NCBI GenBank assembly: GCA_902805555.1 | Contig: CADCSY010000110.1 | Coordinates: 16,807 to 80,806, forward strand | Source of the DNA: an uncultured Acidimicrobiales bacterium | GTDB lineage: Bacteria > Actinomycetota > Acidimicrobiia > Acidimicrobiales > CADCSY01 | DNA: 64,000 nucleotides | Reading direction: 5' to 3' | Shown here: positions 1 through 64,000 of the stretch, in pieces | How the letters are laid out: each line of letters begins with the position of its first letter | Position numbering within the stretch: position 1 is the stretch's first letter | Made by a program: the position numbers and the translations under genes | Notes under the pieces: generated by a model | What the model was told of the DNA's origin: nothing | Databases searched by the model: none | What the model saw: only the letters and a program-made list of their open reading frames with translations

Positions 1-2
1 TC

Positions 3-347
3 GGCGTGCTCCAGGACGCCTGCGGCACCGCCGGCCTGCCCGCCGCCTCCCTGTGGGCCAGCGTCCCCGCCTACGTGCCGGGGGCGCCGTCGCCGAAGGC
101 CGCCCTCGCCCTCGTCGAGCGGGCCGCCGAGGTGCTGGCCGTCGGCGTGGTCACGACCGACCTCGAGATCGCGAGTGCCTCCTACGAGCGACAGGTCAGC
201 GAGGTGGTGGCCGACGACGACGAGATGCGCGAGTACGTGACCCACCTCGAGGCCCGCTACAACGGCGAGGTCGACCAGGACGTGCCGTCGCCGGCGCAGC
301 TGGTCGAAGAGGTCGAGCGCTTCCTGCGCGACCAGCGCTTCGAGTAG
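3..347 (+). CDS. PAC2 (proteasome assembly chaperone-like) family protein, 3' part; 5' end outside window
   Basis: SLWASVPAYV...SPKAALAL and C-terminal LVEEVERFLRDQ typical of actinobacterial PAC2 proteins. Confidence 0.8.
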   Translation, partial: GVLQDACGTAGLPAASLWASVPAYVPGAPSPKAALALVERAAEVLAVGVVTTDLEIASASYERQVSEVVADDDEMREYVTHLEARYNGEVDQDVPSPAQLVEEVERFLRDQRFE

Positions 348-392
348 CAGCGCACGAGGAGCAGCGCACGAGGAGCAGGCCTCAGGAGCAGG
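346..392. repeat. short tandem repeat, 14-bp unit AGCAGCGCACGAGG x2 plus degenerate copies
   Basis: exact copies at 346-359 and 360-373, degenerate copies to 392, between convergent genes. Confidence 0.6.
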
Positions 393-1823
393 TCACGCCG
401 TCAGCGGGGGCGCGAGTCGTGGCCACGGCGCCGCCGCCTCGAAGATGCGGGCCAGGCGCAGGACGACCTCGTCGGCGTGGCGGCGCCCCATGATCTGGAG
501 CCCGACGGGGAGGCCGTCGCCGGTGGCGGCGGCGGGCACGGAGCACGCCGGGTTCCAGCACAGGTTGGCGAGCATCGTGAACGGCGTGGCCATCGCACCG
601 GTCACCGCCCGGCCGGCGATCTCGGCGGGCGGGGGTCCCTCGGCCGGGTAGGCGGGCACCGCGTTGGTCGGCGTCAGCAGCACGTCGAGGTCGCCGAAGA
701 CCGCAGCGCACTCCTCCTGGAGCTGCTGGCGCCGCTCGAGCACCTGGGCGTACCTCGGGAGGGGGTAGGACTCGGTCTGCTCGAGCGTCCGGCGGACGTA
801 CAGGGTGAGGTCGTCGGCGGCCTCCGGCCACATGCCGGGGAGGAGGTCGAGCCAGAGGTCGGCGGCGCCCGCCGACATCCAGACCTTGACCGGGTCGGTC
901 AAGGAGACGTCGACCTCGACGAGGTCCACCCCGGCCGCCTCCGCGAGCCGCTCGGCGGCATGACGGGCCTGCCCTGCGACCTCGGGGTCGACGGCGGCGA
1001 AGCCGAGGTCGAGGGACCACCCGATGCGGAGGCCGGTGGCGTCGAGCGACTCGATGGCGTCCTCGTAGCGGATGCCGGCAGCGGGGAGGCTGAGCCGGTC
1101 GGCGTCGTCCGGCCCGCAGGTGACGTCGAGGTGGCGGGCGGCGTCGAGCACGGTGGTGGCCAGGATGCCCGGGACGGCGGTCTGGCTCGCCTGCGGGGTC
1201 GGGTTGGCGATGCGGCCGTGGCTCGGCTTGAAGCCGACGAGCCCGGAGAAGCCGGCGGGGATCCTGGTCGAGCCGCCCCCGTCGCTGGCGGTGGCCAGGG
1301 GGACGAGCCCGCCCGCGACCGCGGCGGCCGAGCCACCGGATGACCCACCCGGGGTCCGGCTCGGGTCCCACGGGTTGCGGGTCGTGCCGGTCGCCTTGTT
1401 CTTGGTGAAGGAGAGCGTGCCGAACTCCGGCGCCGCCGTCTTGCCGACGGGGACGGCCCCCGCCTCCCGCATCCGGCGGACGTGGACGGAGTCCCGCTGG
1501 ACCGGCGGGCGGCCCGTCCACGGGACGCTGCCGTGGCCGGTCGGCATGCCTGCGCAGTCCTCGAGGTCCTTCACGCCGAACGGCACGCCGGCGAGCGGAC
1601 CGGGGTCGTCGCCCCGCGCCACCGTCGCGTCGACGGCCTCCGCCGAGGCCCTGGCGATGCCCTCGTCGACGTGCACGAACGCGTTGAGCGCCGGGTTGCC
1701 GTCCCGGATGGCGGCGAGGCAGGCATCGAGGACCTCGACGGCGGAGCGCCGTCCGTGGCGGACGTCCTCTGCGATCGCGGTGGCCGACAGGCCGCGGAGG
1801 TCGGAGGCGGTGGCATCGGTCAT
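393..1823 (-). CDS. amidase signature family protein
   Basis: GVKDL, GGSSGGSAAAVA, SDGGGSTRIPA motifs; ATG 1823 (alternative 1832). Confidence 0.9.
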   Translation of the reverse strand: MTDATASDLRGLSATAIAEDVRHGRRSAVEVLDACLAAIRDGNPALNAFVHVDEGIARASAEAVDATVARGDDPGPLAGVPFGVKDLEDCAGMPTGHGSVPWTGRPPVQRDSVHVRRMREAGAVPVGKTAAPEFGTLSFTKNKATGTTRNPWDPSRTPGGSSGGSAAAVAGGLVPLATASDGGGSTRIPAGFSGLVGFKPSHGRIANPTPQASQTAVPGILATTVLDAARHLDVTCGPDDADRLSLPAAGIRYEDAIESLDATGLRIGWSLDLGFAAVDPEVAGQARHAAERLAEAAGVDLVEVDVSLTDPVKVWMSAGAADLWLDLLPGMWPEAADDLTLYVRRTLEQTESYPLPRYAQVLERRQQLQEECAAVFGDLDVLLTPTNAVPAYPAEGPPPAEIAGRAVTGAMATPFTMLANLCWNPACSVPAAATGDGLPVGLQIMGRRHADEVVLRLARIFEAAAPWPRLAPPLTA

Positions 1824-1915
1824 GAGCGCCATCCTGGCCCACGGCGGGCCACCGACGCCCCGCCCCGCCCGGACGTGGCGTCGCCGGCGATGTCGCTCCC
1901 TCTCAGCCGGCCCTC

Positions 1916-3034
1916 TCAGCCGATGGCCGCCCTCGGCTCCCGGGCCAGGCCGAGCAGGTGCTCGCCGATGATCGTGCGCTGCACCTGCGAGGTGCCGCCG
2001 GCGATGCGGGCGCCGGGGGCGGCGAGCAGCCCCTCCGACGGTTCGCCGGCGAGCATGCCGACCGGTCCGAGCCGGTCCACGCCGGCCACCGCGGCGTCGA
2101 AGAGGAGCTCGGTGATCCCGAGCTTCATGAGCGACGCCGCCGTGGAGGCCACCGGGCCCTGCCGCCGGCCGAGGTGCTGGAGCACCTCGCCCCGTGCCAG
2201 CAGCTCGATCCCGGCGGACACCTCGACGCGGCTGCGAGCAGGGGTGCGCTGCAGCTCCGCCAGGCGCCGCCCGATCGAGATGCCGAGGGCGCCGATGTGC
2301 CCGCGCTCGTTCGTCAGGGTGGCCATCGCGACGCCCCAACCCCCGTGGAGCGGACCCACGAGGCAGCGCTCGGGCACGTGGACCTCGTCCAGGAAGACCT
2401 CGTCGAAGGACGAGCCGCCGGTCATCTGCCGCACCGGTCGCACGTCGATGCCGGGGCTCCCCATGTCGAGGAGGAGGAACGAGATCCCCCGGTGCGGCGT
2501 GGCGTCGCCGCCCGTCCTCGCCAGGAGGATGCCCCAGTCGCTCACCCGCCCGTTGCTGCACCACGTCTTCTGGCCCGAGACCCTCCAGCCGTCACCGTCA
2601 GGGACGGCGCGGGTGGTGAGGGAGGCGAGGTCGCTCCCCGCCCCCGGCTCGCTGAAGAGCTGGCACCACACCCGCTCGCCCCGCAGGGTGGGCCCGAGGT
2701 GCTGGGCCTTCTGGGCCTCGTCACCGAAGGCGAGGATGGCGCCGCCGGCCAGCACGAGGCCGACCATGTTGAGGAACGGCGGCACCTCCGCCCTCGCCGC
2801 CTCCTCGAGCCACACCGCCTGGTGCTCGGCGGACAGCGCCCGCCCGCCGGTGCCGACCGGCCAGTGGAGGCCCGCCCACCCGGCATCGAAGAGCGCCCGC
2901 TGCCAGGCGCGGGCCTCGACCGCGAGCTCGGGCGGGACGATCGCGCCGTAGTCCGGCGGCGCCGCGCCACGGTGCTCCGCCAGCCAGGCTGCTGCGGCCA
3001 GGCGGAAGGCGTCGAGGTCGAGGTCCGCGTCCAC
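1916..3034 (-). CDS. acyl-CoA dehydrogenase (FadE-like)
   Basis: WCQLFSEPGAGSDLASL, GQKTWCS, IAGGTSQVQRTIIGE motifs. Confidence 0.9.
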   Translation of the reverse strand: MDADLDLDAFRLAAAAWLAEHRGAAPPDYGAIVPPELAVEARAWQRALFDAGWAGLHWPVGTGGRALSAEHQAVWLEEAARAEVPPFLNMVGLVLAGGAILAFGDEAQKAQHLGPTLRGERVWCQLFSEPGAGSDLASLTTRAVPDGDGWRVSGQKTWCSNGRVSDWGILLARTGGDATPHRGISFLLLDMGSPGIDVRPVRQMTGGSSFDEVFLDEVHVPERCLVGPLHGGWGVAMATLTNERGHIGALGISIGRRLAELQRTPARSRVEVSAGIELLARGEVLQHLGRRQGPVASTAASLMKLGITELLFDAAVAGVDRLGPVGMLAGEPSEGLLAAPGARIAGGTSQVQRTIIGEHLLGLAREPRAAIG

Positions 3035-3071
3035 GAGCCGGACGCTAGGTGGGGGGACCTACGCTCGCCCG

Positions 3072-3554
3072 GTGCCCGAGCAGCTGGTGCCCACGTGCGT
3101 GTGGCGCCTCACGCCCGAGCTCGTGATCGCCCTCGACGAGCGCTTCGGGGAGCCGACGGACGCCTACGTGAACGGGTCGCAGGTGTGGCTGCGCGACGAC
3201 GGCCCCGGCGGGGCCACCCTCGAGTGGCGGTTGCACCCGGTGCCGGGGTACGAGCGGCCGCCCGGCACGGCCACGGCCGAGGTCTTCCCGGCGGTCGCCC
3301 TGGCGGTGGCGAGGGGCGACGAGCCGATCCGCCCCCCCGAGGCGCTGTGGGAGGGGCTCGAGGCGTTCCCGGCGTTCGGCGACGAGGTCGAGCCGGCGAC
3401 CCTGGCGGCGGCTGCGCTCGACGTCCTCGGCATCCCGCCGGATGCAGCCGGGCTCGCCGACCACGAGCGCATCGCCGACGACTGGGAGCGCACCGGCGGC
3501 GCCACCTCGATCGTCCACGCGCTCCTCGACCAGCTGGGTGCCCCGCCCGCCTGA
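3072..3554 (+). CDS. hypothetical protein
   Basis: protein-like ORF with high GC3; TACGCT -10 box 6 nt before GTG. Confidence 0.7.
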   Translation: MPEQLVPTCVWRLTPELVIALDERFGEPTDAYVNGSQVWLRDDGPGGATLEWRLHPVPGYERPPGTATAEVFPAVALAVARGDEPIRPPEALWEGLEAFPAFGDEVEPATLAAAALDVLGIPPDAAGLADHERIADDWERTGGATSIVHALLDQLGAPPA

Positions 3555-3602
3555 TCGCCGCCGACGCCGTGGGGCGCCGTCGGACGGCGGTGCCAGCGTC
3601 TG

Positions 3603-4430
3603 CTAGCGGCCACGCCAGAGGGGGTCGCGCGGGGGGTCGAAGGCGACCTCGGGTCGCTCGCCCCGGATGGCGGCGAAGGCGAGCGGGCCCCAGCCGGACA
3701 CGCCGGCCAGGGGGCTCGGGAGCGCGTCCTCGCCGAACCAGCCGACGTCGGCGCACTCGAGGGGGTGGGGCGAGAGCTCGCCGCCGATCGCCCGCAGGTG
3801 GAACACGAGGCTGTAGAGCGGGATCCGGGTGAAGCCGAGGCGCAGGCCGTCGAGGACGGCGAGCAGCCTGACGGGCTCGGCCAGGATCCCGGTCTCCTCC
3901 TCGACCTCCTTGAGCGCCACCTCGACCGGCGAGTACCCGATGTCGGCCCACCCGGTCGGGTAGAGCCACACGCCGGAGTCGGCCCGCTGGACGAGCAGGA
4001 TCTCGCCGGCCTCGTTCCCGACCACCGCACCGATGGCCACCTTGGGCGTGACGTAGCCGGCGACCCCCTGGCCGACGATCTTCATCCACTCCTCGAACAG
4101 GACCTCGGCGTCGTGCTCGCTCCCTGCCGCGGTGCGGATGTCGGCGGCGACCTTGAGGACCTCCTCGAAGCGCTCCTTCTCGTACAGGCTCTCGGTGAAG
4201 CCGAGGCCGGTGCGGGCGATGCCGGACAGGGCCTCGCTCCAGCGGACGAGGTCGGCGGCGGACACGCCGGCCGGCACCTGGCCGGGTTCGAGCGCCACCG
4301 GCACCTGGTCGGGCTCGAGCGGCGGCGGCACCTGGTCCAGAGGTGCATGACCGGGGTGCGCCGGCTCCTCCGCCGCCGGCCCCGCCGGCGGCCCGCCCCC
4401 TCGTCCCGACTCGCCGCCCTCGCCGCCCAC
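3603..4430 (-). CDS. NUDIX hydrolase with Nudix_N domain (YjhB-like) and Pro-rich N-terminal extension
   Basis: IARTGLGF...YEKERFEE, GYVTPKV, Nudix box GWADIGYSPVEVALKEVEEETG; GTG 4430 lies 7 nt after TAGCCT (alternative start 4265). Confidence 0.85.
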   Translation of the reverse strand: MGGEGGESGRGGGPPAGPAAEEPAHPGHAPLDQVPPPLEPDQVPVALEPGQVPAGVSAADLVRWSEALSGIARTGLGFTESLYEKERFEEVLKVAADIRTAAGSEHDAEVLFEEWMKIVGQGVAGYVTPKVAIGAVVGNEAGEILLVQRADSGVWLYPTGWADIGYSPVEVALKEVEEETGILAEPVRLLAVLDGLRLGFTRIPLYSLVFHLRAIGGELSPHPLECADVGWFGEDALPSPLAGVSGWGPLAFAAIRGERPEVAFDPPRDPLWRGR

Positions 4431-4491
4431 CGGGGGGAGGCTAACGGGGGCAGAGGGCCGGGCCCCGAGCGCCGGGCGGTGCCGGGCGGCC

Positions 4492-6840
4492 TCAGGCCAG
4501 CGAGAGCTGGTGGAGGACGGCCCGCTCGAGCTCGCGGACGTGGTCCGGGTCGGTGAGCTTCGCCCCACCCGGGGTCCGGACGTAGAAGGCGTCGACGACC
4601 TCGTTGCCGAGGGTCGACACCTTGGCCACGGTGATGTCGAGGTCGAGGTCGGCGAGGGCGCGGGTGATGCGGTAGAGCACCCCGATGCCGTCGAGGGCCC
4701 GCACCTCGACGACCGTGGCGGTGGCCGAGGCGTCGTTGTCGACCCGCACCGAGGGCGGGGCGGCCAGCACCACTGCCGACGACGGGCGCCGCTGGTTGCG
4801 CGAGCGCTGGGCGAGGCGGGCGTCGAGGGCGATCCGACCCTCGATGGCGGCCTGCACGTCGGCCACGACCGGACCCCAGTCGACGGGACCCCGCCCGTGG
4901 GCCACCTTGAACCGGGACGCAGCCATCGGCTCCCCCGTCGCCGACGTGGCCGAGGCGGCGTCGGCACCGAGGACGGTCAGCCTGGCGAGCGCGAGCGTGC
5001 CGGCCACACGGCTGAACAGGCCCGGGCGGTCGTGGGAGACGACCGTGAGCCTCGTCCCCTCGCCCCGCACGACCGTGCTCCGGCCGGCGAGGAGGGCGGC
5101 GACGTCGGGTGTGGGGAAGCCGTCCCCGGTCACCTCGCCGGCCACCCCGCCCTGCAGCACGTGGGCGACCCGGTCGACGAGCTGGCCCACGAGCTCGGCC
5201 TTCCACGGACCCCACGCCGAGGGGCCGGTGGCGATGGAGTCGGCCTCCGTCAGCGCGGCCAGCAGCTCGAGCGTCCCGAGCGACCCGACGGCCGCCGCCA
5301 CGCCGTCGATCACGTCGTCGTCGGACAGGTCCCGGCGGGTGGCGACGTCGGGCAGCAGGAGGTGGTGGCGGACGAGGTCGACGAGCACGGCGACGTCGTC
5401 GGCCCCGTAGCCCATCCGCTCGCCGATCGCCTCGACGAGCGGCATGCCCACCTCGGTGTGGTCACCGGGCAGGCCCTTGCCGATGTCGTGCAGCCAGGCG
5501 CCGATGAGCAGCAGGTCGGGGCGGGCCACCGCGTCGGCCAGCGCGGCGGCGTTGGCGGCGGCCTCGCACAGGTGGCGGTCGACGGTGAAGCGGTGGATGG
5601 CGTTGCGCTGCGGCTTGGAGCGGGTGTGGGACCACTCGGGGAGGACGCGCTCGACGAGGCGGCGCTGGTCGATCGTCTCGAGCACGGGGATGGCGGCATG
5701 GCCGGTGGCGAGCAGGTCGACCAGCGCCTGGCGCGCGCCCGGGGGCCACGGCCCGTCGAGGACGGGCGCCTCGGCCGCCAGCCGGTCGAGGCTCGGTCGG
5801 TCGATCCTGGTGCGGGACCGGGCCGCCGCCGCAGCCGCCCGCAGCACGAGGCTCCCGTCCCCGGAGGTGTCGGCTCCGGCGTCGACGTGCACCTCGCCGT
5901 CCCGCAGGACCAGGCCGGGCCCGACCCGCCGGTCCCGGTTGAAGACGCGCCCGAACGGTCCTGTCAACGAGGCGCGGACGCGACCCCACACCTCGTCGGC
6001 GGTCCAGGCCACGCTGCGGGCGGCACCGGACACCCGGGCCATCAGGTCGTCGGCCGAGCCGATGCCGAGGGCCGCGGCCACGTCGTCCTGGCGCTCGAGC
6101 AGGAGCTGGTCGCTGCCCCGCCCGCCCCCGAGGTGGAGGGCGACCCGCACGGCGAGCAGCACCGCCTCGGCCTCGGCCAGCGCCTCGTCGTCGCCCTCCA
6201 GCAGGACGGGTCGGGCCAGCTCCGCCCACCTGAGGGCGCTGACGTCGCGCAGCCCGCCCCTGCCCTCCTTCACGTCGGGCTCGAGGAGGAACGCCACCTC
6301 GCCCATCACCCGGTGGCGCTGCTCGACCTTGGCCGACAGGTCCGACAACCAGCGACCAGCCCGCTTGCGCCACTGCCCGAGCGCAGCATCGGCCAGCCCG
6401 TCGGCGAGGCCCGCGTCGCCGGCCACGAGCCGGGTGGACAGGGCGGCGGTCGCCGTCTCCAGGTCCTCTCCGGCCAGGGACAGCGCCTGCTTGGGCGTCC
6501 GCACCGCGTGCCCGAGCTTCAACCCGGCGTCCCAGATCGGGTACCAGAGCCGCTCGGCCACCGCAGCCACATCGGCCCGCCGGTCGTGGAGGAGCCAGAG
6601 GTCGAGGTCGCTGCCCGGTGCGAGCTCCCCCCGCCCGTAGCCGCCGACGGCGACGAGGGCGAGCCGACCGCCCGGCCCGGCGGCCGCCTCCTCGAACAGG
6701 CCCCGCAGCACCTCGTCGGTGGCATCGGAGAGCGAGCGGCACAGCTCGCGGCCGTGGTGGCCGGCCCCGAGGACGAGGTCCCGCCGGAGCCCGAGCTGCT
6801 CGGACCAGGTGTCGGTCGTCGCCCCGTCAGCGGGCGTCAT
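4492..6840 (-). CDS. glnD: [protein-PII] uridylyl/adenylyltransferase
   Basis: AVGGYGRGELAPGSDLD NTase, KEGRGGLRD, HRFTVDRH, HDIGKG HD domain, C-terminal ACT domains. Confidence 0.95.
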   Translation of the reverse strand: MTPADGATTDTWSEQLGLRRDLVLGAGHHGRELCRSLSDATDEVLRGLFEEAAAGPGGRLALVAVGGYGRGELAPGSDLDLWLLHDRRADVAAVAERLWYPIWDAGLKLGHAVRTPKQALSLAGEDLETATAALSTRLVAGDAGLADGLADAALGQWRKRAGRWLSDLSAKVEQRHRVMGEVAFLLEPDVKEGRGGLRDVSALRWAELARPVLLEGDDEALAEAEAVLLAVRVALHLGGGRGSDQLLLERQDDVAAALGIGSADDLMARVSGAARSVAWTADEVWGRVRASLTGPFGRVFNRDRRVGPGLVLRDGEVHVDAGADTSGDGSLVLRAAAAAARSRTRIDRPSLDRLAAEAPVLDGPWPPGARQALVDLLATGHAAIPVLETIDQRRLVERVLPEWSHTRSKPQRNAIHRFTVDRHLCEAAANAAALADAVARPDLLLIGAWLHDIGKGLPGDHTEVGMPLVEAIGERMGYGADDVAVLVDLVRHHLLLPDVATRRDLSDDDVIDGVAAAVGSLGTLELLAALTEADSIATGPSAWGPWKAELVGQLVDRVAHVLQGGVAGEVTGDGFPTPDVAALLAGRSTVVRGEGTRLTVVSHDRPGLFSRVAGTLALARLTVLGADAASATSATGEPMAASRFKVAHGRGPVDWGPVVADVQAAIEGRIALDARLAQRSRNQRRPSSAVVLAAPPSVRVDNDASATATVVEVRALDGIGVLYRITRALADLDLDITVAKVSTLGNEVVDAFYVRTPGGAKLTDPDHVRELERAVLHQLSLA

Positions 6841-6858
6841 GGTCGGAGCCCGTCGTCG

Positions 6859-7197
6859 TCACAGCGCGTCATCGTCGAGCTCACCGGTGCGGATGCGGAT
6901 GACGGTGTCGACGCCCGTCACCCAGACCTTGCCGTCGCCGATCTTGCCGGTCCTCGCCGCGCCGGCGATCACCCTGGCGACGTCGTCGGCGTCGACCCCC
7001 TCGCACAGCACCTCGAGGCGCGTCTTGGGGATCACGTCGACGGTGTACTCGGTGCCCCGGTACATCTCGGTCTTGCCGCCCTGGCGGCCGGAGCCGGACG
7101 CCTCGCTGATGGTCATCCCCTTGACGCCGAACGCCCGCAGCGCCCGCTTCACGTCGTCGAGCTTGTGGGGCTTGATGATGGCGGTGACGAGCTTCAC
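6859..7197 (-). CDS. glnK: P-II family nitrogen regulator
   Basis: MKLVTAIIKP, T-loop YRGTEY, TGKIGDGKVW, IRIRTGE. Confidence 0.95.
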   Translation of the reverse strand: MKLVTAIIKPHKLDDVKRALRAFGVKGMTISEASGSGRQGGKTEMYRGTEYTVDVIPKTRLEVLCEGVDADDVARVIAGAARTGKIGDGKVWVTGVDTVIRIRTGELDDDAL

Positions 7198-7198
7198 G

Positions 7199-8566
7199 TC
7201 ATCGCCCCGGCTTCATGTGGTCGCCCTCGGCCACGGCCTCCGCCGCCTTCCGGGCTGCGACGAGGATCGGGTCCCACACCGACGAGAACGGTGGCGCGTA
7301 CGCCAGGTCGAGGTGGGTCATCTGCTCGACGGTCATGCCGGCGTGGAGGGCGGTGGCGAACACGTCGATGCGCTTGGCGGCTCCGGCGCCGCCGACGATC
7401 TGGGCGCCGAGGAGGCGCCCGCTCGTCCGCTCGGCCACCACCTTGATGCGCAGCTGCTCGGTGTCGGCCAGGTAGCCGGCGGTGGTGGTGCTCTCGATGG
7501 TCACCGCGTGGTGCTCGAAGCCGTCCCGGGTCGCCTCCCGCTCCGAGAGGCCGGTGCGGGACACCTCCGTCGTGCAGATCTTCGTGATCGCCGTGCCGAC
7601 CACGCCGGGGAAGGTGGCGTACCCGCCGCCGATGTTCGTCCCGGCCACCCTGCTCTGCTTGTTCGCCACCGTCCCGAGGGCGACGTAGAGCTTGCGGTTG
7701 CTCACCAGCTGGGTCGACTCGCAGCAGTCCCCGGCCGCCCACACCCCCTCGGCGGTGGTGTGCTGTCGCCGGTCGACCCCGATCGCGCCCCCTGCTCCGA
7801 GCTCGATGCCGGCGTCGCCCGCCAGCTCGGCGTTGGGGACGACCCCGAGCCCGAGCACCACGAGGTCGGCCCGGAGGTCGCCGTCGCCGGTCCGCACCAC
7901 GCCGTCCTCGAAGCCGAGGGTCTCGACGCCGCAGCGGACGTCGACGCCGTGGCCGCACATCGCCTCGCGGATCAGCGCGCCCATGTCGGGGTCGAGCGTG
8001 CGCATCACCTCGCGGTCGCGCTCGACGACGGTCACGTCTGCGCCTCGATGCGTGAATGCCTCTGCCAGCTCGAGGCCGATGTACCCGGCGCCGACGACGA
8101 CCACGCGCTTGGCCTCGATGTGCCGGGCGTGGGCCAGGAGGTGTTCGGCGTCCCCCAGGGTCTGCACCCCGTGGACGGCCGGGTGGTCGATGCCGGGGAT
8201 GTCCGGCGTGCGGGGGCGCGCGCCCGTCCCGATCATGAGCTGGTCGAAGCCGAGGCGGGAGGTGCCCCCCCGGTCGACGTCGCGCACCTCGACCTCACGC
8301 CGGTCGAGGTCGATGGCCATGGCCTCGTGGTGCAGGCGGACGTCGATGTCGAACCCGTCCCTGAACTCCTGGGGGGTCCGGGCGACGAGGTCCTCGACCG
8401 CCCCGATCTCACCCCCGATGAGGTACGGGATCCCGCACGCCGAGTAGCTCGTCCAGCTGCCCTTCTCGAGGGCGATGATCTCGAGGTCGCTGCGCAGCCT
8501 GCGGGCCTGGGAGGCCGCCGCCATCCCGCCGGCGTCGCCCCCGATCACCAGCAGCCGCTCGCCCAC
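7199..8566 (-). CDS. FAD-dependent pyridine nucleotide-disulfide oxidoreductase (CoA-disulfide reductase/NADH oxidase family)
   Basis: GGDAGG FAD motif, SYSACG single redox Cys, GAGYIGLE, YAPPFS. Confidence 0.9.
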   Translation of the reverse strand: MGERLLVIGGDAGGMAAASQARRLRSDLEIIALEKGSWTSYSACGIPYLIGGEIGAVEDLVARTPQEFRDGFDIDVRLHHEAMAIDLDRREVEVRDVDRGGTSRLGFDQLMIGTGARPRTPDIPGIDHPAVHGVQTLGDAEHLLAHARHIEAKRVVVVGAGYIGLELAEAFTHRGADVTVVERDREVMRTLDPDMGALIREAMCGHGVDVRCGVETLGFEDGVVRTGDGDLRADLVVLGLGVVPNAELAGDAGIELGAGGAIGVDRRQHTTAEGVWAAGDCCESTQLVSNRKLYVALGTVANKQSRVAGTNIGGGYATFPGVVGTAITKICTTEVSRTGLSEREATRDGFEHHAVTIESTTTAGYLADTEQLRIKVVAERTSGRLLGAQIVGGAGAAKRIDVFATALHAGMTVEQMTHLDLAYAPPFSSVWDPILVAARKAAEAVAEGDHMKPGR

Positions 8567-8707
8567 CGACGAACACTAACGGCCACCCACCCCACGACCA
8601 GCCCGGGGCGGGGCGGGCTGGACGGGAGCCGCAGCTGGTGCACGCACAGTCGGTGCGAGCGAACGGAGGCGGTCGGACCGGGAGCCCGGGGCCCCGGCGC
8701 AGCGTCC

Positions 8708-10978
8708 TCAGGTCGCCGTCGGAGCCTGCACCTCCGCCTCGCTGCGCCCGCCCAGGTGGCGTGCGAAGAAGCGCTCCATCGCCCGGTAGAGGTCCAGGCG
8801 GTTCTCGGGGTTGGCGAAGCCGTGACCCTCGTCGTCCTTCACGAGGTACTCGACGTCGACCCCACGGGCCCGCAGCGCAGCGACGATCTGGTCGCTCTCG
8901 ACCTTGGTGACCCGAGGGTCGTTCGCTCCCTGCACGACCATCAGCGGCGTGGTGATCCGGTCCACGTAGGTGAGCGGTGACCGCTCGAGGAGGTCGGCGA
9001 CCACCTCCTCGTCCGGCTCCTCCTCGGTGCCCGGGTCGCCCACGTAGCGGAACCACGTGCCCTCGAGGAACGGCCGCCAGTACGGCGGGAACGAGCGGAT
9101 CAGGGTGACGAGGCTGGAAGGGCCGACGTAGGAGATGGCGGCGGCGAACAGGTCCGGCGTGAACGTCACCCCGCACAGCGCCGCGTAGCCGCCGTAGGAC
9201 CCCCCGTAGACGGCGATCAGCCCGGGGTCGGCCACCCCGCCGTCGACCGCCCAGGCCACGGCGTCGACGAGGTCGTCGTGCATCCTGCGGCCGAGCTCCC
9301 GCTCGGCGGCGTGCGTGAACGACTTCCCCCGTCCCGTCGACCCCCGGTAGTTGACCTGCAGCACGGCGTAGCCTCGGTTGGCGAGGAGCTGGACCTCGGG
9401 GTGGTAGCCCCACACGTCCTGGGCCCACGGGCCGCCGTGGACGAGGAGGACCATCGGCAGCCCGGTGCGAGGTCCGCCGACGGGGAGCGTGAGCAGCGAG
9501 TGCAGCGCCAGGCCGTCGCGCGAGGTGATGACGACCGGGCGCATGGGCGCGAGCGTCCGGGGATCGAGCTTCGGGCGTGGCTTGAACAGGAACCGCCCGA
9601 CTCCGGCCGCCCCGTCGGAGGAGCCGACGTCGAAGGCGAAGGTGACCCCCGGCTCGCGGTCGTCGTTGAACGTGACGACCCAGTGCCGCTCGGCCTCGTC
9701 CCGGCTGATGCCCTGGAGGTCACCGTGGTGGAGGGCGCGGGCCGCCTCCACCCGACGACCGAACTCCTCGTCGTGGTGGTGCCACTCCAGCCGCTCCGTC
9801 AGGTACACCGCAGCCAGGAGCTCGCCGGTGCGCTCCCGCAGGACGACGGTCGTGAGATCCACCTCCGGGTGCTCGTCGACCACCTCCTCCTCGGCGTCCA
9901 CCAGCCGGAGCCTCACGAGGCGCTTGCGGTCGGTCGCCTTGGCCGACGCCACCCACAAGGCGCCGCCACCGGGGGTGAAGCCGTACAGGTCACCGCCGTC
10001 CTCGTTGGCGTACACGGCCAGGGAGCGGAAGGGCTCGTCCTCGCTGGCCCGCACGAGGATCTCCGTGTCGCCGTCGGGGGTCTGGGCGGCAGCCGCCAGG
10101 AGGCGTCCCTCCTGGTCGGTGACCCAGTCGGCGATGTTGCCGGGGTTCTCGGCCACCATCTCGAGGTCGCCAGAGACCAGGTCGAGCCGGTGGACGTCGA
10201 ACGCGCTCGGGTCCCGCCTGTTCATGGCGACCAGGACGTGGGTGGGGTCGTGGAGCGGGACGTCGACCAGCAGGACCCTGACCCCCTCGAACGGGGTGAG
10301 GTCGCGGGCGGGGTCCGCGGGCCGATCCAGGTCGGCGACGTGCAGGTGGAAGTCCTCGTCGCCACCACGGTCCTGCAGGTAGAGGATGCGCCGAGCGTCG
10401 CGGCTCCACTGCCAGGCGGTGATCCCCCGGACGTGGTCGTGGGTGACGCAGACGGCGTCCTCGTCCCCCCCGTCCAGGGGCCGGACCCACACGTTGAGGC
10501 GCCCCTCCTCGGGCGCGAGGTACCCGAGCCTCGAGCCGTCCGGGCTGATCTGCGCCCCCACCCGCTCCGGGTTCTCGAAGAAGTGCTCGACCGGGATGAG
10601 CGGCGGGGGGGAGTCGAGGTCGGTGTCCATGTCGCCCTGTTCGTCGTCGTGTCGATGGGGATCTGCCAGCACGGCTGCGAGGTCGCGGAACGCACGCGAG
10701 CGGGGGTGCACCTCCAGCCCGGCGGCCCTGGCCTCGTCGAGCCGGGCGACGTCGACGTGCGACCCGAAGCCGACGACCCGCACGCCCGCCTCCACCAGCG
10801 ACCGCCCTGCGTCGGTCGCCCCGACACGACCGAGGTCGAGCAGCACGACGACGTTCCCGGCATCGGCCTCCACCCCCGCCAGCTCGGTCAGGCCAGCCAC
10901 GAACCGGACGCCGGGGAGGGCAGCCGCCACCCGGGAGCGGTCCATGAGGTCCGGGGTGAAGGCGACGACCGACGTCAC
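8708..10978 (-). CDS. S9 family peptidase, in frame with an N-terminal receiver-like domain (alternative start ATG 10630)
   Basis: [26 protein letters not shown]; frame open up to GTG 10978 that overlaps the upstream TGA. Confidence 0.85.
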
Positions 10979-11571
10979 CGTCGACCTCCCTCGCCCGCCG
11001 GCGGCCGGTGCCTGGTGAGGTGGGCTCTCGCCTTGACCGCCCCCCAGGTGATCCCGAGCTCGTGGAGCGAGGGGTGCAGGTCGGCGAAGGCGGCGGGGGT
11101 GAGGCCGTAGACGTCGTCGGGGAAGCGGGCCTCGTCGTCGGCTGAGCGCTGCACCTCGCCCACCCCCGCCGCCCGCAGCGCCTCGGTCGCTGGGACCACG
11201 GCGCGGCGGACGATCGTCATCGGGTTGGTCCACTGGGCGTCGACGTCCGCCTCGAGCAGGCGGCGCAGGTCCGGCCCGACGTCGGCCACCGCCCGGGCGG
11301 CGGCAGCGCGGGCGGCGGCGAGCTCGTCCTGGCCCACGGTCCCGGACCACGCCCGGACAAGGTCCGTGACGGAACGCTCGACCCAGCGGGGCAGGACCTC
11401 GACGACGGCGTCCGCCAGCGCCAGGCCGAGCCGGGCCAACGCTGCGTCCGCCCCCTCCGGTCCAGGTCCGCCCGCCTCCGTGCCCTCCGGGGCGGGGCCC
11501 CCCGCTCCCGTGCCCTCCTGCTCGCTGCGGCCGGACGGGCCGCGTCGGGTCCGGTCGACGTCCACCGACAC
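10975..11571 (-). CDS. hypothetical protein (start uncertain)
   Basis: protein-like core LLEADVDAQWTNP...FPDDVYGLTPAAFADL...WGAVKA; GTGA overlap with next gene. Confidence 0.65.
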   Translation of the reverse strand: MSVDVDRTRRGPSGRSEQEGTGAGGPAPEGTEAGGPGPEGADAALARLGLALADAVVEVLPRWVERSVTDLVRAWSGTVGQDELAAARAAAARAVADVGPDLRRLLEADVDAQWTNPMTIVRRAVVPATEALRAAGVGEVQRSADDEARFPDDVYGLTPAAFADLHPSLHELGITWGAVKARAHLTRHRPPAGEGGRR

Positions 11572-11594
11572 ATGGTGGCGGGCATGCTGGCCGC

Positions 11595-12089
11595 ATGCGA
11601 CCTCGCCCCCTTCTCCCCGGACCCGGGCAGCGCTCGGTGTGGGACTTCCCCCGGCCGCCCGCCGTGGAGCACGAGGGGGCACGGGTCCGGATCAGCCACG
11701 CAGAGGACGACCTCGCCGACACCACGTCGGCGTGGCGGGTGCTCGAGACGAGCCACCCACCGGTGTACTACCTGCCGCCCGCCGACGTGGCCACGTCCCG
11801 CCTGGTGGAGAGCGGCAGCACCTCCTTCTGTGAGTTCAAGGGCGTGGCCCGCTACTGGCACGTCCGCATCGGTGACGACCTGCTGCGCGACGTGGCCTGG
11901 AGCTACCCGGACCCCTCGCCCGGCTACGAGGCGCTCGTCGGCCACCTCGCCTTCTACGCCGGCCCCTTCGACTCGTGCACGGTCGGGGACGAGCAGGCGA
12001 CGCCGCAGCCCGGGGGCTTCTACGGCGGGTGGGTCACCTCGGGCTACGCAGGCCCCTTCAAGGGCGAGCCCGGCACGACTGGCTGGTGA
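11595..12089 (+). CDS. DUF427 domain protein
   Basis: SVWDFPRPP, LETSHPPVYYLP, CEFKGVARY, FYGGWVT. Confidence 0.9.
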   Translation: MRPRPLLPGPGQRSVWDFPRPPAVEHEGARVRISHAEDDLADTTSAWRVLETSHPPVYYLPPADVATSRLVESGSTSFCEFKGVARYWHVRIGDDLLRDVAWSYPDPSPGYEALVGHLAFYAGPFDSCTVGDEQATPQPGGFYGGWVTSGYAGPFKGEPGTTGW

Positions 12090-12126
12090 CCGCCCGCCCC
12101 GGCGTGGCGAGGTCGGCGGGCGCCGA

Positions 12127-12271
12127 CCTGCGGAGGACGACCGGGCGCACCCGGTCGACCGAGCCACCCAGCGGATCTGCGCCCGGTCACGGACTGCTGC
12201 GGTGGGGGACCGGGCGACGGCCTGCGGAGGACGACCCGGCTCCGCCGGGTCCGAGAGCAGCGCAGCGGATC
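12127..12271. repeat. two 51-bp REP-like units with internal hairpins
   Basis: CCTGCGGAGGACGACC...CAGCGGATC at 12127-12177 and 12221-12271. Confidence 0.65.
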
Positions 12272-13115
12272 ACCCCTGGACGAGGGAACCGTTGAGGTTG
12301 CCCGAGCGGAAGCCCTCGAGGTCGAGGGTGACGTAGCGGTAGCCGGCCCCGGCCACGGCGGCGACGACCTCCTGGCGACGGGCCACCACCGCGGCCAGCT
12401 CGTCGACCGGCAGCTCGAGCCGGGCCAGCTCGCCGTAGTGGCGGACCCGGAGCTGGCGGAACCCGAGCGCCCGCAGCGCAGACTCGGCGGCTGCCACCTC
12501 CCGGAGCACCCCGAGGGTGACCGGGGTGCCGTAGGGCACGCGGGAGGCGAGGCAGGCGGCCGCCGGCTTGTCCCACGTCCGCAGGCCGAGGGAGGCCGAG
12601 GCGGCCCGCACGTCGGCCTTGGTGAAGCCGGCGTCGACGAGGGGGAACGCCGCCCCCCGCTCCTCCGCCGCCCGCTGGCCCGGACGGTGGTCGCCGAGGT
12701 CGTCGAGGTTGACCCCGAGGACCACCGTCGCCCCCTCTGCCTCGGCGATCGGGCCGGCGACGGCCATGAGCTCGGCCTTGCAGTGGTAGCAGCGCTCCCC
12801 GTCGTTGGCTCGGTAGCGGGGATCGGCGAGCTCGGTGGTGGGCACCGGCGTCCAGCGCAGGCCCCACTCGGCGACGAGCGCCTCGCAGTCGGCAGCCTCC
12901 TCGGGTGCCAGGGAGGGTGACACGGCTGTCACCGCATGGGCGGCGGCGGGGCCGAGGACGTCGTGGGCCACCCAGGCCAGGAAGGCGGAGTCGGCGCCCC
13001 CCGAGAAGGCGACGACCACAGGGGCCAGGTCCTCGAGCCTCGACCGGAGAGCCGTCAGGCGCTCCGCGATGTCGCCGGGGCCGGCTGGGGCGCTGCGAGC
13101 GGCGCCGTCCGTCAT
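12270..13115 (-). CDS. larE: LarE-family ATP-dependent sulfur transferase
   Basis: PP-loop AFSGGADS, RCYHCK, DDLGDHRPG, WDKPAAACLASR, GFRSGNLN. Confidence 0.9.
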   Translation of the reverse strand: MTDGAARSAPAGPGDIAERLTALRSRLEDLAPVVVAFSGGADSAFLAWVAHDVLGPAAAHAVTAVSPSLAPEEAADCEALVAEWGLRWTPVPTTELADPRYRANDGERCYHCKAELMAVAGPIAEAEGATVVLGVNLDDLGDHRPGQRAAEERGAAFPLVDAGFTKADVRAASASLGLRTWDKPAAACLASRVPYGTPVTLGVLREVAAAESALRALGFRQLRVRHYGELARLELPVDELAAVVARRQEVVAAVAGAGYRYVTLDLEGFRSGNLNGSLVQG

Positions 13116-13247
13116 GCCGGACAGTCTGCCCGTCGCAGCGAAGCGGGGCGCCGGGGGTGCTGGTCGGGGCGCGAACACCCTGCGTAGTATGTGTTTCACC
13201 GTGACCTGCCCCATGCAGGTGCGGCCCCACATCCAAGGAGATGGTGC

Positions 13248-14633
13248 ATGACCGCACGACACCCGCTGTGGCGAGTCCTCGCCCTGTTCGCCGCGCTCTC
13301 GATGGTCGCCGCCGCCTGCGGCGACGACGACGAGGAGGCGGCCAGCACCGACACCACCGAGTCCGACACCACCGAGTCCGAGTCCGAGGAGTCGACTGAG
13401 TCCGAGTCCGAGGGCGGCGGCGGCGCGGCCGGCGGAGCCAGCCTGGCCGGCATGCGCGGCTCGCTCCCGCTGCTCGACCTCCCGAGCGACTTCGTCGACC
13501 GGCTGGACGAGATCGACCCGGACCTCGGCGGCACCTACAACTACGGCGCGGAGTCCTACGACGCCGTCGTGGTGATCACGCTGGCGGCGATCACCGCCGG
13601 CACGGACGGCGTCGAGTACGCCAACGAGATCAACGAGGTCACCCGCAACGGCGAGAAGTGCACCGACTTCGCCGCCTGCCGTGCGCTCGCCGAGGCGGGC
13701 ACCGACCTCGACTACGACGGCGTGTCCGGTCCCATGGAGTTCTCCGGCAACGGTGAGCCCACGGAGGCCAGCATCGCCATCCAGACCTTCGGTGAGGACA
13801 ACCGCATCGACACGTCGCTCGACGAGTTCATCCTCGCCACCGCACCGCCCGAGTCGGACGTCCCCCAGGTCCCGGCCACCGGCACCCGCGCCGGCGACGG
13901 CATCCTCAAGATCGGGACGCTCCTCCCCGAGACCGGCAGCCTCGCCTTCCTCGGCCCGCCCGAGATCGCCGGCGTGCAGCTGGCCGTCAACGACGTCAAC
14001 GAGACCGGCGGCTTCAACGGCCAGGACGTGCAGCTGTCCACCGGTGACTCCGGCGACACCTCGACCGACATCGCCAACCAGACGGTCGACCGCCTGCTCG
14101 GCGAGAACGTCGACGCCATCATCGGCGCCGCATCCTCCGGGGTGAGCCTGACGGTGATCGACAAGATCACCTCCGCCGGCATCGTCCAGTTCTCGCCGGC
14201 CAACACGTCGCCCGCGTTCTCGACCTACGACGACAAGGGCCTGTACTTCCGCAACGCCCCGTCCGACATCCTCCAGGGCAACGTGCTCGGCGAGGTCATC
14301 GCCGAGGACGGCAACGCCACGGTCGGCCTGATCGTCCTCGACGACCCCTACGGCGGCCCGCTGGCGGACCAGCTCACCGAGTCGCTCGAGGGCTCCGGCA
14401 GCGAGGTCGTGGTCCGGGTCACCTACGACCCCCAGGCCACCAGCTTCGACGCCGAGGTGGGCCAGCTCGCCGCCGAGGACGCCGACGCCTACGTCGTCAT
14501 CGGCTTCAACGAGTCGTCCCGCATCCTGACCACGATGATCGAGCAGGGCATCGGGCCGCAGGACAAGATGGTCTACGGCGTGGACGGCAACATGGGCAAC
14601 GCCCTCGGCGAGGACTTCGAAGCCGGGGAGTGA
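13248..14633 (+). CDS. branched-chain amino acid ABC transporter substrate-binding lipoprotein, circularly permuted
   Basis: AAGGAG RBS, lipobox VAAAC, LivJ/Peripla_BP_6 motifs present in swapped order. Confidence 0.9.
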   Translation: MTARHPLWRVLALFAALSMVAAACGDDDEEAASTDTTESDTTESESEESTESESEGGGGAAGGASLAGMRGSLPLLDLPSDFVDRLDEIDPDLGGTYNYGAESYDAVVVITLAAITAGTDGVEYANEINEVTRNGEKCTDFAACRALAEAGTDLDYDGVSGPMEFSGNGEPTEASIAIQTFGEDNRIDTSLDEFILATAPPESDVPQVPATGTRAGDGILKIGTLLPETGSLAFLGPPEIAGVQLAVNDVNETGGFNGQDVQLSTGDSGDTSTDIANQTVDRLLGENVDAIIGAASSGVSLTVIDKITSAGIVQFSPANTSPAFSTYDDKGLYFRNAPSDILQGNVLGEVIAEDGNATVGLIVLDDPYGGPLADQLTESLEGSGSEVVVRVTYDPQATSFDAEVGQLAAEDADAYVVIGFNESSRILTTMIEQGIGPQDKMVYGVDGNMGNALGEDFEAGE

Positions 14634-14668
14634 CCGACCCGCACGACCGCAGCACCGCATGAGCGGGG

Positions 14669-14690
14669 GGGGAGGGCTTCGGCCCTCCCC
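14669..14690 (+). terminator. hairpin (GGGGAGGGC-TTCG-GCCCTCCCC), probable terminator
   Basis: 9-bp stem with C(UUCG)G loop between convergent genes. Confidence 0.7.
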
Positions 14691-14802
14691 TCCTCGCGTT
14701 GGCACCACATCACGTGGCACCACGTCCTGTCAGACCACGTGTGGCGCCACCAGGTGCTGGCGCAGCGGCGGACTCGGTCGAGCCGCCCGCGTTGCGCCCG
14801 GC

Positions 14803-15630
14803 TCAGCGCGCCTTCGCGAGCGTCCCGAGGTACAGCTCGACCACCTTCGGGTCCGTGAGCAGCTCGTCTCCGGTGCCGCTGTAGGCGTTCGCGCCCTGGT
14901 CCAGGACGAAGCCCCGGTGGCAGATCTGGAGGCAGCGACGGGCGTTCTGCTCGACCATCACGATCGACACGCCGGCGGCGTTGATGCGACGGCAGCGGAT
15001 GAACACCTCGTCCTGGTAGGCGGGCGACAGCCCGGCCGACGGCTCGTCGAGCAGGAGGACCGACGGGTCCATCATCAGCGCCCGGCCCATCGCCACCATC
15101 TGGCGCTCGCCGCCCGACAGCGACCCGGCCCGCTGCTTGCGCCTGGTGCCGAGCAGCGGGAACAGGTCGGTCACCACGTCGACCCGCTCGGCGTAGTCGC
15201 GAGGCCGCAGGAACAGCCCCATCTGGAGGTTCTCCTCGACGGTGAGGCTCGGGAAGACGTTGTTGTTCTGGGGCACGTAGCCGACGCCCCTCGCCACCAG
15301 CCCGTGGGCCTGGAGGCCGGTGATGTCCTCGCCCCGGAGGCGCACCGAGCCCTGCCGGATCGGGATGAGCCCGAACAGCGACTTGAGCAGGGTGGACTTG
15401 CCCGCCCCGTTGGGCCCGATGATGCCGACCAGCTCGCCCTCGTACAGGGCGAGGTCGCACCCGTTCAGGATGTTGACCTCGGGGACGTAGCCGGCGACCA
15501 GGCGGTCGGCCTCCAGCAGGAGCGAACCGATGCCGCCCTCCCGTGCCGCCGGCCTGCCCCGGTCGTCCACCAGCTCGACCTCGATGGGGACGTCGGAACC
15601 GCCGGGGTCGTGCCCGCTCCGCTGGCTCAT
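14803..15630 (-). CDS. livF: branched-chain amino acid ABC transporter ATP-binding protein
   Basis: GPNGAGKST, LSGGERQM, LLLDEPS, VEQNA. Confidence 0.9.
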   Translation of the reverse strand: MSQRSGHDPGGSDVPIEVELVDDRGRPAAREGGIGSLLLEADRLVAGYVPEVNILNGCDLALYEGELVGIIGPNGAGKSTLLKSLFGLIPIRQGSVRLRGEDITGLQAHGLVARGVGYVPQNNNVFPSLTVEENLQMGLFLRPRDYAERVDVVTDLFPLLGTRRKQRAGSLSGGERQMVAMGRALMMDPSVLLLDEPSAGLSPAYQDEVFIRCRRINAAGVSIVMVEQNARRCLQICHRGFVLDQGANAYSGTGDELLTDPKVVELYLGTLAKAR

Positions 15631-16553
15631 GTCCGCCCCTCTCCCTCGGCCCGGGCACGGGCGTGGTCCTCGGCGAGCTGGCGCTCCTCCTCCTCGAAGG
15701 TGAGGGGGGCGTCGTGGTGCGCGCCGAGGTAGGCGTCGATGACCTCCTGGTTCGCCCCGATCGCGGCCGGTGGTCCCTCGGCGATGATCCGGCCCTCGGC
15801 CATCACGACCACCCAGTCCGAGATGTCGTACACCACGTCCATGTCGTGCTCGACGAACACGACCGTCATGCCCTCCTCGCGCAGGCCCTTCACGTGGCCG
15901 AGGAGGGACTGGGTCAGCGCCGGGTTCACCCCGGCCATCGGCTCGTCCAGCATGACGAGCCGGGGCTGCACCATCAGCGCACGGGCCATCTCGAGGAGCT
16001 TCCGCTGGCCCCCCGAGAGCGTGCCTGCGAAGTCGTCCCGCTTGGTGTCGAGCTTGAAGCGGGTGAGCAGCTCGAGGGCCCGTGCCTCGTTGGCCCGCTC
16101 CTGGCCGAGCCAGAGCGGCGGCAGGAGCGCCCGGCCGAAGCCCTCCCCGCGCTGGCCGGTGGCGCCGAGCTTCATGTTCTCCATCACCGACAGGCGGGCG
16201 AGCGACTTCGTCAGCTGGAAGGTCCTGACCATGCCCGTGCGGGCGACCTTGTGGGCCGGCATCCCGGCCATGTCCTCACCGTCGAAGGTCCAGATCCCGG
16301 AGTCGGGCTTGTCGAAGCCGGTCAGGAGGTTGAAGAAGGTGGTCTTGCCGGCGCCGTTGGGTCCGATGAGGGCGGTGATGCTCCCCCGCTGCACCTCGAG
16401 GTGGTCGACGTTGACGGCGGTCAGCCCGCCGAAGCGCCGGTGCACGCCGTCGACGGTGAGGATCGGGTCGGGCTTGGGCACGCCAGGACGGCGGTCGACG
16501 CCCCCGAGGGCCTCGACGGCGGACGCCGCAGCCGGCCGGTCAGCGACGGACAC
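15627..16553 (-). CDS. livG: branched-chain amino acid ABC transporter ATP-binding protein
   Basis: FGGLTAV, GPNGAGKTT, RTFQ, LDEPMAG, VEHDM, AYLG. Confidence 0.9.
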   Translation of the reverse strand: MSVADRPAAASAVEALGGVDRRPGVPKPDPILTVDGVHRRFGGLTAVNVDHLEVQRGSITALIGPNGAGKTTFFNLLTGFDKPDSGIWTFDGEDMAGMPAHKVARTGMVRTFQLTKSLARLSVMENMKLGATGQRGEGFGRALLPPLWLGQERANEARALELLTRFKLDTKRDDFAGTLSGGQRKLLEMARALMVQPRLVMLDEPMAGVNPALTQSLLGHVKGLREEGMTVVFVEHDMDVVYDISDWVVVMAEGRIIAEGPPAAIGANQEVIDAYLGAHHDAPLTFEEEERQLAEDHARARAEGEGRT

Positions 16554-17772
16554 TGAGATCGATCTCCCTGCGGTTGCCGAAGATGCCCTGTGGCCGGAAG
16601 ACCATGAGCAGCATGAGCCCGACGCCGACGAGCATGAAGCGGAGCTGGCCGATCTGGGTGCTGGTCAGGAAGTCGTTGCTGATGTAGCCGGCCTCCCGGC
16701 CCTGCTGCAGCGCGTTCTCGGCGAACGACAGCAGCGCCCAGAAGATCATCGAGCCGACGACCGGGCCGAACACCCGGGCCGTGCCCCCGAGGATGAGGGC
16801 GGCGTAGGCGAAGAACGTGATCGGCGTGCCGAAGTTGTCCGGCTGGATCGACTGGTTGCCGATCACGAAGACCAGGCCCCCGAGGGCACCGATCACGCCG
16901 CCGAACACCAGGCTCTGCATCTTGTAGGAGACGACGTTCTTGCCCAGGCTGCGAGCTGCGTCCTCGTCCTCACGGATCGACTTGAGCACCCGTCCCCACG
17001 GGCTGCGCATCAGCAGGAACACGAGGAGCGACGTGAGCGCCACCAGCCCCCAGCCGACGGTCAGGATCCACATGCGGCGCTCGTTGAAGGCGACCGGCGA
17101 CAGGCCCACCACGAGGATGACCGCCGCGACCGCGAGCAGGACGATCTCCCGCAGCCCGATCACCTCCCGCGACGCCACCGACTCGTCTGCGTCGGCGGCG
17201 CTCGGCGCGACCCGGGGCCGGCGGCTGCCGGGGAGGCGGCCCGGGAGGAGGCGGTCGACCACGATCCACAGCAGCGCCAGCGCCAAGAGGACGCGCACGA
17301 CGTCGAACGGCCCGACACCGCCGGCGTAGACCGCCTCCAGCCGGTACACCCCGGTGTCGTACGGGTTGATCCGGTAGAACTCGCCGGCGAAGTTCTGGAG
17401 CCCTGCAGAGCCACCGGTGACCGGCTGGAAGCGGGCCGACCGGAACACGAGGCGGACGATCTCCGCTGACGCGATGGTCACGATGGCGAGGTAGTCGGCG
17501 CGCAGGCGCAGCGTCGGCAGGCCGAGGAGCAGCGCGAACACGACGGCGGCGAGGATGCTGACGCCGATCCCCACCCACAGCGACCAGCCGAAGTACGTGA
17601 CGGCGATCCCCATCCCGTAGGCGCCGACGGCGAGGAAGCCGGCCTGCCCGAAGTTGAGCAGCCCGGTGTAGCCGAAGTGGACGTTGAGGCCGATGGCCGC
17701 CAGCGCGAAGTACGCCGCCTCGAGGCCGAACGCCGCACGCAGTGCGTTCTGGACGATCGCTCCCCAGTCCAC
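16540..17772 (-). CDS. livM: branched-chain amino acid ABC transporter permease
   Basis: GYTGLLNFGQAGF, LRADYLAIVT, SIREDEDAARSLG. Confidence 0.9.
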   Translation of the reverse strand: MDWGAIVQNALRAAFGLEAAYFALAAIGLNVHFGYTGLLNFGQAGFLAVGAYGMGIAVTYFGWSLWVGIGVSILAAVVFALLLGLPTLRLRADYLAIVTIASAEIVRLVFRSARFQPVTGGSAGLQNFAGEFYRINPYDTGVYRLEAVYAGGVGPFDVVRVLLALALLWIVVDRLLPGRLPGSRRPRVAPSAADADESVASREVIGLREIVLLAVAAVILVVGLSPVAFNERRMWILTVGWGLVALTSLLVFLLMRSPWGRVLKSIREDEDAARSLGKNVVSYKMQSLVFGGVIGALGGLVFVIGNQSIQPDNFGTPITFFAYAALILGGTARVFGPVVGSMIFWALLSFAENALQQGREAGYISNDFLTSTQIGQLRFMLVGVGLMLLMVFRPQGIFGNRREIDLSVRR

Positions 17773-17776
17773 CGGC

Positions 17777-19060
17777 TCAGCCCACCCGCTCGGCGCGGCC
17801 GAGGATGCCCTGCGGCCGCACCAGGAGCACGAGCACCAGCACCAGCAGGGCTCCCACGTTCTTCAGCTCGGTGGGCACGACGAGGGTCGACAGGTTGATG
17901 AACAGGCCGATGACGAAGCCGCCGACGAGGGCCCCGAAGGCGGTGCCGAGGCCACCGAGGGTGATCCCGGCGAACATCAGCAGGAGCAGCTGGAAGCCCA
18001 TCTGCCAGCTGACCTCCTCGCCGAGGCCGACGAGGACGCCACCGAGGGCGGCGAGCGCTCCCCCCACGATCCAGACGACAGAGATGACCCGCTGCACGTC
18101 GATCCCTGACGAGGCGGCGAGGTCGGGGTTGTCGGCCACCGCCCGCATGGCCTTGCCCATCCGGGTCCGCGTGATGAGCAGCGCGACCGTGACGAGGACG
18201 ACCACCGAGATCCCGATGGAGACCATGTCCTTCGGCGTGATGCCGACGAGGCCGAGCCCGAGGAAGTCGACCTGGCGCTGCCGGCCGTACTCCGCGAAGG
18301 GCCGGGTGCGACCGCCGAACTGGTACAGGAAGAGGTAGCGCAGCAGCAGCGACAGGCCGATGCTCACCACGAGCATGGCGATCAGGCCGGTGCCCCGTGC
18401 CCGCAGCGGGCGCCACAGGCCGCGGTCGAGCAGGCCGCTGGCGGCCCCGCCGAGCACGATCGCCAGCGGCGCCGCCCACAGGAGCGGGATCCCGGCCTCG
18501 AAGTTCAGGTACCAGCACACGAGCGCCCCGAAGGTCACCAGCTCGCCGTGCGCGAAGTTCGTGAGCCCGGTCGTGCCGAAGATGAGCGAGAGGCCGACGG
18601 ACGTGATGGCGATGATGAGGCCGAGCTTGATGCCCTCGACGCCCAGCTGCAGCGCCCGGTCAGTCGTGGTGGCCCGCTGCCGGGTGTCCTCGCCGAAGAA
18701 GAAGTTGAGGGGCCGGTTCTGGCCCGGGTTCAGGGTGAAGCTGAGGGTGGCGCGGGCCTCGTCGCGGAGCGCGACGCCCTCGGGGAGGGACTCGACGTCG
18801 ATGGTGGCGGTGTAGGCGCCGGGACCCGGCAGGTCGAGGGCGAAGCTGCCGTCCTCGTCGGAGGTGACCTCGCCGACCTCCTCGCCGCTGGCGTCGGCGA
18901 CGGTGATGACGGCCCCCTCGACCGGCACGTCCTCGTCGTCGACCTCGTTCGACAGGGTCCCCCGCACACCCTCGGCCCGCTCCTGCGCAGACGCCGTCCC
19001 GGCCAGCAGGCACAGGGAGAGCACGAGCAGGACCACGGGCACTGCTGCTCGCTGCCTCAG
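17777..19060 (-). CDS. livH: branched-chain amino acid ABC transporter permease with N-terminal secreted beta-sandwich-like domain
   Basis: GLTNFAHGE, MRAVADNPDLA, GITLGGLG; start CTG 19060 (GAGGAG RBS) or GTG 19042. Confidence 0.85.
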   Translation of the reverse strand: MRQRAAVPVVLLVLSLCLLAGTASAQERAEGVRGTLSNEVDDEDVPVEGAVITVADASGEEVGEVTSDEDGSFALDLPGPGAYTATIDVESLPEGVALRDEARATLSFTLNPGQNRPLNFFFGEDTRQRATTTDRALQLGVEGIKLGLIIAITSVGLSLIFGTTGLTNFAHGELVTFGALVCWYLNFEAGIPLLWAAPLAIVLGGAASGLLDRGLWRPLRARGTGLIAMLVVSIGLSLLLRYLFLYQFGGRTRPFAEYGRQRQVDFLGLGLVGITPKDMVSIGISVVVLVTVALLITRTRMGKAMRAVADNPDLAASSGIDVQRVISVVWIVGGALAALGGVLVGLGEEVSWQMGFQLLLLMFAGITLGGLGTAFGALVGGFVIGLFINLSTLVVPTELKNVGALLVLVLVLLVRPQGILGRAERVG

Positions 19061-19210
19061 CGTCGGCTCCTCATCAGGTCGCTCGTGCGGCGGCCGTGCG
19101 GCAGCCGACTCGGGATCGAGAGAGTGTAGGGGCACGCTCCGTGCTGCGTCGCAGCACCGACGTGCCGTGACGGCTCCCGCCCCGACCTGCTGGGGCTGGC
19201 CGGCGGTCGA

Positions 19211-19906
19211 TCAGCCGAGGCCGACGCCGGCCAGCACGTCGTCCAGGGGGGCGACCAGCCCCGTGTAGAACGGGCCGAAGTCGGCGTAGACGGCCGAGGC
19301 CCGGTCGTAGCGCATGGTGTAGACGCAGGCCTTGAGGTCGTCGGGGTGCACGCCGAACAAGGTGACGCCCCACTCGAAGTCGTCGAGCCCCGTCGACCCG
19401 GTCACGAGCTGGATGATGCGCCCGGAGAACGTGCGGCCGGACGTGCCGTGCTCGTACATCATCTCGAGGCGCTCGTCGTACGGGGTGGTGTACCAGTTGG
19501 CGTCCGGCTCCCGTCGCTTCGACATCCCGTAGAAGCAGAAGGCGGGCATGCCGTCGGGTGGGAGGACCGGGTGCAGCCGCGCCCGGCGCTGCTTCTCCGG
19601 CACCCCGGCGCTGTACTCCGAGAGCTCGGTGAGGGAGACGTAGGAGTCGACCACCTCGAGCCCCGCGACCTGCAGGTCGGCCTGGAACCGCCTGAGCCGC
19701 CACAGGTCGGGGCCGATGGCGACGAAGCCGAGGTCGGCCTTGTGACCGAGGACGGCGACGGGGACGACCTGGTGGTCGTCACCGTCACCGGGCGCCGTCA
19801 GCGCCTTGACCGCCGCCGTCACCGCAGCGCCGTCGGCGCCGGCGCGGACCTTGCAGAACAGGTGGAGGACCCCCCAGCCCTCCGACGGCACGACCGGCTC
19901 GACCAT
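19211..19906 (-). CDS. chdC: coproheme decarboxylase / chlorite dismutase family (HemQ)
   Basis: FYGMSKRR, NWY, EHG..GR, QLVTGSTGLDDFEWGVTL. Confidence 0.85.
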   Translation of the reverse strand: MVEPVVPSEGWGVLHLFCKVRAGADGAAVTAAVKALTAPGDGDDHQVVPVAVLGHKADLGFVAIGPDLWRLRRFQADLQVAGLEVVDSYVSLTELSEYSAGVPEKQRRARLHPVLPPDGMPAFCFYGMSKRREPDANWYTTPYDERLEMMYEHGTSGRTFSGRIIQLVTGSTGLDDFEWGVTLFGVHPDDLKACVYTMRYDRASAVYADFGPFYTGLVAPLDDVLAGVGLG

Positions 19907-20025
19907 GGACCGAGCCTACGGCCGCCTCCGGGGGCACGACACCTCCGGGTCCGGCGAGCCGGGGACCTGCGCCCTCCCCGGGGTGGGGCTTCGCGGTCGC
20001 GCCGAACCGGGCCGCGGCGGGCGCG

Positions 20026-20058
20026 CCGGAGGCCGACCCGCAGCGGGTCGGCCTCCGG
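20026..20058 (-). terminator. 15-bp perfect hairpin downstream of groEL
   Basis: CCGGAGGCCGACCCG-CAG-CGGGTCGGCCTCCGG; no U-tract. Confidence 0.7.
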
Positions 20059-20091
20059 TCGTCGTGCTGTCGCTCAGGTGGTGCCGGAGGA

Positions 20092-21796
<1,705 letters not shown>

Positions 21797-21896
21797 CAGC
21801 AAACCACCTCAGGGGTCCGGTCGCAACTGCTGCGGCGCTGCGCCTTGCGGGCGGCACCGGCCTCGGTGAGGCTCGGCCGGTGGAGCGGCGGGGTCG

Positions 21897-22766
21897 GTGA
21901 GCCTGCGGGCGGGATGGCGGGCGGCGGACCTGGACCTCGACGACCTCGTCGCCGCGAAGGGCGCCCACCGCACCAGCGTGTGCCTCCCGGCGAGGGACGA
22001 GGCGACCACGGTGGGCGCCGTCGTCTCCACCATCGTGCGCGAGCTCGTCGAGCGCCGGCCCCTCGTCGACGAGGTGCTCGTCGTCGACGACCGCTCGTCG
22101 GACGACACCGTCGACGTGGCAGCCGCAGCCGGCGCCACCGTGGTGAGCGCAGGGGACGTCCTCCCGGGAGCAGGACCGGGCACCGGCAAGGGAGAGGCCC
22201 TGTGGAAGTCGCTGGCGGCAGCGTCCGGCGACCTCGTCGCCTGGTGCGACGCCGACATCGTGGACTTCGACCCCGGCTTCGTCGTCGGCCTCCTCGGCCC
22301 CCTCCTCCTGCAGCACGACCTCGGGTTCGTGAAGGGCACCTACGACCGGAGCGGCGGCCGCGTCACCGAGCTCGTGGCCCGGCCGCTCATCGCCCTGCTC
22401 CTCCCCGACCTCGCTCCCTTCGACCAGCCCCTCTCGGGCGAGTACGCCGGTCGGCGGGAGGTCCTCGAGCAGCTGCCCTTCACCCAGGGCTACGGGGTGG
22501 ACCTCGGTCTGCTGGCCGACGCCGTCGGCCTGCTCGGGCCGGGCGGGGTCGCCCAGGTCGACCTCGGCGTCCGCCGCCACCGCACCCGCCCGCTGGCCGA
22601 CCTCGGACCGGCAGCGCTCGCCGTGCTCCACGAGGGCCTGCGGCGGGCCGGGGTGGAGGGCATGGCCTGGCCGGCCTCCCTCCCCCGCCCCGGCGGCACT
22701 GCGGAGCTGGTCGGCGACGGGATCCGCCCGCCGCTGGTCGACGTCCCCGGCTACCGCGCCGGCTGA
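21897..22766 (+). CDS. gpgS: glucosyl-3-phosphoglycerate synthase
   Basis: CLPARDE, GKGEALWKSL, DAD, GGRVTELVARP, QPLSGEYA. Confidence 0.9.
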   Translation: MSLRAGWRAADLDLDDLVAAKGAHRTSVCLPARDEATTVGAVVSTIVRELVERRPLVDEVLVVDDRSSDDTVDVAAAAGATVVSAGDVLPGAGPGTGKGEALWKSLAAASGDLVAWCDADIVDFDPGFVVGLLGPLLLQHDLGFVKGTYDRSGGRVTELVARPLIALLLPDLAPFDQPLSGEYAGRREVLEQLPFTQGYGVDLGLLADAVGLLGPGGVAQVDLGVRRHRTRPLADLGPAALAVLHEGLRRAGVEGMAWPASLPRPGGTAELVGDGIRPPLVDVPGYRAG

Positions 22767-22801
22767 TCCCCCACCGGCCGTCCTCGACCCGGCGGGGCGG
22801 G

Positions 22802-23794
22802 TCAGCGGGCGGCGAGGCAGGCCGCCACCACCTCCTGGATGGCGGCGGTGGTGTCGGACAGAGCCCGCTCCTCGCCCACCTCGGCCACGAGCGAGACGAC
22901 GTCGAGGCCGTCCGGCACGGTGATCCCCTCGAGCACCTCGCCGACCACGGCCAGCACGGGCACCCCGGCGGACCTCGCCAGGTCGCAGACCCCGCCGACG
23001 ACCTTGCCCTCGAAGCTCTGCTCGTCGAGGAAGCCCTCACCGGTCACGACGAGGTCGGCGCCCTCCATCCGGTCGAAGAGGTCGACCTCGTCGGCGACCA
23101 CCTCGAAGCCGGGGACCAGCTCCGCGCCGGCCACGGCGAGGCCGCCCGCCAGCCCTCCGGCGGCGCCGGACCCCTCGAGCTGGCTCACGTCGAGCCCGTA
23201 GGTCTGCTCGTAGACCTGCACGAGGCGCTCGAGCCTGCGGTGGAGCAGCTCCACCTGGGCGGCCGACGCCCCCTTCTGGGGACCGAACGTGCGGGCGGCG
23301 TCGACGAAGCGGGTGCGGACGTCGCACGCCACCACCAGCTCGATCCCGCGCAGCCGGCCGATCGGCTCGAGGGCTCGGAGCGCCCCGAGCCCGCCGTCGA
23401 CGGTGGCCGAGCCACCCACGCCGACGATGATCCGCCGGCAGCCGGCGTCGAGCGCCGCCCCGATCAGCTCCCCCGTGCCGTAGGTCGAGGCGGCCATCGG
23501 GTCGTTGCCCTCGGGCCCGCCCACCAGCTCGAGCCCCGAGGCGAGCGCCATCTCGACCACGGCCGTGCCCCCGGCCGCACGCCACCGTGCCTCGACGGGG
23601 TCCCCGAGCGGGCCCGTCACGAGCCTCGTGCGGTTCGGCCCGCCGAGCACCTCGAGGGTCCCCTCCCCCCCGTCGGCCACCGGCACCACCTCGCAGGTGG
23701 CACCGGCGCCGGTCACCGCTGCGGCGATGGCAGCAGCGACCCCCGACGCGGAGGCCGTCCCCCGGAACTTGTCGGGCGCGACGAGCACGTGCAC
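22802..23794 (-). CDS. glxK: glycerate kinase
   Basis: APDKFRG, ADGGEGT, GGSATVDGG, FGPQKGA, GAAGG, TGEG. Confidence 0.9.
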   Translation of the reverse strand: MHVLVAPDKFRGTASASGVAAAIAAAVTGAGATCEVVPVADGGEGTLEVLGGPNRTRLVTGPLGDPVEARWRAAGGTAVVEMALASGLELVGGPEGNDPMAASTYGTGELIGAALDAGCRRIIVGVGGSATVDGGLGALRALEPIGRLRGIELVVACDVRTRFVDAARTFGPQKGASAAQVELLHRRLERLVQVYEQTYGLDVSQLEGSGAAGGLAGGLAVAGAELVPGFEVVADEVDLFDRMEGADLVVTGEGFLDEQSFEGKVVGGVCDLARSAGVPVLAVVGEVLEGITVPDGLDVVSLVAEVGEERALSDTTAAIQEVVAACLAAR

Positions 23795-23880
23795 CCCCAA
23801 TGGTTACCCGCGGCACCGGACGACGCGCAGCGCAGGTCGGGCCGCCGGGGCGCACGGGCGGCGTCGTTACCGTGACGGAC

Positions 23881-25275
23881 GTGTCGAGCGCCCCCGACCG
23901 TCCCCTCGTGATCGTCTCGAACCGGGGCCCCCTGTCGTTCACCGTGGGCGACGACGGGGTGCTCGGCGTGGGTCGCGCCGCCGGAGGGCTGGTGACCGCC
24001 CTGGGGCCGGCCGTGGCGGGGACCGGGGCGACGTGGGTGGCGGCCGCCATCTCGGAGGCCGACAGGCGGGCGGCGACCGACGGCGGGGGGCTCACCGAGG
24101 CCGAGGGCTTCCGGCTCAGGTCGCTGGTCGTCGACCTCGACGACTACCGCTCCTACTACGACGTCGTCGCCAACGGCACCCTGTGGTTCTTGCACCACGG
24201 CCTGGCCGACGCCGCCCGCAGGCCCCGCTTCGACCGGCGCTGGCGGGAGGCATGGGCGGCCTTCGCCGGGGTGAACCGGGCGTTCGCCCGCGCCGTGGCC
24301 GAGGAGGCACCGGAGGGAGCGGTCGTCCTCGTGCAGGACTACCAGCTGCCGCTCGTGGCCGCCTCCCTCGCCCGCGACCGCCCGGACCTGACGGCGGTCC
24401 ACTTCAACCACACGCCCTTCGCCGGACCCGACACGATCGGGATGCTGCCCGACGTCGCCGCCGACGAGCTCCTCACGGGGCTCGCCTGCCACCACGCCTG
24501 TGGGTTCCACAGCGGACGATGGGCAGCGTCGTTCGTCGCCTCGTGCGAGGCGGTGCTCGGGAGGGGGAGCGCTCCGGCCACGTTCGTCGCCCCGGCGGCG
24601 GCGGACGCCGACGACATCCGTGCGGTGGCGGCCTCGCCCGAGTGCCGGGCCGCCCTCGCCGACCTCGAGGAGCGGGTCGGCGACCGCAGGCTCATCGTGC
24701 GGGTCGACCGCATCGAGCTCTCGAAGAACCTGCTGCGCGGCTTCCACGCCTTCGACGACCTGCTCCGCACCCACCCCGAGTGGCGGGAGCGGGTCGTGTT
24801 CGGCGCGTTCGTCTACCCCTCCCGGGAGGGCCTCCCGGAGTACCTGGCCTACCGACAGGAGGTCGAGGGGCTGGTCGCCCGCATCAACGCCACGTGGGCC
24901 ACGCCGACGTGGACACCCATCCTCTACGACCCGCAGGACCACTTCCCACGGTCGGTCGCGGCCCTGCGCCGCTACGACGTGCTCCTCGTGAACCCGGTCC
25001 GGGACGGCCTCAACCTCGTGGCCAAGGAGGGCGCGCTCGTCAACGAGCGGGACGGGGTCCTCGCCCTCAGCCGGGAGTCGGGCGCCTGGGACGAGCTGGG
25101 AGGCGTGGCCCTCGAGGTGCACCCCTTCGACGTCGCCGCCACCGCAGACACGCTGGCCGAGGCGCTGTCGATGCCGGCGACCGGGCGCCGGGCCCACGCG
25201 GCAGCGCTGGCGGCCATCGCCGAGCGTGGCACCCCGGCGGGCTGGCTGGCACGGCAGCTGGCCGCTGCGGGCTGA
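23881..25275 (+). CDS. otsA: trehalose-6-phosphate synthase (GT20)
   Basis: VSNRGP, GGLV, QDYQL, HTPF, VDRIELSKN, DGLNLVAKE; TACCGT 7 nt before GTG 23881. Confidence 0.9.
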   Translation: MSSAPDRPLVIVSNRGPLSFTVGDDGVLGVGRAAGGLVTALGPAVAGTGATWVAAAISEADRRAATDGGGLTEAEGFRLRSLVVDLDDYRSYYDVVANGTLWFLHHGLADAARRPRFDRRWREAWAAFAGVNRAFARAVAEEAPEGAVVLVQDYQLPLVAASLARDRPDLTAVHFNHTPFAGPDTIGMLPDVAADELLTGLACHHACGFHSGRWAASFVASCEAVLGRGSAPATFVAPAAADADDIRAVAASPECRAALADLEERVGDRRLIVRVDRIELSKNLLRGFHAFDDLLRTHPEWRERVVFGAFVYPSREGLPEYLAYRQEVEGLVARINATWATPTWTPILYDPQDHFPRSVAALRRYDVLLVNPVRDGLNLVAKEGALVNERDGVLALSRESGAWDELGGVALEVHPFDVAATADTLAEALSMPATGRRAHAAALAAIAERGTPAGWLARQLAAAG

Positions 25276-25525
25276 GGGGCGGCCGCTTCCGGACCGGACC
25301 GGTGCCGGCGACCTGGCAGGGACGGGGAGGCCGCCCGGCCCGATGCTGGCCCCACCGCCACGGCCGCCCCGGTCGCTGCCGGACAGACGGGCGCCTGCGG
25401 CCGGGGGTGGGCGGAGCCCCCGGCCCCATGCTCGCCCCACGGCGGGGCCGGGAGGGTGCCGACGCACGGCCGACGGGAGTGGCACCTCGTCCCGGCGACC
25501 GGCGGGTCGTCCGCCGGCGTCGCGG

Positions 25526-26284
25526 TCAGGCGGTGGCGAGGTGGCGGAGCACGACGAGCGCACCCTCGGGGCCGTCGACCACGAGGTCGGCGCGCTCCAG
25601 CAGCTCGGGTGGTGCCTCCTCGGTGCGCACCCCCACCCGGACGGTGTGGAGGCCCGCCGCGCCGAGGCGGTCGAGGGCGTCGAACGCAGGCAGGTCCCCG
25701 ACGTCGTCACCGAGGAAGCAGGCTGCGTCGAACCCTGACGCGGCGGCCGCCACCACGGTGCCCTTGTCGGCGTGGACGGGCGGGTGGAGCTCGACGGACG
25801 CCTTCGCCCGACGCACCACCAGCCCCGAGGTCGCCGCCTCCGCAGCCGCCCATGCCACCACCTCGGCCTCCCGATCCGGTGCCGTCCGGAAGTGCAGGGT
25901 CAGCGAAAGCCCCTTCGGCTCGACGAGGTCCCCCAGCGCCGCGACGGCCCGCTCCACCACGCCGGTCACCACAGGCGCCCAGGTCGCCGCCTCGGCGGCC
26001 ACGACGATCCGCCCGGCCCTGTCGAGCTCCTGGAGGCCGTAGAGGCCCGAGAGCCTGATGCCGGGGCCGAGGCGCTCGCGGAGGAACTCGACGGGCCGGC
26101 CCGAGACGACGGCGACCAGGCCGTACCGCGCCGTCAGCGTGCGGAGCACGGCAGCCGAGCCCGGGACCCCCACCGCCGCCGCGGGGTCGTCGACGACCGG
26201 GGCGAGCGTCCCGTCGAAGTCGGTGAGCACCACGGCGCGGGACGGGGCGGCGACGAGTGGGGCGAGCACGCTCGTGTCGACCAC
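25526..26284 (-). CDS. otsB: trehalose-6-phosphate phosphatase (HAD)
   Basis: DFDGTLAP, VVSGR, GLYG, DKG, GDDVGD. Confidence 0.9.
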   Translation of the reverse strand: MVDTSVLAPLVAAPSRAVVLTDFDGTLAPVVDDPAAAVGVPGSAAVLRTLTARYGLVAVVSGRPVEFLRERLGPGIRLSGLYGLQELDRAGRIVVAAEAATWAPVVTGVVERAVAALGDLVEPKGLSLTLHFRTAPDREAEVVAWAAAEAATSGLVVRRAKASVELHPPVHADKGTVVAAAASGFDAACFLGDDVGDLPAFDALDRLGAAGLHTVRVGVRTEEAPPELLERADLVVDGPEGALVVLRHLATA

Positions 26285-26558
26285 CGCAGGACGCTACCTG
26301 CGGAGCCACCGATGCCCCTGCCCCACCTGCGGCGACGCCGGCAGCGGAGGTCGGACGGTCCCCGGGTGGGAGCGGCGGCCGGCCCCCGGCCCTTGTGTCA
26401 CCAGCCGGCGACGCCGTCGAGGTTTGGGCAGACCCGGGACGGGAGCCGTGACCGGCGCCAGGCCCTTGCGCCACCAGCGGCAACGCCGACCACGGCGTCG
26501 GCGCGGTCCCGGGAACGAGCCGCGACCCGGCGGCCCGGTCGTTCCGACGGGGCCGACC

Positions 26559-27368
26559 TCAGTCGGTGGCGAGGTCGGGGCCGACCACCAGCAGGACCTG
26601 CGCGCCCCGCAGGTCCGAGACCGGGGCCGGATCGGGCAGCTCCGCCACCTGGGGACGGGGTGTGAGCGTCTCGGCCAGCGCCGCCGCATCGGCCTCGAAG
26701 CCCCTGGCGTAGTACACGGTGCTGGCCGGCACCGTGTTGCCGTCGTTGACGTTCGACGGTGCCGCTGTGCGGTACCCGACCGAGCCCACCTCCTCCGTGA
26801 CCTCCGCCGCACGCCCCGAGACGCCCGAGCCGTTGGCGACGAGCACCGTCACCTCATCCGTGCCGCGGGCGTCGGACCCCTCGGTCGCCTCCTCGCCCTC
26901 GGACGCACCCTCGTCGGGGTCGCTCGCCACGGCGGTGTCGCCCGTCCCCTCGGGGTCGGCCTCGCCTGGCTCGCCCTCGGCGGCCTCGTTGCCCGCCGCG
27001 GTGTCGTCACCGGCACCGCCCTCCGCCTCCGTGGCGTCGTCGCGCTCGGTGCCGTCCGGCTCGTCGGCGTCCGGATCGTCGGCGTCCGGCTCGGTGGCGT
27101 CGTCGGACTCGGTCGCATCGGCAGGGCGCTCGGATGCGTCGGCGAGGGCAGACCGATCAGCGTCGCGAGCTCGGCGCTGAGCGTCGAGGTCTCCGCTCGT
27201 GACCTCCTCGCCGTCGCCCTCGACCGCGGGGACGGCATCGTCGGTGGCACCCAGCAGGGCGACGCCGAGCAGGACGGCGACGGCGATGAGCAGCAGGCCC
27301 CTGAGCAGGGCCCCACCGGTGCTCGGGCCCGACTGGCGACCCGAGGTCGGGCGCTCGCCGCTGCTCAT
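26559..27368 (-). CDS. LytR C-terminal domain protein with TM helix and acidic linker (VirR-like)
   Basis: N-terminal TM; VLVANGSGVSGRA, STVYY, VVVGPD; follows DUF3263 with ATGA overlap. Confidence 0.85.
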   Translation of the reverse strand: MSSGERPTSGRQSGPSTGGALLRGLLLIAVAVLLGVALLGATDDAVPAVEGDGEEVTSGDLDAQRRARDADRSALADASERPADATESDDATEPDADDPDADEPDGTERDDATEAEGGAGDDTAAGNEAAEGEPGEADPEGTGDTAVASDPDEGASEGEEATEGSDARGTDEVTVLVANGSGVSGRAAEVTEEVGSVGYRTAAPSNVNDGNTVPASTVYYARGFEADAAALAETLTPRPQVAELPDPAPVSDLRGAQVLLVVGPDLATD

Positions 27369-27628
27369 CGGGCGGGGCGCCGTCCGGCGTCGGCAGGGCC
27401 TTCGAAGCGGGTGCGCCGGCGCCGGTCCCGGGCCCGGCGGACCCGGAGCACGACGAGCGGGTCGTGGGCCAGCGCGTCGGACGACTCCACCAACGACGCC
27501 AGCAGCTTGTAGTAGCGGGTCGACGACAGACCCAACCGCTCGCGGATGGCAGCTTCCTTCGGCCCGGGCAGCTGCCACCAGCAGCGCTCCAGCTCGAGCA
27601 CCGCCCGCTCTCGTTCGGTGAGGGCCAT
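27365..27628 (-). CDS. DUF3263 domain protein
   Basis: LTERERAVLELERCWW, KEAAIRE, STRYY, DPLVVLRVRR. Confidence 0.9.
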   Translation of the reverse strand: MALTERERAVLELERCWWQLPGPKEAAIRERLGLSSTRYYKLLASLVESSDALAHDPLVVLRVRRARDRRRRTRFEGPADAGRRPAR

Positions 27629-27697
27629 CGGGCCCACCTTGGCCGCGCCGAACCGGTGATGCAAGCACCCTCGGCGCCGGCGGTACGGTGACGGCGC

Positions 27698-27770
27698 GCC
27701 GGGTTAGCTCAGCTGGTAGAGCACCTGTCTTGTAAACAGGAGGTCGTCGGTTCGAACCCGACACTCGGCT
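27698..27770 (+). tRNA. tRNA-Thr (TGT)
   Basis: cloverleaf: GCCGGGT/ACTCGGC acceptor, CCTGT-CTTGTAA-ACAGG anticodon arm, GTTCGAAC T loop; CCA not encoded. Confidence 0.97.
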
Positions 27771-27878
27771 CGGCCCCTGCTCGGACGCCGCCCGCCGCTC
27801 CCCCCTTCGGCAGGTCGTCGACCGGGCCTGTGACCGCCCCGGACGGCCGGCCCGAGCCGCCCCCGAGGATCGGTCCTC

Positions 27879-28865
27879 TCAGGCCGTGGGGAGTCGCCGC
27901 CTGGCGACCTCGAAGCAGGCCAGCGCGCCTGCCGCCGCGACGTTCAGCGAGGGGAGCGCACCCCGCAGTGGGATCGAGGCCACGACGTCGCAACGGGCGC
28001 GGCTGAGGCGACCGAGGCCCTTGCCCTCGGCCCCGAGCACGAGGGCCACAGGCTCGGTGGCGAGCCCCAGGTCGAACAGCGAGGTGTCGCCGTCGGCGTC
28101 GAGGCCGACGACCCACACGCCCTGGTCCGACGCCCGCGCCAGGGCGGCCGGGAGCCCGCTCACCACGGCCATGGCGAGGTGCTCCACCGCCCCTGCGGCG
28201 GCCTTGGCCACCGTCGGCGTCACGTGGGCCGAGCGGTGCCGGGGCAGGACGACGCCCGTCGCCCCCGCGCACTCGGCCGTGCGCAGGAGCGCTCCCAGGT
28301 TCTGGGGGTCGGTGATGCCGTCGACGCACACGAGGAAGGGATTCGTCCCTCCGGCACCCGCGGTCGTGCACAGGCGGTCGAGCTCGGCCTCGGGCAGCGG
28401 GTCGGCGTGGGCCAGCACCCCCTGGGGCGCCTCGGAGCGCGCCTCGGCGTCGAGCTGCCCACGAGACACCCGTCGCACCGTGACCCTCGCCTCGGCGGCG
28501 AGCTCGAGGATGTCGCCGACGATGGGCGCCGGGTCGGCGTCGTCGACCAGCCACACGTCACGGCACCGGCGCCGGCCCACCAGCAGGAGCTCGCGCACGG
28601 CATGGCGACCCTCGACCTGCTCGCCGCCGAGGCCCCGCTTGCCACCCGGGACCGGGGAGGTCCCCTCCGGCAGCGGCGACGTGCCCGTGCGGGGGGCGGG
28701 AGGGCGGCCCCCGTGGCCGCCGGCGGGACGGGGACGACCGGCGGCGGCAGGCCGCCCGCGACCCGATCCGGCCGCGGCGGCGCTCGGGCGACCCTGACCC
28801 GACCCGGCTCGCCCGCCACCCTGTCGTCCACGTCCTCCGGGAGACGGGCGCCGCCCGGGGCTCAC
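27879..28865 (-). CDS. rlmB: 23S rRNA Gm2251 2'-O-methyltransferase (TrmH/SpoU family)
   Basis: VEGRHAVRE, DPQNLGALLR, GAEGKG, SLNVAAA; GTGA overlap with ispDF. Confidence 0.9.
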   Translation of the reverse strand: MSPGRRPSPGGRGRQGGGRAGSGQGRPSAAAAGSGRGRPAAAGRPRPAGGHGGRPPAPRTGTSPLPEGTSPVPGGKRGLGGEQVEGRHAVRELLLVGRRRCRDVWLVDDADPAPIVGDILELAAEARVTVRRVSRGQLDAEARSEAPQGVLAHADPLPEAELDRLCTTAGAGGTNPFLVCVDGITDPQNLGALLRTAECAGATGVVLPRHRSAHVTPTVAKAAAGAVEHLAMAVVSGLPAALARASDQGVWVVGLDADGDTSLFDLGLATEPVALVLGAEGKGLGRLSRARCDVVASIPLRGALPSLNVAAAGALACFEVARRRLPTA

Positions 28866-30019
28866 CTGCCGCCCCCGGGGACGACCACCGCGACCGCCCA
28901 GCACGCGATGCCCTCTCCCCGCCCCAGCGCGCCGAGGCCCTCCGGTCGCCGGCCCTTCACGGTCACGTCGGCACCTGCGGCGGCGGACAGCCGGCGCTGC
29001 ATCTCGTCCCGCTGCGGCGCCAGCCGGGGTCGGTCGCACACGACCGAGCAGTCGACGTTCGCTGGCTCCCAGCCCGCCGCCCGCACCAGGCCGGCCGCCG
29101 TGCGCAGGAGGTCGATGCTGTCGGCGCCGGCCCAGCGCGGGTCGGTGTCGGGGAAGTGGGCACCGATGTCGCCGAGACCGGCTGCGCCGAGGAGGGCGTC
29201 GGTGGCGGCGTGGGCGACGGCGTCGGCGTCGCTGTGGCCGGCGAGCGCCCGCTCGCCGGGGAACGTGACGCCGCCGAGCACGAGCACCCGCTCGGGATCG
29301 TCGGTGAAGGGGTGGACGTCGAACCCGAGGCCCACGCGCGGCGCGGCGACCGGCGCGCTGCCGACGGCGAGGGCGCGCTCCGCGATGGCGAGGTCGCCGA
29401 CGTCGGTGAGCTTGATGTTGTCGGGGTGCCCCGCCACGACGACCACCCTGCCACCGATCGCCTCGACCAGCGCACCGTCGTCGGTCGCCTCCGGCGCCCC
29501 GGCGTGGGCGCGTCGCAGGGCTCCGGCAGCGAACGCCTGGGGCGTCTGCACGGCGACGAGGCCGGACCGGTCCACCGTCCCGGTGACCGACCCTTCCGGC
29601 GTGACCCGCTTGACGGTGTCGGTCAGTGCGACGCCGGGGATGGCGCCGTCGGCTCCCGACGCCACCATGGCCACGACGGCGTCGAAGACGGACGCAGGCG
29701 CCAGGGGACGGGCGCCGTCGTGCACCACGACGACCTCTGCGGCAGGGGGGACGGCCGACAGACCGGCCCGGACGGAGCCGGACCTGGTGGCCGCTCCGGC
29801 CACGACAACGTCGGCCCCCGGGATCTCGACCCGTCCGACCTCACCTTCGGGGACCACGACGATGACGCCGTCACACGACGACGATGCGCGGGCGCCGGCC
29901 ACGGTCCAGTCGATCACCCGGCGTCCGGCGAGGGGCGCCCACTGCTTCGGGCCCCCGAAGCGGGCGCCCGACCCGGCCGCCACGACGATGACCCAGGTCG
30001 CCGACCGGTGATCGGTCAC
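28862..30019 (-). CDS. ispDF: bifunctional IspD/IspF
   Basis: AAGSGARF, VHDGARP, VQTPQAF, then GFDVH, GHSDAD, DIGAHFP. Confidence 0.9.
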   Translation of the reverse strand: MTDHRSATWVIVVAAGSGARFGGPKQWAPLAGRRVIDWTVAGARASSSCDGVIVVVPEGEVGRVEIPGADVVVAGAATRSGSVRAGLSAVPPAAEVVVVHDGARPLAPASVFDAVVAMVASGADGAIPGVALTDTVKRVTPEGSVTGTVDRSGLVAVQTPQAFAAGALRRAHAGAPEATDDGALVEAIGGRVVVVAGHPDNIKLTDVGDLAIAERALAVGSAPVAAPRVGLGFDVHPFTDDPERVLVLGGVTFPGERALAGHSDADAVAHAATDALLGAAGLGDIGAHFPDTDPRWAGADSIDLLRTAAGLVRAAGWEPANVDCSVVCDRPRLAPQRDEMQRRLSAAAGADVTVKGRRPEGLGALGRGEGIACWAVAVVVPGGGR

Positions 30020-30319
30020 CCGGAGGAGGATGTCCGGAGGGGGCGGCGGGCGACGTCTCGGGAGCACGGGGCGCCCCCCAGGTCGGCGCCTCCGCCGAGG
30101 CGATCCCTCTCGTCGTCCACCACCGTCACCCCGTCCTCAGGGGAGGCGCGCCGCCTCCGGACCGAACCTGCGGGGACCCTAACCGGACGGCCCCGACCGA
30201 CCACCGGTGCCCCTGCAGCGGGCGGCAGCCGTGCCCGGCGGGGTCTGCGGCCCGTTGGACGCGAGCCCGGGACGTGACGTTCGGCACACTCGCGTCGCGT
30301 GGCTAGCATCCCCACCGTC

Positions 30320-30982
30320 ATGGTCGACATGAACCTGCTGTCCGACGTGGAGCTGTTCAGGGCGCTGTCCCCGGAGGCCTTCGAGCAGGTGGCAGGGCAG
30401 GCGAGGCCCCGCAGCCTCCGCAGGGGCGACGTGCTCTTCGCCGAGGGGGACATCGCCGAGGAGCTCTTCGTCGTCGAGTCGGGCCGGATCGCCATCGCCA
30501 ACCGGTCCATCGACGGGCGGGAGTCGGTGGTGGCCCTCATGGAGCCGGGTGACGTCTTCGGGGAGATGCCGCTCTTCGACGGCATCGTCGGTCGGTCGGC
30601 CCACGCCCGTGCGCTCGAGTCGTCACAGGTGTACGCCGTCTCCTACGCGCCACTCCGCGACATCTTCGAGCGCAAGCCGGAGCTGCTCTGGGGGGTGGTC
30701 GACCTGCTCGCCCGCCGGCTCCGGACCATGAACGTCGCGCTCGCCGACTCGGCGTTCCTCGACGTGACCGGCCGGACCGCCAAGCGCCTGCTCGAGCTCT
30801 CGGCCGGCGCCGACGAGTTCTCCCTGCCGGTGACGCAGGAGGAGCTGGCCGGCCTGGTCGGGGCATCCCGCGAGCGGGTGAACAAGGCCATCTCGTCGTT
30901 CATCCGCCTCGGCTGGCTCGAGCAGCGAGAGCGCAAGTACACGATCGCCGACCGGGAGCAGCTCTCGCGCCGGTCGCGCTGA
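30320..30982 (+). CDS. Crp/Fnr family transcriptional regulator
   Basis: cNMP domain FGEMPLFD..RSA; HTH TQEELAGLVGASRERVNK. Confidence 0.92.
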   Translation: MVDMNLLSDVELFRALSPEAFEQVAGQARPRSLRRGDVLFAEGDIAEELFVVESGRIAIANRSIDGRESVVALMEPGDVFGEMPLFDGIVGRSAHARALESSQVYAVSYAPLRDIFERKPELLWGVVDLLARRLRTMNVALADSAFLDVTGRTAKRLLELSAGADEFSLPVTQEELAGLVGASRERVNKAISSFIRLGWLEQRERKYTIADREQLSRRSR

Positions 30983-31030
30983 CGGAGGCGCGCCACGAGT
31001 CTCCGGTGACCGGGCGAGCGGTCGCCCGAC

Positions 31031-32104
31031 TCAGGAGTAGCGGTCGAGGATGCTGGCCTCCGCCAGGCGGGCGAGGCCCTCCTTGATGGCACGGGCCCGA
31101 GCCTGGTCCACGCCCTTCACGTCGTCGATGTCGGTCTCGCTGGCCCGCAGCACCTTCTGGAGGCTGCCGAAGCGCTCGACGATGTCGGCGACGACGTTCT
31201 CGGACAGCCGCGGCACCTTCGACAGCAGCCGGAAGCCGCGAGGCGCCAGGCTGGTGTCGAGGTCGACGGGGCCCTCGGGGAGGTGGAGCATGGTGGCCAC
31301 CGCCTTGAGGTCGAGCAGGTCGTCCGTGCCGAGCTCCGCCAGCGAGGTGAGGGCCTCCTCGAGGTGCCATGCGGCCTCCTCGTGGAAGTAGTCCCTGAGC
31401 ACGAGGCGGCGGTCGTCCTCGACACCGCCCATGAGCTCCTCGAGCTGGAGCCGCACGAGGCGCCCGTCCACGCCGAGCTCGATGATGTAGCCGTCGATCT
31501 CCTCGGCGATCCGCCGCACCATCTCCGTCCGCTGGAGGACGGACACGACGTCGCGCACGGTGACGAGGTCCTCGATCTCCAGGGCGGAGAGGGCACCGGA
31601 GACGTTGTCGAGCCGGTTCTTGTAGCGCTCGAGCGTGGACAGGGCCTGGTTGGCCCGGTTGAGCAGCCGCGGGATGGGCTCGAGGGGGTGCTTGTCGCCG
31701 TTCACGTAGACGGCGATCACCTCCTGGTCCTCCGAGACGCAGACGACCGGGACGGGGATGGAGCGGGCGACCCGCTCCGCGGTGCGGTGCCGGGTCCCGG
31801 TCTCCGAGGTGGGGACGTTGGGGTTGGGGACGAGGTGGACGTTCGCCCTCGCCACCCGGCTGGCGTCGGCTGCGAGGATGATGGCGCCGTCCATCTTGGC
31901 CAGCTCGGAGAGGCGCTGCGGGCTGAAGGCGGCGTCGAGCAGGAAGCCCCCCGAGCAGATGTTGAGCACCTCGGGACCGTCCCCCACGACGACGAGGGCG
32001 CCCATGCTGGCCTGGAGGATGCGGTCGAGGCCCTCGCGCAACGGCGTGCCCGGGGCGACTGCGGCGAGCGCGCCGAGCAGCGTCACGCTCCTCCGGGGTG
32101 CCAT
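31031..32104 (-). CDS. disA: DNA integrity scanning diadenylate cyclase
   Basis: KMDGA, GTRHRTAER, C-terminal HhH. Confidence 0.95.
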   Translation of the reverse strand: MAPRRSVTLLGALAAVAPGTPLREGLDRILQASMGALVVVGDGPEVLNICSGGFLLDAAFSPQRLSELAKMDGAIILAADASRVARANVHLVPNPNVPTSETGTRHRTAERVARSIPVPVVCVSEDQEVIAVYVNGDKHPLEPIPRLLNRANQALSTLERYKNRLDNVSGALSALEIEDLVTVRDVVSVLQRTEMVRRIAEEIDGYIIELGVDGRLVRLQLEELMGGVEDDRRLVLRDYFHEEAAWHLEEALTSLAELGTDDLLDLKAVATMLHLPEGPVDLDTSLAPRGFRLLSKVPRLSENVVADIVERFGSLQKVLRASETDIDDVKGVDQARARAIKEGLARLAEASILDRYS

Positions 32105-32179
32105 TCCCCCGAGTGTACGTTCGACGCCGGAGCGGGGCTGCTGCCGGACGCCGGATGCCGGACGGGAGCTCGATGGCGC

Positions 32180-33625
32180 TCAGGCGCCTCGCCCGTCGCT
32201 GCGGAGCGCCACCACCTCCTGTCGGCCGCCCCTCCTGGCCCCGGTCGCGCCTGTGGCCGAGGCGCCGGGACCGGAGCCGCAGCCGACGAGATCGATCGCC
32301 TCGGCAGCCGTCGTCGCCCGCAGCGCGACGATCCCGTCGGGGGCCTCCGGCGCCGAGGTGGGGACCACCGCGGTGCGGAAACCCAGCCTGGCCGCCTCGG
32401 CGAGGCGGCGGGCGGTCTGGCCGACCTGGCGGAGCTCGCCGCCGAGGCCGATCTCGCCGCAGGCGACGAGGTCGGCGGCCACGGGGCGCCCGGTGCTGGC
32501 CGAGACGAGAGCCAGGGCCACCGCCAGGTCGGCACCCGGCTCGTGCAGGCGGACCCCGCCCACGGCGGAGGCGTGCACGTCGCCGCCCCCGATGGCGAGC
32601 CCGACCCGGTGGTCGAGCACCGCCAGGACGAGGGCCAGCCGGCTCGGGTCGAGGCCCTGCACCGCCCGGCGGGGCTGCGGCGTGGTGGCCGGGCCCACGA
32701 GGGCCTGGACCTCGATGAGCAGGGGCCGGTTGCCCTCGATGGTGGGCACGACGACCGAGCCGGCGACCCCGGCCCGGCGGTCGGCCAGGAACAGGCCGCT
32801 GGCGTCGGGGACCCCGGCGAGGCCGCCCTCGGCCATCTCGAAGAGGCCGAGCTCCTGGGTGGAGCCGAACCGGTGCTTGACCGCCCGGAGCAGGCGCAGG
32901 GCGTGGTGGCGGTCGCCCTCGAAGCTGAGGACCGTGTCGACCACGTGCTCGAGCACGCGGGGCCCGGCGAGCCCCCCGTCCTTGGTGACGTGGCCGACGA
33001 GGAGCGTCATGAGCCCGCGCTCCTTGGCCTCCCGCACGAAGCGGTGGGCGCAGTCCCTGACCTGGCCGACGGTGCCTGGCGCGGAGCCGAGGACGGGGTC
33101 GTGCACGCTCTGGATCGAGTCCACCACGACGACCTGGGGGGCCACCTCCGCCACGTGGCCGATGATGTCGGGCAGGCAGGTCTCGGCCACGAGGTGCAGG
33201 CGCGGGTGCATGGCGCCCAGGCGCTCGGCCCTGAGGCGCACCTGCTGGGCCGACTCCTCGGCGGAGACGAGCAGCACCGTGGCGCCGGCGGCGGCCATGG
33301 TGCCGAGGACCTGCAGCAGCAGGGTCGACTTGCCGATGCCGGGCTCGCCACCCACGAGGGTGACCGAACCGGGCACGAGACCACCTCCGAGGACCCGGTC
33401 GAGCTCGCCGATGCCGGTGGGCAGCGCCGCCCACTCGTCGAGGTCGACCTCGGTGACGGGGACCGCCCGCCCGGCCGGGGCCCGAGGGACGTCGGGGACG
33501 AGGCCCACCGCCACCCGCTCCTCCTCGAGGGTGCTCCACGCCGCGCACGACGGGCAGCGCCCGAGCCACTTGGGGCTCTCGTCGCCGCACTCGCTGCACC
33601 TGAAGAGCGTCCGCACCCTGGCCAC
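32180..33625 (-). CDS. radA: DNA repair protein RadA/Sms
   Basis: CxxC-CxxC Zn finger, GEPGIGKST, VDSIQ, KHRFG, GEIGLGGE. Confidence 0.95.
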   Translation of the reverse strand: MARVRTLFRCSECGDESPKWLGRCPSCAAWSTLEEERVAVGLVPDVPRAPAGRAVPVTEVDLDEWAALPTGIGELDRVLGGGLVPGSVTLVGGEPGIGKSTLLLQVLGTMAAAGATVLLVSAEESAQQVRLRAERLGAMHPRLHLVAETCLPDIIGHVAEVAPQVVVVDSIQSVHDPVLGSAPGTVGQVRDCAHRFVREAKERGLMTLLVGHVTKDGGLAGPRVLEHVVDTVLSFEGDRHHALRLLRAVKHRFGSTQELGLFEMAEGGLAGVPDASGLFLADRRAGVAGSVVVPTIEGNRPLLIEVQALVGPATTPQPRRAVQGLDPSRLALVLAVLDHRVGLAIGGGDVHASAVGGVRLHEPGADLAVALALVSASTGRPVAADLVACGEIGLGGELRQVGQTARRLAEAARLGFRTAVVPTSAPEAPDGIVALRATTAAEAIDLVGCGSGPGASATGATGARRGGRQEVVALRSDGRGA

Positions 33626-33726
33626 GGGCCGACCCTACGGAGCAGGTGTGACACCACCGGGGACGCCGGCTCGGCCCGGAGACGCCCGCCGCCGCCGGCG
33701 AGGGGGTGGGGCCCTAGCGTCGGCCC

Positions 33727-34647
33727 ATGGCTGACCGGGCGGACACGGCGGGCGGGACCCGCGAGCAGGGCTACCTCGTGGTGGCGAACGCGCATGCCGG
33801 GACCGCCGAGCAGCCGCGGGTGGATGCCGCCGTCGCCACCCTCGCCGCGGCCGGGCCGACGAGGCTGTGGCGCACGGGCGGCGTCGAGGAGCTGGACCGG
33901 GCGCTCGAGGGCGCGGTCGAAGCCGGGCACGTGGTCGTCGCCGTGGGCGGCGACGGCAGCCTCCACGCGGTGGTGAGCCGGTTGCGGGCGAGGGAGGAGC
34001 TCGGTGACGCCCTCGTCGGCCTCGTCCCCTGCGGCACCGGCAACGACTTCGCCAGAGGCGTCGACGTCCCGCTCGAGCCGATCGAGGCGGCGGAGCGCAT
34101 CATCGCCGGCACCTCGCGCCGCCTCGACCTGCTGGTCGACGACGCGGGCGGGGTGGTCGTGAACTCGGTGCACGCAGGGCTGGGGGCCGTGGCCGCTGAG
34201 CGGGCCGAGGGGCTCAAGGAGCGGCTGGGCGCGGCCGCCTACCCCCTCGGTGCGGTGCTCGAGGCCGTCCGGGCCGACGGCTGGGAGCTGCAGGTGACCG
34301 TGGACGGCAGCCCCCTCTCGCTCCCGAACCCGCGCACGCTCATGGTCGGCGTCGGCAACGGGCCCTCGATCGGCGGTGGGACGATCCTCTGCCCAGGCGC
34401 CGACCCCGGTGACGGGCTGCTCGACGTCCTCGTCTGCTGCGCCACCGGGCCGGCAGCGCGCGTCGCCTTCGGCGCCGCCCTCCGCAACGGGACCCACCTC
34501 GAGCGCGACGACGTCGTCACCGCCAGGGGCACCGAGGTGCGCATCGCCGGCGATCCGGTCGCCTACGACGCCGACGGCGAGGTCTCGGACGAGGTGGCCG
34601 ACCGCCGCTACCGCATCGAGGTCGGGGCCTGGACGCTCGTGTGCTGA
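33727..34647 (+). CDS. diacylglycerol/lipid kinase family protein
   Basis: GGDGS, GTGNDFAR, DADGE. Confidence 0.88.
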   Translation: MADRADTAGGTREQGYLVVANAHAGTAEQPRVDAAVATLAAAGPTRLWRTGGVEELDRALEGAVEAGHVVVAVGGDGSLHAVVSRLRAREELGDALVGLVPCGTGNDFARGVDVPLEPIEAAERIIAGTSRRLDLLVDDAGGVVVNSVHAGLGAVAAERAEGLKERLGAAAYPLGAVLEAVRADGWELQVTVDGSPLSLPNPRTLMVGVGNGPSIGGGTILCPGADPGDGLLDVLVCCATGPAARVAFGAALRNGTHLERDDVVTARGTEVRIAGDPVAYDADGEVSDEVADRRYRIEVGAWTLVC

Positions 34648-34683
34648 CCGGCTGACGCCGGCCGGGGGCCGGGGGGAGGGTGC

Positions 34684-35901
34684 CTAGAACCGGCCCCGGA
34701 GCGGTCGCACGACGTGCTCGAGGATGCGCTGGGGCGTGCTGCGGTGCGCCCAGCGCGACTCGATGATCTGCTCGCTGGCCGCCACGTCCTCGTCGTAGTG
34801 GCGGTCGAGCTCGGCCACCACCCCGGCGTCGAGCACCATGACCTCGATCTCGTGGTTGAGCTTCATCGACCGACGGTCGAAGTTGGCCGAGCCGACGCAG
34901 GCGACCATGTCGTCGACGAGGACGATCTTGGCGTGGATCATCGTCGGCTGGTAGCTCCAGATGCGCACGCCTGCGTCCAGGAGCCTGGCGAACTGGGCCT
35001 CCGCCGCCAGCTGCACGAAGCGCTGGTCGGCGTTCTTGCCCGGGAGCATGACCTCGACGTCGACGCCCCGGCTGGCGGCGTCGCCGAGGAGGCCGAGGAA
35101 GTGGTCGTCGGGAGCGAAGTAGGCGCTCGTGATGCGGACGCGGCGCTGCGCCAGGGTGAGGAGGGCGGCGAGGACGTTGGCGATGTCGGACCAGCCCTTC
35201 TCGGCCGAGCCCCTGACGACCTGCACCACGTGGCCACCGACCTTCTCCTGGTCGGGGAACTCGTCGTCGAGCTCGCACGCCCGCCGCCCGGCGTCGACCC
35301 AGTCCGTGGCGAAGGCGGCGATCAGCCCGTCGACGGCCGGGCCCCTGATCCGCAGGTGGGTGTCGCGCCACTCGTCGGGGTTGCGGGCGTCGCCCATCCA
35401 CTCCTTCGACGTGTTGACCCCGCCGGCGAAGCCGATGCGGTTGTCGACGACGAGGACCTTGCGGTGGGTGCGGTTCTCGGACTCCCAGATGCGCAGGTTG
35501 CTCGGAGGGCGGAAGATCTCGAAGTCGACGCCTCCCTCCCGCAGCTCGGCCACCTTGGCCCTCGGGAGCCAGCGGCTGCCGATGGCGTCGACGATCATGC
35601 GGACCCGCACACCTGCCTGCGCCCGCTCGATGAGGGCAGCCGAGACGTCGTCCACCACCTGCCCCTCGGCGAACTGGAACGTCGTCAGGTCGATGTTGCG
35701 CTCGGCGGCGCCGATGGCCTCGAGCATGGCGGGGAAGACCTCGTCCCCGTTGCGGAGGACGTCGACCTGGTTGCCCTCCGTGGCGGGGATGCCGATGAGG
35801 CTCTCGAGCCCTCGTCGGAGCCGGTGCACCTCCTCGTCCTCGCTCCCGTGCCCGGCATCCTGCGGTGCGGCAGCGTGTTCGACGTCCGCCCCCGCGCCCA
35901 T
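34684..35901 (-). CDS. cardiolipin synthase / phospholipase D family
   Basis: two HKD motifs: HRKVLVVD and HAKIVLVD; GSANFD. Confidence 0.9.
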   Translation of the reverse strand: MGAGADVEHAAAPQDAGHGSEDEEVHRLRRGLESLIGIPATEGNQVDVLRNGDEVFPAMLEAIGAAERNIDLTTFQFAEGQVVDDVSAALIERAQAGVRVRMIVDAIGSRWLPRAKVAELREGGVDFEIFRPPSNLRIWESENRTHRKVLVVDNRIGFAGGVNTSKEWMGDARNPDEWRDTHLRIRGPAVDGLIAAFATDWVDAGRRACELDDEFPDQEKVGGHVVQVVRGSAEKGWSDIANVLAALLTLAQRRVRITSAYFAPDDHFLGLLGDAASRGVDVEVMLPGKNADQRFVQLAAEAQFARLLDAGVRIWSYQPTMIHAKIVLVDDMVACVGSANFDRRSMKLNHEIEVMVLDAGVVAELDRHYDEDVAASEQIIESRWAHRSTPQRILEHVVRPLRGRF

Positions 35902-35962
35902 GGACACCGAGGGTACCCGTCCTGATCGCCGCGCAGCGAGCGGAGGCCGGTGCGGGGAGTGG

Positions 35963-36769
35963 TCAAGCGTCGGAACCGACCGCAGGGCCCTCGAGTCGTC
36001 GACGCCGGCGTCGGGCGCCGACCACGGCACGGCGCAGGAGGACGACGACGAGCGCAGCCAGCGCAGCCGCCGCCGTCGCCAGCCAGAGCGACGACGTCCC
36101 CTGCCAGCTCGTGCTGCTGGCCGACAGCTCGAGCCGCTCGCCGAGGACGGGGCGCCACACGGACCGGCCGTCGGCGACGTCCCCGTTCCCCGCCACCCGG
36201 CCCGGGAGCGAGGCCACGACCTCGAAGGTGACGACCTCGGCCAGCGGGCGTCCGGCCTGAGCGGCGACCTCGTCGTCGGACAGCCCGACGTTCGTGCCGT
36301 CGAGCCGCTGCCGGAGCGCGTCGTCGCTGAAGCCGGCGAGCCCGTCCCGCAGGTCCACGGTCGCCGCCAGGTCCCACCGGTCCTGCACGAGCGACGGCCG
36401 GCGCCGGACCTCGAGGTCCCGGAACGGTCCGCCTGCCCCGGTCACCTCGTCGAGCACGAGCCCGGCCTCCTCCACCGAGGCGAAGGGCTTCGACGCCCGG
36501 ATCCAGGTGCGGCCGTCCCCCTCGCGGGCGGGGCCCGTCACCTCCCACCCGTCGGCCACGAGGTCGCCGACCTCGAGCTGGTCGGCCAGCTCGGGCACGC
36601 GCGACGCCGCGTCCTCGTCGAGCCCGACCGCCACCTCCACCCGGCCGCTCCCGTCGTCGTCGACGTCGATGGCCACCCGGGTGTGCACCTGGCAGCCGGC
36701 CAGGAGGAGCAGCACCGGCACCACCACGACGAGGGCACGCCACGGCCGCCGCGCCCGGTCCCCCCTCAC
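35963..36769 (-). CDS. LppM/DUF3153-like lipoprotein with C-terminal TM
   Basis: lipobox LLAGC, DGSG, LPG.V..NG, C-terminal hydrophobic helix plus Arg tail. Confidence 0.65.
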   Translation of the reverse strand: MRGDRARRPWRALVVVVPVLLLLAGCQVHTRVAIDVDDDGSGRVEVAVGLDEDAASRVPELADQLEVGDLVADGWEVTGPAREGDGRTWIRASKPFASVEEAGLVLDEVTGAGGPFRDLEVRRRPSLVQDRWDLAATVDLRDGLAGFSDDALRQRLDGTNVGLSDDEVAAQAGRPLAEVVTFEVVASLPGRVAGNGDVADGRSVWRPVLGERLELSASSTSWQGTSSLWLATAAAALAALVVVLLRRAVVGARRRRRRLEGPAVGSDA

Positions 36770-37134
36770 GTGGTGCGGACGATGAGGAGCGAGCAGGCGA
36801 GGGAGTGGCTCACCTTGTTCGGGACCGACCCGAGGGTGAAGAACCGGCGGGGCCCCGTCATGCCGACGTTGCCCACCACGACGAGGTCGTAGCCCCCGGC
36901 CCCGGCGGCCTCGACGATGGCGGCCGCCGGATCACCCCCTGCTGCCAGGGGCTCGACGGGGACGGCCGACCCTGCCAACCGGGCCACCTCCGCGTCGACG
37001 ACGGCCTGGGCGGCTGGCCCCACGCTCAGCACGGTGAGGGCCGCCCCGGTGGTCGTCGCGACCTCGACCGCCCGGTCGACCGCCCTCGTCGCCGTCGGCG
37101 ACCCGTCGGTCGCCACCAGGATGCGGGAGAGCAC
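36766..37134 (-). CDS. universal stress protein
   Basis: ILVATDGS, GDPA, VVGNVGMTG..LGSVPNKV. Confidence 0.9.
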   Translation of the reverse strand: MLSRILVATDGSPTATRAVDRAVEVATTTGAALTVLSVGPAAQAVVDAEVARLAGSAVPVEPLAAGGDPAAAIVEAAGAGGYDLVVVGNVGMTGPRRFFTLGSVPNKVSHSLACSLLIVRTT

Positions 37135-37212
37135 GCGGAGAGCGTACGACGACCGGCAGCGACGGTCGGGCCGGGGGCGCCCCGCCCGCCGCTGACCTTC
37201 GTGGAACAGCAC

Positions 37213-37238
37213 AGGGCCCCCGCCTCGGCGGGGGCCCT
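37213..37238 (-). terminator. hairpin downstream of clpC
   Basis: AGGGCCCCCGC-CTCG-GCGGGGGCCCT 11-bp stem. Confidence 0.75.
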
Positions 37239-37263
37239 CGGTGCTGCTTCGACCGACCTGTCG

Positions 37264-39810
<2,547 letters not shown>

Positions 39811-39991
39811 TTGGCGCCCTCCTCGGCTGGGCGGTGACGTAGGGCGAGTGTACCGACATGCCCTCCCCAACCACCGCTCGGGGCCGGCGGTCGTCGCGGC
39901 CCCCCGCCGCCCGGCCACGGGGCTCCGGGCGGCCCCCCGTCAGAGGGTCGGGGACTTCGGGTATCGAGGAGGCCACCGCTAGGTTGAGGTC

Positions 39992-40975
39992 GTGGCCTCG
40001 CCGTCGGACCTGCTGGTCCTGCCCGGCATGTCGAGCGAGCTCGAGCGGGTCGCCGTCGCCCTGCGGGCTGCGGTCGTCACCGACGACCCCTTCTTCACCG
40101 AGCTCACGAGCCACCTCGTCAACGCCGGCGGCAAGCTCATCCGTCCGGCCCTGGCGGTGGCCGCCGGTGCCATCGCCGACCCGACCTCGCCCGTGCCGCA
40201 GGCCGTCGTCCACGGGGGCGTGGCCGTCGAGCTCGTCCAGACCGGGTCGCTCTACCACGACGACGTGATGGACGAGGCCCTCACCCGGCGGAGCGTGGCC
40301 TCCGTCAACGCCCGCTGGGGCAACCTCCGGGCCATCCTCGCCGGGGACTACCTCCTGGCCAAGGCCTCCGAGATCGCCGCCTCCCTCGGCACCGAGGTGG
40401 CCGGCCTGCTCGCCGCCACGATCGGCCGCATGTGCGAGGGCCAGGTGCGCGAGCTGCAGACCACGTTCGACGTGGGGCGCACCGAGGAGCAGTACGTGGC
40501 CGCCATCGAGGGCAAGACCGCCTCCCTCTTCGCGACCGCAGCCCGCATCGGGGCCCTCGTGGTCGACCTGCCCCGTGCCGACGTGGACTCGCTCACCACC
40601 TTCGGCCACCGGTTCGGGATGGGGTTCCAGGTCGTCGACGACATCCTCGACGTCGTCGCCACCGACGAGGAGCTCGGCAAGCCGGCGGGGAACGACCTGG
40701 CCGAGGGCATCTACACGTTCCCCGCCATCAGGGCCCTGCAGCACCCGGCCGTGGGTGACGAGCTCGGCGACCTGCTCGGCCGTCCGCTCGACCGGTCCTC
40801 GGTGGAGCGGGCCCGGGCGCTCGTGCGGACCGGCGACGCGGTCGAGGAGGCGACCTCGCTGGCCAGGGGCCACTGCATCGACGCGGTCTCCGCCCTCGAC
40901 GACCTCCCCGACAACGCCGCCGTCGACCACCTCAGGACGATGGCGATCGGCCTGCTCGACCACATCCCCCGCTGA
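39992..40975 (+). CDS. long-chain polyprenyl diphosphate synthase
   Basis: GGKLIRP, HDDVMD and DDILD motifs, GKT. Confidence 0.9.
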   Translation: MASPSDLLVLPGMSSELERVAVALRAAVVTDDPFFTELTSHLVNAGGKLIRPALAVAAGAIADPTSPVPQAVVHGGVAVELVQTGSLYHDDVMDEALTRRSVASVNARWGNLRAILAGDYLLAKASEIAASLGTEVAGLLAATIGRMCEGQVRELQTTFDVGRTEEQYVAAIEGKTASLFATAARIGALVVDLPRADVDSLTTFGHRFGMGFQVVDDILDVVATDEELGKPAGNDLAEGIYTFPAIRALQHPAVGDELGDLLGRPLDRSSVERARALVRTGDAVEEATSLARGHCIDAVSALDDLPDNAAVDHLRTMAIGLLDHIPR

Positions 40976-41050
40976 GCCCCGGCGCCTCCCGGAGCGGGGG
41001 GCGCTGCCAGCTCGGGAGGGCCGCAGGGTCGGCGTCTCCCGGTCAGCGGG

Positions 41051-42196
41051 TCAGGTCAGGGCGTGCTCGACGGCGGGCCGCAGGTCCTCGGGCGCGAGGC
41101 GCTCGACCCGGACCGCGTCGCAGCCGACCCAGGCCGCCGCCTCCACCAGGGCCCGGGCCAGGGCGGGGACCCACCGCGCGCCCGCCAGCGAGACCTGGCG
41201 GGCGACGAGCGTGCCGCCCTCCCTCGCCGGGTCCACCCGCCCGACGAGGCGACCGCCGGAGAGCAGGGGCATCGTGAAGTAGCCGTGCACCCGCCTCGGC
41301 TTCGGCACGTACGCCTCGAGCCGGTGGGTGAAGCCGAACACCCGCTCGGTCCTGGCCCGGTCCCACACCAGGGAGTCGAACGGCGACAGCAGCGTGGTGC
41401 GGTGGCGGCCGGGCGGGGGGGCGGCAGTGACGGCTGCGGGGTGCGCCCACGCCGGCTGGCCCCACCCCTCGACCTCGACGGGCACGAGCCCGGCATCGGG
41501 GATGGCGGCGTCGACGGCGGCCAGGCGCAGGCGGTGGTGGTCGGCGAGGTCGGCCCGGGTGGCGACCCCGAGCCGGGCCGCGGCGGCCGACACGAGGGCG
41601 ATCGCGCACTCGTGGTCACCGGGCCGCTGCGCCAGGAGGGCTGCAGGGACCGCACGCTCGGCCAGGTCGTAGACCCGCTTCCACCCCCGGCGCTCGACGC
41701 ACACCACCTCCCCCTCGCTCAGGAGCTGCTCGGCGGCGATCTTCACCTCCGACCAGTCCCACCACGGACCGCCCCGCTTGGCCCCGCCGAGCTCGGTCGC
41801 CGTCTTCGGGCCGTCGGCCAGGGCCGCCAGCACGGCGGCGCGCGCCTCCACGCGGCCCGAGCGCTCTCCATGCCGCGCCCGCCATGCACGCCGACGTGCC
41901 TCGAACCACGGCCACGACTCCATGGGCAGGACGCAGGCGGCGTGGGACCAGTACTCGAAGGCGGCCGGCGGCCGGCCCCAGTACGCAGCCTCGACCGGCG
42001 CCCGCCCCACCGGGCCCAGCCGTGCGTACGGGACGAGCTCGTGGCTGCGGGCCAGCACCGAGATCGTGTCCAGCTGCACTGCGCCGAGCCCGACGAGCAC
42101 GCCCTCGACGCCGGCGCGCCGGTCGGGGGCGCCGAGCAGACCCTGCGCCGCCAGGCCGAGCCGCCTCGCCTCGCCGGCGGAGAGGGCGACGGCCAC
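41051..42196 (-). CDS. YcaQ-family crosslink-repair DNA glycosylase (HTH_42)
   Basis: VQLDTISVLARSH, FEYWSH, LLSPFD, YVPKPRRVHGYF, GRVDP. Confidence 0.85.
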   Translation of the reverse strand: MAVALSAGEARRLGLAAQGLLGAPDRRAGVEGVLVGLGAVQLDTISVLARSHELVPYARLGPVGRAPVEAAYWGRPPAAFEYWSHAACVLPMESWPWFEARRRAWRARHGERSGRVEARAAVLAALADGPKTATELGGAKRGGPWWDWSEVKIAAEQLLSEGEVVCVERRGWKRVYDLAERAVPAALLAQRPGDHECAIALVSAAAARLGVATRADLADHHRLRLAAVDAAIPDAGLVPVEVEGWGQPAWAHPAAVTAAPPPGRHRTTLLSPFDSLVWDRARTERVFGFTHRLEAYVPKPRRVHGYFTMPLLSGGRLVGRVDPAREGGTLVARQVSLAGARWVPALARALVEAAAWVGCDAVRVERLAPEDLRPAVEHALT

Positions 42197-42241
42197 CGGC
42201 GAGATCGTAGGTGGCGGTCGCCGCAGCGAGCTGCTCTCGGC

Positions 42242-43573
42242 TCAGGCGGCGGCCCGCCTCGACCCCGGACCGACACCGAGCACCAGCAGCGAGGCGCCGA
42301 GGAGCGCGAGCGCGGGGATCGGGAGCCCGAGGGGCAGCGTCGCGGGCGCCACCCCGAGGAGGGTGAGGGTCAGGAAGCCGGCGGCGGCGAGGCCGGCTGC
42401 GGCCACTGCACGAGCGGCCGTCACCCCGGTGGGCACCGGGCGGCGGCGCCCCAGCCGCCTGGCGAGGGGCAGGAGGGCGACGAGGACGAGCCCGCAGCCC
42501 CCGATCCACAGCGGGCGCACCAGCCACCACATGCCGGACCCCGTCGGGTGGTCGGGGACGATGCCCGTCGGGAGCAGGACCAGCGCAGCGATCGTCATGG
42601 CTGCGAAGTGCCACAGGTAGACGGCCATGGCGGCCGCGTTCAGGGCCCCGATCCCGGCCATCGCGCCCGGCTGGCTGGCGCGGGCGGTCAGGGGTCGCCG
42701 TGCTGCGACGAGGAGCCCGACCTGGGTCGTCGCCAGACCGGCCATGGCGAGGGACGGCGGGCCGGCGTTGGTCGCCCCCGCCCCCGGGACGCTCACCATC
42801 GACAGCGGGTACCCGAGGAGACCGACCAGCACGGCCACGAGCGATCCGCCCGCCAGGGCGATGGCGAGGCCGGTGCGGGGCGGGAGCCGCAGCGAGCCGG
42901 CCTGCCAGGCGACCCCCAGCTGGTGGGCACCGCCCCACACGAAGAGCAGGTTGCACCAGGCCAACGAGGGCTCCCCCACCGCGCGAGCGGCGGCGTCGAC
43001 CAGAGCGGCCGCCAGGAGCAGCGCGACCGGTGCCCGCAGGCCCCAGCGCTGCTGCGCCCGGACGGCGAGCGGCGTCGCCACCAGCACGAGGGCGTAGGCC
43101 GCGAGGAACCACAGGTGCATCGTGAGCGCACGGCCAGCCACCTCGACGGTCTCGGGCGACAGGCCGACGACGGCGCCGAGGACCAGGAGCGCGGCCGCCA
43201 GCGCTGCGTAGGTGAGGGTGGGGCCGACGAGGCGCTCCACCCGGGACCCGAGCCAGGGACCGAAGCGGCCGTGCCCTGCGAGGGAGGCGGCGTTGGCGAC
43301 GCCGCCGCAGACGAACACGAGCGGCATGACCTGGAACCCGTACGTCAGCCACTGGGTCCAGGGGGAGGCACCCAGCACGTGCTCGGCCTCGAACCCCCCG
43401 CCCCGCCAGGCCACGGCGGCGACGAGGGCGTGGCCGACGGCCACCGTGAGCACGGCGACCACCCGGACGGCGTCGACCAGCGGGTCGCGGCCGGGGCGTG
43501 CGGGCGCCTCGGGGCGTCGGGGGGTCGGGACGAGGGTCCGGACGGCCGGGGTGGGAGGGCTGTCGAGGGGCAT
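42242..43573 (-). CDS. acyltransferase family 3 membrane protein
   Basis: RDPLVDAVR..VAVGH, FQVMP, LWFL, YLWH. Confidence 0.85.
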   Translation of the reverse strand: MPLDSPPTPAVRTLVPTPRRPEAPARPGRDPLVDAVRVVAVLTVAVGHALVAAVAWRGGGFEAEHVLGASPWTQWLTYGFQVMPLVFVCGGVANAASLAGHGRFGPWLGSRVERLVGPTLTYAALAAALLVLGAVVGLSPETVEVAGRALTMHLWFLAAYALVLVATPLAVRAQQRWGLRAPVALLLAAALVDAAARAVGEPSLAWCNLLFVWGGAHQLGVAWQAGSLRLPPRTGLAIALAGGSLVAVLVGLLGYPLSMVSVPGAGATNAGPPSLAMAGLATTQVGLLVAARRPLTARASQPGAMAGIGALNAAAMAVYLWHFAAMTIAALVLLPTGIVPDHPTGSGMWWLVRPLWIGGCGLVLVALLPLARRLGRRRPVPTGVTAARAVAAAGLAAAGFLTLTLLGVAPATLPLGLPIPALALLGASLLVLGVGPGSRRAAA

Positions 43574-43637
43574 GCAGCCACCATCGCCCCGAACCCCGTC
43601 CCGAGGTCCTGGGGCGATCCCCCAACCTCGGCCGGGG

Positions 43638-43820
43638 CTACCCCAGGGGTGCCCGGGCGTCCGGCGCCTCCGGCGGGCGGCGCAGGCCCCGGAAGGGACG
43701 GACCACCGAGGTGCCGTCCTCCCGCCTGATCAGCACGTTGCGGGGCGCGCCCGTCCGCCAGCTCCCACGGAGGACCACCACCACCGGTCGCCCGTGCTCG
43801 AGGTAGGTGCGGCCGATCAC
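43638..43820 (-). CDS. small basic hypothetical protein (60 aa)
   Basis: GGGAGG RBS before GTG, immediately downstream of lysS; GRTYLE...PRNVLIRREDG...VRPFRGLR. Confidence 0.65.
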   Translation of the reverse strand: MIGRTYLEHGRPVVVVLRGSWRTGAPRNVLIRREDGTSVVRPFRGLRRPPEAPDARAPLG

Positions 43821-43836
43821 CGAGCCTCCCGCCGGC

Positions 43837-45285
43837 TCAGCTGCCCGACTGCTCCGGGCGCAGCGTCGGGAAGAGGATCACGTCGCGGATGCTGGGGGTG
43901 TCCGTGAGGAGCATGACGAGCCGGTCGATGCCGATGCCCAGGCCACCGGTGGGGGGCAGTCCGTACTCGAGGGCCCGCACGTAGTCGGCGTCGACCGCCA
44001 TCGCCTCGTCGTCACCGGCCGCCTTCTGCCGGGCCTGGTCCTCGAAGCGGGCCCGCTGCTCGCCGGGGTCGGTCAGCTCGCTGAAGGCGTTCCCCAGCTC
44101 ACGCCCGGCCACGATCGGCTCGAAGCGCTCGACCATCCCCTCGAGCTCCCGGTGGTCGCGGGCGAGGGGCGAGACCTCCTTCGGGTAGTCGAGGACGAAG
44201 ACCGGGTCCCACAGGTTCGCCTCGGTCGTCGCCTCGTAGAGCTCGAGCAGGAGCTTGCCGGGACCCTCGCTGCCGTCGAGGTGCACGCCGCGGTCGCGAC
44301 AGTGGGCCCGCAGCTCCTCGACCGGCGTGCGCAGGTCGACCCGGACGCCGGCGTGCTCCTCGAGCAGGTCGAACATGCTGGCCCGCCGCCAGGGCGGCGT
44401 GAGGTCGAGCGGGCGCCCTCCGTAGCTGAGCTCGGTGGTGCCGTGGAGCTCCGTGGCGAGGTGGGCGACGAGCTCCTCGGTGAGGCGCATCATGTCCCCG
44501 TAGTCGGCGTACGCCTGGTAGAGCTCGAGCATCGTGAACTCGGGGTTGTGCCGGGTGGACATCCCCTCGTTGCGGAACGTCCGACCGACCTCGAACACCT
44601 TCTCGAAGCCGCCGACGACGAGTCGCTTCAGGTAGAGCTCGGGGGCGACCCTCAGGAACAGCTCGGCGTCGAGCGCGTTGTGGTGCGTGGTGAAGGGCCG
44701 TGCGGTGGCGCCGCCGGGGATGGGGTGGAGGATCGGCGTCTCCACCTCGATGAAGCCCCGGTCCTCGAGCCAGCGGCGCACGAGGCTGACGATGCGGCTC
44801 CTGGCCCGCAGCGTGGCATCGGCCTCGGGGGTCACCCAGAGGTCCACGTAGCGCTGGCGGAAGCGCAGGTCGGTGTCGGTGATGCCGTGCCACTTGTCGG
44901 GGAACGTGCGGCGGGCCTCGGCCAGCAGCACCCAGTCGTCGACCGCCACGCTCAGCTCGCCCCGCCGCGTGGTCATCACCTGGCCGGTGACCCCGACCCA
45001 GTCGCCGAGGGAGAGCGTGCCGAAGCGCTCGAAGTCGGGGGTGCCGGCGGCGGTGCCGAAGAGCTGGATCCGGCCGCTGGCGTCCTGCAGGGTGCCGAAC
45101 GCCAGCTTTCCCTGCACCCGGCGCAGCATGAGCCGCCCGGCCACCGTGACGACCTCCCCCGTCTCGGTCCCCGGGTCGAGCCCGGCGTGCCGCTCGGCGA
45201 TCGAGGCGGCCGTCGCCGTCGGCTCGTAGCGGTACGGCTGGCGGGACCGGTCGCCCCGCCCACCCTCCTGGGGGGCCTCGCTCAT
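43837..45285 (-). CDS. lysS: lysine--tRNA ligase (class II)
   Basis: [42 protein letters not shown]. Confidence 0.97.
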
Positions 45286-45319
45286 GCCCGGTGCTCCCGG
45301 CCGGCCGGGCCGACGGGGC

Positions 45320-46099
45320 TCATGGCTGGTTGCGCTCGAAGACGATGCGCAGCCCGTGGAGGGTGAGCCAGGGCTCGACGTGCTGGATCGTGCCGCACAA
45401 CGGCCCGATGACGCCGGCCAGGCCACCGGTGGCGAGGACGGTGCAGGCGCCGAGCTCGACCTCCATGCGGCGCACGAGGCCGTCGACCATCGACGAGTAG
45501 CCGTAGATCGCGCCTGACTGGATGGACTCGACGGTCGTCCTGCCGATCACGTTCCGGGGCTCGCGCAGCTCGACCCTCGGCAGGCGGGCAGCGCGGGAGA
45601 ACAGGGCGTCCATGCTGATCTCGATGCCGGGCAGGATGGCGCCGCCCAGGTACTCGCCCTTGTCGGAGATGGCGTCGAAGGTCGTGGCCGTGCCGAAGTC
45701 GACGACGATGATCGGCGGCTCGTGCAGGTCGAGCGCCCCGACGGCGTTGGCGATGCGGTCGGCGCCGACCTCGCGGGGGTTGTCGTAGAGGATCGGCATC
45801 CCCGTCCTGATGCCCGGCTCGAGCAGCACGGGCGCGAAGCCGAAGTAGCGCTCCGCCATCTCCCGCAGCGCGGCGGTCACCCGGGGGACGCCCGAAGAGA
45901 TGGCGATCCCGGAGACGTCGTCGTCGAAGCTGTAGCCGTGGAACCCCAGGAACTCCTGGATGAGCAGCGCCAGCTCGTCGCCCGTCCGCTCGGCGTTGGT
46001 CGCCACCCGCCAGTGGTCGACGAGCTCGGTGCTGCCACCCGGGGCCTCGAAGAGCCCGATCACGGTCTGGGTGTTGCCGGCGTCGACGGCGAGGAGCAC
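45320..46099 (-). CDS. coaX: type III pantothenate kinase
   Basis: DAGNT, GADR, DFGTATT, ATGG. Confidence 0.95.
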
Positions 46100-46101
46100 G
46101 A

Positions 46102-47019
46102 TCAGGCCTCGTTCGGGTGGGTGGGTGCGGTCGCACGGGGCACGGAACCGGTCGTCGGGGTGACGTCGAGGCCGATGTCGAGGACGGGGGCGGAGTGGGT
46201 CAGGGCCCCGACGGAGACGAGGTCGACACCGGTGGCGGCGATGGCGCCCACGGTCTCGAGGTCGACACCACCGGACACCTCGAGCAGCGGGCGGGCGGCG
46301 TCACCCCGGAGGGCGACGCAACGGCCGATCTCGTCCAGCGACATGTTGTCGAGCAGGACGATGTCGGCGCCGGCGGTGATGGCCTCCTCGAGCTGCTCGA
46401 TGCGGTCGGCCTCGACCTGCACGGTCCGTCCCGGCCAGCGGGAGCGGGCGCGGCGGACCGCCTCGGTGACCCCGAGGGCAGCGAGGTGGTTGTCCTTCAC
46501 GAGCACCCACTCCGACAGGTTGCCGCGGTGGTTGGCGCCGCCCCCGGCCCGGACCGCCGCCTTCTCGAGCGCCCGCAGCCCCGGCGTCGTCTTTCGGGTG
46601 TCCCAGATGCGGGCGCCGGGCGCGGCCGCCACGAAGCGGGCCGTGAGGGTGGCCACCCCCGAGAGGTGGCAGAGCAGGTTCAAGGCGGTGCGCTCTGCCG
46701 TCAGGATCGCCGCCAGCGGGCCGGAGACGGTGGCGATGACGTCACCGGCGGCGACGGTGCTCCCGTCGGGCAGGGCCCACTCGACGTCGACGGCGTCGTC
46801 GAGCGAGGTGAGGGCGTGGGTGGCGGCCAGCCGCCCGGCGACGACGCCGGGCGACCTGGCGACGAGGGTGGCGGTGCCGGTGGTGGCCGGGTCGAGGAGG
46901 GCGGCGGTGACGTCACCGAGCGGCTCGAGGTCCTCGGCCAGCGCCCGCGCCACGACCTCGCGGACCGCGCTGGCGGGCGGATCGACCCACGAGGCGAGCG
47001 CAGGAGGGCGGGTGGTCAC
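46102..47019 (-). CDS. nadC: nicotinate-nucleotide pyrophosphorylase
   Basis: ERTALN, DTRKTTPG, KDNH, LLDN, SGG, GALTHS. Confidence 0.95.
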   Translation of the reverse strand: MTTRPPALASWVDPPASAVREVVARALAEDLEPLGDVTAALLDPATTGTATLVARSPGVVAGRLAATHALTSLDDAVDVEWALPDGSTVAAGDVIATVSGPLAAILTAERTALNLLCHLSGVATLTARFVAAAPGARIWDTRKTTPGLRALEKAAVRAGGGANHRGNLSEWVLVKDNHLAALGVTEAVRRARSRWPGRTVQVEADRIEQLEEAITAGADIVLLDNMSLDEIGRCVALRGDAARPLLEVSGGVDLETVGAIAATGVDLVSVGALTHSAPVLDIGLDVTPTTGSVPRATAPTHPNEA

Positions 47020-47585
47020 GGGGTGATCCTGTCGGGCACGGCACCCGGGCGTCGAACTCGACCCGCAGCAGGCGCTCGACCGGCGATCGCTGCGACGGTC
47101 GCCTGCGCCAGCCGGACGAGGTCCCTCGGGTCGAGCTCGATCTCGAGGCCGCGCCGTCCTGCGCTCACGAAGACCGTCGGGTGTTCCATCGCGCCCTGGT
47201 CGACCACTGTGGGCAGCCGGCGGCGCTGGCCGAGCGGGCTGATGCCGCCGAGCACGTACCCCGTGGCCCGCTCGGCAGCGGCCGCGTCGGCCATCGCCGC
47301 CCGCTTCGAGCCCACCGAGGCCGCCAGCGCACGGAGGTCGAGCATCCGCGAGACGGGGACCACGCCGACCACGAGCTGCCCCCCACCGGTGGCGGCCACG
47401 AGCGTCTTGAGGACGCGGTCGACCCCGACCCCGAGCGCAGCCGCCGCCTCCAGGCCGTAGCCCTCGTCCTCGCCCCCTCCGCCCTCGCGGTCGGTGACGT
47501 AGCGGTGGACGGCGTGCTCGATCCCCTCCTTCCGGGCGAGGGCGACGGCCGGTGTCGCCGAGCTCGCACCCGTCCTCGCCGCCAT
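47016..47585 (-). CDS. ybaK: Cys-tRNA(Pro) deacylase
   Basis: KTL, ATGYVLGGISPLG, SAGRRG. Confidence 0.9.
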   Translation of the reverse strand: MAARTGASSATPAVALARKEGIEHAVHRYVTDREGGGGEDEGYGLEAAAALGVGVDRVLKTLVAATGGGQLVVGVVPVSRMLDLRALAASVGSKRAAMADAAAAERATGYVLGGISPLGQRRRLPTVVDQGAMEHPTVFVSAGRRGLEIELDPRDLVRLAQATVAAIAGRAPAAGRVRRPGAVPDRITP

Positions 47586-47670
47586 CGGGACCAGCCTGCC
47601 ACCCGCACCCTGCCCGCCGTCCCGCCTCGGATCGGCGACCACCGCCGGTTTCGGGGAGCCGGAGGCCCGC

Positions 47671-49275
47671 TCAGCCGCCGAGGATGACGTGGCGGTGGCG
47701 CTGCGCCTGGTCCTGGGCCGGGTGGTCGGCCCGCCAGTGGTTGCCCCGGCTCTCGGTGCGGGCCTCGGCCGCCGCCACCAGGGCCGACCCGCAGGTGACG
47801 AGGTTGGCCACCTCCCGGAGGGCGGCGCTGCCCGGGTCGACGAGGACGGCGCCCGAGGTGGCGGCGCCCACGTCGCCGATGACGACGGCTGCGCCCGCGA
47901 GCGACGGGCCCGTGCGCACCACACCCGCCCCCGTCGTCATGCCCCGCTGCAGCCGGTCGAGGAGCTGTGCAGGGTCGGCAGGTGCGGGCTGGCCCACGGC
48001 CGCCGCCGGGGGCGCGGGCAGCGCCTGCACGCCGATCTCGACGTGGCCCCCGAGGAGGGGCCGCATGGCGCCCGATGCCACCGGGCCGTCACGACCGGCC
48101 TCGATCGCCTCCACCGTCCGGGGGGCGAAGACCATCCCCTCCAGCAGGGAGTTGGAGGCGAGCCGGTTCGCGCCGTGCACCCCGGTGCAGGCCACCTCGC
48201 CGCTCGCCCACAGGCCGGGGAGGGTCGTGGCTCCGTCGAGGTCGGTCAGGACCCCGCCGGACAGGTAGTGGGCGGCGGGGGCGATCGGCAGCCAGTCTGC
48301 GGCGGGGTCGAGGCCGATGGCCCGGACGGAGGCAGCGATCGTCGGGAAGCGGAGGTCGAACCCGTCGAGGCCGGTGGCGTCGAGCCACAGGTGGTCGACG
48401 CCCTGGTCGAGCATGCGGGTCGTCATGGCCCGGCTGACCTGGTCGCGCGGGAGGAGCTCGTCGACGAAGCGCTGACCGGCCGTGTCACGCAGCAGCGCCC
48501 CGTGACCCCGCAGCGCCTCGCTCAGGAGGGGTCGCGGCATGGCGGGGTGGTGCAGCGCAGTGGGGTGGAACTGCATGAACTCGACGTCGGCGACGGCCAC
48601 CCCGGCCCGCAGCGCCATCGCCAGGCCGTCCCCCGTCGACTGGGTGGGGTTCGTCGTCACGGCGAAGAGCTGCCCTGCTCCCCCGGTGGCGAGCAGGACG
48701 TGGCGGCTCCTCACCTGCACGGCCGCCCCCGACGGGTCCAGGGCGACCACACCGGCGGCCCGGCCCCGCTCCACCAGCAGGTCGAGCGCGAACCACCCCT
48801 CGAGCACCACCGCTGCGGTCTGCTGCACGGCGGCCACCAGCGCCCGCTCGATCTCCGCCCCGGTGGCCGCACCGCCGGCGTGGACGACCCGGGCCGTGGA
48901 GTGGCCCCCCTCCCTGGCCAGCTGCAGGGTCCCGTCCCGCTCGGTGTCGAAGACCGCCCCGAGGGCGATCAGCTCGTGCACCCGCGTCGGCCCCTCGTCG
49001 ACGAGCACCCTGACGGCGTCGAGGTCGCACAGACCCGCGCCTGCCGCGAGCGTGTCGGCGAGGTGGAGGTCGGTGGAGTCCTCGTCGGCGGACAGCACGG
49101 CGGCCACGCCACCCTGGGCCCACCTCGTGGCCGACTGGTGCAGCTCCGCCTTCGTCAGCACGCCGACCCGCAGCCCGGCGACGGTCGCAGCCTGGACCGC
49201 CGCCGACAGCCCTGCCACGCCGCTGCCGAGGACGAGCAGGTCGAGCTCCCCCCCGCCGGGGGCGGGGCCGGTCAC
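47671..49275 (-). CDS. nadB: L-aspartate oxidase
   Basis: [37 protein letters not shown]. Confidence 0.95.
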
Positions 49276-49688
49276 GCCACCAGGTCCCCCGCGACGACCT
49301 CGGCGTAGCGGCGGGGATCGGCAGTGACGCGGGCGACCACGTCGGGCGGGACCGGGCGGTTGGCGGTGTCGACGTGCACCACCACCGGCTCGTACCCCTC
49401 GAGCTCGGCCGCCTCGTACTCGGCGTAGGTGATGATGATCACCCGGTCGCCGGGGCTGACGAGCCGGGCGGCCGCACCGTTCAGGCACACCTCGCCGGGC
49501 CTGCCCACGATGGCGTAGGTCTCGAAGCGGGCCCCGTTGTCGATGTCGAGCACGGCGACCTGCTCGTTCGGCAGGATGTCGGCCTGCTCCAGCAGGACCG
49601 GGTCGATCGAGACCGACCCGACGTCGTGGAGGTCGGCGCCGGTCACGGTGGCGCGATGGATCTTCGACTTCAGCATGCGGCGGCGCAC
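49272..49688 (-). CDS. panD: aspartate 1-decarboxylase
   Basis: [11 protein letters not shown]24-S25 cleavage site, [14 protein letters not shown]. Confidence 0.93.
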
Positions 49689-49797
49689 GGTTCGAGCTCC
49701 TCCCCTTCGGTGGACGCCGCGTCTGCGGTCGCCCCCACGGTCAGTGCAACCCCGCCGCCCTGCCCGCGCTTCCCGCGGTCGAACCACCCGCCCCGCT

Positions 49798-50658
49798 TCA
49801 CGGCGGTGTCGAGATCCCGACGTTGTCGATGAGCCGCGCCCGCCCGAAGCGCGCCGCCACCAGGATGCGGAGCTCACCGGCGAGGACGGCGGGGGTGCGC
49901 AGGGTGGCGGCGTCGACCACGTCGGCGGCGTCGAGGGCGGCGAGCGGCTCGGCCTCGACGATCGAGCCGACGAGGTCGGTCACGGCCGCCGGCGAGCGCT
50001 CACCGGCCGCGACCGCCGACGCACCGGACCGGAGCGCCCGCAGCAGGACCGGGGCGGCGGCACGCTCCTCCGGGGTGAGGTAGGCGTTCCGACTCGACAG
50101 GGCGAGGCCGTCCCGAGCCCGGACGACGGGGCAGCCCACCACCTCCACCGGGAAGGAGAGGTCGCCGGCCATGCGGCGCACGATGGCGAGCTGCTGGAAG
50201 TCCTTCTCCCCGAAGTAGGCCCGAGCCGCCCCGACGATGGCGAAGAGCTTCGCCACCACCGTCGCCACCCCGTCGAAGTGGGTCGGCCTGAACCGGCCGT
50301 CGAGCACCTCCGAGAGGCCGGCGACGTGCACGTTGGTGGCCACCTCGCCCGGGAACATCTCCTCCACGGGGGGCGCGAAGGCGATGGAGGCCCCGGACCG
50401 GGCGGCGGCCTCGACGTCGGCCTCGAGCGCCCTGGGGTAGGCGGCCAGATCCTCGCCAGGCCCGAACTGGAGCGGGTTGACGAAGACCGTGAGGACGACC
50501 ACGTCGCACTCGGCCGCGGCCCGTGACACCAGGCTGAGGTGCCCGTCGTGGAGCGCACCCATCGTGGGCACCAGGCCGACGAGCCGCCCGGCGCACCGCT
50601 GCTCCTGCGCCCACGTCCCCAGGTCGGCGGTGCGCTCGACCACCGGGATCCCCGCCAC
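49798..50658 (-). CDS. panC: pantoate--beta-alanine ligase
   Basis: [36 protein letters not shown]. Confidence 0.95.
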
Positions 50659-50774
50659 CCGCCCGCTCCTCCCTTGCACCGGTCCTGCCGGCCCGCGACC
50701 CGCTGTGAGCCGCGGCGGCAGCCTTGCCTCCACCGGGCCCCGGCCTCCAATCGGCCCCGGACGAGCCCGCGGGA

Positions 50775-50906
50775 GACCGGCTGCAGGCGACCGCCTCCGT
50801 AGCGACCAGCTGCGGGCGTCCGCATGCCGGCCCGCACCAGCTCGAGCGCGACCGGGTGCAGGCGTCCGCCTCCGGGGCGACCAGCTGCGGGGGTCCGCAT
50901 GCCGGC
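50775..50906. repeat. nested direct repeat: two 57-bp units (period 75), each made of two ~29-bp subunits
   Basis: GACCRGSTGCRGGSGWCCGC at 50775, 50804, 50850, 50879. Confidence 0.8.
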
Positions 50907-50939
50907 ACCCCACGGGTCGCCAGCGAGAGGCGGCGCCGG

Positions 50940-51668
50940 TCACGGTCCGGTCGTCGGAGCAGGGCCGCCGGCCCGGGGGACGAGTCGACGGGCAGCGTCG
51001 GCGAGCGCCTCGTAGGCAGGGCGCTCCGCCGGGTCGAGCGCAGCGAGGTGGCGGGCCACGGTGGCCTCGTCACCTCGCCTGACGGGGCCGGTCAGGGCAG
51101 CGGCCGGGCCTCGGGCGGCGACGTTGGCGAGCGCTCCGGCGGCGAGGGCGAGGTAGGCCTCCAGGGGGACGCCGGCGGCGGCCGCCACCCGGTCCACCTG
51201 GCCGAGCAGGGCCACCAGGTGGTTGGCGGCGATGGTGGCCGCCGCGTGGTGGAGCACCCTGTTCTCGTCGGCCACGTGGTGGGCCCTGCCTCCGAGGTCG
51301 GCGGCCAGGCGTGCGGCGAGCGGGTCGCCGGCCACGGCGAACCAGGCACCGGCGAGGTCGGTGGCCGGCCCGGGCATGCTCACGATCGGGTGGAGCGACG
51401 CCCGCCGCCGGTGCGGCGCGAGGGCGTCGAGCCCGACGGCGCCGGCCAGGTGGGCCACCACCGTCTGGTCCACGGGCTCCACGGCGCCCGCCACCGCGGG
51501 GATGGCGGCGTCCGGTGTGGCGATGAGGAGGAGGTCGACGCCGGCAGCCGCAGGCCTGAGGTCGGCGTCGCGACCGAGCACCGAGCGCAGCTCCCACCCT
51601 GCGGCGACCAGCCCGGCGCTGACGGACCGACCCGCCCGGCCGGGGCCGATGAGGCACAGTGCTGGCAT
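50940..51668 (-). CDS. Rossmann-like/DUF2520 protein (PanG-type ketopantoate reductase candidate)
   Basis: IGPGRAG, ATPD, HLAGA, HP, HHAAATIAAN, LTGPVRRGD; upstream of panC. Confidence 0.85.
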   Translation of the reverse strand: MPALCLIGPGRAGRSVSAGLVAAGWELRSVLGRDADLRPAAAGVDLLLIATPDAAIPAVAGAVEPVDQTVVAHLAGAVGLDALAPHRRRASLHPIVSMPGPATDLAGAWFAVAGDPLAARLAADLGGRAHHVADENRVLHHAAATIAANHLVALLGQVDRVAAAAGVPLEAYLALAAGALANVAARGPAAALTGPVRRGDEATVARHLAALDPAERPAYEALADAARRLVPRAGGPAPTTGP

Positions 51669-51815
51669 GGCAGCTCCCTCCCCGACGGCGTTCGAGCCCC
51701 GGGACGCTACCGACGGCGGCGCCACCGGGCCGGGTGCCGACCTTCGTCCGGCCGCCCCGTGCCGCCCGTCGTCGTGGAGCCGGGAGCGGGGACCCCGCTG
51801 GCACCGGGGCGGTCG

Positions 51816-53993
51816 TTGAGCGCGAGGGCGTCCCGCCGGGACCGGGCGGGGTCGGCCGGGGGGGGCCGGCGTCGCCGCCGGGCGGGCGCCGGCTGGCGCA
51901 GGTGGCTGCTGCGCCTCGGCCTGGTCGGCGTGGCCGGCCTCCTCCTCGTCGTCGCACTGGCGGCGGTCGCCTACCGGTCGGTCGACCTGCCGGCCGAGCC
52001 GCCTCGGGCGCAGACGAGCGTCGTCCTCGACGCCGAGGGCAACGTGCTCGCCGAGCTCTACGACGTGGAGAACCGGGTCGACGTCCGCCTCGACGAGGTC
52101 TCGCCGACGATGGTCGCAGCGGTCATCGCGGCCGAGGACCGGTCGTTCCGACGCCACAGCGGCATCAACCCGTCGAGCACCATCCGCGCCCTGTGGGTGA
52201 ACGTCCGAGGCGGCGACCTGCAGGGTGGCTCGACCATCACCCAGCAGCTCGTCAAGAACACGTACCTCACCCCCGAGCGCAGCCTCCGCCGCAAGGCGCA
52301 GGAGGCGGTGCTCGCCGTCAAGGTCGACCGCGAGCTCTCGAAGGACGCCATCCTCGAGCGCTACCTCAACACCATCTACTTCGGGCGGGGGGCGTACGGC
52401 ATCGAGGCCGCTGCCAAGGCGTACTTCGGCCCCACCGCGACCGCCCGGAGCCTGGACGTCGCCCAGTCGGCGCTGCTCGCCGGCCTCATCCGGGCCCCCG
52501 AGTCGGCCGACCCGAGCAACGACCCGGAGACGGCGAGGGCCCGCCGGGCCTCGGTGCTCCGCGCCCTGGTGGCCACCGGCGCGATCACCCAGGACGAGGC
52601 CACGATGGTGGGGGCCGCCGAGATCGTGACCGTGCCACGGGACGACGGACGAGCCACCCTGCGCGGCTCCACCGCCTACTTCGCCGACCAGGTGCGGGCG
52701 TGGGCCGTTCGGACCTTCGGCGAGGCCGCCGCCTTCGGCGGGGGGCTGCGCATCGAGACCTCGCTCGACCCGCGCATGCAGGCTGCCGCCGAGCGGGCGG
52801 TGTTCGAGACGCTGAACGAGCCTGGTGACCCCGACGGCGCGCTGGTGGCGCTCGACGAGCGAGGCGCGGTGGTGGCGATGATCGGCGGTCGCAGCTTCGA
52901 GGAGAACGAGGTCAACCTCGCCCTCGGGGCCGACGGCGGCAGCCAGGGACGCCAGCCGGGCTCGACGTTCAAGCCGTTCGTGCTGGCGGCCGCGCTCGAC
53001 GCCGGCATCCCGGTCAACCAGCGCTTCCCCGGGCCGTCCGAGATCACCGTCGACGTGGGCGGTCAGGACTACACCGTGGAGAACTTCGAGGGACAGGGCT
53101 TCGGCCAGATCGACCTGACCGCCGCCACCGCCAGCTCGGTGAACACCGTCTACGCGCAGCTCGTGGCCGCCACCGGCGCGCAGGCGGTCGCGGACGCCGC
53201 GAGGGCGGCAGGCATCACGACGCCGCTGGAACCACTCCCCTCCATCGCCCTCGGCGTCTTCGACGTCTCGCCGCTCGAGATGGCGAGCAGCTACATGACC
53301 TACGCGCGCCGGGGCAACCGGATCACGCCCTGGTACGTCGAGCGGGTGACCGAGGCCAACGGCGCCGTGCTCTACCGGGCCGAGCCCGAGCTCGAGCCGG
53401 TGGTGCCGGCGGAGCGGGCGGACCTCATGAACCACGTGCTGCGCGAGGTGATCGTCGACGGCACCGGCACCGCCGCCGACATCGGCCGGCCGGCCGCCGG
53501 GAAGACCGGCACCACCCAGGACAACACCAACGCCTGGTTCGTCGGCTACACGCCTCGGCTGGGGGCCGCCGTCTGGATGGGCTACGGCGCAGAAGGCCGG
53601 CGGGAGATGAAGGACGTCCGTGGCCGGCGGGTCACGGGCGGTGGGCTCCCCGCCCAGATCTGGCAGCGCTTCATGGCAGCCGCCGTCGAGCCGCTCGACA
53701 CGGGGAGCTTCGTGGCGCCTCGGGACGAGGACCTCGACCCGACGACGTCCGCCCCCCCGACCACCGCCCGCCGGGCCACCCCGACGACCTCGACGACCTC
53801 GACCTCGGCGCCGCCCACCACCGCCGACACGACGGAGGCACCGGAGACCACGACCACGTCGCCGTCCACCACCGCCGCCCCCCAGCCCACGACGACCGAG
53901 GCGCCCCCCACCCCGGAGGCGCCCACGACGAGCCAGGCCCCGGCGGCGCCCGAGGCGGCACCGCCGCCGGCTGGCGACGGCGGTGGCGGCTAG
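51816..53993 (+). CDS. class A penicillin-binding protein (transglycosylase/transpeptidase), start uncertain
   Basis: AAEDRSF, GGSTITQQ, RKAQE, STFK, SVN, KTGT; Thr/Pro-rich tail. Confidence 0.92.
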   Translation: MSARASRRDRAGSAGGGRRRRRAGAGWRRWLLRLGLVGVAGLLLVVALAAVAYRSVDLPAEPPRAQTSVVLDAEGNVLAELYDVENRVDVRLDEVSPTMVAAVIAAEDRSFRRHSGINPSSTIRALWVNVRGGDLQGGSTITQQLVKNTYLTPERSLRRKAQEAVLAVKVDRELSKDAILERYLNTIYFGRGAYGIEAAAKAYFGPTATARSLDVAQSALLAGLIRAPESADPSNDPETARARRASVLRALVATGAITQDEATMVGAAEIVTVPRDDGRATLRGSTAYFADQVRAWAVRTFGEAAAFGGGLRIETSLDPRMQAAAERAVFETLNEPGDPDGALVALDERGAVVAMIGGRSFEENEVNLALGADGGSQGRQPGSTFKPFVLAAALDAGIPVNQRFPGPSEITVDVGGQDYTVENFEGQGFGQIDLTAATASSVNTVYAQLVAATGAQAVADAARAAGITTPLEPLPSIALGVFDVSPLEMASSYMTYARRGNRITPWYVERVTEANGAVLYRAEPELEPVVPAERADLMNHVLREVIVDGTGTAADIGRPAAGKTGTTQDNTNAWFVGYTPRLGAAVWMGYGAEGRREMKDVRGRRVTGGGLPAQIWQRFMAAAVEPLDTGSFVAPRDEDLDPTTSAPPTTARRATPTTSTTSTSAPPTTADTTEAPETTTTSPSTTAAPQPTTTEAPPTPEAPTTSQAPAAPEAAPPPAGDGGGG

Positions 53994-54469
53994 GCGGGCG
54001 GGATCGGCGCCGGTCGCAACAGGTCCATCGCAGTGCGCACCACGTGGCCCTCGGCCGCGTCGAGGGCGGAGGCCGGCACGAGGGAGGGCGCGAGCTCGGC
54101 GAGCGGTGCGAGCACGAAGCGCCGGTCCCACAGCCGGGGGTGGGGGACGACGAGGTCGTCCTCGGCGACGACGAGGTCGCCCACGAGGAGCACGTCGACG
54201 TCGAGCGTCCGGGGGCCCCACCGCAGGGCCCGCTCCCGCCCTGCTGCCTGCTCGAGCCGATGGCACTCGTCCAGGAGGGCTCGGGGCGTGCGCGCCGTCT
54301 CGAGCTCGACGACGGCGTTCAGGTACGGGCCCTGACCGGTCGGGCCGCCGACCGGGTCGGACTCGTAGACGCCGGAGACGGCGACCACCTCGTCGAGCGA
54401 GGCGACCGCCGTGCGCAGGTGGGCCTCCCGGTCACCGAGGTTCGACCCGAGCCCGAGGTAGGCCCGCAC
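53990..54469 (-). CDS. folK: 2-amino-4-hydroxy-6-hydroxymethyldihydropteridine diphosphokinase
   Basis: LGLGSNLG, YLNAV, WGPRTLDVD, PHP. Confidence 0.95.
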   Translation of the reverse strand: MRAYLGLGSNLGDREAHLRTAVASLDEVVAVSGVYESDPVGGPTGQGPYLNAVVELETARTPRALLDECHRLEQAAGRERALRWGPRTLDVDVLLVGDLVVAEDDLVVPHPRLWDRRFVLAPLAELAPSLVPASALDAAEGHVVRTAMDLLRPAPIPPA

Positions 54470-54471
54470 GC

Positions 54472-54864
54472 TCAGGCGACCCCGCTCGGACCGTCGGCGC
54501 GGCGGGTGAGGCGCACCCCAGACGTCGCGAGGTCGTGGGGGACGGGGGGCCGCAGCTTGCGCAACCAGACGGTGACGGCGTCGATGCGGGGATCGACGGC
54601 CAGGACGGCGTCCGCGAGGCGAGCGCCGAGGTGCTCGAGGAGGACGGCGTGGCCGCTCGTGACCACGTCCGACACCACGGCGCAGAGGGCGCCGTAGTCG
54701 ACGGTGTCACCCAGGTCGTCCGTCGATCCGGGGGCAGCGAGGTCGAGCTCGACGTCGAGGTCGACCTCGAGCGGCTGCGGCCGGTCGAGCTCCTCGGGGA
54801 GGGCGCCGCAGCGGCCGAGGAGCCGCAGGCCCCGCAGCTCGATGGCGTCGGGGCCGGCGCTCAG
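54472..54864 (-). CDS. folB: dihydroneopterin aldolase (probable CTG start)
   Basis: IELRGL..G..G.LPEE...Q, DDLGDTVDY, LLEHL, KLRPP; full domain needs a start upstream of the first canonical codon (54678). Confidence 0.88.
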   Translation of the reverse strand: MSAGPDAIELRGLRLLGRCGALPEELDRPQPLEVDLDVELDLAAPGSTDDLGDTVDYGALCAVVSDVVTSGHAVLLEHLGARLADAVLAVDPRIDAVTVWLRKLRPPVPHDLATSGVRLTRRADGPSGVA

Positions 54865-55373
54865 GCTGCGGCCTCGTCGGCGAGGACCCGGGCCAGGGCG
54901 ACCAGCTCACGTCCGGACGGGCCGAGCTGGCGCGAGAGCAGCTGCTCGCTCATGGCGATGGCCCGGGTCGACTCGGGCACCAGGTTCGAGAAGACGAGGT
55001 AGCCGGCGATCGTCCCGTGGAGGCGGTCACCGACCTCGTCCTGGTGGACGAGCAGCTTGGCACCGTCCGCCAGCTGCCGGCGCATGTCCGGGTACAGCGT
55101 CGACAACACCGACCTCGGCTCGTCGTGGAGGCCGAACGGCAGGTGCTGGTACGGCACCTGGAGCTCCCCGTAGGCGTGGAGGTTGTGGGGTGACGCCAGG
55201 AGGCTCACGATCGACGTGAACCCCTGCTGGCGGATCCAGATGATCTCCTCCTGCCGCCGCACGCGGCGGTGGCTGTCGCCGTAGCCACCGGGCCGTTCGG
55301 AGACGGCCAGGCGGTCCTTGATCACCCAGGTGAAGTTGCGGGGGACGATCCCCTGTGCCCACTTGCCCTTCAC
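54861..55373 (-). CDS. PTP/dual-specificity-phosphatase-fold protein lacking the catalytic Cys
   Basis: GAGGAGG RBS; NFTWVI..LAVSERPG, GFTSIVSL, LLVHQDEVGDR in place of VHCx5R. Confidence 0.75.
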   Translation of the reverse strand: MKGKWAQGIVPRNFTWVIKDRLAVSERPGGYGDSHRRVRRQEEIIWIRQQGFTSIVSLLASPHNLHAYGELQVPYQHLPFGLHDEPRSVLSTLYPDMRRQLADGAKLLVHQDEVGDRLHGTIAGYLVFSNLVPESTRAIAMSEQLLSRQLGPSGRELVALARVLADEAAA

Positions 55374-55437
55374 GAGCCTCCTCCTCGGCCCGCAGCGAGG
55401 CTGCCCGGGCTCCGCTCGCGACCGGGCTCCGTCCGCG

Positions 55438-56208
55438 TCATGCCGCCACCTCGTCCCCGAGCAGGCGGGCGGCGGCGACCGTGGCGGCGACGTCGTGCAC
55501 CCGCACCATCCCCGCCCCCTGGGCCAGCGCCCACACCGCCGTGGCCACCGAGGCCTCGAGGCGGTCCTCGACGCCGGCGCCACCGGTCAGGCGACCGAGG
55601 AAGCCCTTCCGGCTCGTCCCCACGAGGACGGGCAGCCCCGTGGCGACGAGCTCGTCGAGCCGGGCGAGCAGCTCGAGGTTGTGGCCGTCGTCCTTGCCGA
55701 ACCCGATCCCGGGGTCGATCCACACCTCACCCACCCCGGCCTCGATCCCCCGAGCAGCCCGCTCGACCAGGTGCTCGCGCACCTCGGACACCACGTCGTC
55801 GTAGCGGGGGTCCTCCTGCATCGTCGCCGGCTGCCCCCGCATGTGCATCGCGACCCATCCCACGCCGGCGCTGGCAGCGACCCCGAACAGCGAGGCGCTG
55901 ACGTCGTTGACGAGCGTGGCCCCGGCCTCGACCGCGGCCTCGGCCACCGCTGCGTTGCGGGTGTCGACCGAGACCCGCACGTGCGGGGCGAGCGCGGCCA
56001 CCACCGGCACGACCCGTCGCCGCTCCTCCTCGACATCGACCTCGGCTGCGCCGGGACGGGTCGACTCGCCTCCCACGTCGATCACGTCTGCGCCCTCGGC
56101 CACGAGCCCGATGCCGTGCTCGACGGCCGCGTCGGGGTCGAGGAAGCGCCCGCCGTCGGAGAACGAGTCGGGGGTGGCGTTCACGATCCCCATCACCAGC
56201 CCGCGCAC
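55438..56208 (-). CDS. folP: dihydropteroate synthase
   Basis: NATPDSFSDGG, GGESTRPG, DPGIGFGK, SRK, RVHDV. Confidence 0.96.
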   Translation of the reverse strand: MRGLVMGIVNATPDSFSDGGRFLDPDAAVEHGIGLVAEGADVIDVGGESTRPGAAEVDVEEERRRVVPVVAALAPHVRVSVDTRNAAVAEAAVEAGATLVNDVSASLFGVAASAGVGWVAMHMRGQPATMQEDPRYDDVVSEVREHLVERAARGIEAGVGEVWIDPGIGFGKDDGHNLELLARLDELVATGLPVLVGTSRKGFLGRLTGGAGVEDRLEASVATAVWALAQGAGMVRVHDVAATVAAARLLGDEVAA

Positions 56209-56257
56209 CGTGCGATCGTACGCGCCCGCAGCGGTGGACCCGACGGGGCCGATCGGT

Positions 56258-56866
56258 TCAACGAGGCGCGTGGATGAACGCCATGGCCTCGGCCCGGGTG
56301 GCCGGGTTCGAGCGGAACAGGCCCCGCACGGCCGAGGTGACGGTCGTCGAGCCCGGCTTCCGGACGCCGCGCATCGACATGCAGAGGTGCTCCGCCTCGA
56401 TCACGACGAGCACGCCCCTCGGCTGCAGCGTCGCCTCGAGCGCCTCCGCGATCTCCGTCGTGAGGCGCTCCTGGACCTGTGGCCGCTTTGCGAAGCCGTC
56501 GACCAGGCGGGCCAGCTTCGAGATGCCGGTGATGCGCCCGTCGTCGCCGGGGATGTAGGCGACGTGGGCGCTCCCGTGGAACGGGAGCAGGTGGTGCTCG
56601 CAGCTGGAGTAGCACGCGATGTCGCGGACCATCACCATCTCGTCGTGGTCGGCGGCGAACGTCACCTCGAGGTGGTCGCCGGGCCGCTGGCGCACGCCGG
56701 CGAAGATCTCGGCGTACATGCGGGCCACGCGGGCGGGGGTCGACCTGAGGCCGTCCCGCTCAGGATCGTCGCCGACGGCGAGGAGGATCTCCCGCACGGC
56801 GGCCTCGATGCGTCCGTGGTCCACCCGGCCGAGGTGGGGGTCGGTCGGCTCGGGGAGGCCGGTCAC
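56258..56866 (-). CDS. folE: GTP cyclohydrolase I
   Basis: [31 protein letters not shown]. Confidence 0.96.
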
Positions 56867-58848
56867 TCCGGCTGGACGGTCCTCGTGAAGCGCAGCCGGC
56901 GGCGGGCGGGGGTCGCCGGAGGAGCAGGGGGCTCGGGCACCGGCGCCGCCGACGCGGCGGTCACCCCCGCACCGGCCCGTCCCTGGGGCTCGGCGGGGTC
57001 GACGGGGACCGCAGGCTCGGGGACGGTGCCCCCGACCCGCCACACGGGGAGGTGCCCGAAGATCTCGAGCAGCGCCGGCGTGTCGAGGGTCTCCCGCTCG
57101 ACGAGGGACTCGGCCAGGTGGTCGAGCGTCGCCCGGTGGGTGGTGAGGATCTTCTCGGCCTCCTGGTGGGCCGTGTCGATCAGCACCCGCACCTCGGCGT
57201 CGATGGTGGCCGTGACCTCGTCCGAGTAGAAGGTGGAGCTGCCCGACTCGCGTCCCAGGAAGGGGTCGGTCTGGCGGGTCCGCATCTGCTGGGGCCCGAT
57301 GGCGTCGGTCATGCCGAACTCGGTGACCATCGAGCGGGCGATCGTGGTGGCCCGCTCGATGTCGTTCTGGGCGCCGGTGGTGGGGTCGCCGAACACGAGC
57401 TCCTCCGCCGTGCGGCCGCCGAGCAGCATCGCGAGCTCGTCCCGCAGCTCGGAGCGGGACTGCATGTGCTTGTCCTCGGTGGGCAGGGCGAGCGTCCAGC
57501 CGAGGGCACGTCCCCTGGCGATGATCGAGACCTTGTGGATCGGGTCGGTGTTCGGCAGGACGTGGCCGACGAGGGCGTGCCCGGCCTCGTGGTAGGCGAT
57601 GATCTGCTTCTCCCGGTCGTTCATGACCCGGCTCTTGCGCTCGGGCCCGGCCATCACCCGGTCGATCGCCTCCTCCATCTCCGACATGCCGATGGTGGTG
57701 CTCCCCCGCCTGGCGGTCAGCAGCGCGGCCTCGTTCATGAGGTTGGCGAGGTCGGCGCCGGTGAAGCCCGGGGTCCGGCGGGCGAGGACGTCGATCTCGA
57801 TGTCGGGGCCGAGCGGCTTGCCCTTGGCGTGGACGTTGAGGATGGCGCGACGGCCTTCGAGGTCGGGGCGGTCGACCACGATCTGGCGGTCGAAGCGTCC
57901 GGGGCGCAGCAGCGCCGGGTCGAGGATGTCGGGCCGGTTGGTCGCTGCGATGAGGATCACGCCGGTCCTGGCGTCGAAGCCGTCCATCTCCACGAGGAGC
58001 TGGTTGAGCGTCTGCTCCCGCTCGTCGTGGCCGCCGCCCATCCCCGAGCCCCGGTGGCGGCCGACGGCGTCGATCTCGTCCACGAAGATGATGGCCGGGC
58101 TGTTCGCCTTCGCCTGCTCGAAGAGGTCCCGCACCCGGCTGGCGCCCACGCCGACGAACATCTCGACGAAGTCCGACCCCGAGATCGAGAAGAACGGCAC
58201 GCCCGCCTCACCGGCCACGGCGCGGGCGAGGAGGGTCTTGCCCGTCCCCGGGGGCCCGAACAGCAGGACCCCCTTGGGGATCTTGGCCCCGATGGCCTGG
58301 AACTTGGCCGGGCTCTCCAGGAACTCCTTGATCTCCTGCAGCTCCTCGACCGCCTCGTCGGCACCGGCGACGTCGGCGAAGGTGACCTGGGGCTGGTCCT
58401 TGCTCACCCGCTTGGCCTTGGCCTTGCCGAACTGCATGACCTTGCTCCCGCCGCCCTGCGCCGAGTTGAGGAAGAAGAGGAAGACGCCGATGATGAGCAG
58501 GAACGGGAGGAAGTTGAACAGCAGCGAGAGCCAGAACGAGCCCTCCTGCTGCGTCGTCTCCTGCGGCACGTCGGCGCTGCGCAGCAGCTCGCTCACCCGG
58601 TCGTACGACTCGGTGCCGATCTCGGTCTCGTAGGCCGTCCCGTCGGTGAGCTCGCCGGTGACGGCGGAGGTCGACTCCCCGACGGCGATCTCGGCGTCGG
58701 CGACCTGGCCGGCCTCGACGCGGTCGACGAACTCGTCGTAGCGCAGCGCCTCTCGATCCTCACCGCCGCCGAGGCTCTGGCTGGCGACGAGCAGCACGAC
58801 CAGGGCCACCACGACCCAGAAGACGACGCTGCGGCGGAGCTTGTGCAC
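56863..58848 (-). CDS. ftsH: ATP-dependent zinc metalloprotease FtsH
   Basis: two TMs, [20 protein letters not shown]. Confidence 0.98.
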
Positions 58849-58967
58849 GACGGGTCACTCCGATGGCGGTCGGCGGTAGGTCGGGCCAGGCTACCGACGA
58901 CATCGTGGTCACGCCCCGCGCCGGAGGCGCCAGGCGCGGGAGCGGCCCGGCGCGCCGGTCGCTGCCC

Positions 58968-59504
58968 TCAGCCGGCGCCCTCCCAGACGCAGATGTAGGG
59001 GAGGTTCCGGTGCTTCTCGGCGATGTCGAGGCCGTAGCCGACGACGAACACGTTGGGCACCCGGAAGCCGGTGTAGCGGAGGTCGGGCACCTCGCTCTCC
59101 TCCCGCACGAGCAGGGCGCACACCTCGAGGCTGGCCGGGTTGCGGGCCTCGAGGTTGCGGCGGAGGAACGAGAGGGTGAGGCCGCTGTCGACGATGTCCT
59201 CCACCAGGAGCACGTGCCGGTCGGTGAGGTCGAGGTCGAGGTCCTTCACGATCCGCACCACCCCGCTCGTCTTCGTGGCGCTGCCGTAGGACGACACCGC
59301 CATGAAGTCGAACTCGACCTCGAGGTCGATGGCGCGGGACAGGTCGGCGAGGAAGAGGAAGGCCCCCTTCAGCACGCAGATGAGCAGCGGCGGGTCGTCC
59401 CGGTAGTCGGCGGTGATCTGCGCACCGAGCTCGGCGATGCGACGCTGCAGCACGTCGGCGGGGATGAGGACCTCGCCGAGCTCGGGGGCGGGGGTCCTGA
59501 CCAC
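58968..59504 (-). CDS. hpt: hypoxanthine phosphoribosyltransferase
   Basis: VLKGA, SSYG, VEDIVDSGLT, VGYGLD. Confidence 0.95.
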   Translation of the reverse strand: MVRTPAPELGEVLIPADVLQRRIAELGAQITADYRDDPPLLICVLKGAFLFLADLSRAIDLEVEFDFMAVSSYGSATKTSGVVRIVKDLDLDLTDRHVLLVEDIVDSGLTLSFLRRNLEARNPASLEVCALLVREESEVPDLRYTGFRVPNVFVVGYGLDIAEKHRNLPYICVWEGAG

Positions 59505-59513
59505 CGCGGGAAC

Positions 59514-60416
59514 CTAGCCCTCGTGGGGGCCCTCCGGGCCGGCCCGCTCCAGGCGCAGCCGCCCGCCGGTCCGTGCCACCCGCAGGCCCCCACCCACGTC
59601 CGCCGCCACCCGCTCGCCCCGGGCCACGACCAGCACCCGCTCGAGCGTGGCGGCGTCGGGGGGGTAGGGCGGGTCGGCCTCGGTGAGCCAGCGCCGGAGC
59701 GCCCGCCGGGCCAGGGGCACGGGCGCGGCCGCCAGCGCCCCGGCGTCGAGGGGGTCGAGCCTCGCCGCCTGGGCGTCGAGCAGGTCCGCTTCCTCACCGG
59801 CCAGCGTGGCGGTCCGGGTGAGCAGGGGCACCACGTCCCGACCCGCCACCTCGTCCAGGAGGGGCAGCACCTCGTGTCGGACGCGGTTGCGCCGGAAGGC
59901 CGGGTCGACGTTGCTCGGGTCGACGACCGGGTCGAGCCCGGAGACGAGGCAGACGGCGTGGGTCTCGGCGCGACGGAGGGCGAGCAGGGGCTTGCAGGAG
60001 CCGGGTCGCATGCCGCGGAGCCCGTCGGGACCGGCGCCCCTGAGCAGGTGCAGCAGGAGCGTCTCGGCCTGGTCGTCGGCGGTGTGGCCGGTCATGGCGC
60101 CCGACGGCAGCACGTCGCGCCTCGCCGCCCTCGCCCGTGCCTCGAGGTTCGGCCCCGGCGCCACGTCCACCCGCCTCGCCTCGAACCGGGCGCCGAGCCC
60201 CGCCGCAGCGTCCCGCACCACGTCGGCCTCGGCAGCGGACCCGGACCGCAGGCCGTGGTCGACGTGCACCGCCGTGACGTCGAGTCCCGCCGCCACCGCC
60301 AGGACGAGCAGGGCCAGCGAGTCGGCCCCGCCCGACACCGCCGCGGTGACCACCGTCCCCGGCGGGGGGAAGCGGCACCGTGACAGGAGCGCAGCCGCTG
60401 GCGACGTCGAGCGCAC
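59514..60416 (-). CDS. tilS: tRNA(Ile)-lysidine synthase (start uncertain)
   Basis: SGGADS, DHGLR, GHTADDQAET, DPSN, RNRVR. Confidence 0.93.
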   Translation of the reverse strand: MRSTSPAAALLSRCRFPPPGTVVTAAVSGGADSLALLVLAVAAGLDVTAVHVDHGLRSGSAAEADVVRDAAAGLGARFEARRVDVAPGPNLEARARAARRDVLPSGAMTGHTADDQAETLLLHLLRGAGPDGLRGMRPGSCKPLLALRRAETHAVCLVSGLDPVVDPSNVDPAFRRNRVRHEVLPLLDEVAGRDVVPLLTRTATLAGEEADLLDAQAARLDPLDAGALAAAPVPLARRALRRWLTEADPPYPPDAATLERVLVVARGERVAADVGGGLRVARTGGRLRLERAGPEGPHEG

Positions 60417-60513
60417 CGCTACCGGGCGCAGGGGACGTGGCGGAGGTGGCGGTCGCGCCACCGAGCCGCGGAGCTGGCGCAGGCTGGCCGCCGCGCGCCA
60501 CCACGCCGGCGCC

Positions 60514-61602
60514 TCACACCCCCGGCACCCCAGCCGGCGCCCGCGCCGCCGACGCCCGGTCGATCCACTGCGCCGGGTCGCGGATCTCGGCGATGCTCGG
60601 CAGCCACTCGGGCCCGACCCACGCCTGCTCGAGCAGCTCCATCCCGCCGGCCGCCTCGACCGCCTCGATGAACGCCTCGCCCTGGGCGTACTGGTTGATC
60701 TTCGCCTCGAGCCCGATGAGCTGCTGGAGGAGCTTGGCCGGCCCCGAGCGCTGCGCCCGCCGCGCCCGCAGGACGTTGCTGAAGCGCTCTGCCGAGGGGA
60801 TGAGGTGGGCGCCGGCGCGGTCCATCGTGACGTCGCCGTGACCCTCGAGCAGGCTCATCATCCCGCCGATCCGGCCGAGGGTCTCGCGCTGGTCGTCGGA
60901 GGCGAGGAGCGCCACCAGCCCCCCCTCCTCGAGGGGGTTCCGTCCGGCCCGGACCTCGTCGGCCGCCTTCCGCAGGGCGACGAGGAAGCGCTTGGGGTCG
61001 GTGTCGACGCCGCTCAGGCTCTCGTCCACCAGCCCGAGGAAGTGGCCGCGGAGCCACGGGATCCCGGTGAACTGGGCCCGGTGGGTGACCTCGTGCAGCG
61101 CCAGCCACAGCCGGAACTCCCGAGGCGGGAACCCGTAGCGCTTCTCCAGCGCGAGGACGTTCGGCCCGACGTAGTAGACGAGGTCCTGCTCGTCGGCGTC
61201 CTCCTCCTCCACGATGAGGAGGTCGTACTGGCCGAGGACACGGGTGGACATCCAGCCGAGCATCGCCCCCACCTCGGCCCCGGCGACGTTCCGCGTGACG
61301 ACGGCACCCGGTCCGCGCTCGGGCACCTTCTCCGCCAGCTTCTCGGTGAGCGGCCGCAGGAGCCGCCGGAACGACGCCAGGTTCGCCTGCACCCAGCCGG
61401 CGCGGTCGGTGACGCGCGCCCGGGCGGGCCCCGCTGCCGGCACGAGCCCCGTCGTCTTCGTGACGAGCGCCTCCGCCTCGGCGGTGAGCTCGTCGAAGTC
61501 GGCCGCCAGCGAGTCGGCGTGGTACGAGTCGGCGAAGGGGTCCCGCCCCCCGACCCGGGCCGCGACCTTCGCAGCGGTGTCCCAGGCGATCGGCTCAGAC
61601 AT
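60514..61602 (-). CDS. zinc-dependent metalloprotease (DUF2342 family)
   Basis: RVLGQYD, HEVTH, MSLLEGH, QYAQGEAF; usual position upstream of tilS. Confidence 0.88.
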   Translation of the reverse strand: MSEPIAWDTAAKVAARVGGRDPFADSYHADSLAADFDELTAEAEALVTKTTGLVPAAGPARARVTDRAGWVQANLASFRRLLRPLTEKLAEKVPERGPGAVVTRNVAGAEVGAMLGWMSTRVLGQYDLLIVEEEDADEQDLVYYVGPNVLALEKRYGFPPREFRLWLALHEVTHRAQFTGIPWLRGHFLGLVDESLSGVDTDPKRFLVALRKAADEVRAGRNPLEEGGLVALLASDDQRETLGRIGGMMSLLEGHGDVTMDRAGAHLIPSAERFSNVLRARRAQRSGPAKLLQQLIGLEAKINQYAQGEAFIEAVEAAGGMELLEQAWVGPEWLPSIAEIRDPAQWIDRASAARAPAGVPGV

Positions 61603-61638
61603 GTGCCCTCCGTCCAGCTGCTTCGTCCGACCGGTCCG

Positions 61639-61797
61639 CTACCGCCGCGGGTACTTCAGCGACTCGACCTTCTTGAGGTAGCCGACGATCGTCGCGAGGA
61701 TCGCCAGCAGCGCCCCGGCGACGAGGGGCACGGCGATCCAGTAGTGCCACACCTTGGCAGCGAGCGTGGGGTCGAGGTCGGCGAGGACGGCGTCCAT
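61639..61797 (-). CDS. 52-aa single-pass membrane protein (absent from ORF track)
   Basis: manual translation MDAVLADLDPTLAAKVWHYWIAVPLVAGALLAILATIVGYLKKVESLKYPRR*; TACGCT 6 nt before ATG; nearly all third positions G/C. Confidence 0.75.
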   Translation of the reverse strand: MDAVLADLDPTLAAKVWHYWIAVPLVAGALLAILATIVGYLKKVESLKYPRR

Positions 61798-61878
61798 GTC
61801 CCGAGCGTACGCCCGGCCGGACGCCGCCGTGTCCGCCCGGCGACCGGGCCGGAGCCGCAGGTCGGGCCCGGAGGACCC

Positions 61879-62073
61879 TCAGGCGGCGTCGATCTTCCGC
61901 CCCCTGGTGCGGGGGACGACCATCGGTGCGTGGAGGCTGCACCACGCACCGTCGTTGTAGATCGACAGGCGCGTGCCGCACCCGTCCTCTCCGCACACCC
62001 GCCCCGCCTCGGCCTTCGGCGACGTCGCCTCCGTGCTCGTGAAGCGGTGCCCGCTGACGCTCGGTCCGTCCAT
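61879..62073 (-). CDS. small Cys/His-rich (C-x4-C-x12-C-x2-H) protein
   Basis: RVCGEDGCGTRLSIYNDGAWCSLH; ECF promoter immediately upstream. Confidence 0.75.
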   Translation of the reverse strand: MDGPSVSGHRFTSTEATSPKAEAGRVCGEDGCGTRLSIYNDGAWCSLHAPMVVPRTRGRKIDAA

Positions 62074-62081
62074 GGACCGTG

Positions 62082-62108
62082 CAACCGGCCGACGCCGGTC
62101 CGCATTCC
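62082..62108 (-). promoter_or_regulatory. SigH/SigR-type promoter GGAAT-N18-GTTG
   Basis: minus strand GGAAT at 62108-62104, GTT at 62085-62083, 18-nt spacer. Confidence 0.8.
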
Positions 62109-62131
62109 GGTTTTACAACTAAAAACTTCGC

Positions 62132-62389
62132 TCAGTCCGAGGTGGCCGGATCCTTCGCCAGGAGCATGGCGATGCGCTCCTTCAGCGCCTCGGGCACCGT
62201 CTCCCGGCAGTGGTGCGAGATCACCACCCGCAGCTCGGCCTCGAACTCGAACGCCTCCAGGCACGAGTGGCACCCGTCGAGGTGCCCGCTGATCGCCGCA
62301 CGCCGGGCCTCGGTCAGCTCGCCGTCGAGGAACGTGTACAGCTCGCGGATGGCGTCCTGGCAGTCCTCCACTGGCACGTCACTGCTCAA
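62132..62389 (-). CDS. rshA: zinc-binding anti-sigma factor (RshA/RsrA)
   Basis: LYTFLDGEL, HxxxCxxC (HLDGCHSC), VPEALKERI; follows ECF sigma. Confidence 0.9.
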   Translation of the reverse strand: MSSDVPVEDCQDAIRELYTFLDGELTEARRAAISGHLDGCHSCLEAFEFEAELRVVISHHCRETVPEALKERIAMLLAKDPATSD

Positions 62390-62399
62390 CGTGGGCCCG

Positions 62400-63095
62400 T
62401 CACGATTTCTTCCGTCCCCCTGCTCGAGCCGACGGAGGCGTCCGTCCGGCCTGAGGCTGCGGGACCCCGTCGTCCCGGTCGGCCCGCCCGTCCTGCTGGG
62501 GCGAACCGTCCGGCTCGTCGGGGTCGTCCGGGTCGCCGGTGAGGAGGCCCTGGTTCGTGGCGAACTCGAAGAGCGCCTTCTGGAGGTTCTTGCGCCCCCG
62601 GTGCAGGCGGCTCATCACCGTGCCGATCGGGATCTCGAGGATCGAGGCGATCTCCTTGTAGGAGAACCCCTCGACGTCAGCCAGCAGCACCGCCATGCGG
62701 AACTGCTCCGGCAGCGCGTCGACGGCCGCCTTCACCTCGGCCTCCGAGAACAGGTCCATCAGCTCGTCCTCGGCGCTGCGACCCGCACGCGCCTCCTCCA
62801 GCCCGCCGAGGCGGCGGTAGAGGTAGAAGTCCTCGACGTCGTCGAGGTCGGTCTCGTCGGGCCGGCGCTTCGCCGCGCGGTACCGGTTGATGAAGGTGTT
62901 CGTGAGGATCCGGTAGAGCCAGGCCTTCAGGTTCGTGCCCTGCTCGAAGGAGCCGAAGCCGCGGTAGGCCTTGAGGTACGTCTCCTGGACGAGGTCCTCG
63001 GCGTCGGCCGGGTTGCGGGTCATGCGCAGGGCAGCCGAGTAGAGCGACGGCATGAGGTCCATCGCCTGCTCGGTGAACGTCGCCTGATCAGCCAT
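62400..63095 (-). CDS. sigH: ECF sigma factor SigH/SigR
   Basis: [52 protein letters not shown]. Confidence 0.92.
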
Positions 63096-63191
63096 CCGCC
63101 CCCCTTTCTACCGGCCCCTCCCGGCGGAGGTCGCAGCCACGTCGCGACCTGCCCGCGGGTCGGCGAGGCTGGTGCGCGCTGCGATGCGAGC

Positions 63192-64000
63192 TCAGGCCGG
63201 CGGCTCCCCACAGCGGCGGGGATCGCCCCGGTAGACCGCCACCTCCGAGCCGGGACGGGGGAGCGCCGCCACCCGCCGGTACAGCTCCTCCGCGCTCGAC
63301 GACGAAGCTCGAGCTCTTTCGACCGCACGGACACGAGCGTCGCGCTCGGCCAGCGGCAGGGCGCTCGCCCGGCCCACCAGCTCGAGATCGTGGTCGTCGG
63401 CAGACGCTGAGACCTCCTCGTTCACCGTGACGAGCAGGGTGGCAGCTCCGCCGGTGCAGCCGACGCGGTGCCGGCCGTACTTGGCGTCCTGCTCCGGGCC
63501 CACCTCGACCCGTCGTCCCGCCCGCTCGAGCTGGAGCGCCAGGCCGTCGGCGTACGAGTTGGCGCTGAGCGAACCCTCCGCCTGGAGGTGCACGACATCC
63601 ACCTCGTCGTGGAGGTTGGCGCGGACGTCAGCCGCCAGCTCCCCGACGATCCGTGACTCGTCGCCCGTCGGCGTGCCGGCCCGTGCGGCCGCCACCGAGT
63701 TCACGACGAGGAGCACCACGCCGACGACGGCCGACCAGAAGGCGAGTGGTCGGTCCACCCCGGGCCTCACCTCGCCCACCCACCTGGCCGCCGTGGCACC
63801 GACGAGCAGCCACGCCATGAGCCCCACGACCCACGTCCACACGGTCAGGTACGGCAGGAGATCACCGACGACACGGGACACCGACACCACAGCCGTGACA
63901 GCCAGGGCGGCGACCAGCGCCGCGAGCCACGTGATGTCTCGCCAACCACGACGCTTGGCGAGCAGGCCGGAGAGGACTGCGGGGAGCACTGCGACAGGGA
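63192..64000 (-). CDS. membrane protein, 3' part; 5' end outside window
   Basis: several hydrophobic helices followed by a soluble domain; open frame to window edge. Confidence 0.6.
   Translation of the reverse strand, partial: PVAVLPAVLSGLLAKRRGWRDITWLAALVAALAVTAVVSVSRVVGDLLPYLTVWTWVVGLMAWLLVGATAARWVGEVRPGVDRPLAFWSAVVGVVLLVVNSVAAARAGTPTGDESRIVGELAADVRANLHDEVDVVHLQAEGSLSANSYADGLALQLERAGRRVEVGPEQDAKYGRHRVGCTGGAATLLVTVNEEVSASADDHDLELVGRASALPLAERDARVRAVERARASSSSAEELYRRVAALPRPGSEVAVYRGDPRRCGEPPA

Follow-up and report, generated by a model that had tools for sequence, protein, structure and literature searches.

A LivJ-type lipoprotein gene lies tail-to-tail with a livHMGF-type operon

At position 13248 of the window (the whole stretch of 64,000 nucleotides that was analysed), an ATG opens a gene for a protein of 461 residues, P0001, within a + strand frame that is open from stop to stop over 13191..14633. 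The start of the protein, MTARHPLWR, is common to P0001 and its homologues in an alignment of 38 sequences (A1). The parts of the gene and the operon that it faces are listed in Table 1. The signal peptide ends in the lipobox ..LSMVAAAC24G, a consensus pattern that marks bacterial lipoproteins; it was read directly from the sequence, and A22, C24 and G25 are invariant across the 38 sequences of A1. The tether that follows differs between homologues in both length and sequence. Behind it, the C module carries over residues 65-185 the motifs SLAGMRGSLP...YGAESYDAVV...DYDGVSGPMEFSGNGEP...FGEDN, and the N module carries, up to the stop, GDGILKIGTLLPETGSLAFLG...GAASSG...FRNAPSD...YGVDGN. The two modules are joined by a Pro-rich linker in which, besides R214 and G216, which are invariant in A1, D217 and G218 are nearly invariant. 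The linker ends in R-A-G-D-G, which resembles the end of the tether in canonical lipoprotein relatives (sequences P0156 and P0012). The lipobox, acidic linker, Pro linker and motifs quoted in a preliminary description of this DNA are all present in P0001.

Table 1. Positions in the window of the binding-protein gene, its parts and the adjacent transporter genes
Feature	Positions	Strand	Basis
Permuted LivJ-type SBP lipoprotein, entire CDS (461 aa + stop)	13248..14633	+	ORF, Pfam, colinear full-length homologues
Signal peptide (residues 1-23) and lipobox Cys24	13248..13319	+	Read from sequence; invariance in A1
Acidic low-complexity Asp/Glu/Ser/Thr tether, residues 25-62, predicted disordered	13320..13433	+	pLDDT < 50; variable in homologues
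C module, residues 63-200 (~138 residues)	13434..13847	+	Homology to canonical LivJ-type C-terminal third; ANF_receptor; model of the part alone
Pro-rich linker, residues 201-217 (17 residues), old C-terminus to old N-terminus	13848..13898	+	R214, G216 invariant; pLDDT 83-93
N module, residues 218-461 (244 residues)	13899..14630	+	Peripla_BP_6 2-236; 3ipc 1..241; 4gnr E = 3.8e-21
livF-like ABC ATPase, convergent with the SBP gene	14803..15630	-	ABC_tran E = 3.5e-34; synteny conserved
livG-like ABC ATPase	15627..16553	-	ABC_tran and BCA_ABC_TP_C
livM-like permease	16540..17772	-	BPD_transp_2 E = 2e-44, two stretches
livH-like permease, N-terminal signal sequence and CarboxypepD_reg-like extension	17777..19135	-	BPD_transp_2 E = 1.7e-39

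In the livH-like permease, BPD_transp_2 covers residues 169-437, and the extension matches CarboxypepD_reg over residues 65-135 (E = 1.7e-8). The SBP gene lies tail-to-tail with livFGMH in the window, in all 16 of the other loci in which it has the C-then-N (permuted) order of P0001, and in 23 of the 25 loci in which it has the N-then-C (canonical) order, the exceptions being L030 and L039. Because they share this position beside a livH-M-G-F operon, the permuted and canonical genes are positional orthologues. The genome of the window holds four Peripla_BP_6 genes, and the three of normal order each adjoin a permease pair of their own, as found by tblastn. No second SBP gene was seen beside the operons of the permuted loci in the stretches fetched, and a scan of 13000-14900 for promoters and terminators found nothing between the convergent genes. 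Contigs from RNA libraries cover the permuted gene and, in the bins listed, none lies over its flanks; this is short of proof of transcription, and the empty flanks are a weak hint of a transcript boundary.

The modules of P0001 stand in swapped order

Peripla_BP_6 (PF13458) matched P0001 above its gathering score (E = 6.4e-34; 118.6 bits, cut-off 31.7). The match pairs profile positions 2-236 of 343 with residues 220-454 only, and the chain ends at residue 461. The opposite-strand gene ends only about 170 bases beyond the stop, so no missing C-terminal third is hidden downstream. Colinearity with the whole profile fails for P0001, and the remaining third sits in front: residues 63-215, when scanned alone, matched positions 269-346 of the 353 of ANF_receptor, that is, its last 78 positions (E = 1.7e-4; 21.2 bits, under the cut-off of 25.4). 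The Pfam families matched by P0001 were Peripla_BP_6, ANF_receptor and Peripla_BP_5, with no match to Peripla_BP_4. Despite the failed colinearity, P0001 belongs by descent to the Peripla_BP_6 / LivJ-type HAAT family.

Searches against characterised proteins recovered the N module. All 75 sequences matched in a sequence search of the PDB align only to about residues 207-455 of P0001 (4gnr, E = 3.8e-21), and no characterised LivJ-like protein was found to align with P0001 colinearly from end to end. The front piece gave nothing significant in a phmmer search of the PDB sequences, the best hit being the unrelated internalin K (E = 0.17). With the A1 profile, the swapped second domain appeared in the PDB only as a non-significant match of profile positions 59-112 to 4gnr 249-304 (i-E 270). 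NCBIfam gave for P0001 only partial, sub-threshold matches to LivJ and urea-binder models (57.5 bits, cut-off 477).

Comparison with closer relatives showed where the front piece belongs. The 759-residue relative P0012 has the module order N-C-N-C, and BLASTP aligned P0001 66-450 with P0012 289-673 (52.7% identity, E = 4e-120); further HSPs paired P0001 183-450 with P0012 14-277 and P0001 66-133 with P0012 685-756. Many genomes of a class-level sample (n = 301, with one genome flagged unpublished, G275, included in all tallies of this sample) gave a match to the N module (query ~200-458, 57-62% identity) followed immediately downstream by a match to the C module (query ~63-200, ~50-60%). An order-level sample yielded canonical genes with N modules 68-69% identical to that of P0001, one of them, G636, from the family of the window itself. 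Overall, relatives of canonical order gave the swapped matches at 57-69% (N module) and ~50-60% (C module). In alignment A2, the C modules of the window gene, of 11 permuted and of 19 canonical genes match along their whole length, with 34-62% identity to the window and with invariant columns at a G, a P, a D, a Cys..Cys pair and GEP. The preliminary description had proposed a circular permutation of a LivJ-type lipoprotein and had predicted two HSPs in swapped order against ordinary homologues; these were obtained both by BLASTP and in the genome samples, and they support a protein in which the C-terminal third stands in front of the N-terminal two-thirds.

The cut probably maps to the end of the C-lobe segment

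An AF2 model of the whole of P0001, built from A1 (38 sequences), had a pLDDT of 82.3 and a pTM of 0.80, with residues 1-62 disordered. In Foldseek and VIA-align searches this model matched LivJ-type proteins over residues 218..461 only; the confinement arises because both are sequential aligners. Residues 218..461 superimposed on 1..241 of the 3ipc chain with a Z of 19.4 and an rmsd of 2.9 over 239 aligned residues. When the C module was modelled alone (pLDDT 87.5), its structural matches were weak, with Z of 2.4-4.1 and none of 1000 chains at Z 5. All 50 of the VIA rows listed for it, however, were chains of type I PBP fold, matched in their C-terminal thirds (for example 3ipc 238..348), and for this model we give weight only to that consistency.

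Together, the ranges of the N and C modules tile the 3ipc chain, which places the permutation cut on Atu2422 (3ipc) at about residues 238-241. We take these residues to be the end of the C-lobe segment of LivJ, a few residues ahead of the second hinge strand. New termini within one lobe had been proposed for this protein; the permutation itself stands, and the mapped ranges, read with these assumed lobe boundaries, refine the site to the end of the C-lobe segment near the second hinge strand. In such a model the N and C modules of P0001 would reassemble the ordinary two-lobed fold, and the permutant would keep the three original crossovers between the lobes, with the linker as a fourth.

Many genomes share the permuted form

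Module HMMs found the C-N order in 119 of 120 listed homologues, the remaining one being P0012. In the order-level sample, a full-length colinear match to P0001 with no internal stops was present in 20 of 401 genomes (that of the window included), which fall under at least nine family codes; in the class-level sample, full-length permuted matches occurred in 13 of the 301 genomes, all labelled 'same order'. Genomes of one or two contigs (G348, G008) are among the holders. The boundary between tether and C module is bridged by contigs from X1, X2 and X3, the C/N linker by contigs from X1, X2, X3 and X9, and the stop by X9. X1 is a DNA run that may be the source sample itself, X9 is a second DNA study, and X2 and X3 are RNA libraries of a third study. 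Two further checks proposed in the preliminary description, for misassembly at the junction and for the spread of the permuted form and its tandem intermediates, gave contigs from independent runs across the junctions, a widespread permuted form, and tandem duplicates as well. Conserved across many genomes, the permuted form of the window makes up a single clade.

Two permuted forms and tandem fusions coexist with the canonical gene

A search with the C module returned 1168 matches at E <= 1e-3 and 481 at E <= 1e-10, and 150 representatives were classed by module HMMs. Of these, 58 were N-C (canonical), 38 were C-N (permuted), 51 were fragments with the C module only, one was an N-C-N-C tandem fusion and two had odd architectures. 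Besides the form found in the window (form A), a second permuted form (form B) comprises 11 complete C-N proteins that begin with a YFVDGN-type strand and end in ..GIGP; its cut lies about 24 residues earlier than that of form A. Two genomes, G680 (one contig) and G706, have a complete lipoprotein gene of N-C-N-C order at this locus, and its two units are 99.5-99.7% identical. In a further tandem fusion, P0160, which heads a 17-member cluster found on many contigs, the units are 69% identical.

The trees are unrooted, because the canonical paralogues of the same genome are too distant for the module HMMs to serve as an outgroup. A FastTree of 118 rows included 43 of the 144 complete form-A proteins, namely all those from the loci and the C-module list together with 16 from the homologue list. 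In this tree form A took four changes, one of them forced by starred branches, and form B took five, all five forced. A quick IQ-TREE run, with 25 near-duplicate or long rows dropped, gave four changes for form A (two forced) and six for form B (five forced). With the set of 93 rows, constraining form A as one group raised the likelihood (p-AU 0.767), and constraining form B as one clade lowered lnL by 99.4, with a borderline p-AU of 0.0499. A tree of 40 genomic loci (L030 and L039 omitted) placed all 17 form-A genes on one side of a branch with an SH-aLRT of 97. A starred clade unites the transporters of 16 permuted loci; the transporter of the window falls outside it, in a polytomy beside canonical loci. 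As judged from these sequences, form A probably had a single origin and travels with its transporter, and a repeated origin is suggested for form B. We also considered that the permuted SBP gene may have replaced a canonical one in the lineage of the window, where G636, of the same family, is canonical at this locus and the relevant forks are polytomous.

A possible route runs through in-frame duplication. The SBP gene would duplicate in tandem (N-C-N-C), and the leading N module and trailing C module would then be lost; the lipoprotein leader would remain in front, and the former end of the tether would become the linker between the modules. We infer duplication, fusion and trimming because all these forms coexist and because the linker resembles the end of a tether; as the tandem forms all lie off the direct lineage of form A, we offer the route as what may have happened. 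The fullest reading of the locus would be a single site that holds the normal gene, young and old fusions and two permuted products. Form A would have a single origin and have passed, together with its transporter, into several families; form B would have several origins; and the rearrangement would be adaptive. Taken as a whole, this reading is tentative, and we think it somewhat doubtful. The adaptive value would lie in a tether shifted from the first N-lobe strand to the hinge side of the fold, and in a fourth connection between the lobes. If so, both changes would alter the closing and the docking of a membrane-tethered binding protein; the preliminary description had suggested that a moved lipid anchor could change docking or hinge dynamics.

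The predicted ligand pocket is invariant

Positions 18, 77, 79, 100, 101, 102, 150, 202 and 226 of 3ipc were mapped by hand to L235, A295, S297, A318, N319, T320, Y368, F420 and D446 of P0001. These nine pocket residues are all invariant in A1, and S296, at position 78, is the one pocket residue that varies; position 226 is presumably a ligand contact in LivJ/Atu2422. The other LivJ contacts used for the mapping are those given in the docking passage of PMC6983066. Estimates of dN/dS (NG86) were 0.15-0.41 for both modules in four of four permuted pairs and 0.08-0.24 in two canonical pairs. The higher values could reflect relaxed constraint in the permuted genes, NG86 being a crude method and the pairs few. 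Because the pocket positions are invariant, dN/dS is below 1 and the locus is conserved, P0001 is predicted to be a working binding protein of the amino-acid type. The N module would supply most of its pocket and the C module a part, and the protein would bind an amino acid or a comparable small zwitterion and hand it to LivHM.

Alternative explanations

We conclude with good confidence that the product of the window gene is a lipoprotein of LivJ type (Peripla_BP_6, type I fold), circularly permuted relative to its canonical orthologues, and that it likely remains the binding protein of the adjacent LivHMGF-type importer. The swapped order could in principle be an artefact, in which fragments of ordinary SBP genes were misjoined in a metagenome-assembled genome; the window does come from an assembly of 135 contigs, and X1, the best DNA holder, may be its source sample. 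Yet all but one of the 120 listed homologues, which come from many sources, have the same order, 20 of the 401 genomes of the order-level sample carry it full-length and colinear without internal stops (G348 and G008 in one or two contigs), and the C/N junction is bridged in a second DNA study (X9) and in RNA libraries (X2, X3). We regard the chance of such a chimera as negligible. Nor do we find much room for a fusion of an unrelated N-terminal domain to a C-terminally truncated LivJ-type protein, with no permutation at all. That Pfam and PDB searches with the whole protein report the N module only, and that the front piece alone lacks a significant sequence match in the PDB, would fit such a fusion, but the front piece aligns over its full length with canonical C-terminal modules at up to 62% identity, matches the last 78 positions of ANF_receptor, and, modelled by itself, resembles type I PBP chains in their C-terminal thirds only. 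This makes an unrelated domain highly improbable.

A true permutant might still have ceased to be the binding protein of the transporter, either by decay or by repurposing, for instance as a tethered sensor or as a protein whose altered dynamics no longer allow docking. The dN/dS values somewhat above those of two canonical pairs would agree with this, as would a gene that is convergent with the operon and not co-transcribed with it. However, the canonical orthologues are just as convergent (23 of 25 loci), the pocket positions are invariant and each of the 17 genomic permuted genes has an intact frame; moreover, the transporters of 16 permuted loci form a starred clade of their own, as expected under joint inheritance with the SBP, and the stretches fetched around these operons showed no other SBP gene next to them. 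We therefore consider a loss of this role unlikely. As to origin, the permuted gene could also have come from fission followed by re-fusion in reverse order, or from recombination between paralogous SBP genes. The trees have no tandem fusion directly on the stem of form A, and in the passages of PMC4990184 that deal with TpMglB-2, its authors weighed acquisition of the moved part from another gene. Against these routes, the two modules of form A have one and the same canonical clade as their nearest relatives, in-frame N-C-N-C fusions occur at this locus in three lineages, the form A linker ends like a canonical tether, as fusion of whole mature units predicts, and separate split genes for C and N were not seen in the 42 loci examined. 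A route of this kind has in our view a small but appreciable chance, and duplication followed by trimming is the one that we prefer.

Comparison with known binding proteins

Canonical LivJ/LivK-type proteins (HAAT; type I / cluster B), such as Atu2422 (3ipc), S. pneumoniae LivJ (4gnr) and E. coli LivJ (1z15, 2liv), share with P0001 the family, the fold over its residues 218-461, the contact positions and the livHMGF-type partners. In contrast to them, P0001 places the equivalent of ~238-348 before the equivalent of 1-241, with the old termini joined by a linker, and its lipid tether joins the fold at a different point. A further canonical comparison is with orthologues at the same locus in G636 (of the same family), G311 and G588, in which the N module is 68-69% and the C module 51-57% identical to that of P0001. 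These loci have the same tail-to-tail livHMGF arrangement, with proteins 58-82% identical to those of the window, and the orthologues likewise have a lipobox and tether; unlike P0001, they have the N-then-C order and lie outside the form-A clade in the SBP tree.

In most cases a natural circular permutation is deduced by comparison with distant relatives. Here, because the permuted protein is 50-69% identical to normal orthologues of the same locus and double forms survive, three questions become testable on matched natural proteins: the duplication-fusion-trimming model, the effect of connectivity on hinge dynamics, and the part that the tether position plays in lipoprotein SBPs. P0001 is a genuine, conserved natural permutant, and the main value of its family is as a model system for evolution and biophysics. 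There is also a consequence for annotation, in that a profile search makes a permuted gene look like a truncated Peripla_BP_6 protein whose N-terminal region is unexplained.

In full-text literature searches, whose coverage excluded subscription journals, natural permutation was not found in LivJ-type proteins, the only cases recovered being TpMglB-2 and engineered sensors. The engineered PBP circular permutants built as biosensors, as presented in the relevant parts of PMC6983066, show that a rotated order is tolerated; unlike P0001, they are man-made, mostly of type II and do not stem from natural genes with a transporter. TpMglB-2 (Tp0684) of Treponema pallidum is the sole published case found of a binding protein of an ABC importer, and it comes without a recognisable intermediate. 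In the sections of PMC4990184 that describe it, it is the founding member of a proposed 'Type Ic / Cluster Bc' of ligand-binding proteins; the first three strands of its N-lobe have moved to the C-terminus, and the moved part is 13% identical to its counterpart in EcMglB. On that account, TpMglB-2 resembles P0001 in being a natural permutation of a type I binding lipoprotein, with an extra crossover between the lobes (predicted in P0001), many permuted homologues and a cognate ABC transporter nearby. It differs in being of the glucose/galactose MglB type and in having a different cut, whereas the parts of P0001 are 50-69% identical to orthologues of normal order, and fused forms exist. P0001 would work like the 'Type Ic / Cluster Bc' class and is not a member of it by descent: in P0001 it is the last third that has moved to the front.

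Permuted and tandem forms of the substrate-binding protein

A second circularly permuted form of the LivJ-type substrate-binding protein (form B; P0159, P0182, P0185, P0187, P0193, P0235, P0238, P0245, P0247, P0260 and P0262) is cut about 24 residues ahead of form A, the form encoded in the window, so that the last C-lobe strand lies at the N-terminus. This strand bears the Asp equivalent to position 226 (LivJ/Atu2422 numbering). In the trees, the form B proteins are dispersed among canonical clades.

Several family members are 620-1125 residues long, with 250-720 additional residues before the substrate-binding modules (P0131, P0152, P0185, P0235, P0245 and P0260; among canonical members, P0144, P0180, P0194, P0205, P0225 and P0263). 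The extra N-terminal length may come either from ORF calls that run on too far upstream, the DNA being GC-rich, or from genuine fusion proteins.

At the same locus as the window gene, two genomes (G680 and G706) carry tandem fusions. Within each genome the two units are 99.5-99.7% identical, and the inter-unit linkers are not alike between the genomes; together, these features suggest gene conversion or a very recent duplication.

Features of the liv operon and related loci (N and C, N-terminal two-thirds and C-terminal third of the canonical protein)
Feature	Position	Strand	Description
LivM-like permease	16540-17772	-	BPD_transp_2 match split into two stretches
LivH-like permease	17777-19135	-	Signal-like N-terminal segment and CarboxypepD_reg-like domain, both before the membrane domain
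Chlorite-dismutase-family (HemQ-like) gene	19211-19906	-	E=7e-41; upstream of the liv operon
Substrate-binding protein locus L059	G680:C1		Complete in-frame tandem fusion N-C-N-C; open frame 885 aa
Substrate-binding protein locus L060	G706:C2		Complete in-frame tandem fusion N-C-N-C; open frame 842 aa

Permeases of the liv operon

The CarboxypepD_reg-like domain of the LivH-like permease (residues 65-135) was matched with E=1.7e-8, exceeding the cut-off. As assessed by tblastn, the N-terminal extension is present in many relatives, at permuted and canonical loci alike (for example, L029, L037, L043, L045-L047 and L049-L058). The neighboring HemQ-like gene looks ordinary. In the LivM-like permease, about 70-85 additional residues (about 143-222) separate the two BPD_transp_2 stretches. 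Because the tblastn HSPs in most related loci are interrupted at the insertion points, with a gap of only a few bases, this insertion looks specific to the lineage of the window.

Follow-up and report, generated by a model that had tools for sequence, protein, structure and literature searches.

What is a small gene with a predicted phosphatase fold doing inside a folate operon? In the window analysed here (the whole stretch of 64,000 nucleotides), gene X lies in the order folE-folP-X-folB-folK (Table 1). The initial annotation took X for a candidate catalyst of the missing folate dephosphorylation step or for a pseudo-enzyme regulator. The known dihydroneopterin triphosphate pyrophosphatases, FolQ/NudB (Nudix) and FolQ2 (HD), are described in the accessible part of PMC1971073, according to which the dephosphorylation step is unassigned in most bacteria.

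Table 1 Gene X, its sequence motifs and the neighbouring fol genes in the window
Feature	Coordinates	Strand	Description or evidence
Gene X	54861..55373	-	170-aa DUSP-fold (predicted) protein without catalytic Cys
Shine-Dalgarno-like GAGGAGGAGG of X	55377..55386	-	sequence
Family signature R27-PGG-x4-H35-R36-x-V-R39-R40-x-E42-E43-x2-W46	55236..55295	-	six-residue insertion versus PDB 25xa
Vestigial P-loop H110-QDEVGD-R117	55023..55046	-	acidic; without Cys; without Gly at the H-C-x-x-G position; Leu replacing Ser/Thr
folK, HPPK	53990..54469	-	PF01288 2e-39
folB, dihydroneopterin aldolase, downstream of X, probable CTG start	54472..54864	-	PF02152, TIGR00525
folP, dihydropteroate synthase, upstream neighbour of X	55438..56208	-	PF00809 4e-79; TIGR01496 over cut-off
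folE, GTP cyclohydrolase I, provisional start	56258..56887	-	PF01227 3e-76

The reading frame of X (55373 to 54861, minus strand) runs from a GTG start to a TGA stop and encodes 170 residues. This frame and its operon context are as first annotated, with the neighbours now identified by Pfam and NCBIfam, and the strong ribosome-binding site noted for X is borne out by the Shine-Dalgarno-like GAGGAGGAGG, which is separated from the start codon by 3 nt. The overlap proposed between the X stop and the folB start holds if folB begins at CTG but not for the usual start codons, as the folB frame, from the preceding stop up to the FolB domain, holds no ATG, GTG or TTG. The start of folB is probably a non-canonical CTG (54864-54862) that overlaps the X stop in CTGA at 54861-54864 and sits 7 nt past GAGG. 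The same CTGA junction is present in a relative, L062 (82% identical), and an RNA-library contig spans the X/folB junction with zero differences. RNA-library contigs match parts of X exactly; these come from one study with small word shares and leave transcription unproven. X overlaps folB or lies at most 5 nt from it at 62 of 115 loci. An Rfam scan of window positions 44000-64000 gave no match. The usual gene cluster is broken in the window by a penicillin-binding-protein-like gene (recognized by eye), which lies on the opposite strand (plus; about 51770-53993) between folK and the DUF2520 gene; L062 also has such a gene nearby. Upstream of the cluster (62132-63095, minus strand) lies a pair that we take to be a SigH-like ECF sigma factor and an RshA-like anti-sigma factor.

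The X protein (P0001) has no family match in Pfam or NCBIfam, as might be expected of a chance frame or a decaying pseudogene. This reading is refuted, and its probability is negligible, by 4,694 homologues in the database, a confident predicted fold, pN far below pS in the comparison described below, and the distribution of the gene. One X match each was found in 295 of 301 Acidimicrobiia-class genomes, a tally that takes in the window's own genome (G000) and one flagged as unpublished (G245). Among the genomes at least 90% complete the count is 257 of 260, and among those of about 1 Mb it is 33 of 36. The record titles of relatives name Acidimicrobiia or Acidimicrobiales. Beyond the class, 2 of 231 genomes of the phylum were matched when only 14 candidates were scored in each; both are members of family f65.

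An AlphaFold2 model of X (pLDDT 91, pTM 0.87) was compared with known structures. Foldseek ranked VHZ/DUSP23 first (E 2.4e-7, TM 0.71/0.79), and VIA-align matched the model to DUSP23 at Z 19.0, with an rmsd of 2.1 over 146 residues; KAP, Tk-PTP and PTEN came next. PDB 25xa, a DUSP-family protein from bacteria, was found with the single X sequence (E 1.2e-5) and with a 40-sequence profile (8e-12), which also found DUSP3 (6e-5). The nearest named Atlas clusters were PTP-SAK/DSPc (0.92-0.93). These matches support a DUSP23-type phosphatase fold for the model, and thus the PTP/DSP fold suspected at the outset was recovered. No Nudix or HD Pfam match was found among 40 X-family members. X would share its single-domain fold with small atypical DUSPs of the DUSP23/VHZ type (PDB 2img, 4erc), 25xa, archaeal Tk-PTP (5z5a) and SsoPTP, and it resembles these proteins in the P-x-N-F-x-W-V...L-A start at the N-terminus, the His that opens the P-loop and the strand-loop-helix layout. 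The window's genome also encodes two PTP-SAK-type proteins of the ordinary kind (L194, G000:C54; L198, G000:C85), whose HCWGGIGRT loop is intact; canonical DUSPs therefore coexist with X.

The active site departs from this pattern. A working DUSP requires H-C-x-x-G-x-x-R-S/T and a general-acid Asp, as stated in the accessible text of PMC13577060, and the P-loop of 25xa, HCRAGYGRT, is the motif given there for a Ca. Chlorohelix protein. X, unlike the DUSP23/VHZ-type, bacterial and archaeal phosphatases named above, has no Cys, no Gly of the H-C-x-x-G motif, no Ser/Thr after the Arg and no aligned general-acid Asp; its loop is acidic, and the six residues HRRVRR are inserted before helix 1. The HQDEVGDR sequence pointed out in the initial annotation is confirmed as residues 110-117, and because it aligns with HCRAGYGR of 25xa we regard it as a vestigial P-loop. 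The motif is present with the spacing then emphasized, but this spacing alone is uninformative: H-x6-R occurs in 49% of 10,000 shuffles of the X protein, and the assignment thus rests on the alignments and the fold. In an alignment (A3) of 114 diverse X homologues, Cys occupies the nucleophile position in two and the full canonical motif in none. At least three acids are found among residues 111-117 in 108 of the 114; D116 is kept in 94%, and R117 in only 75%. At position 111, the nucleophile site, Q stands in 58 of 140 sequences, with G in 33, H in 17 and R in 15; Gln is therefore not a substitute nucleophile. The loss of Cys claimed earlier thus stands, with Gln in its place in the window's X, but Gln is not the rule of the family. 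The P-loop Gly and Ser/Thr are absent throughout, since in all 140 sequences position 114 holds V/L/F/I and position 118 L/V/I/M. The general-acid Asp of 25xa aligns with L82 of X in an unconserved column, where the commonest residue is Pro (28% of the 114). An Asp two positions past this column is kept in 68%; a shifted general acid is therefore just conceivable. Judged from these alignments, the active site of X is rebuilt throughout, beyond a single Cys-to-Gln swap. X thus combines a predicted DUSP fold, a lost nucleophile and a conserved protein, one of the two marks of a pseudophosphatase; the other, action by binding a partner without catalysis, is proposed for X below. Of the pseudo-enzyme regulator suggested at first, the pseudo-enzyme half has become likelier, but not a regulatory role in folate synthesis.

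The Arg-rich HRRVRR patch of the initial annotation is present (residues 35-40, 55271-55254) and forms the insertion at the start of helix 1. Its R36, R39 and R40 are invariant in all 114 homologues, as are G8, P11, W16, G29, G30, E43, W46, N64 and H110. The invariant or nearly invariant polar residues are H35 (98%), E42 (99%), E43 (100%), N64 (100%), Y68 (99%), H110 (100%) and D116 (94%). The two copies inspected from genomes of about 1 Mb have H35 replaced by P or S and R27 by C. The model has low confidence at residues 31-40 (pLDDT 63), as a loop that becomes ordered only when it binds would be expected to show. The X core has a net charge near zero, with a median of +1. Some homologues (L044, 1501-2892; L122; L139; P0264; P0267) carry Lys/Ala-rich, histone-H1-like tails of 100-300 residues; those of L044, L122 and L139 are HC2-like below the cut-off, and other homologues have acidic Ala/Pro tails. 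Of 28 selected long homologues, 16 have a basic tail, 11 an acidic one and 1 a mixed one. Being of either charge, the C-terminal tails give at most a faint hint of nucleic-acid binding by X.

A sister subfamily of X was found in family f65, whose homologues are labelled Thermoleophilia; it is carried by 48 of 61 f65 genomes. It is homologous to X over the full length (hhalign 99.8%, E 5e-29) and retains ERPG and HR..R..E..W, with R27 in 120, R36 in 114 and R40 in 119 of 120 sequences. N64 is replaced by A/G/C. The sister P-loop, HCDRxxEW, keeps Cys in 94 of 120 and shows Trp where the Arg would stand in 115 of 120. As the X loop is acidic without Cys and the sister loop has Trp for Arg, the two branches have each lost a working P-loop in a different way while keeping the Arg insertion. 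No fol gene was found within 1.5 kb of the sister gene at any of 32 loci, and folP-folB-folK was contiguous without X in 5 of 5 f65 genomes. At sister loci (L151-L182), the adjoining genes encode a thioesterase, a GT4 glycosyltransferase and a glycosyl hydrolase, along with an ECF sigma factor that carries zf-HC2. In genome G422 the sister copy is split over two frames.

Synteny was examined at 140 X loci with flanks of 1.5-6 kb, a set in which some genomes occur twice and related genomes are not independent. The linkage of X to fol genes across Acidimicrobiia, which the initial annotation had suggested checking, was found: folP is directly upstream in 119 of 140, folB directly downstream in 109 and both in 104. 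A fol gene is near X at 126 loci and none is near at 14. The long cluster to which these genes belong reads tilS-hpt-ftsH-folE-folP-X-folB-folK-DUF2520-panC-panD-nadB-nadC-coaX. In a FastTree phylogeny (122 rows), the deep branches have X adjacent to fol genes; the adjacency label changes six times, and at least three changes are forced by starred branches. After loss of its neighbours, X remains as tilS-X, ftsH-X-panC or tilS-X-DUF2520. In 12 genomes where X is not linked to fol genes, folE was found elsewhere in six and folK elsewhere in nine; most unlinked cases are therefore relocations and were not counted as losses. Database fusions of X with FolP, TilS, FolB/FolK or FtsH domains (P0242-P0349) are almost all single-member records that join X to whichever gene adjoins it, or to the whole cluster, and many cover only part of X. 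We rejected them as evidence of partnership; they are probable frameshift artefacts and could mislead fusion analyses. The position of X between folP and folB is best read as an old synteny within the tilS-hpt-ftsH-fol-pan-nad-coaX cluster.

This linkage is the main argument for a role on pterin phosphates, in which X would dephosphorylate dihydroneopterin tri- or monophosphate, or sense pterin phosphates for FolB. The placement exactly between folP and folB extends to the deepest branches and to a 1 Mb genome, X appears from the CTGA overlap to be translationally coupled to folB in the window, and the step itself lacks an assigned enzyme in most bacteria, as noted above for PMC1971073. The distribution of the fol genes argues against it. 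HPPK was found in 286 of 301 genomes, and 12 of the 15 genomes without HPPK have X. Nine genomes with X (G008, G042, G074, G090, G102, G106, G193, G292 and G298; 97-100% complete, G292 as a single contig) gave no match to folE, folE2, folB, folK or folP. Three others with X and no folK found were left out of this fol-less set: in G011 the other three fol genes lie at a contig end, and G068 and G152 are 88% and 80% complete. The nine, lacking FolE and FolE2, cannot make dihydroneopterin triphosphate via either known cyclohydrolase. All nine keep X next to tilS with its signature intact. Among them, pN of X is far below pS, and it is lower than pN of tilS in 36 of 36 pairs; by this sequence measure X is under purifying selection, tighter than tilS. 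They form one family and one clade, and their lack of fol genes may thus go back to a single loss event. Their PF00809 hits were rejected as DHPS: scans of three small hits identified methyl-THF:corrinoid methyltransferases, and the long frames agree with MetH in size only.

The converse case is given by G046 (single contig, 99% complete) and G259 (98%), in which the operon reads tilS-hpt-folE-folP-folB-folK with no room for X; no X match was found anywhere in either genome. Each has a second folP-like gene (G046:C1:1356861-1357607 and G259:C87:42750-43493; 42-46% identity). The nine genomes that keep X under selection where its supposed substrate cannot be made, the two intact operons without X, and the sister subfamily unlinked from fol genes make dephosphorylation or sensing of pterin phosphates very improbable, and they speak also against the scaffold for fol enzymes or phosphate-sensing device that had been offered as an alternative. 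The 11 Nudix proteins of the window's genome are ordinary candidates for the step. X resembles FolQ/NudB and FolQ2 in its location inside the fol gene cluster, but its fold is unrelated, and its occurrence in genomes does not follow that of FolE, FolB, FolK or FolP. X is probably not the missing folate dephosphorylation step.

A role in the use of folate rather than its synthesis was also considered, in which the Arg patch would bind or protect polyglutamylated folates. FolC is kept in 4 of 4 fol-less genomes tested, together with folate-dependent methyltransferases; these genomes thus still use folate, and such a role is possible there. It would explain both the ancestral linkage of X to fol genes and the retention of X in genomes that depend on folate salvage. 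Nevertheless, G046 has FolC and a full fol operon without X, X stays with tilS, ftsH or panC when fol genes relocate, and the neighbours of the sister gene are the thioesterase, sigma factor, glycosyltransferase and glycosyl hydrolase genes listed above. We consider this folate-use role improbable. In family f3, FolE was found in 0 of 12 genomes tested, and FolE2 only in G014. Three f3 genomes have a separate folB and folK with a very divergent folP-like gene of 33-34% identity (G014:C1:2325387-2326956, G024:C1:2524386-2527469 and G066:C1:1883299-1886407), possibly a pterin-salvage module. Another cluster, shared by fol-less f3 genomes (L205-L208), encodes a methyl-THF:corrinoid methyltransferase together with an MtgC-like corrinoid protein and an AcsV/RamA-like activator.

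Partners of X were sought by co-loss, comparing whole G088 and G000 with 1.40 of the 2.16 Mb of G046. In this comparison 196 of 540 shared genes had no match in G046, a proportion in line with the fraction of G046 left uncovered. Filtering by synteny reduced these to 12 genes, X itself among them, and two were tested. An HD-domain dGTPase-like gene was rejected as it is present in both X-less genomes, and a MerR-type gene was rejected since it is missing from G046 yet present in G259. The MerR-type regulator (L238:14108-14548 in G088) is found in G000, G088, G008, G042, G292 and G259, and this query had no match in G046. No partner of X emerged from the comparison of G088 and G000 with these 1.40 Mb. 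Ser/Thr kinases were present in all five genomes tested for them, whether X-bearing or X-less, and were rejected as discriminating partners.

We propose, with about an even chance of being right, that X is a non-catalytic pseudophosphatase whose ligand is phosphorylated or polyanionic and whose housekeeping role lies outside pterin synthesis. This proposal draws on sequence conservation and the predicted model. The conserved Asp116 and neighbouring acids would close the old phosphate cradle, and a new basic patch of R12, R27, H35, R36, R39 and R40 would provide the binding surface, held in place by E42, E43, W46, N64 and Y68. The ligand would be, in order of preference, a nucleic acid or polyphosphate, a phosphoprotein, or a small molecule of the nucleotide type. 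A housekeeping role is suggested by the single match in nearly all genomes of the class, including those of about 1 Mb, and a place outside pterin synthesis by the nine fol-less keepers and the two fol operons without X.

The nearly invariant H35, E42, E43, N64, Y68, H110 and D116 could instead form a new catalytic site. X would then be an enzyme on the PTP scaffold, acting on a phosphorylated non-pterin metabolite by Cys-independent chemistry with His, Glu, Asp and Arg, perhaps metal-assisted. Such an enzyme is a tentative possibility. It would account for the conservation of active-site-type polar residues and the strong constraint on X, and it would suit a gene within a cofactor cluster (HPT, folate, CoA and NAD). 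It fits poorly with the replacement of H35 and R27 in the two copies from small genomes and with the loss of N64 in the sister subfamily; H110 is the ordinary His of the DUSP motif and may be structural, and the acids of the P-loop make it less likely that phosphate still binds there. In a bolder form, X would found a family of Cys-independent PTP-fold enzymes, with HRRVRR, E42/E43, N64, Y68 and H110 as the new site and the old P-loop closed by acids. Its substrate would be a phosphorylated cofactor or a nucleic-acid end in a process that nearly all Acidimicrobiia need, and the Thermoleophilia-labelled copies, most of which still have Cys, would represent an intermediate stage. We regard this version as doubtful.

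The pseudophosphatase proposal has precedents in eukaryotes. STYX, MK-STYX and the N-terminal DSP domain of Cdc14 have a DUSP fold without the nucleophile that is reused for binding, and STYX retains most of its pocket after a single Cys substitution. In X, by comparison, the loop is wholly remodelled, and the protein is bacterial, class-wide and single-copy. No paper on the X family, and no described bacterial DUSP-fold pseudophosphatase family, was found in a search mostly outside subscription journals. A class-marker study (PMC5962788), in its accessible part, used only A. ferrooxidans proteins as queries. The DUSP fold and the pseudophosphatase principle are known already; the X family is undescribed as a variant of them.

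X lacks an annotation, occurs as a single copy almost throughout an abundant bacterial class, and persists even in genomes of 1 Mb. It is therefore a good marker and a tractable target in the search for a new function. Where X sits in the fol operon is no ground for annotating it as the missing pterin phosphatase, a negative but useful result in practice. If X proves to be catalytic, it would represent new chemistry on the PTP fold.
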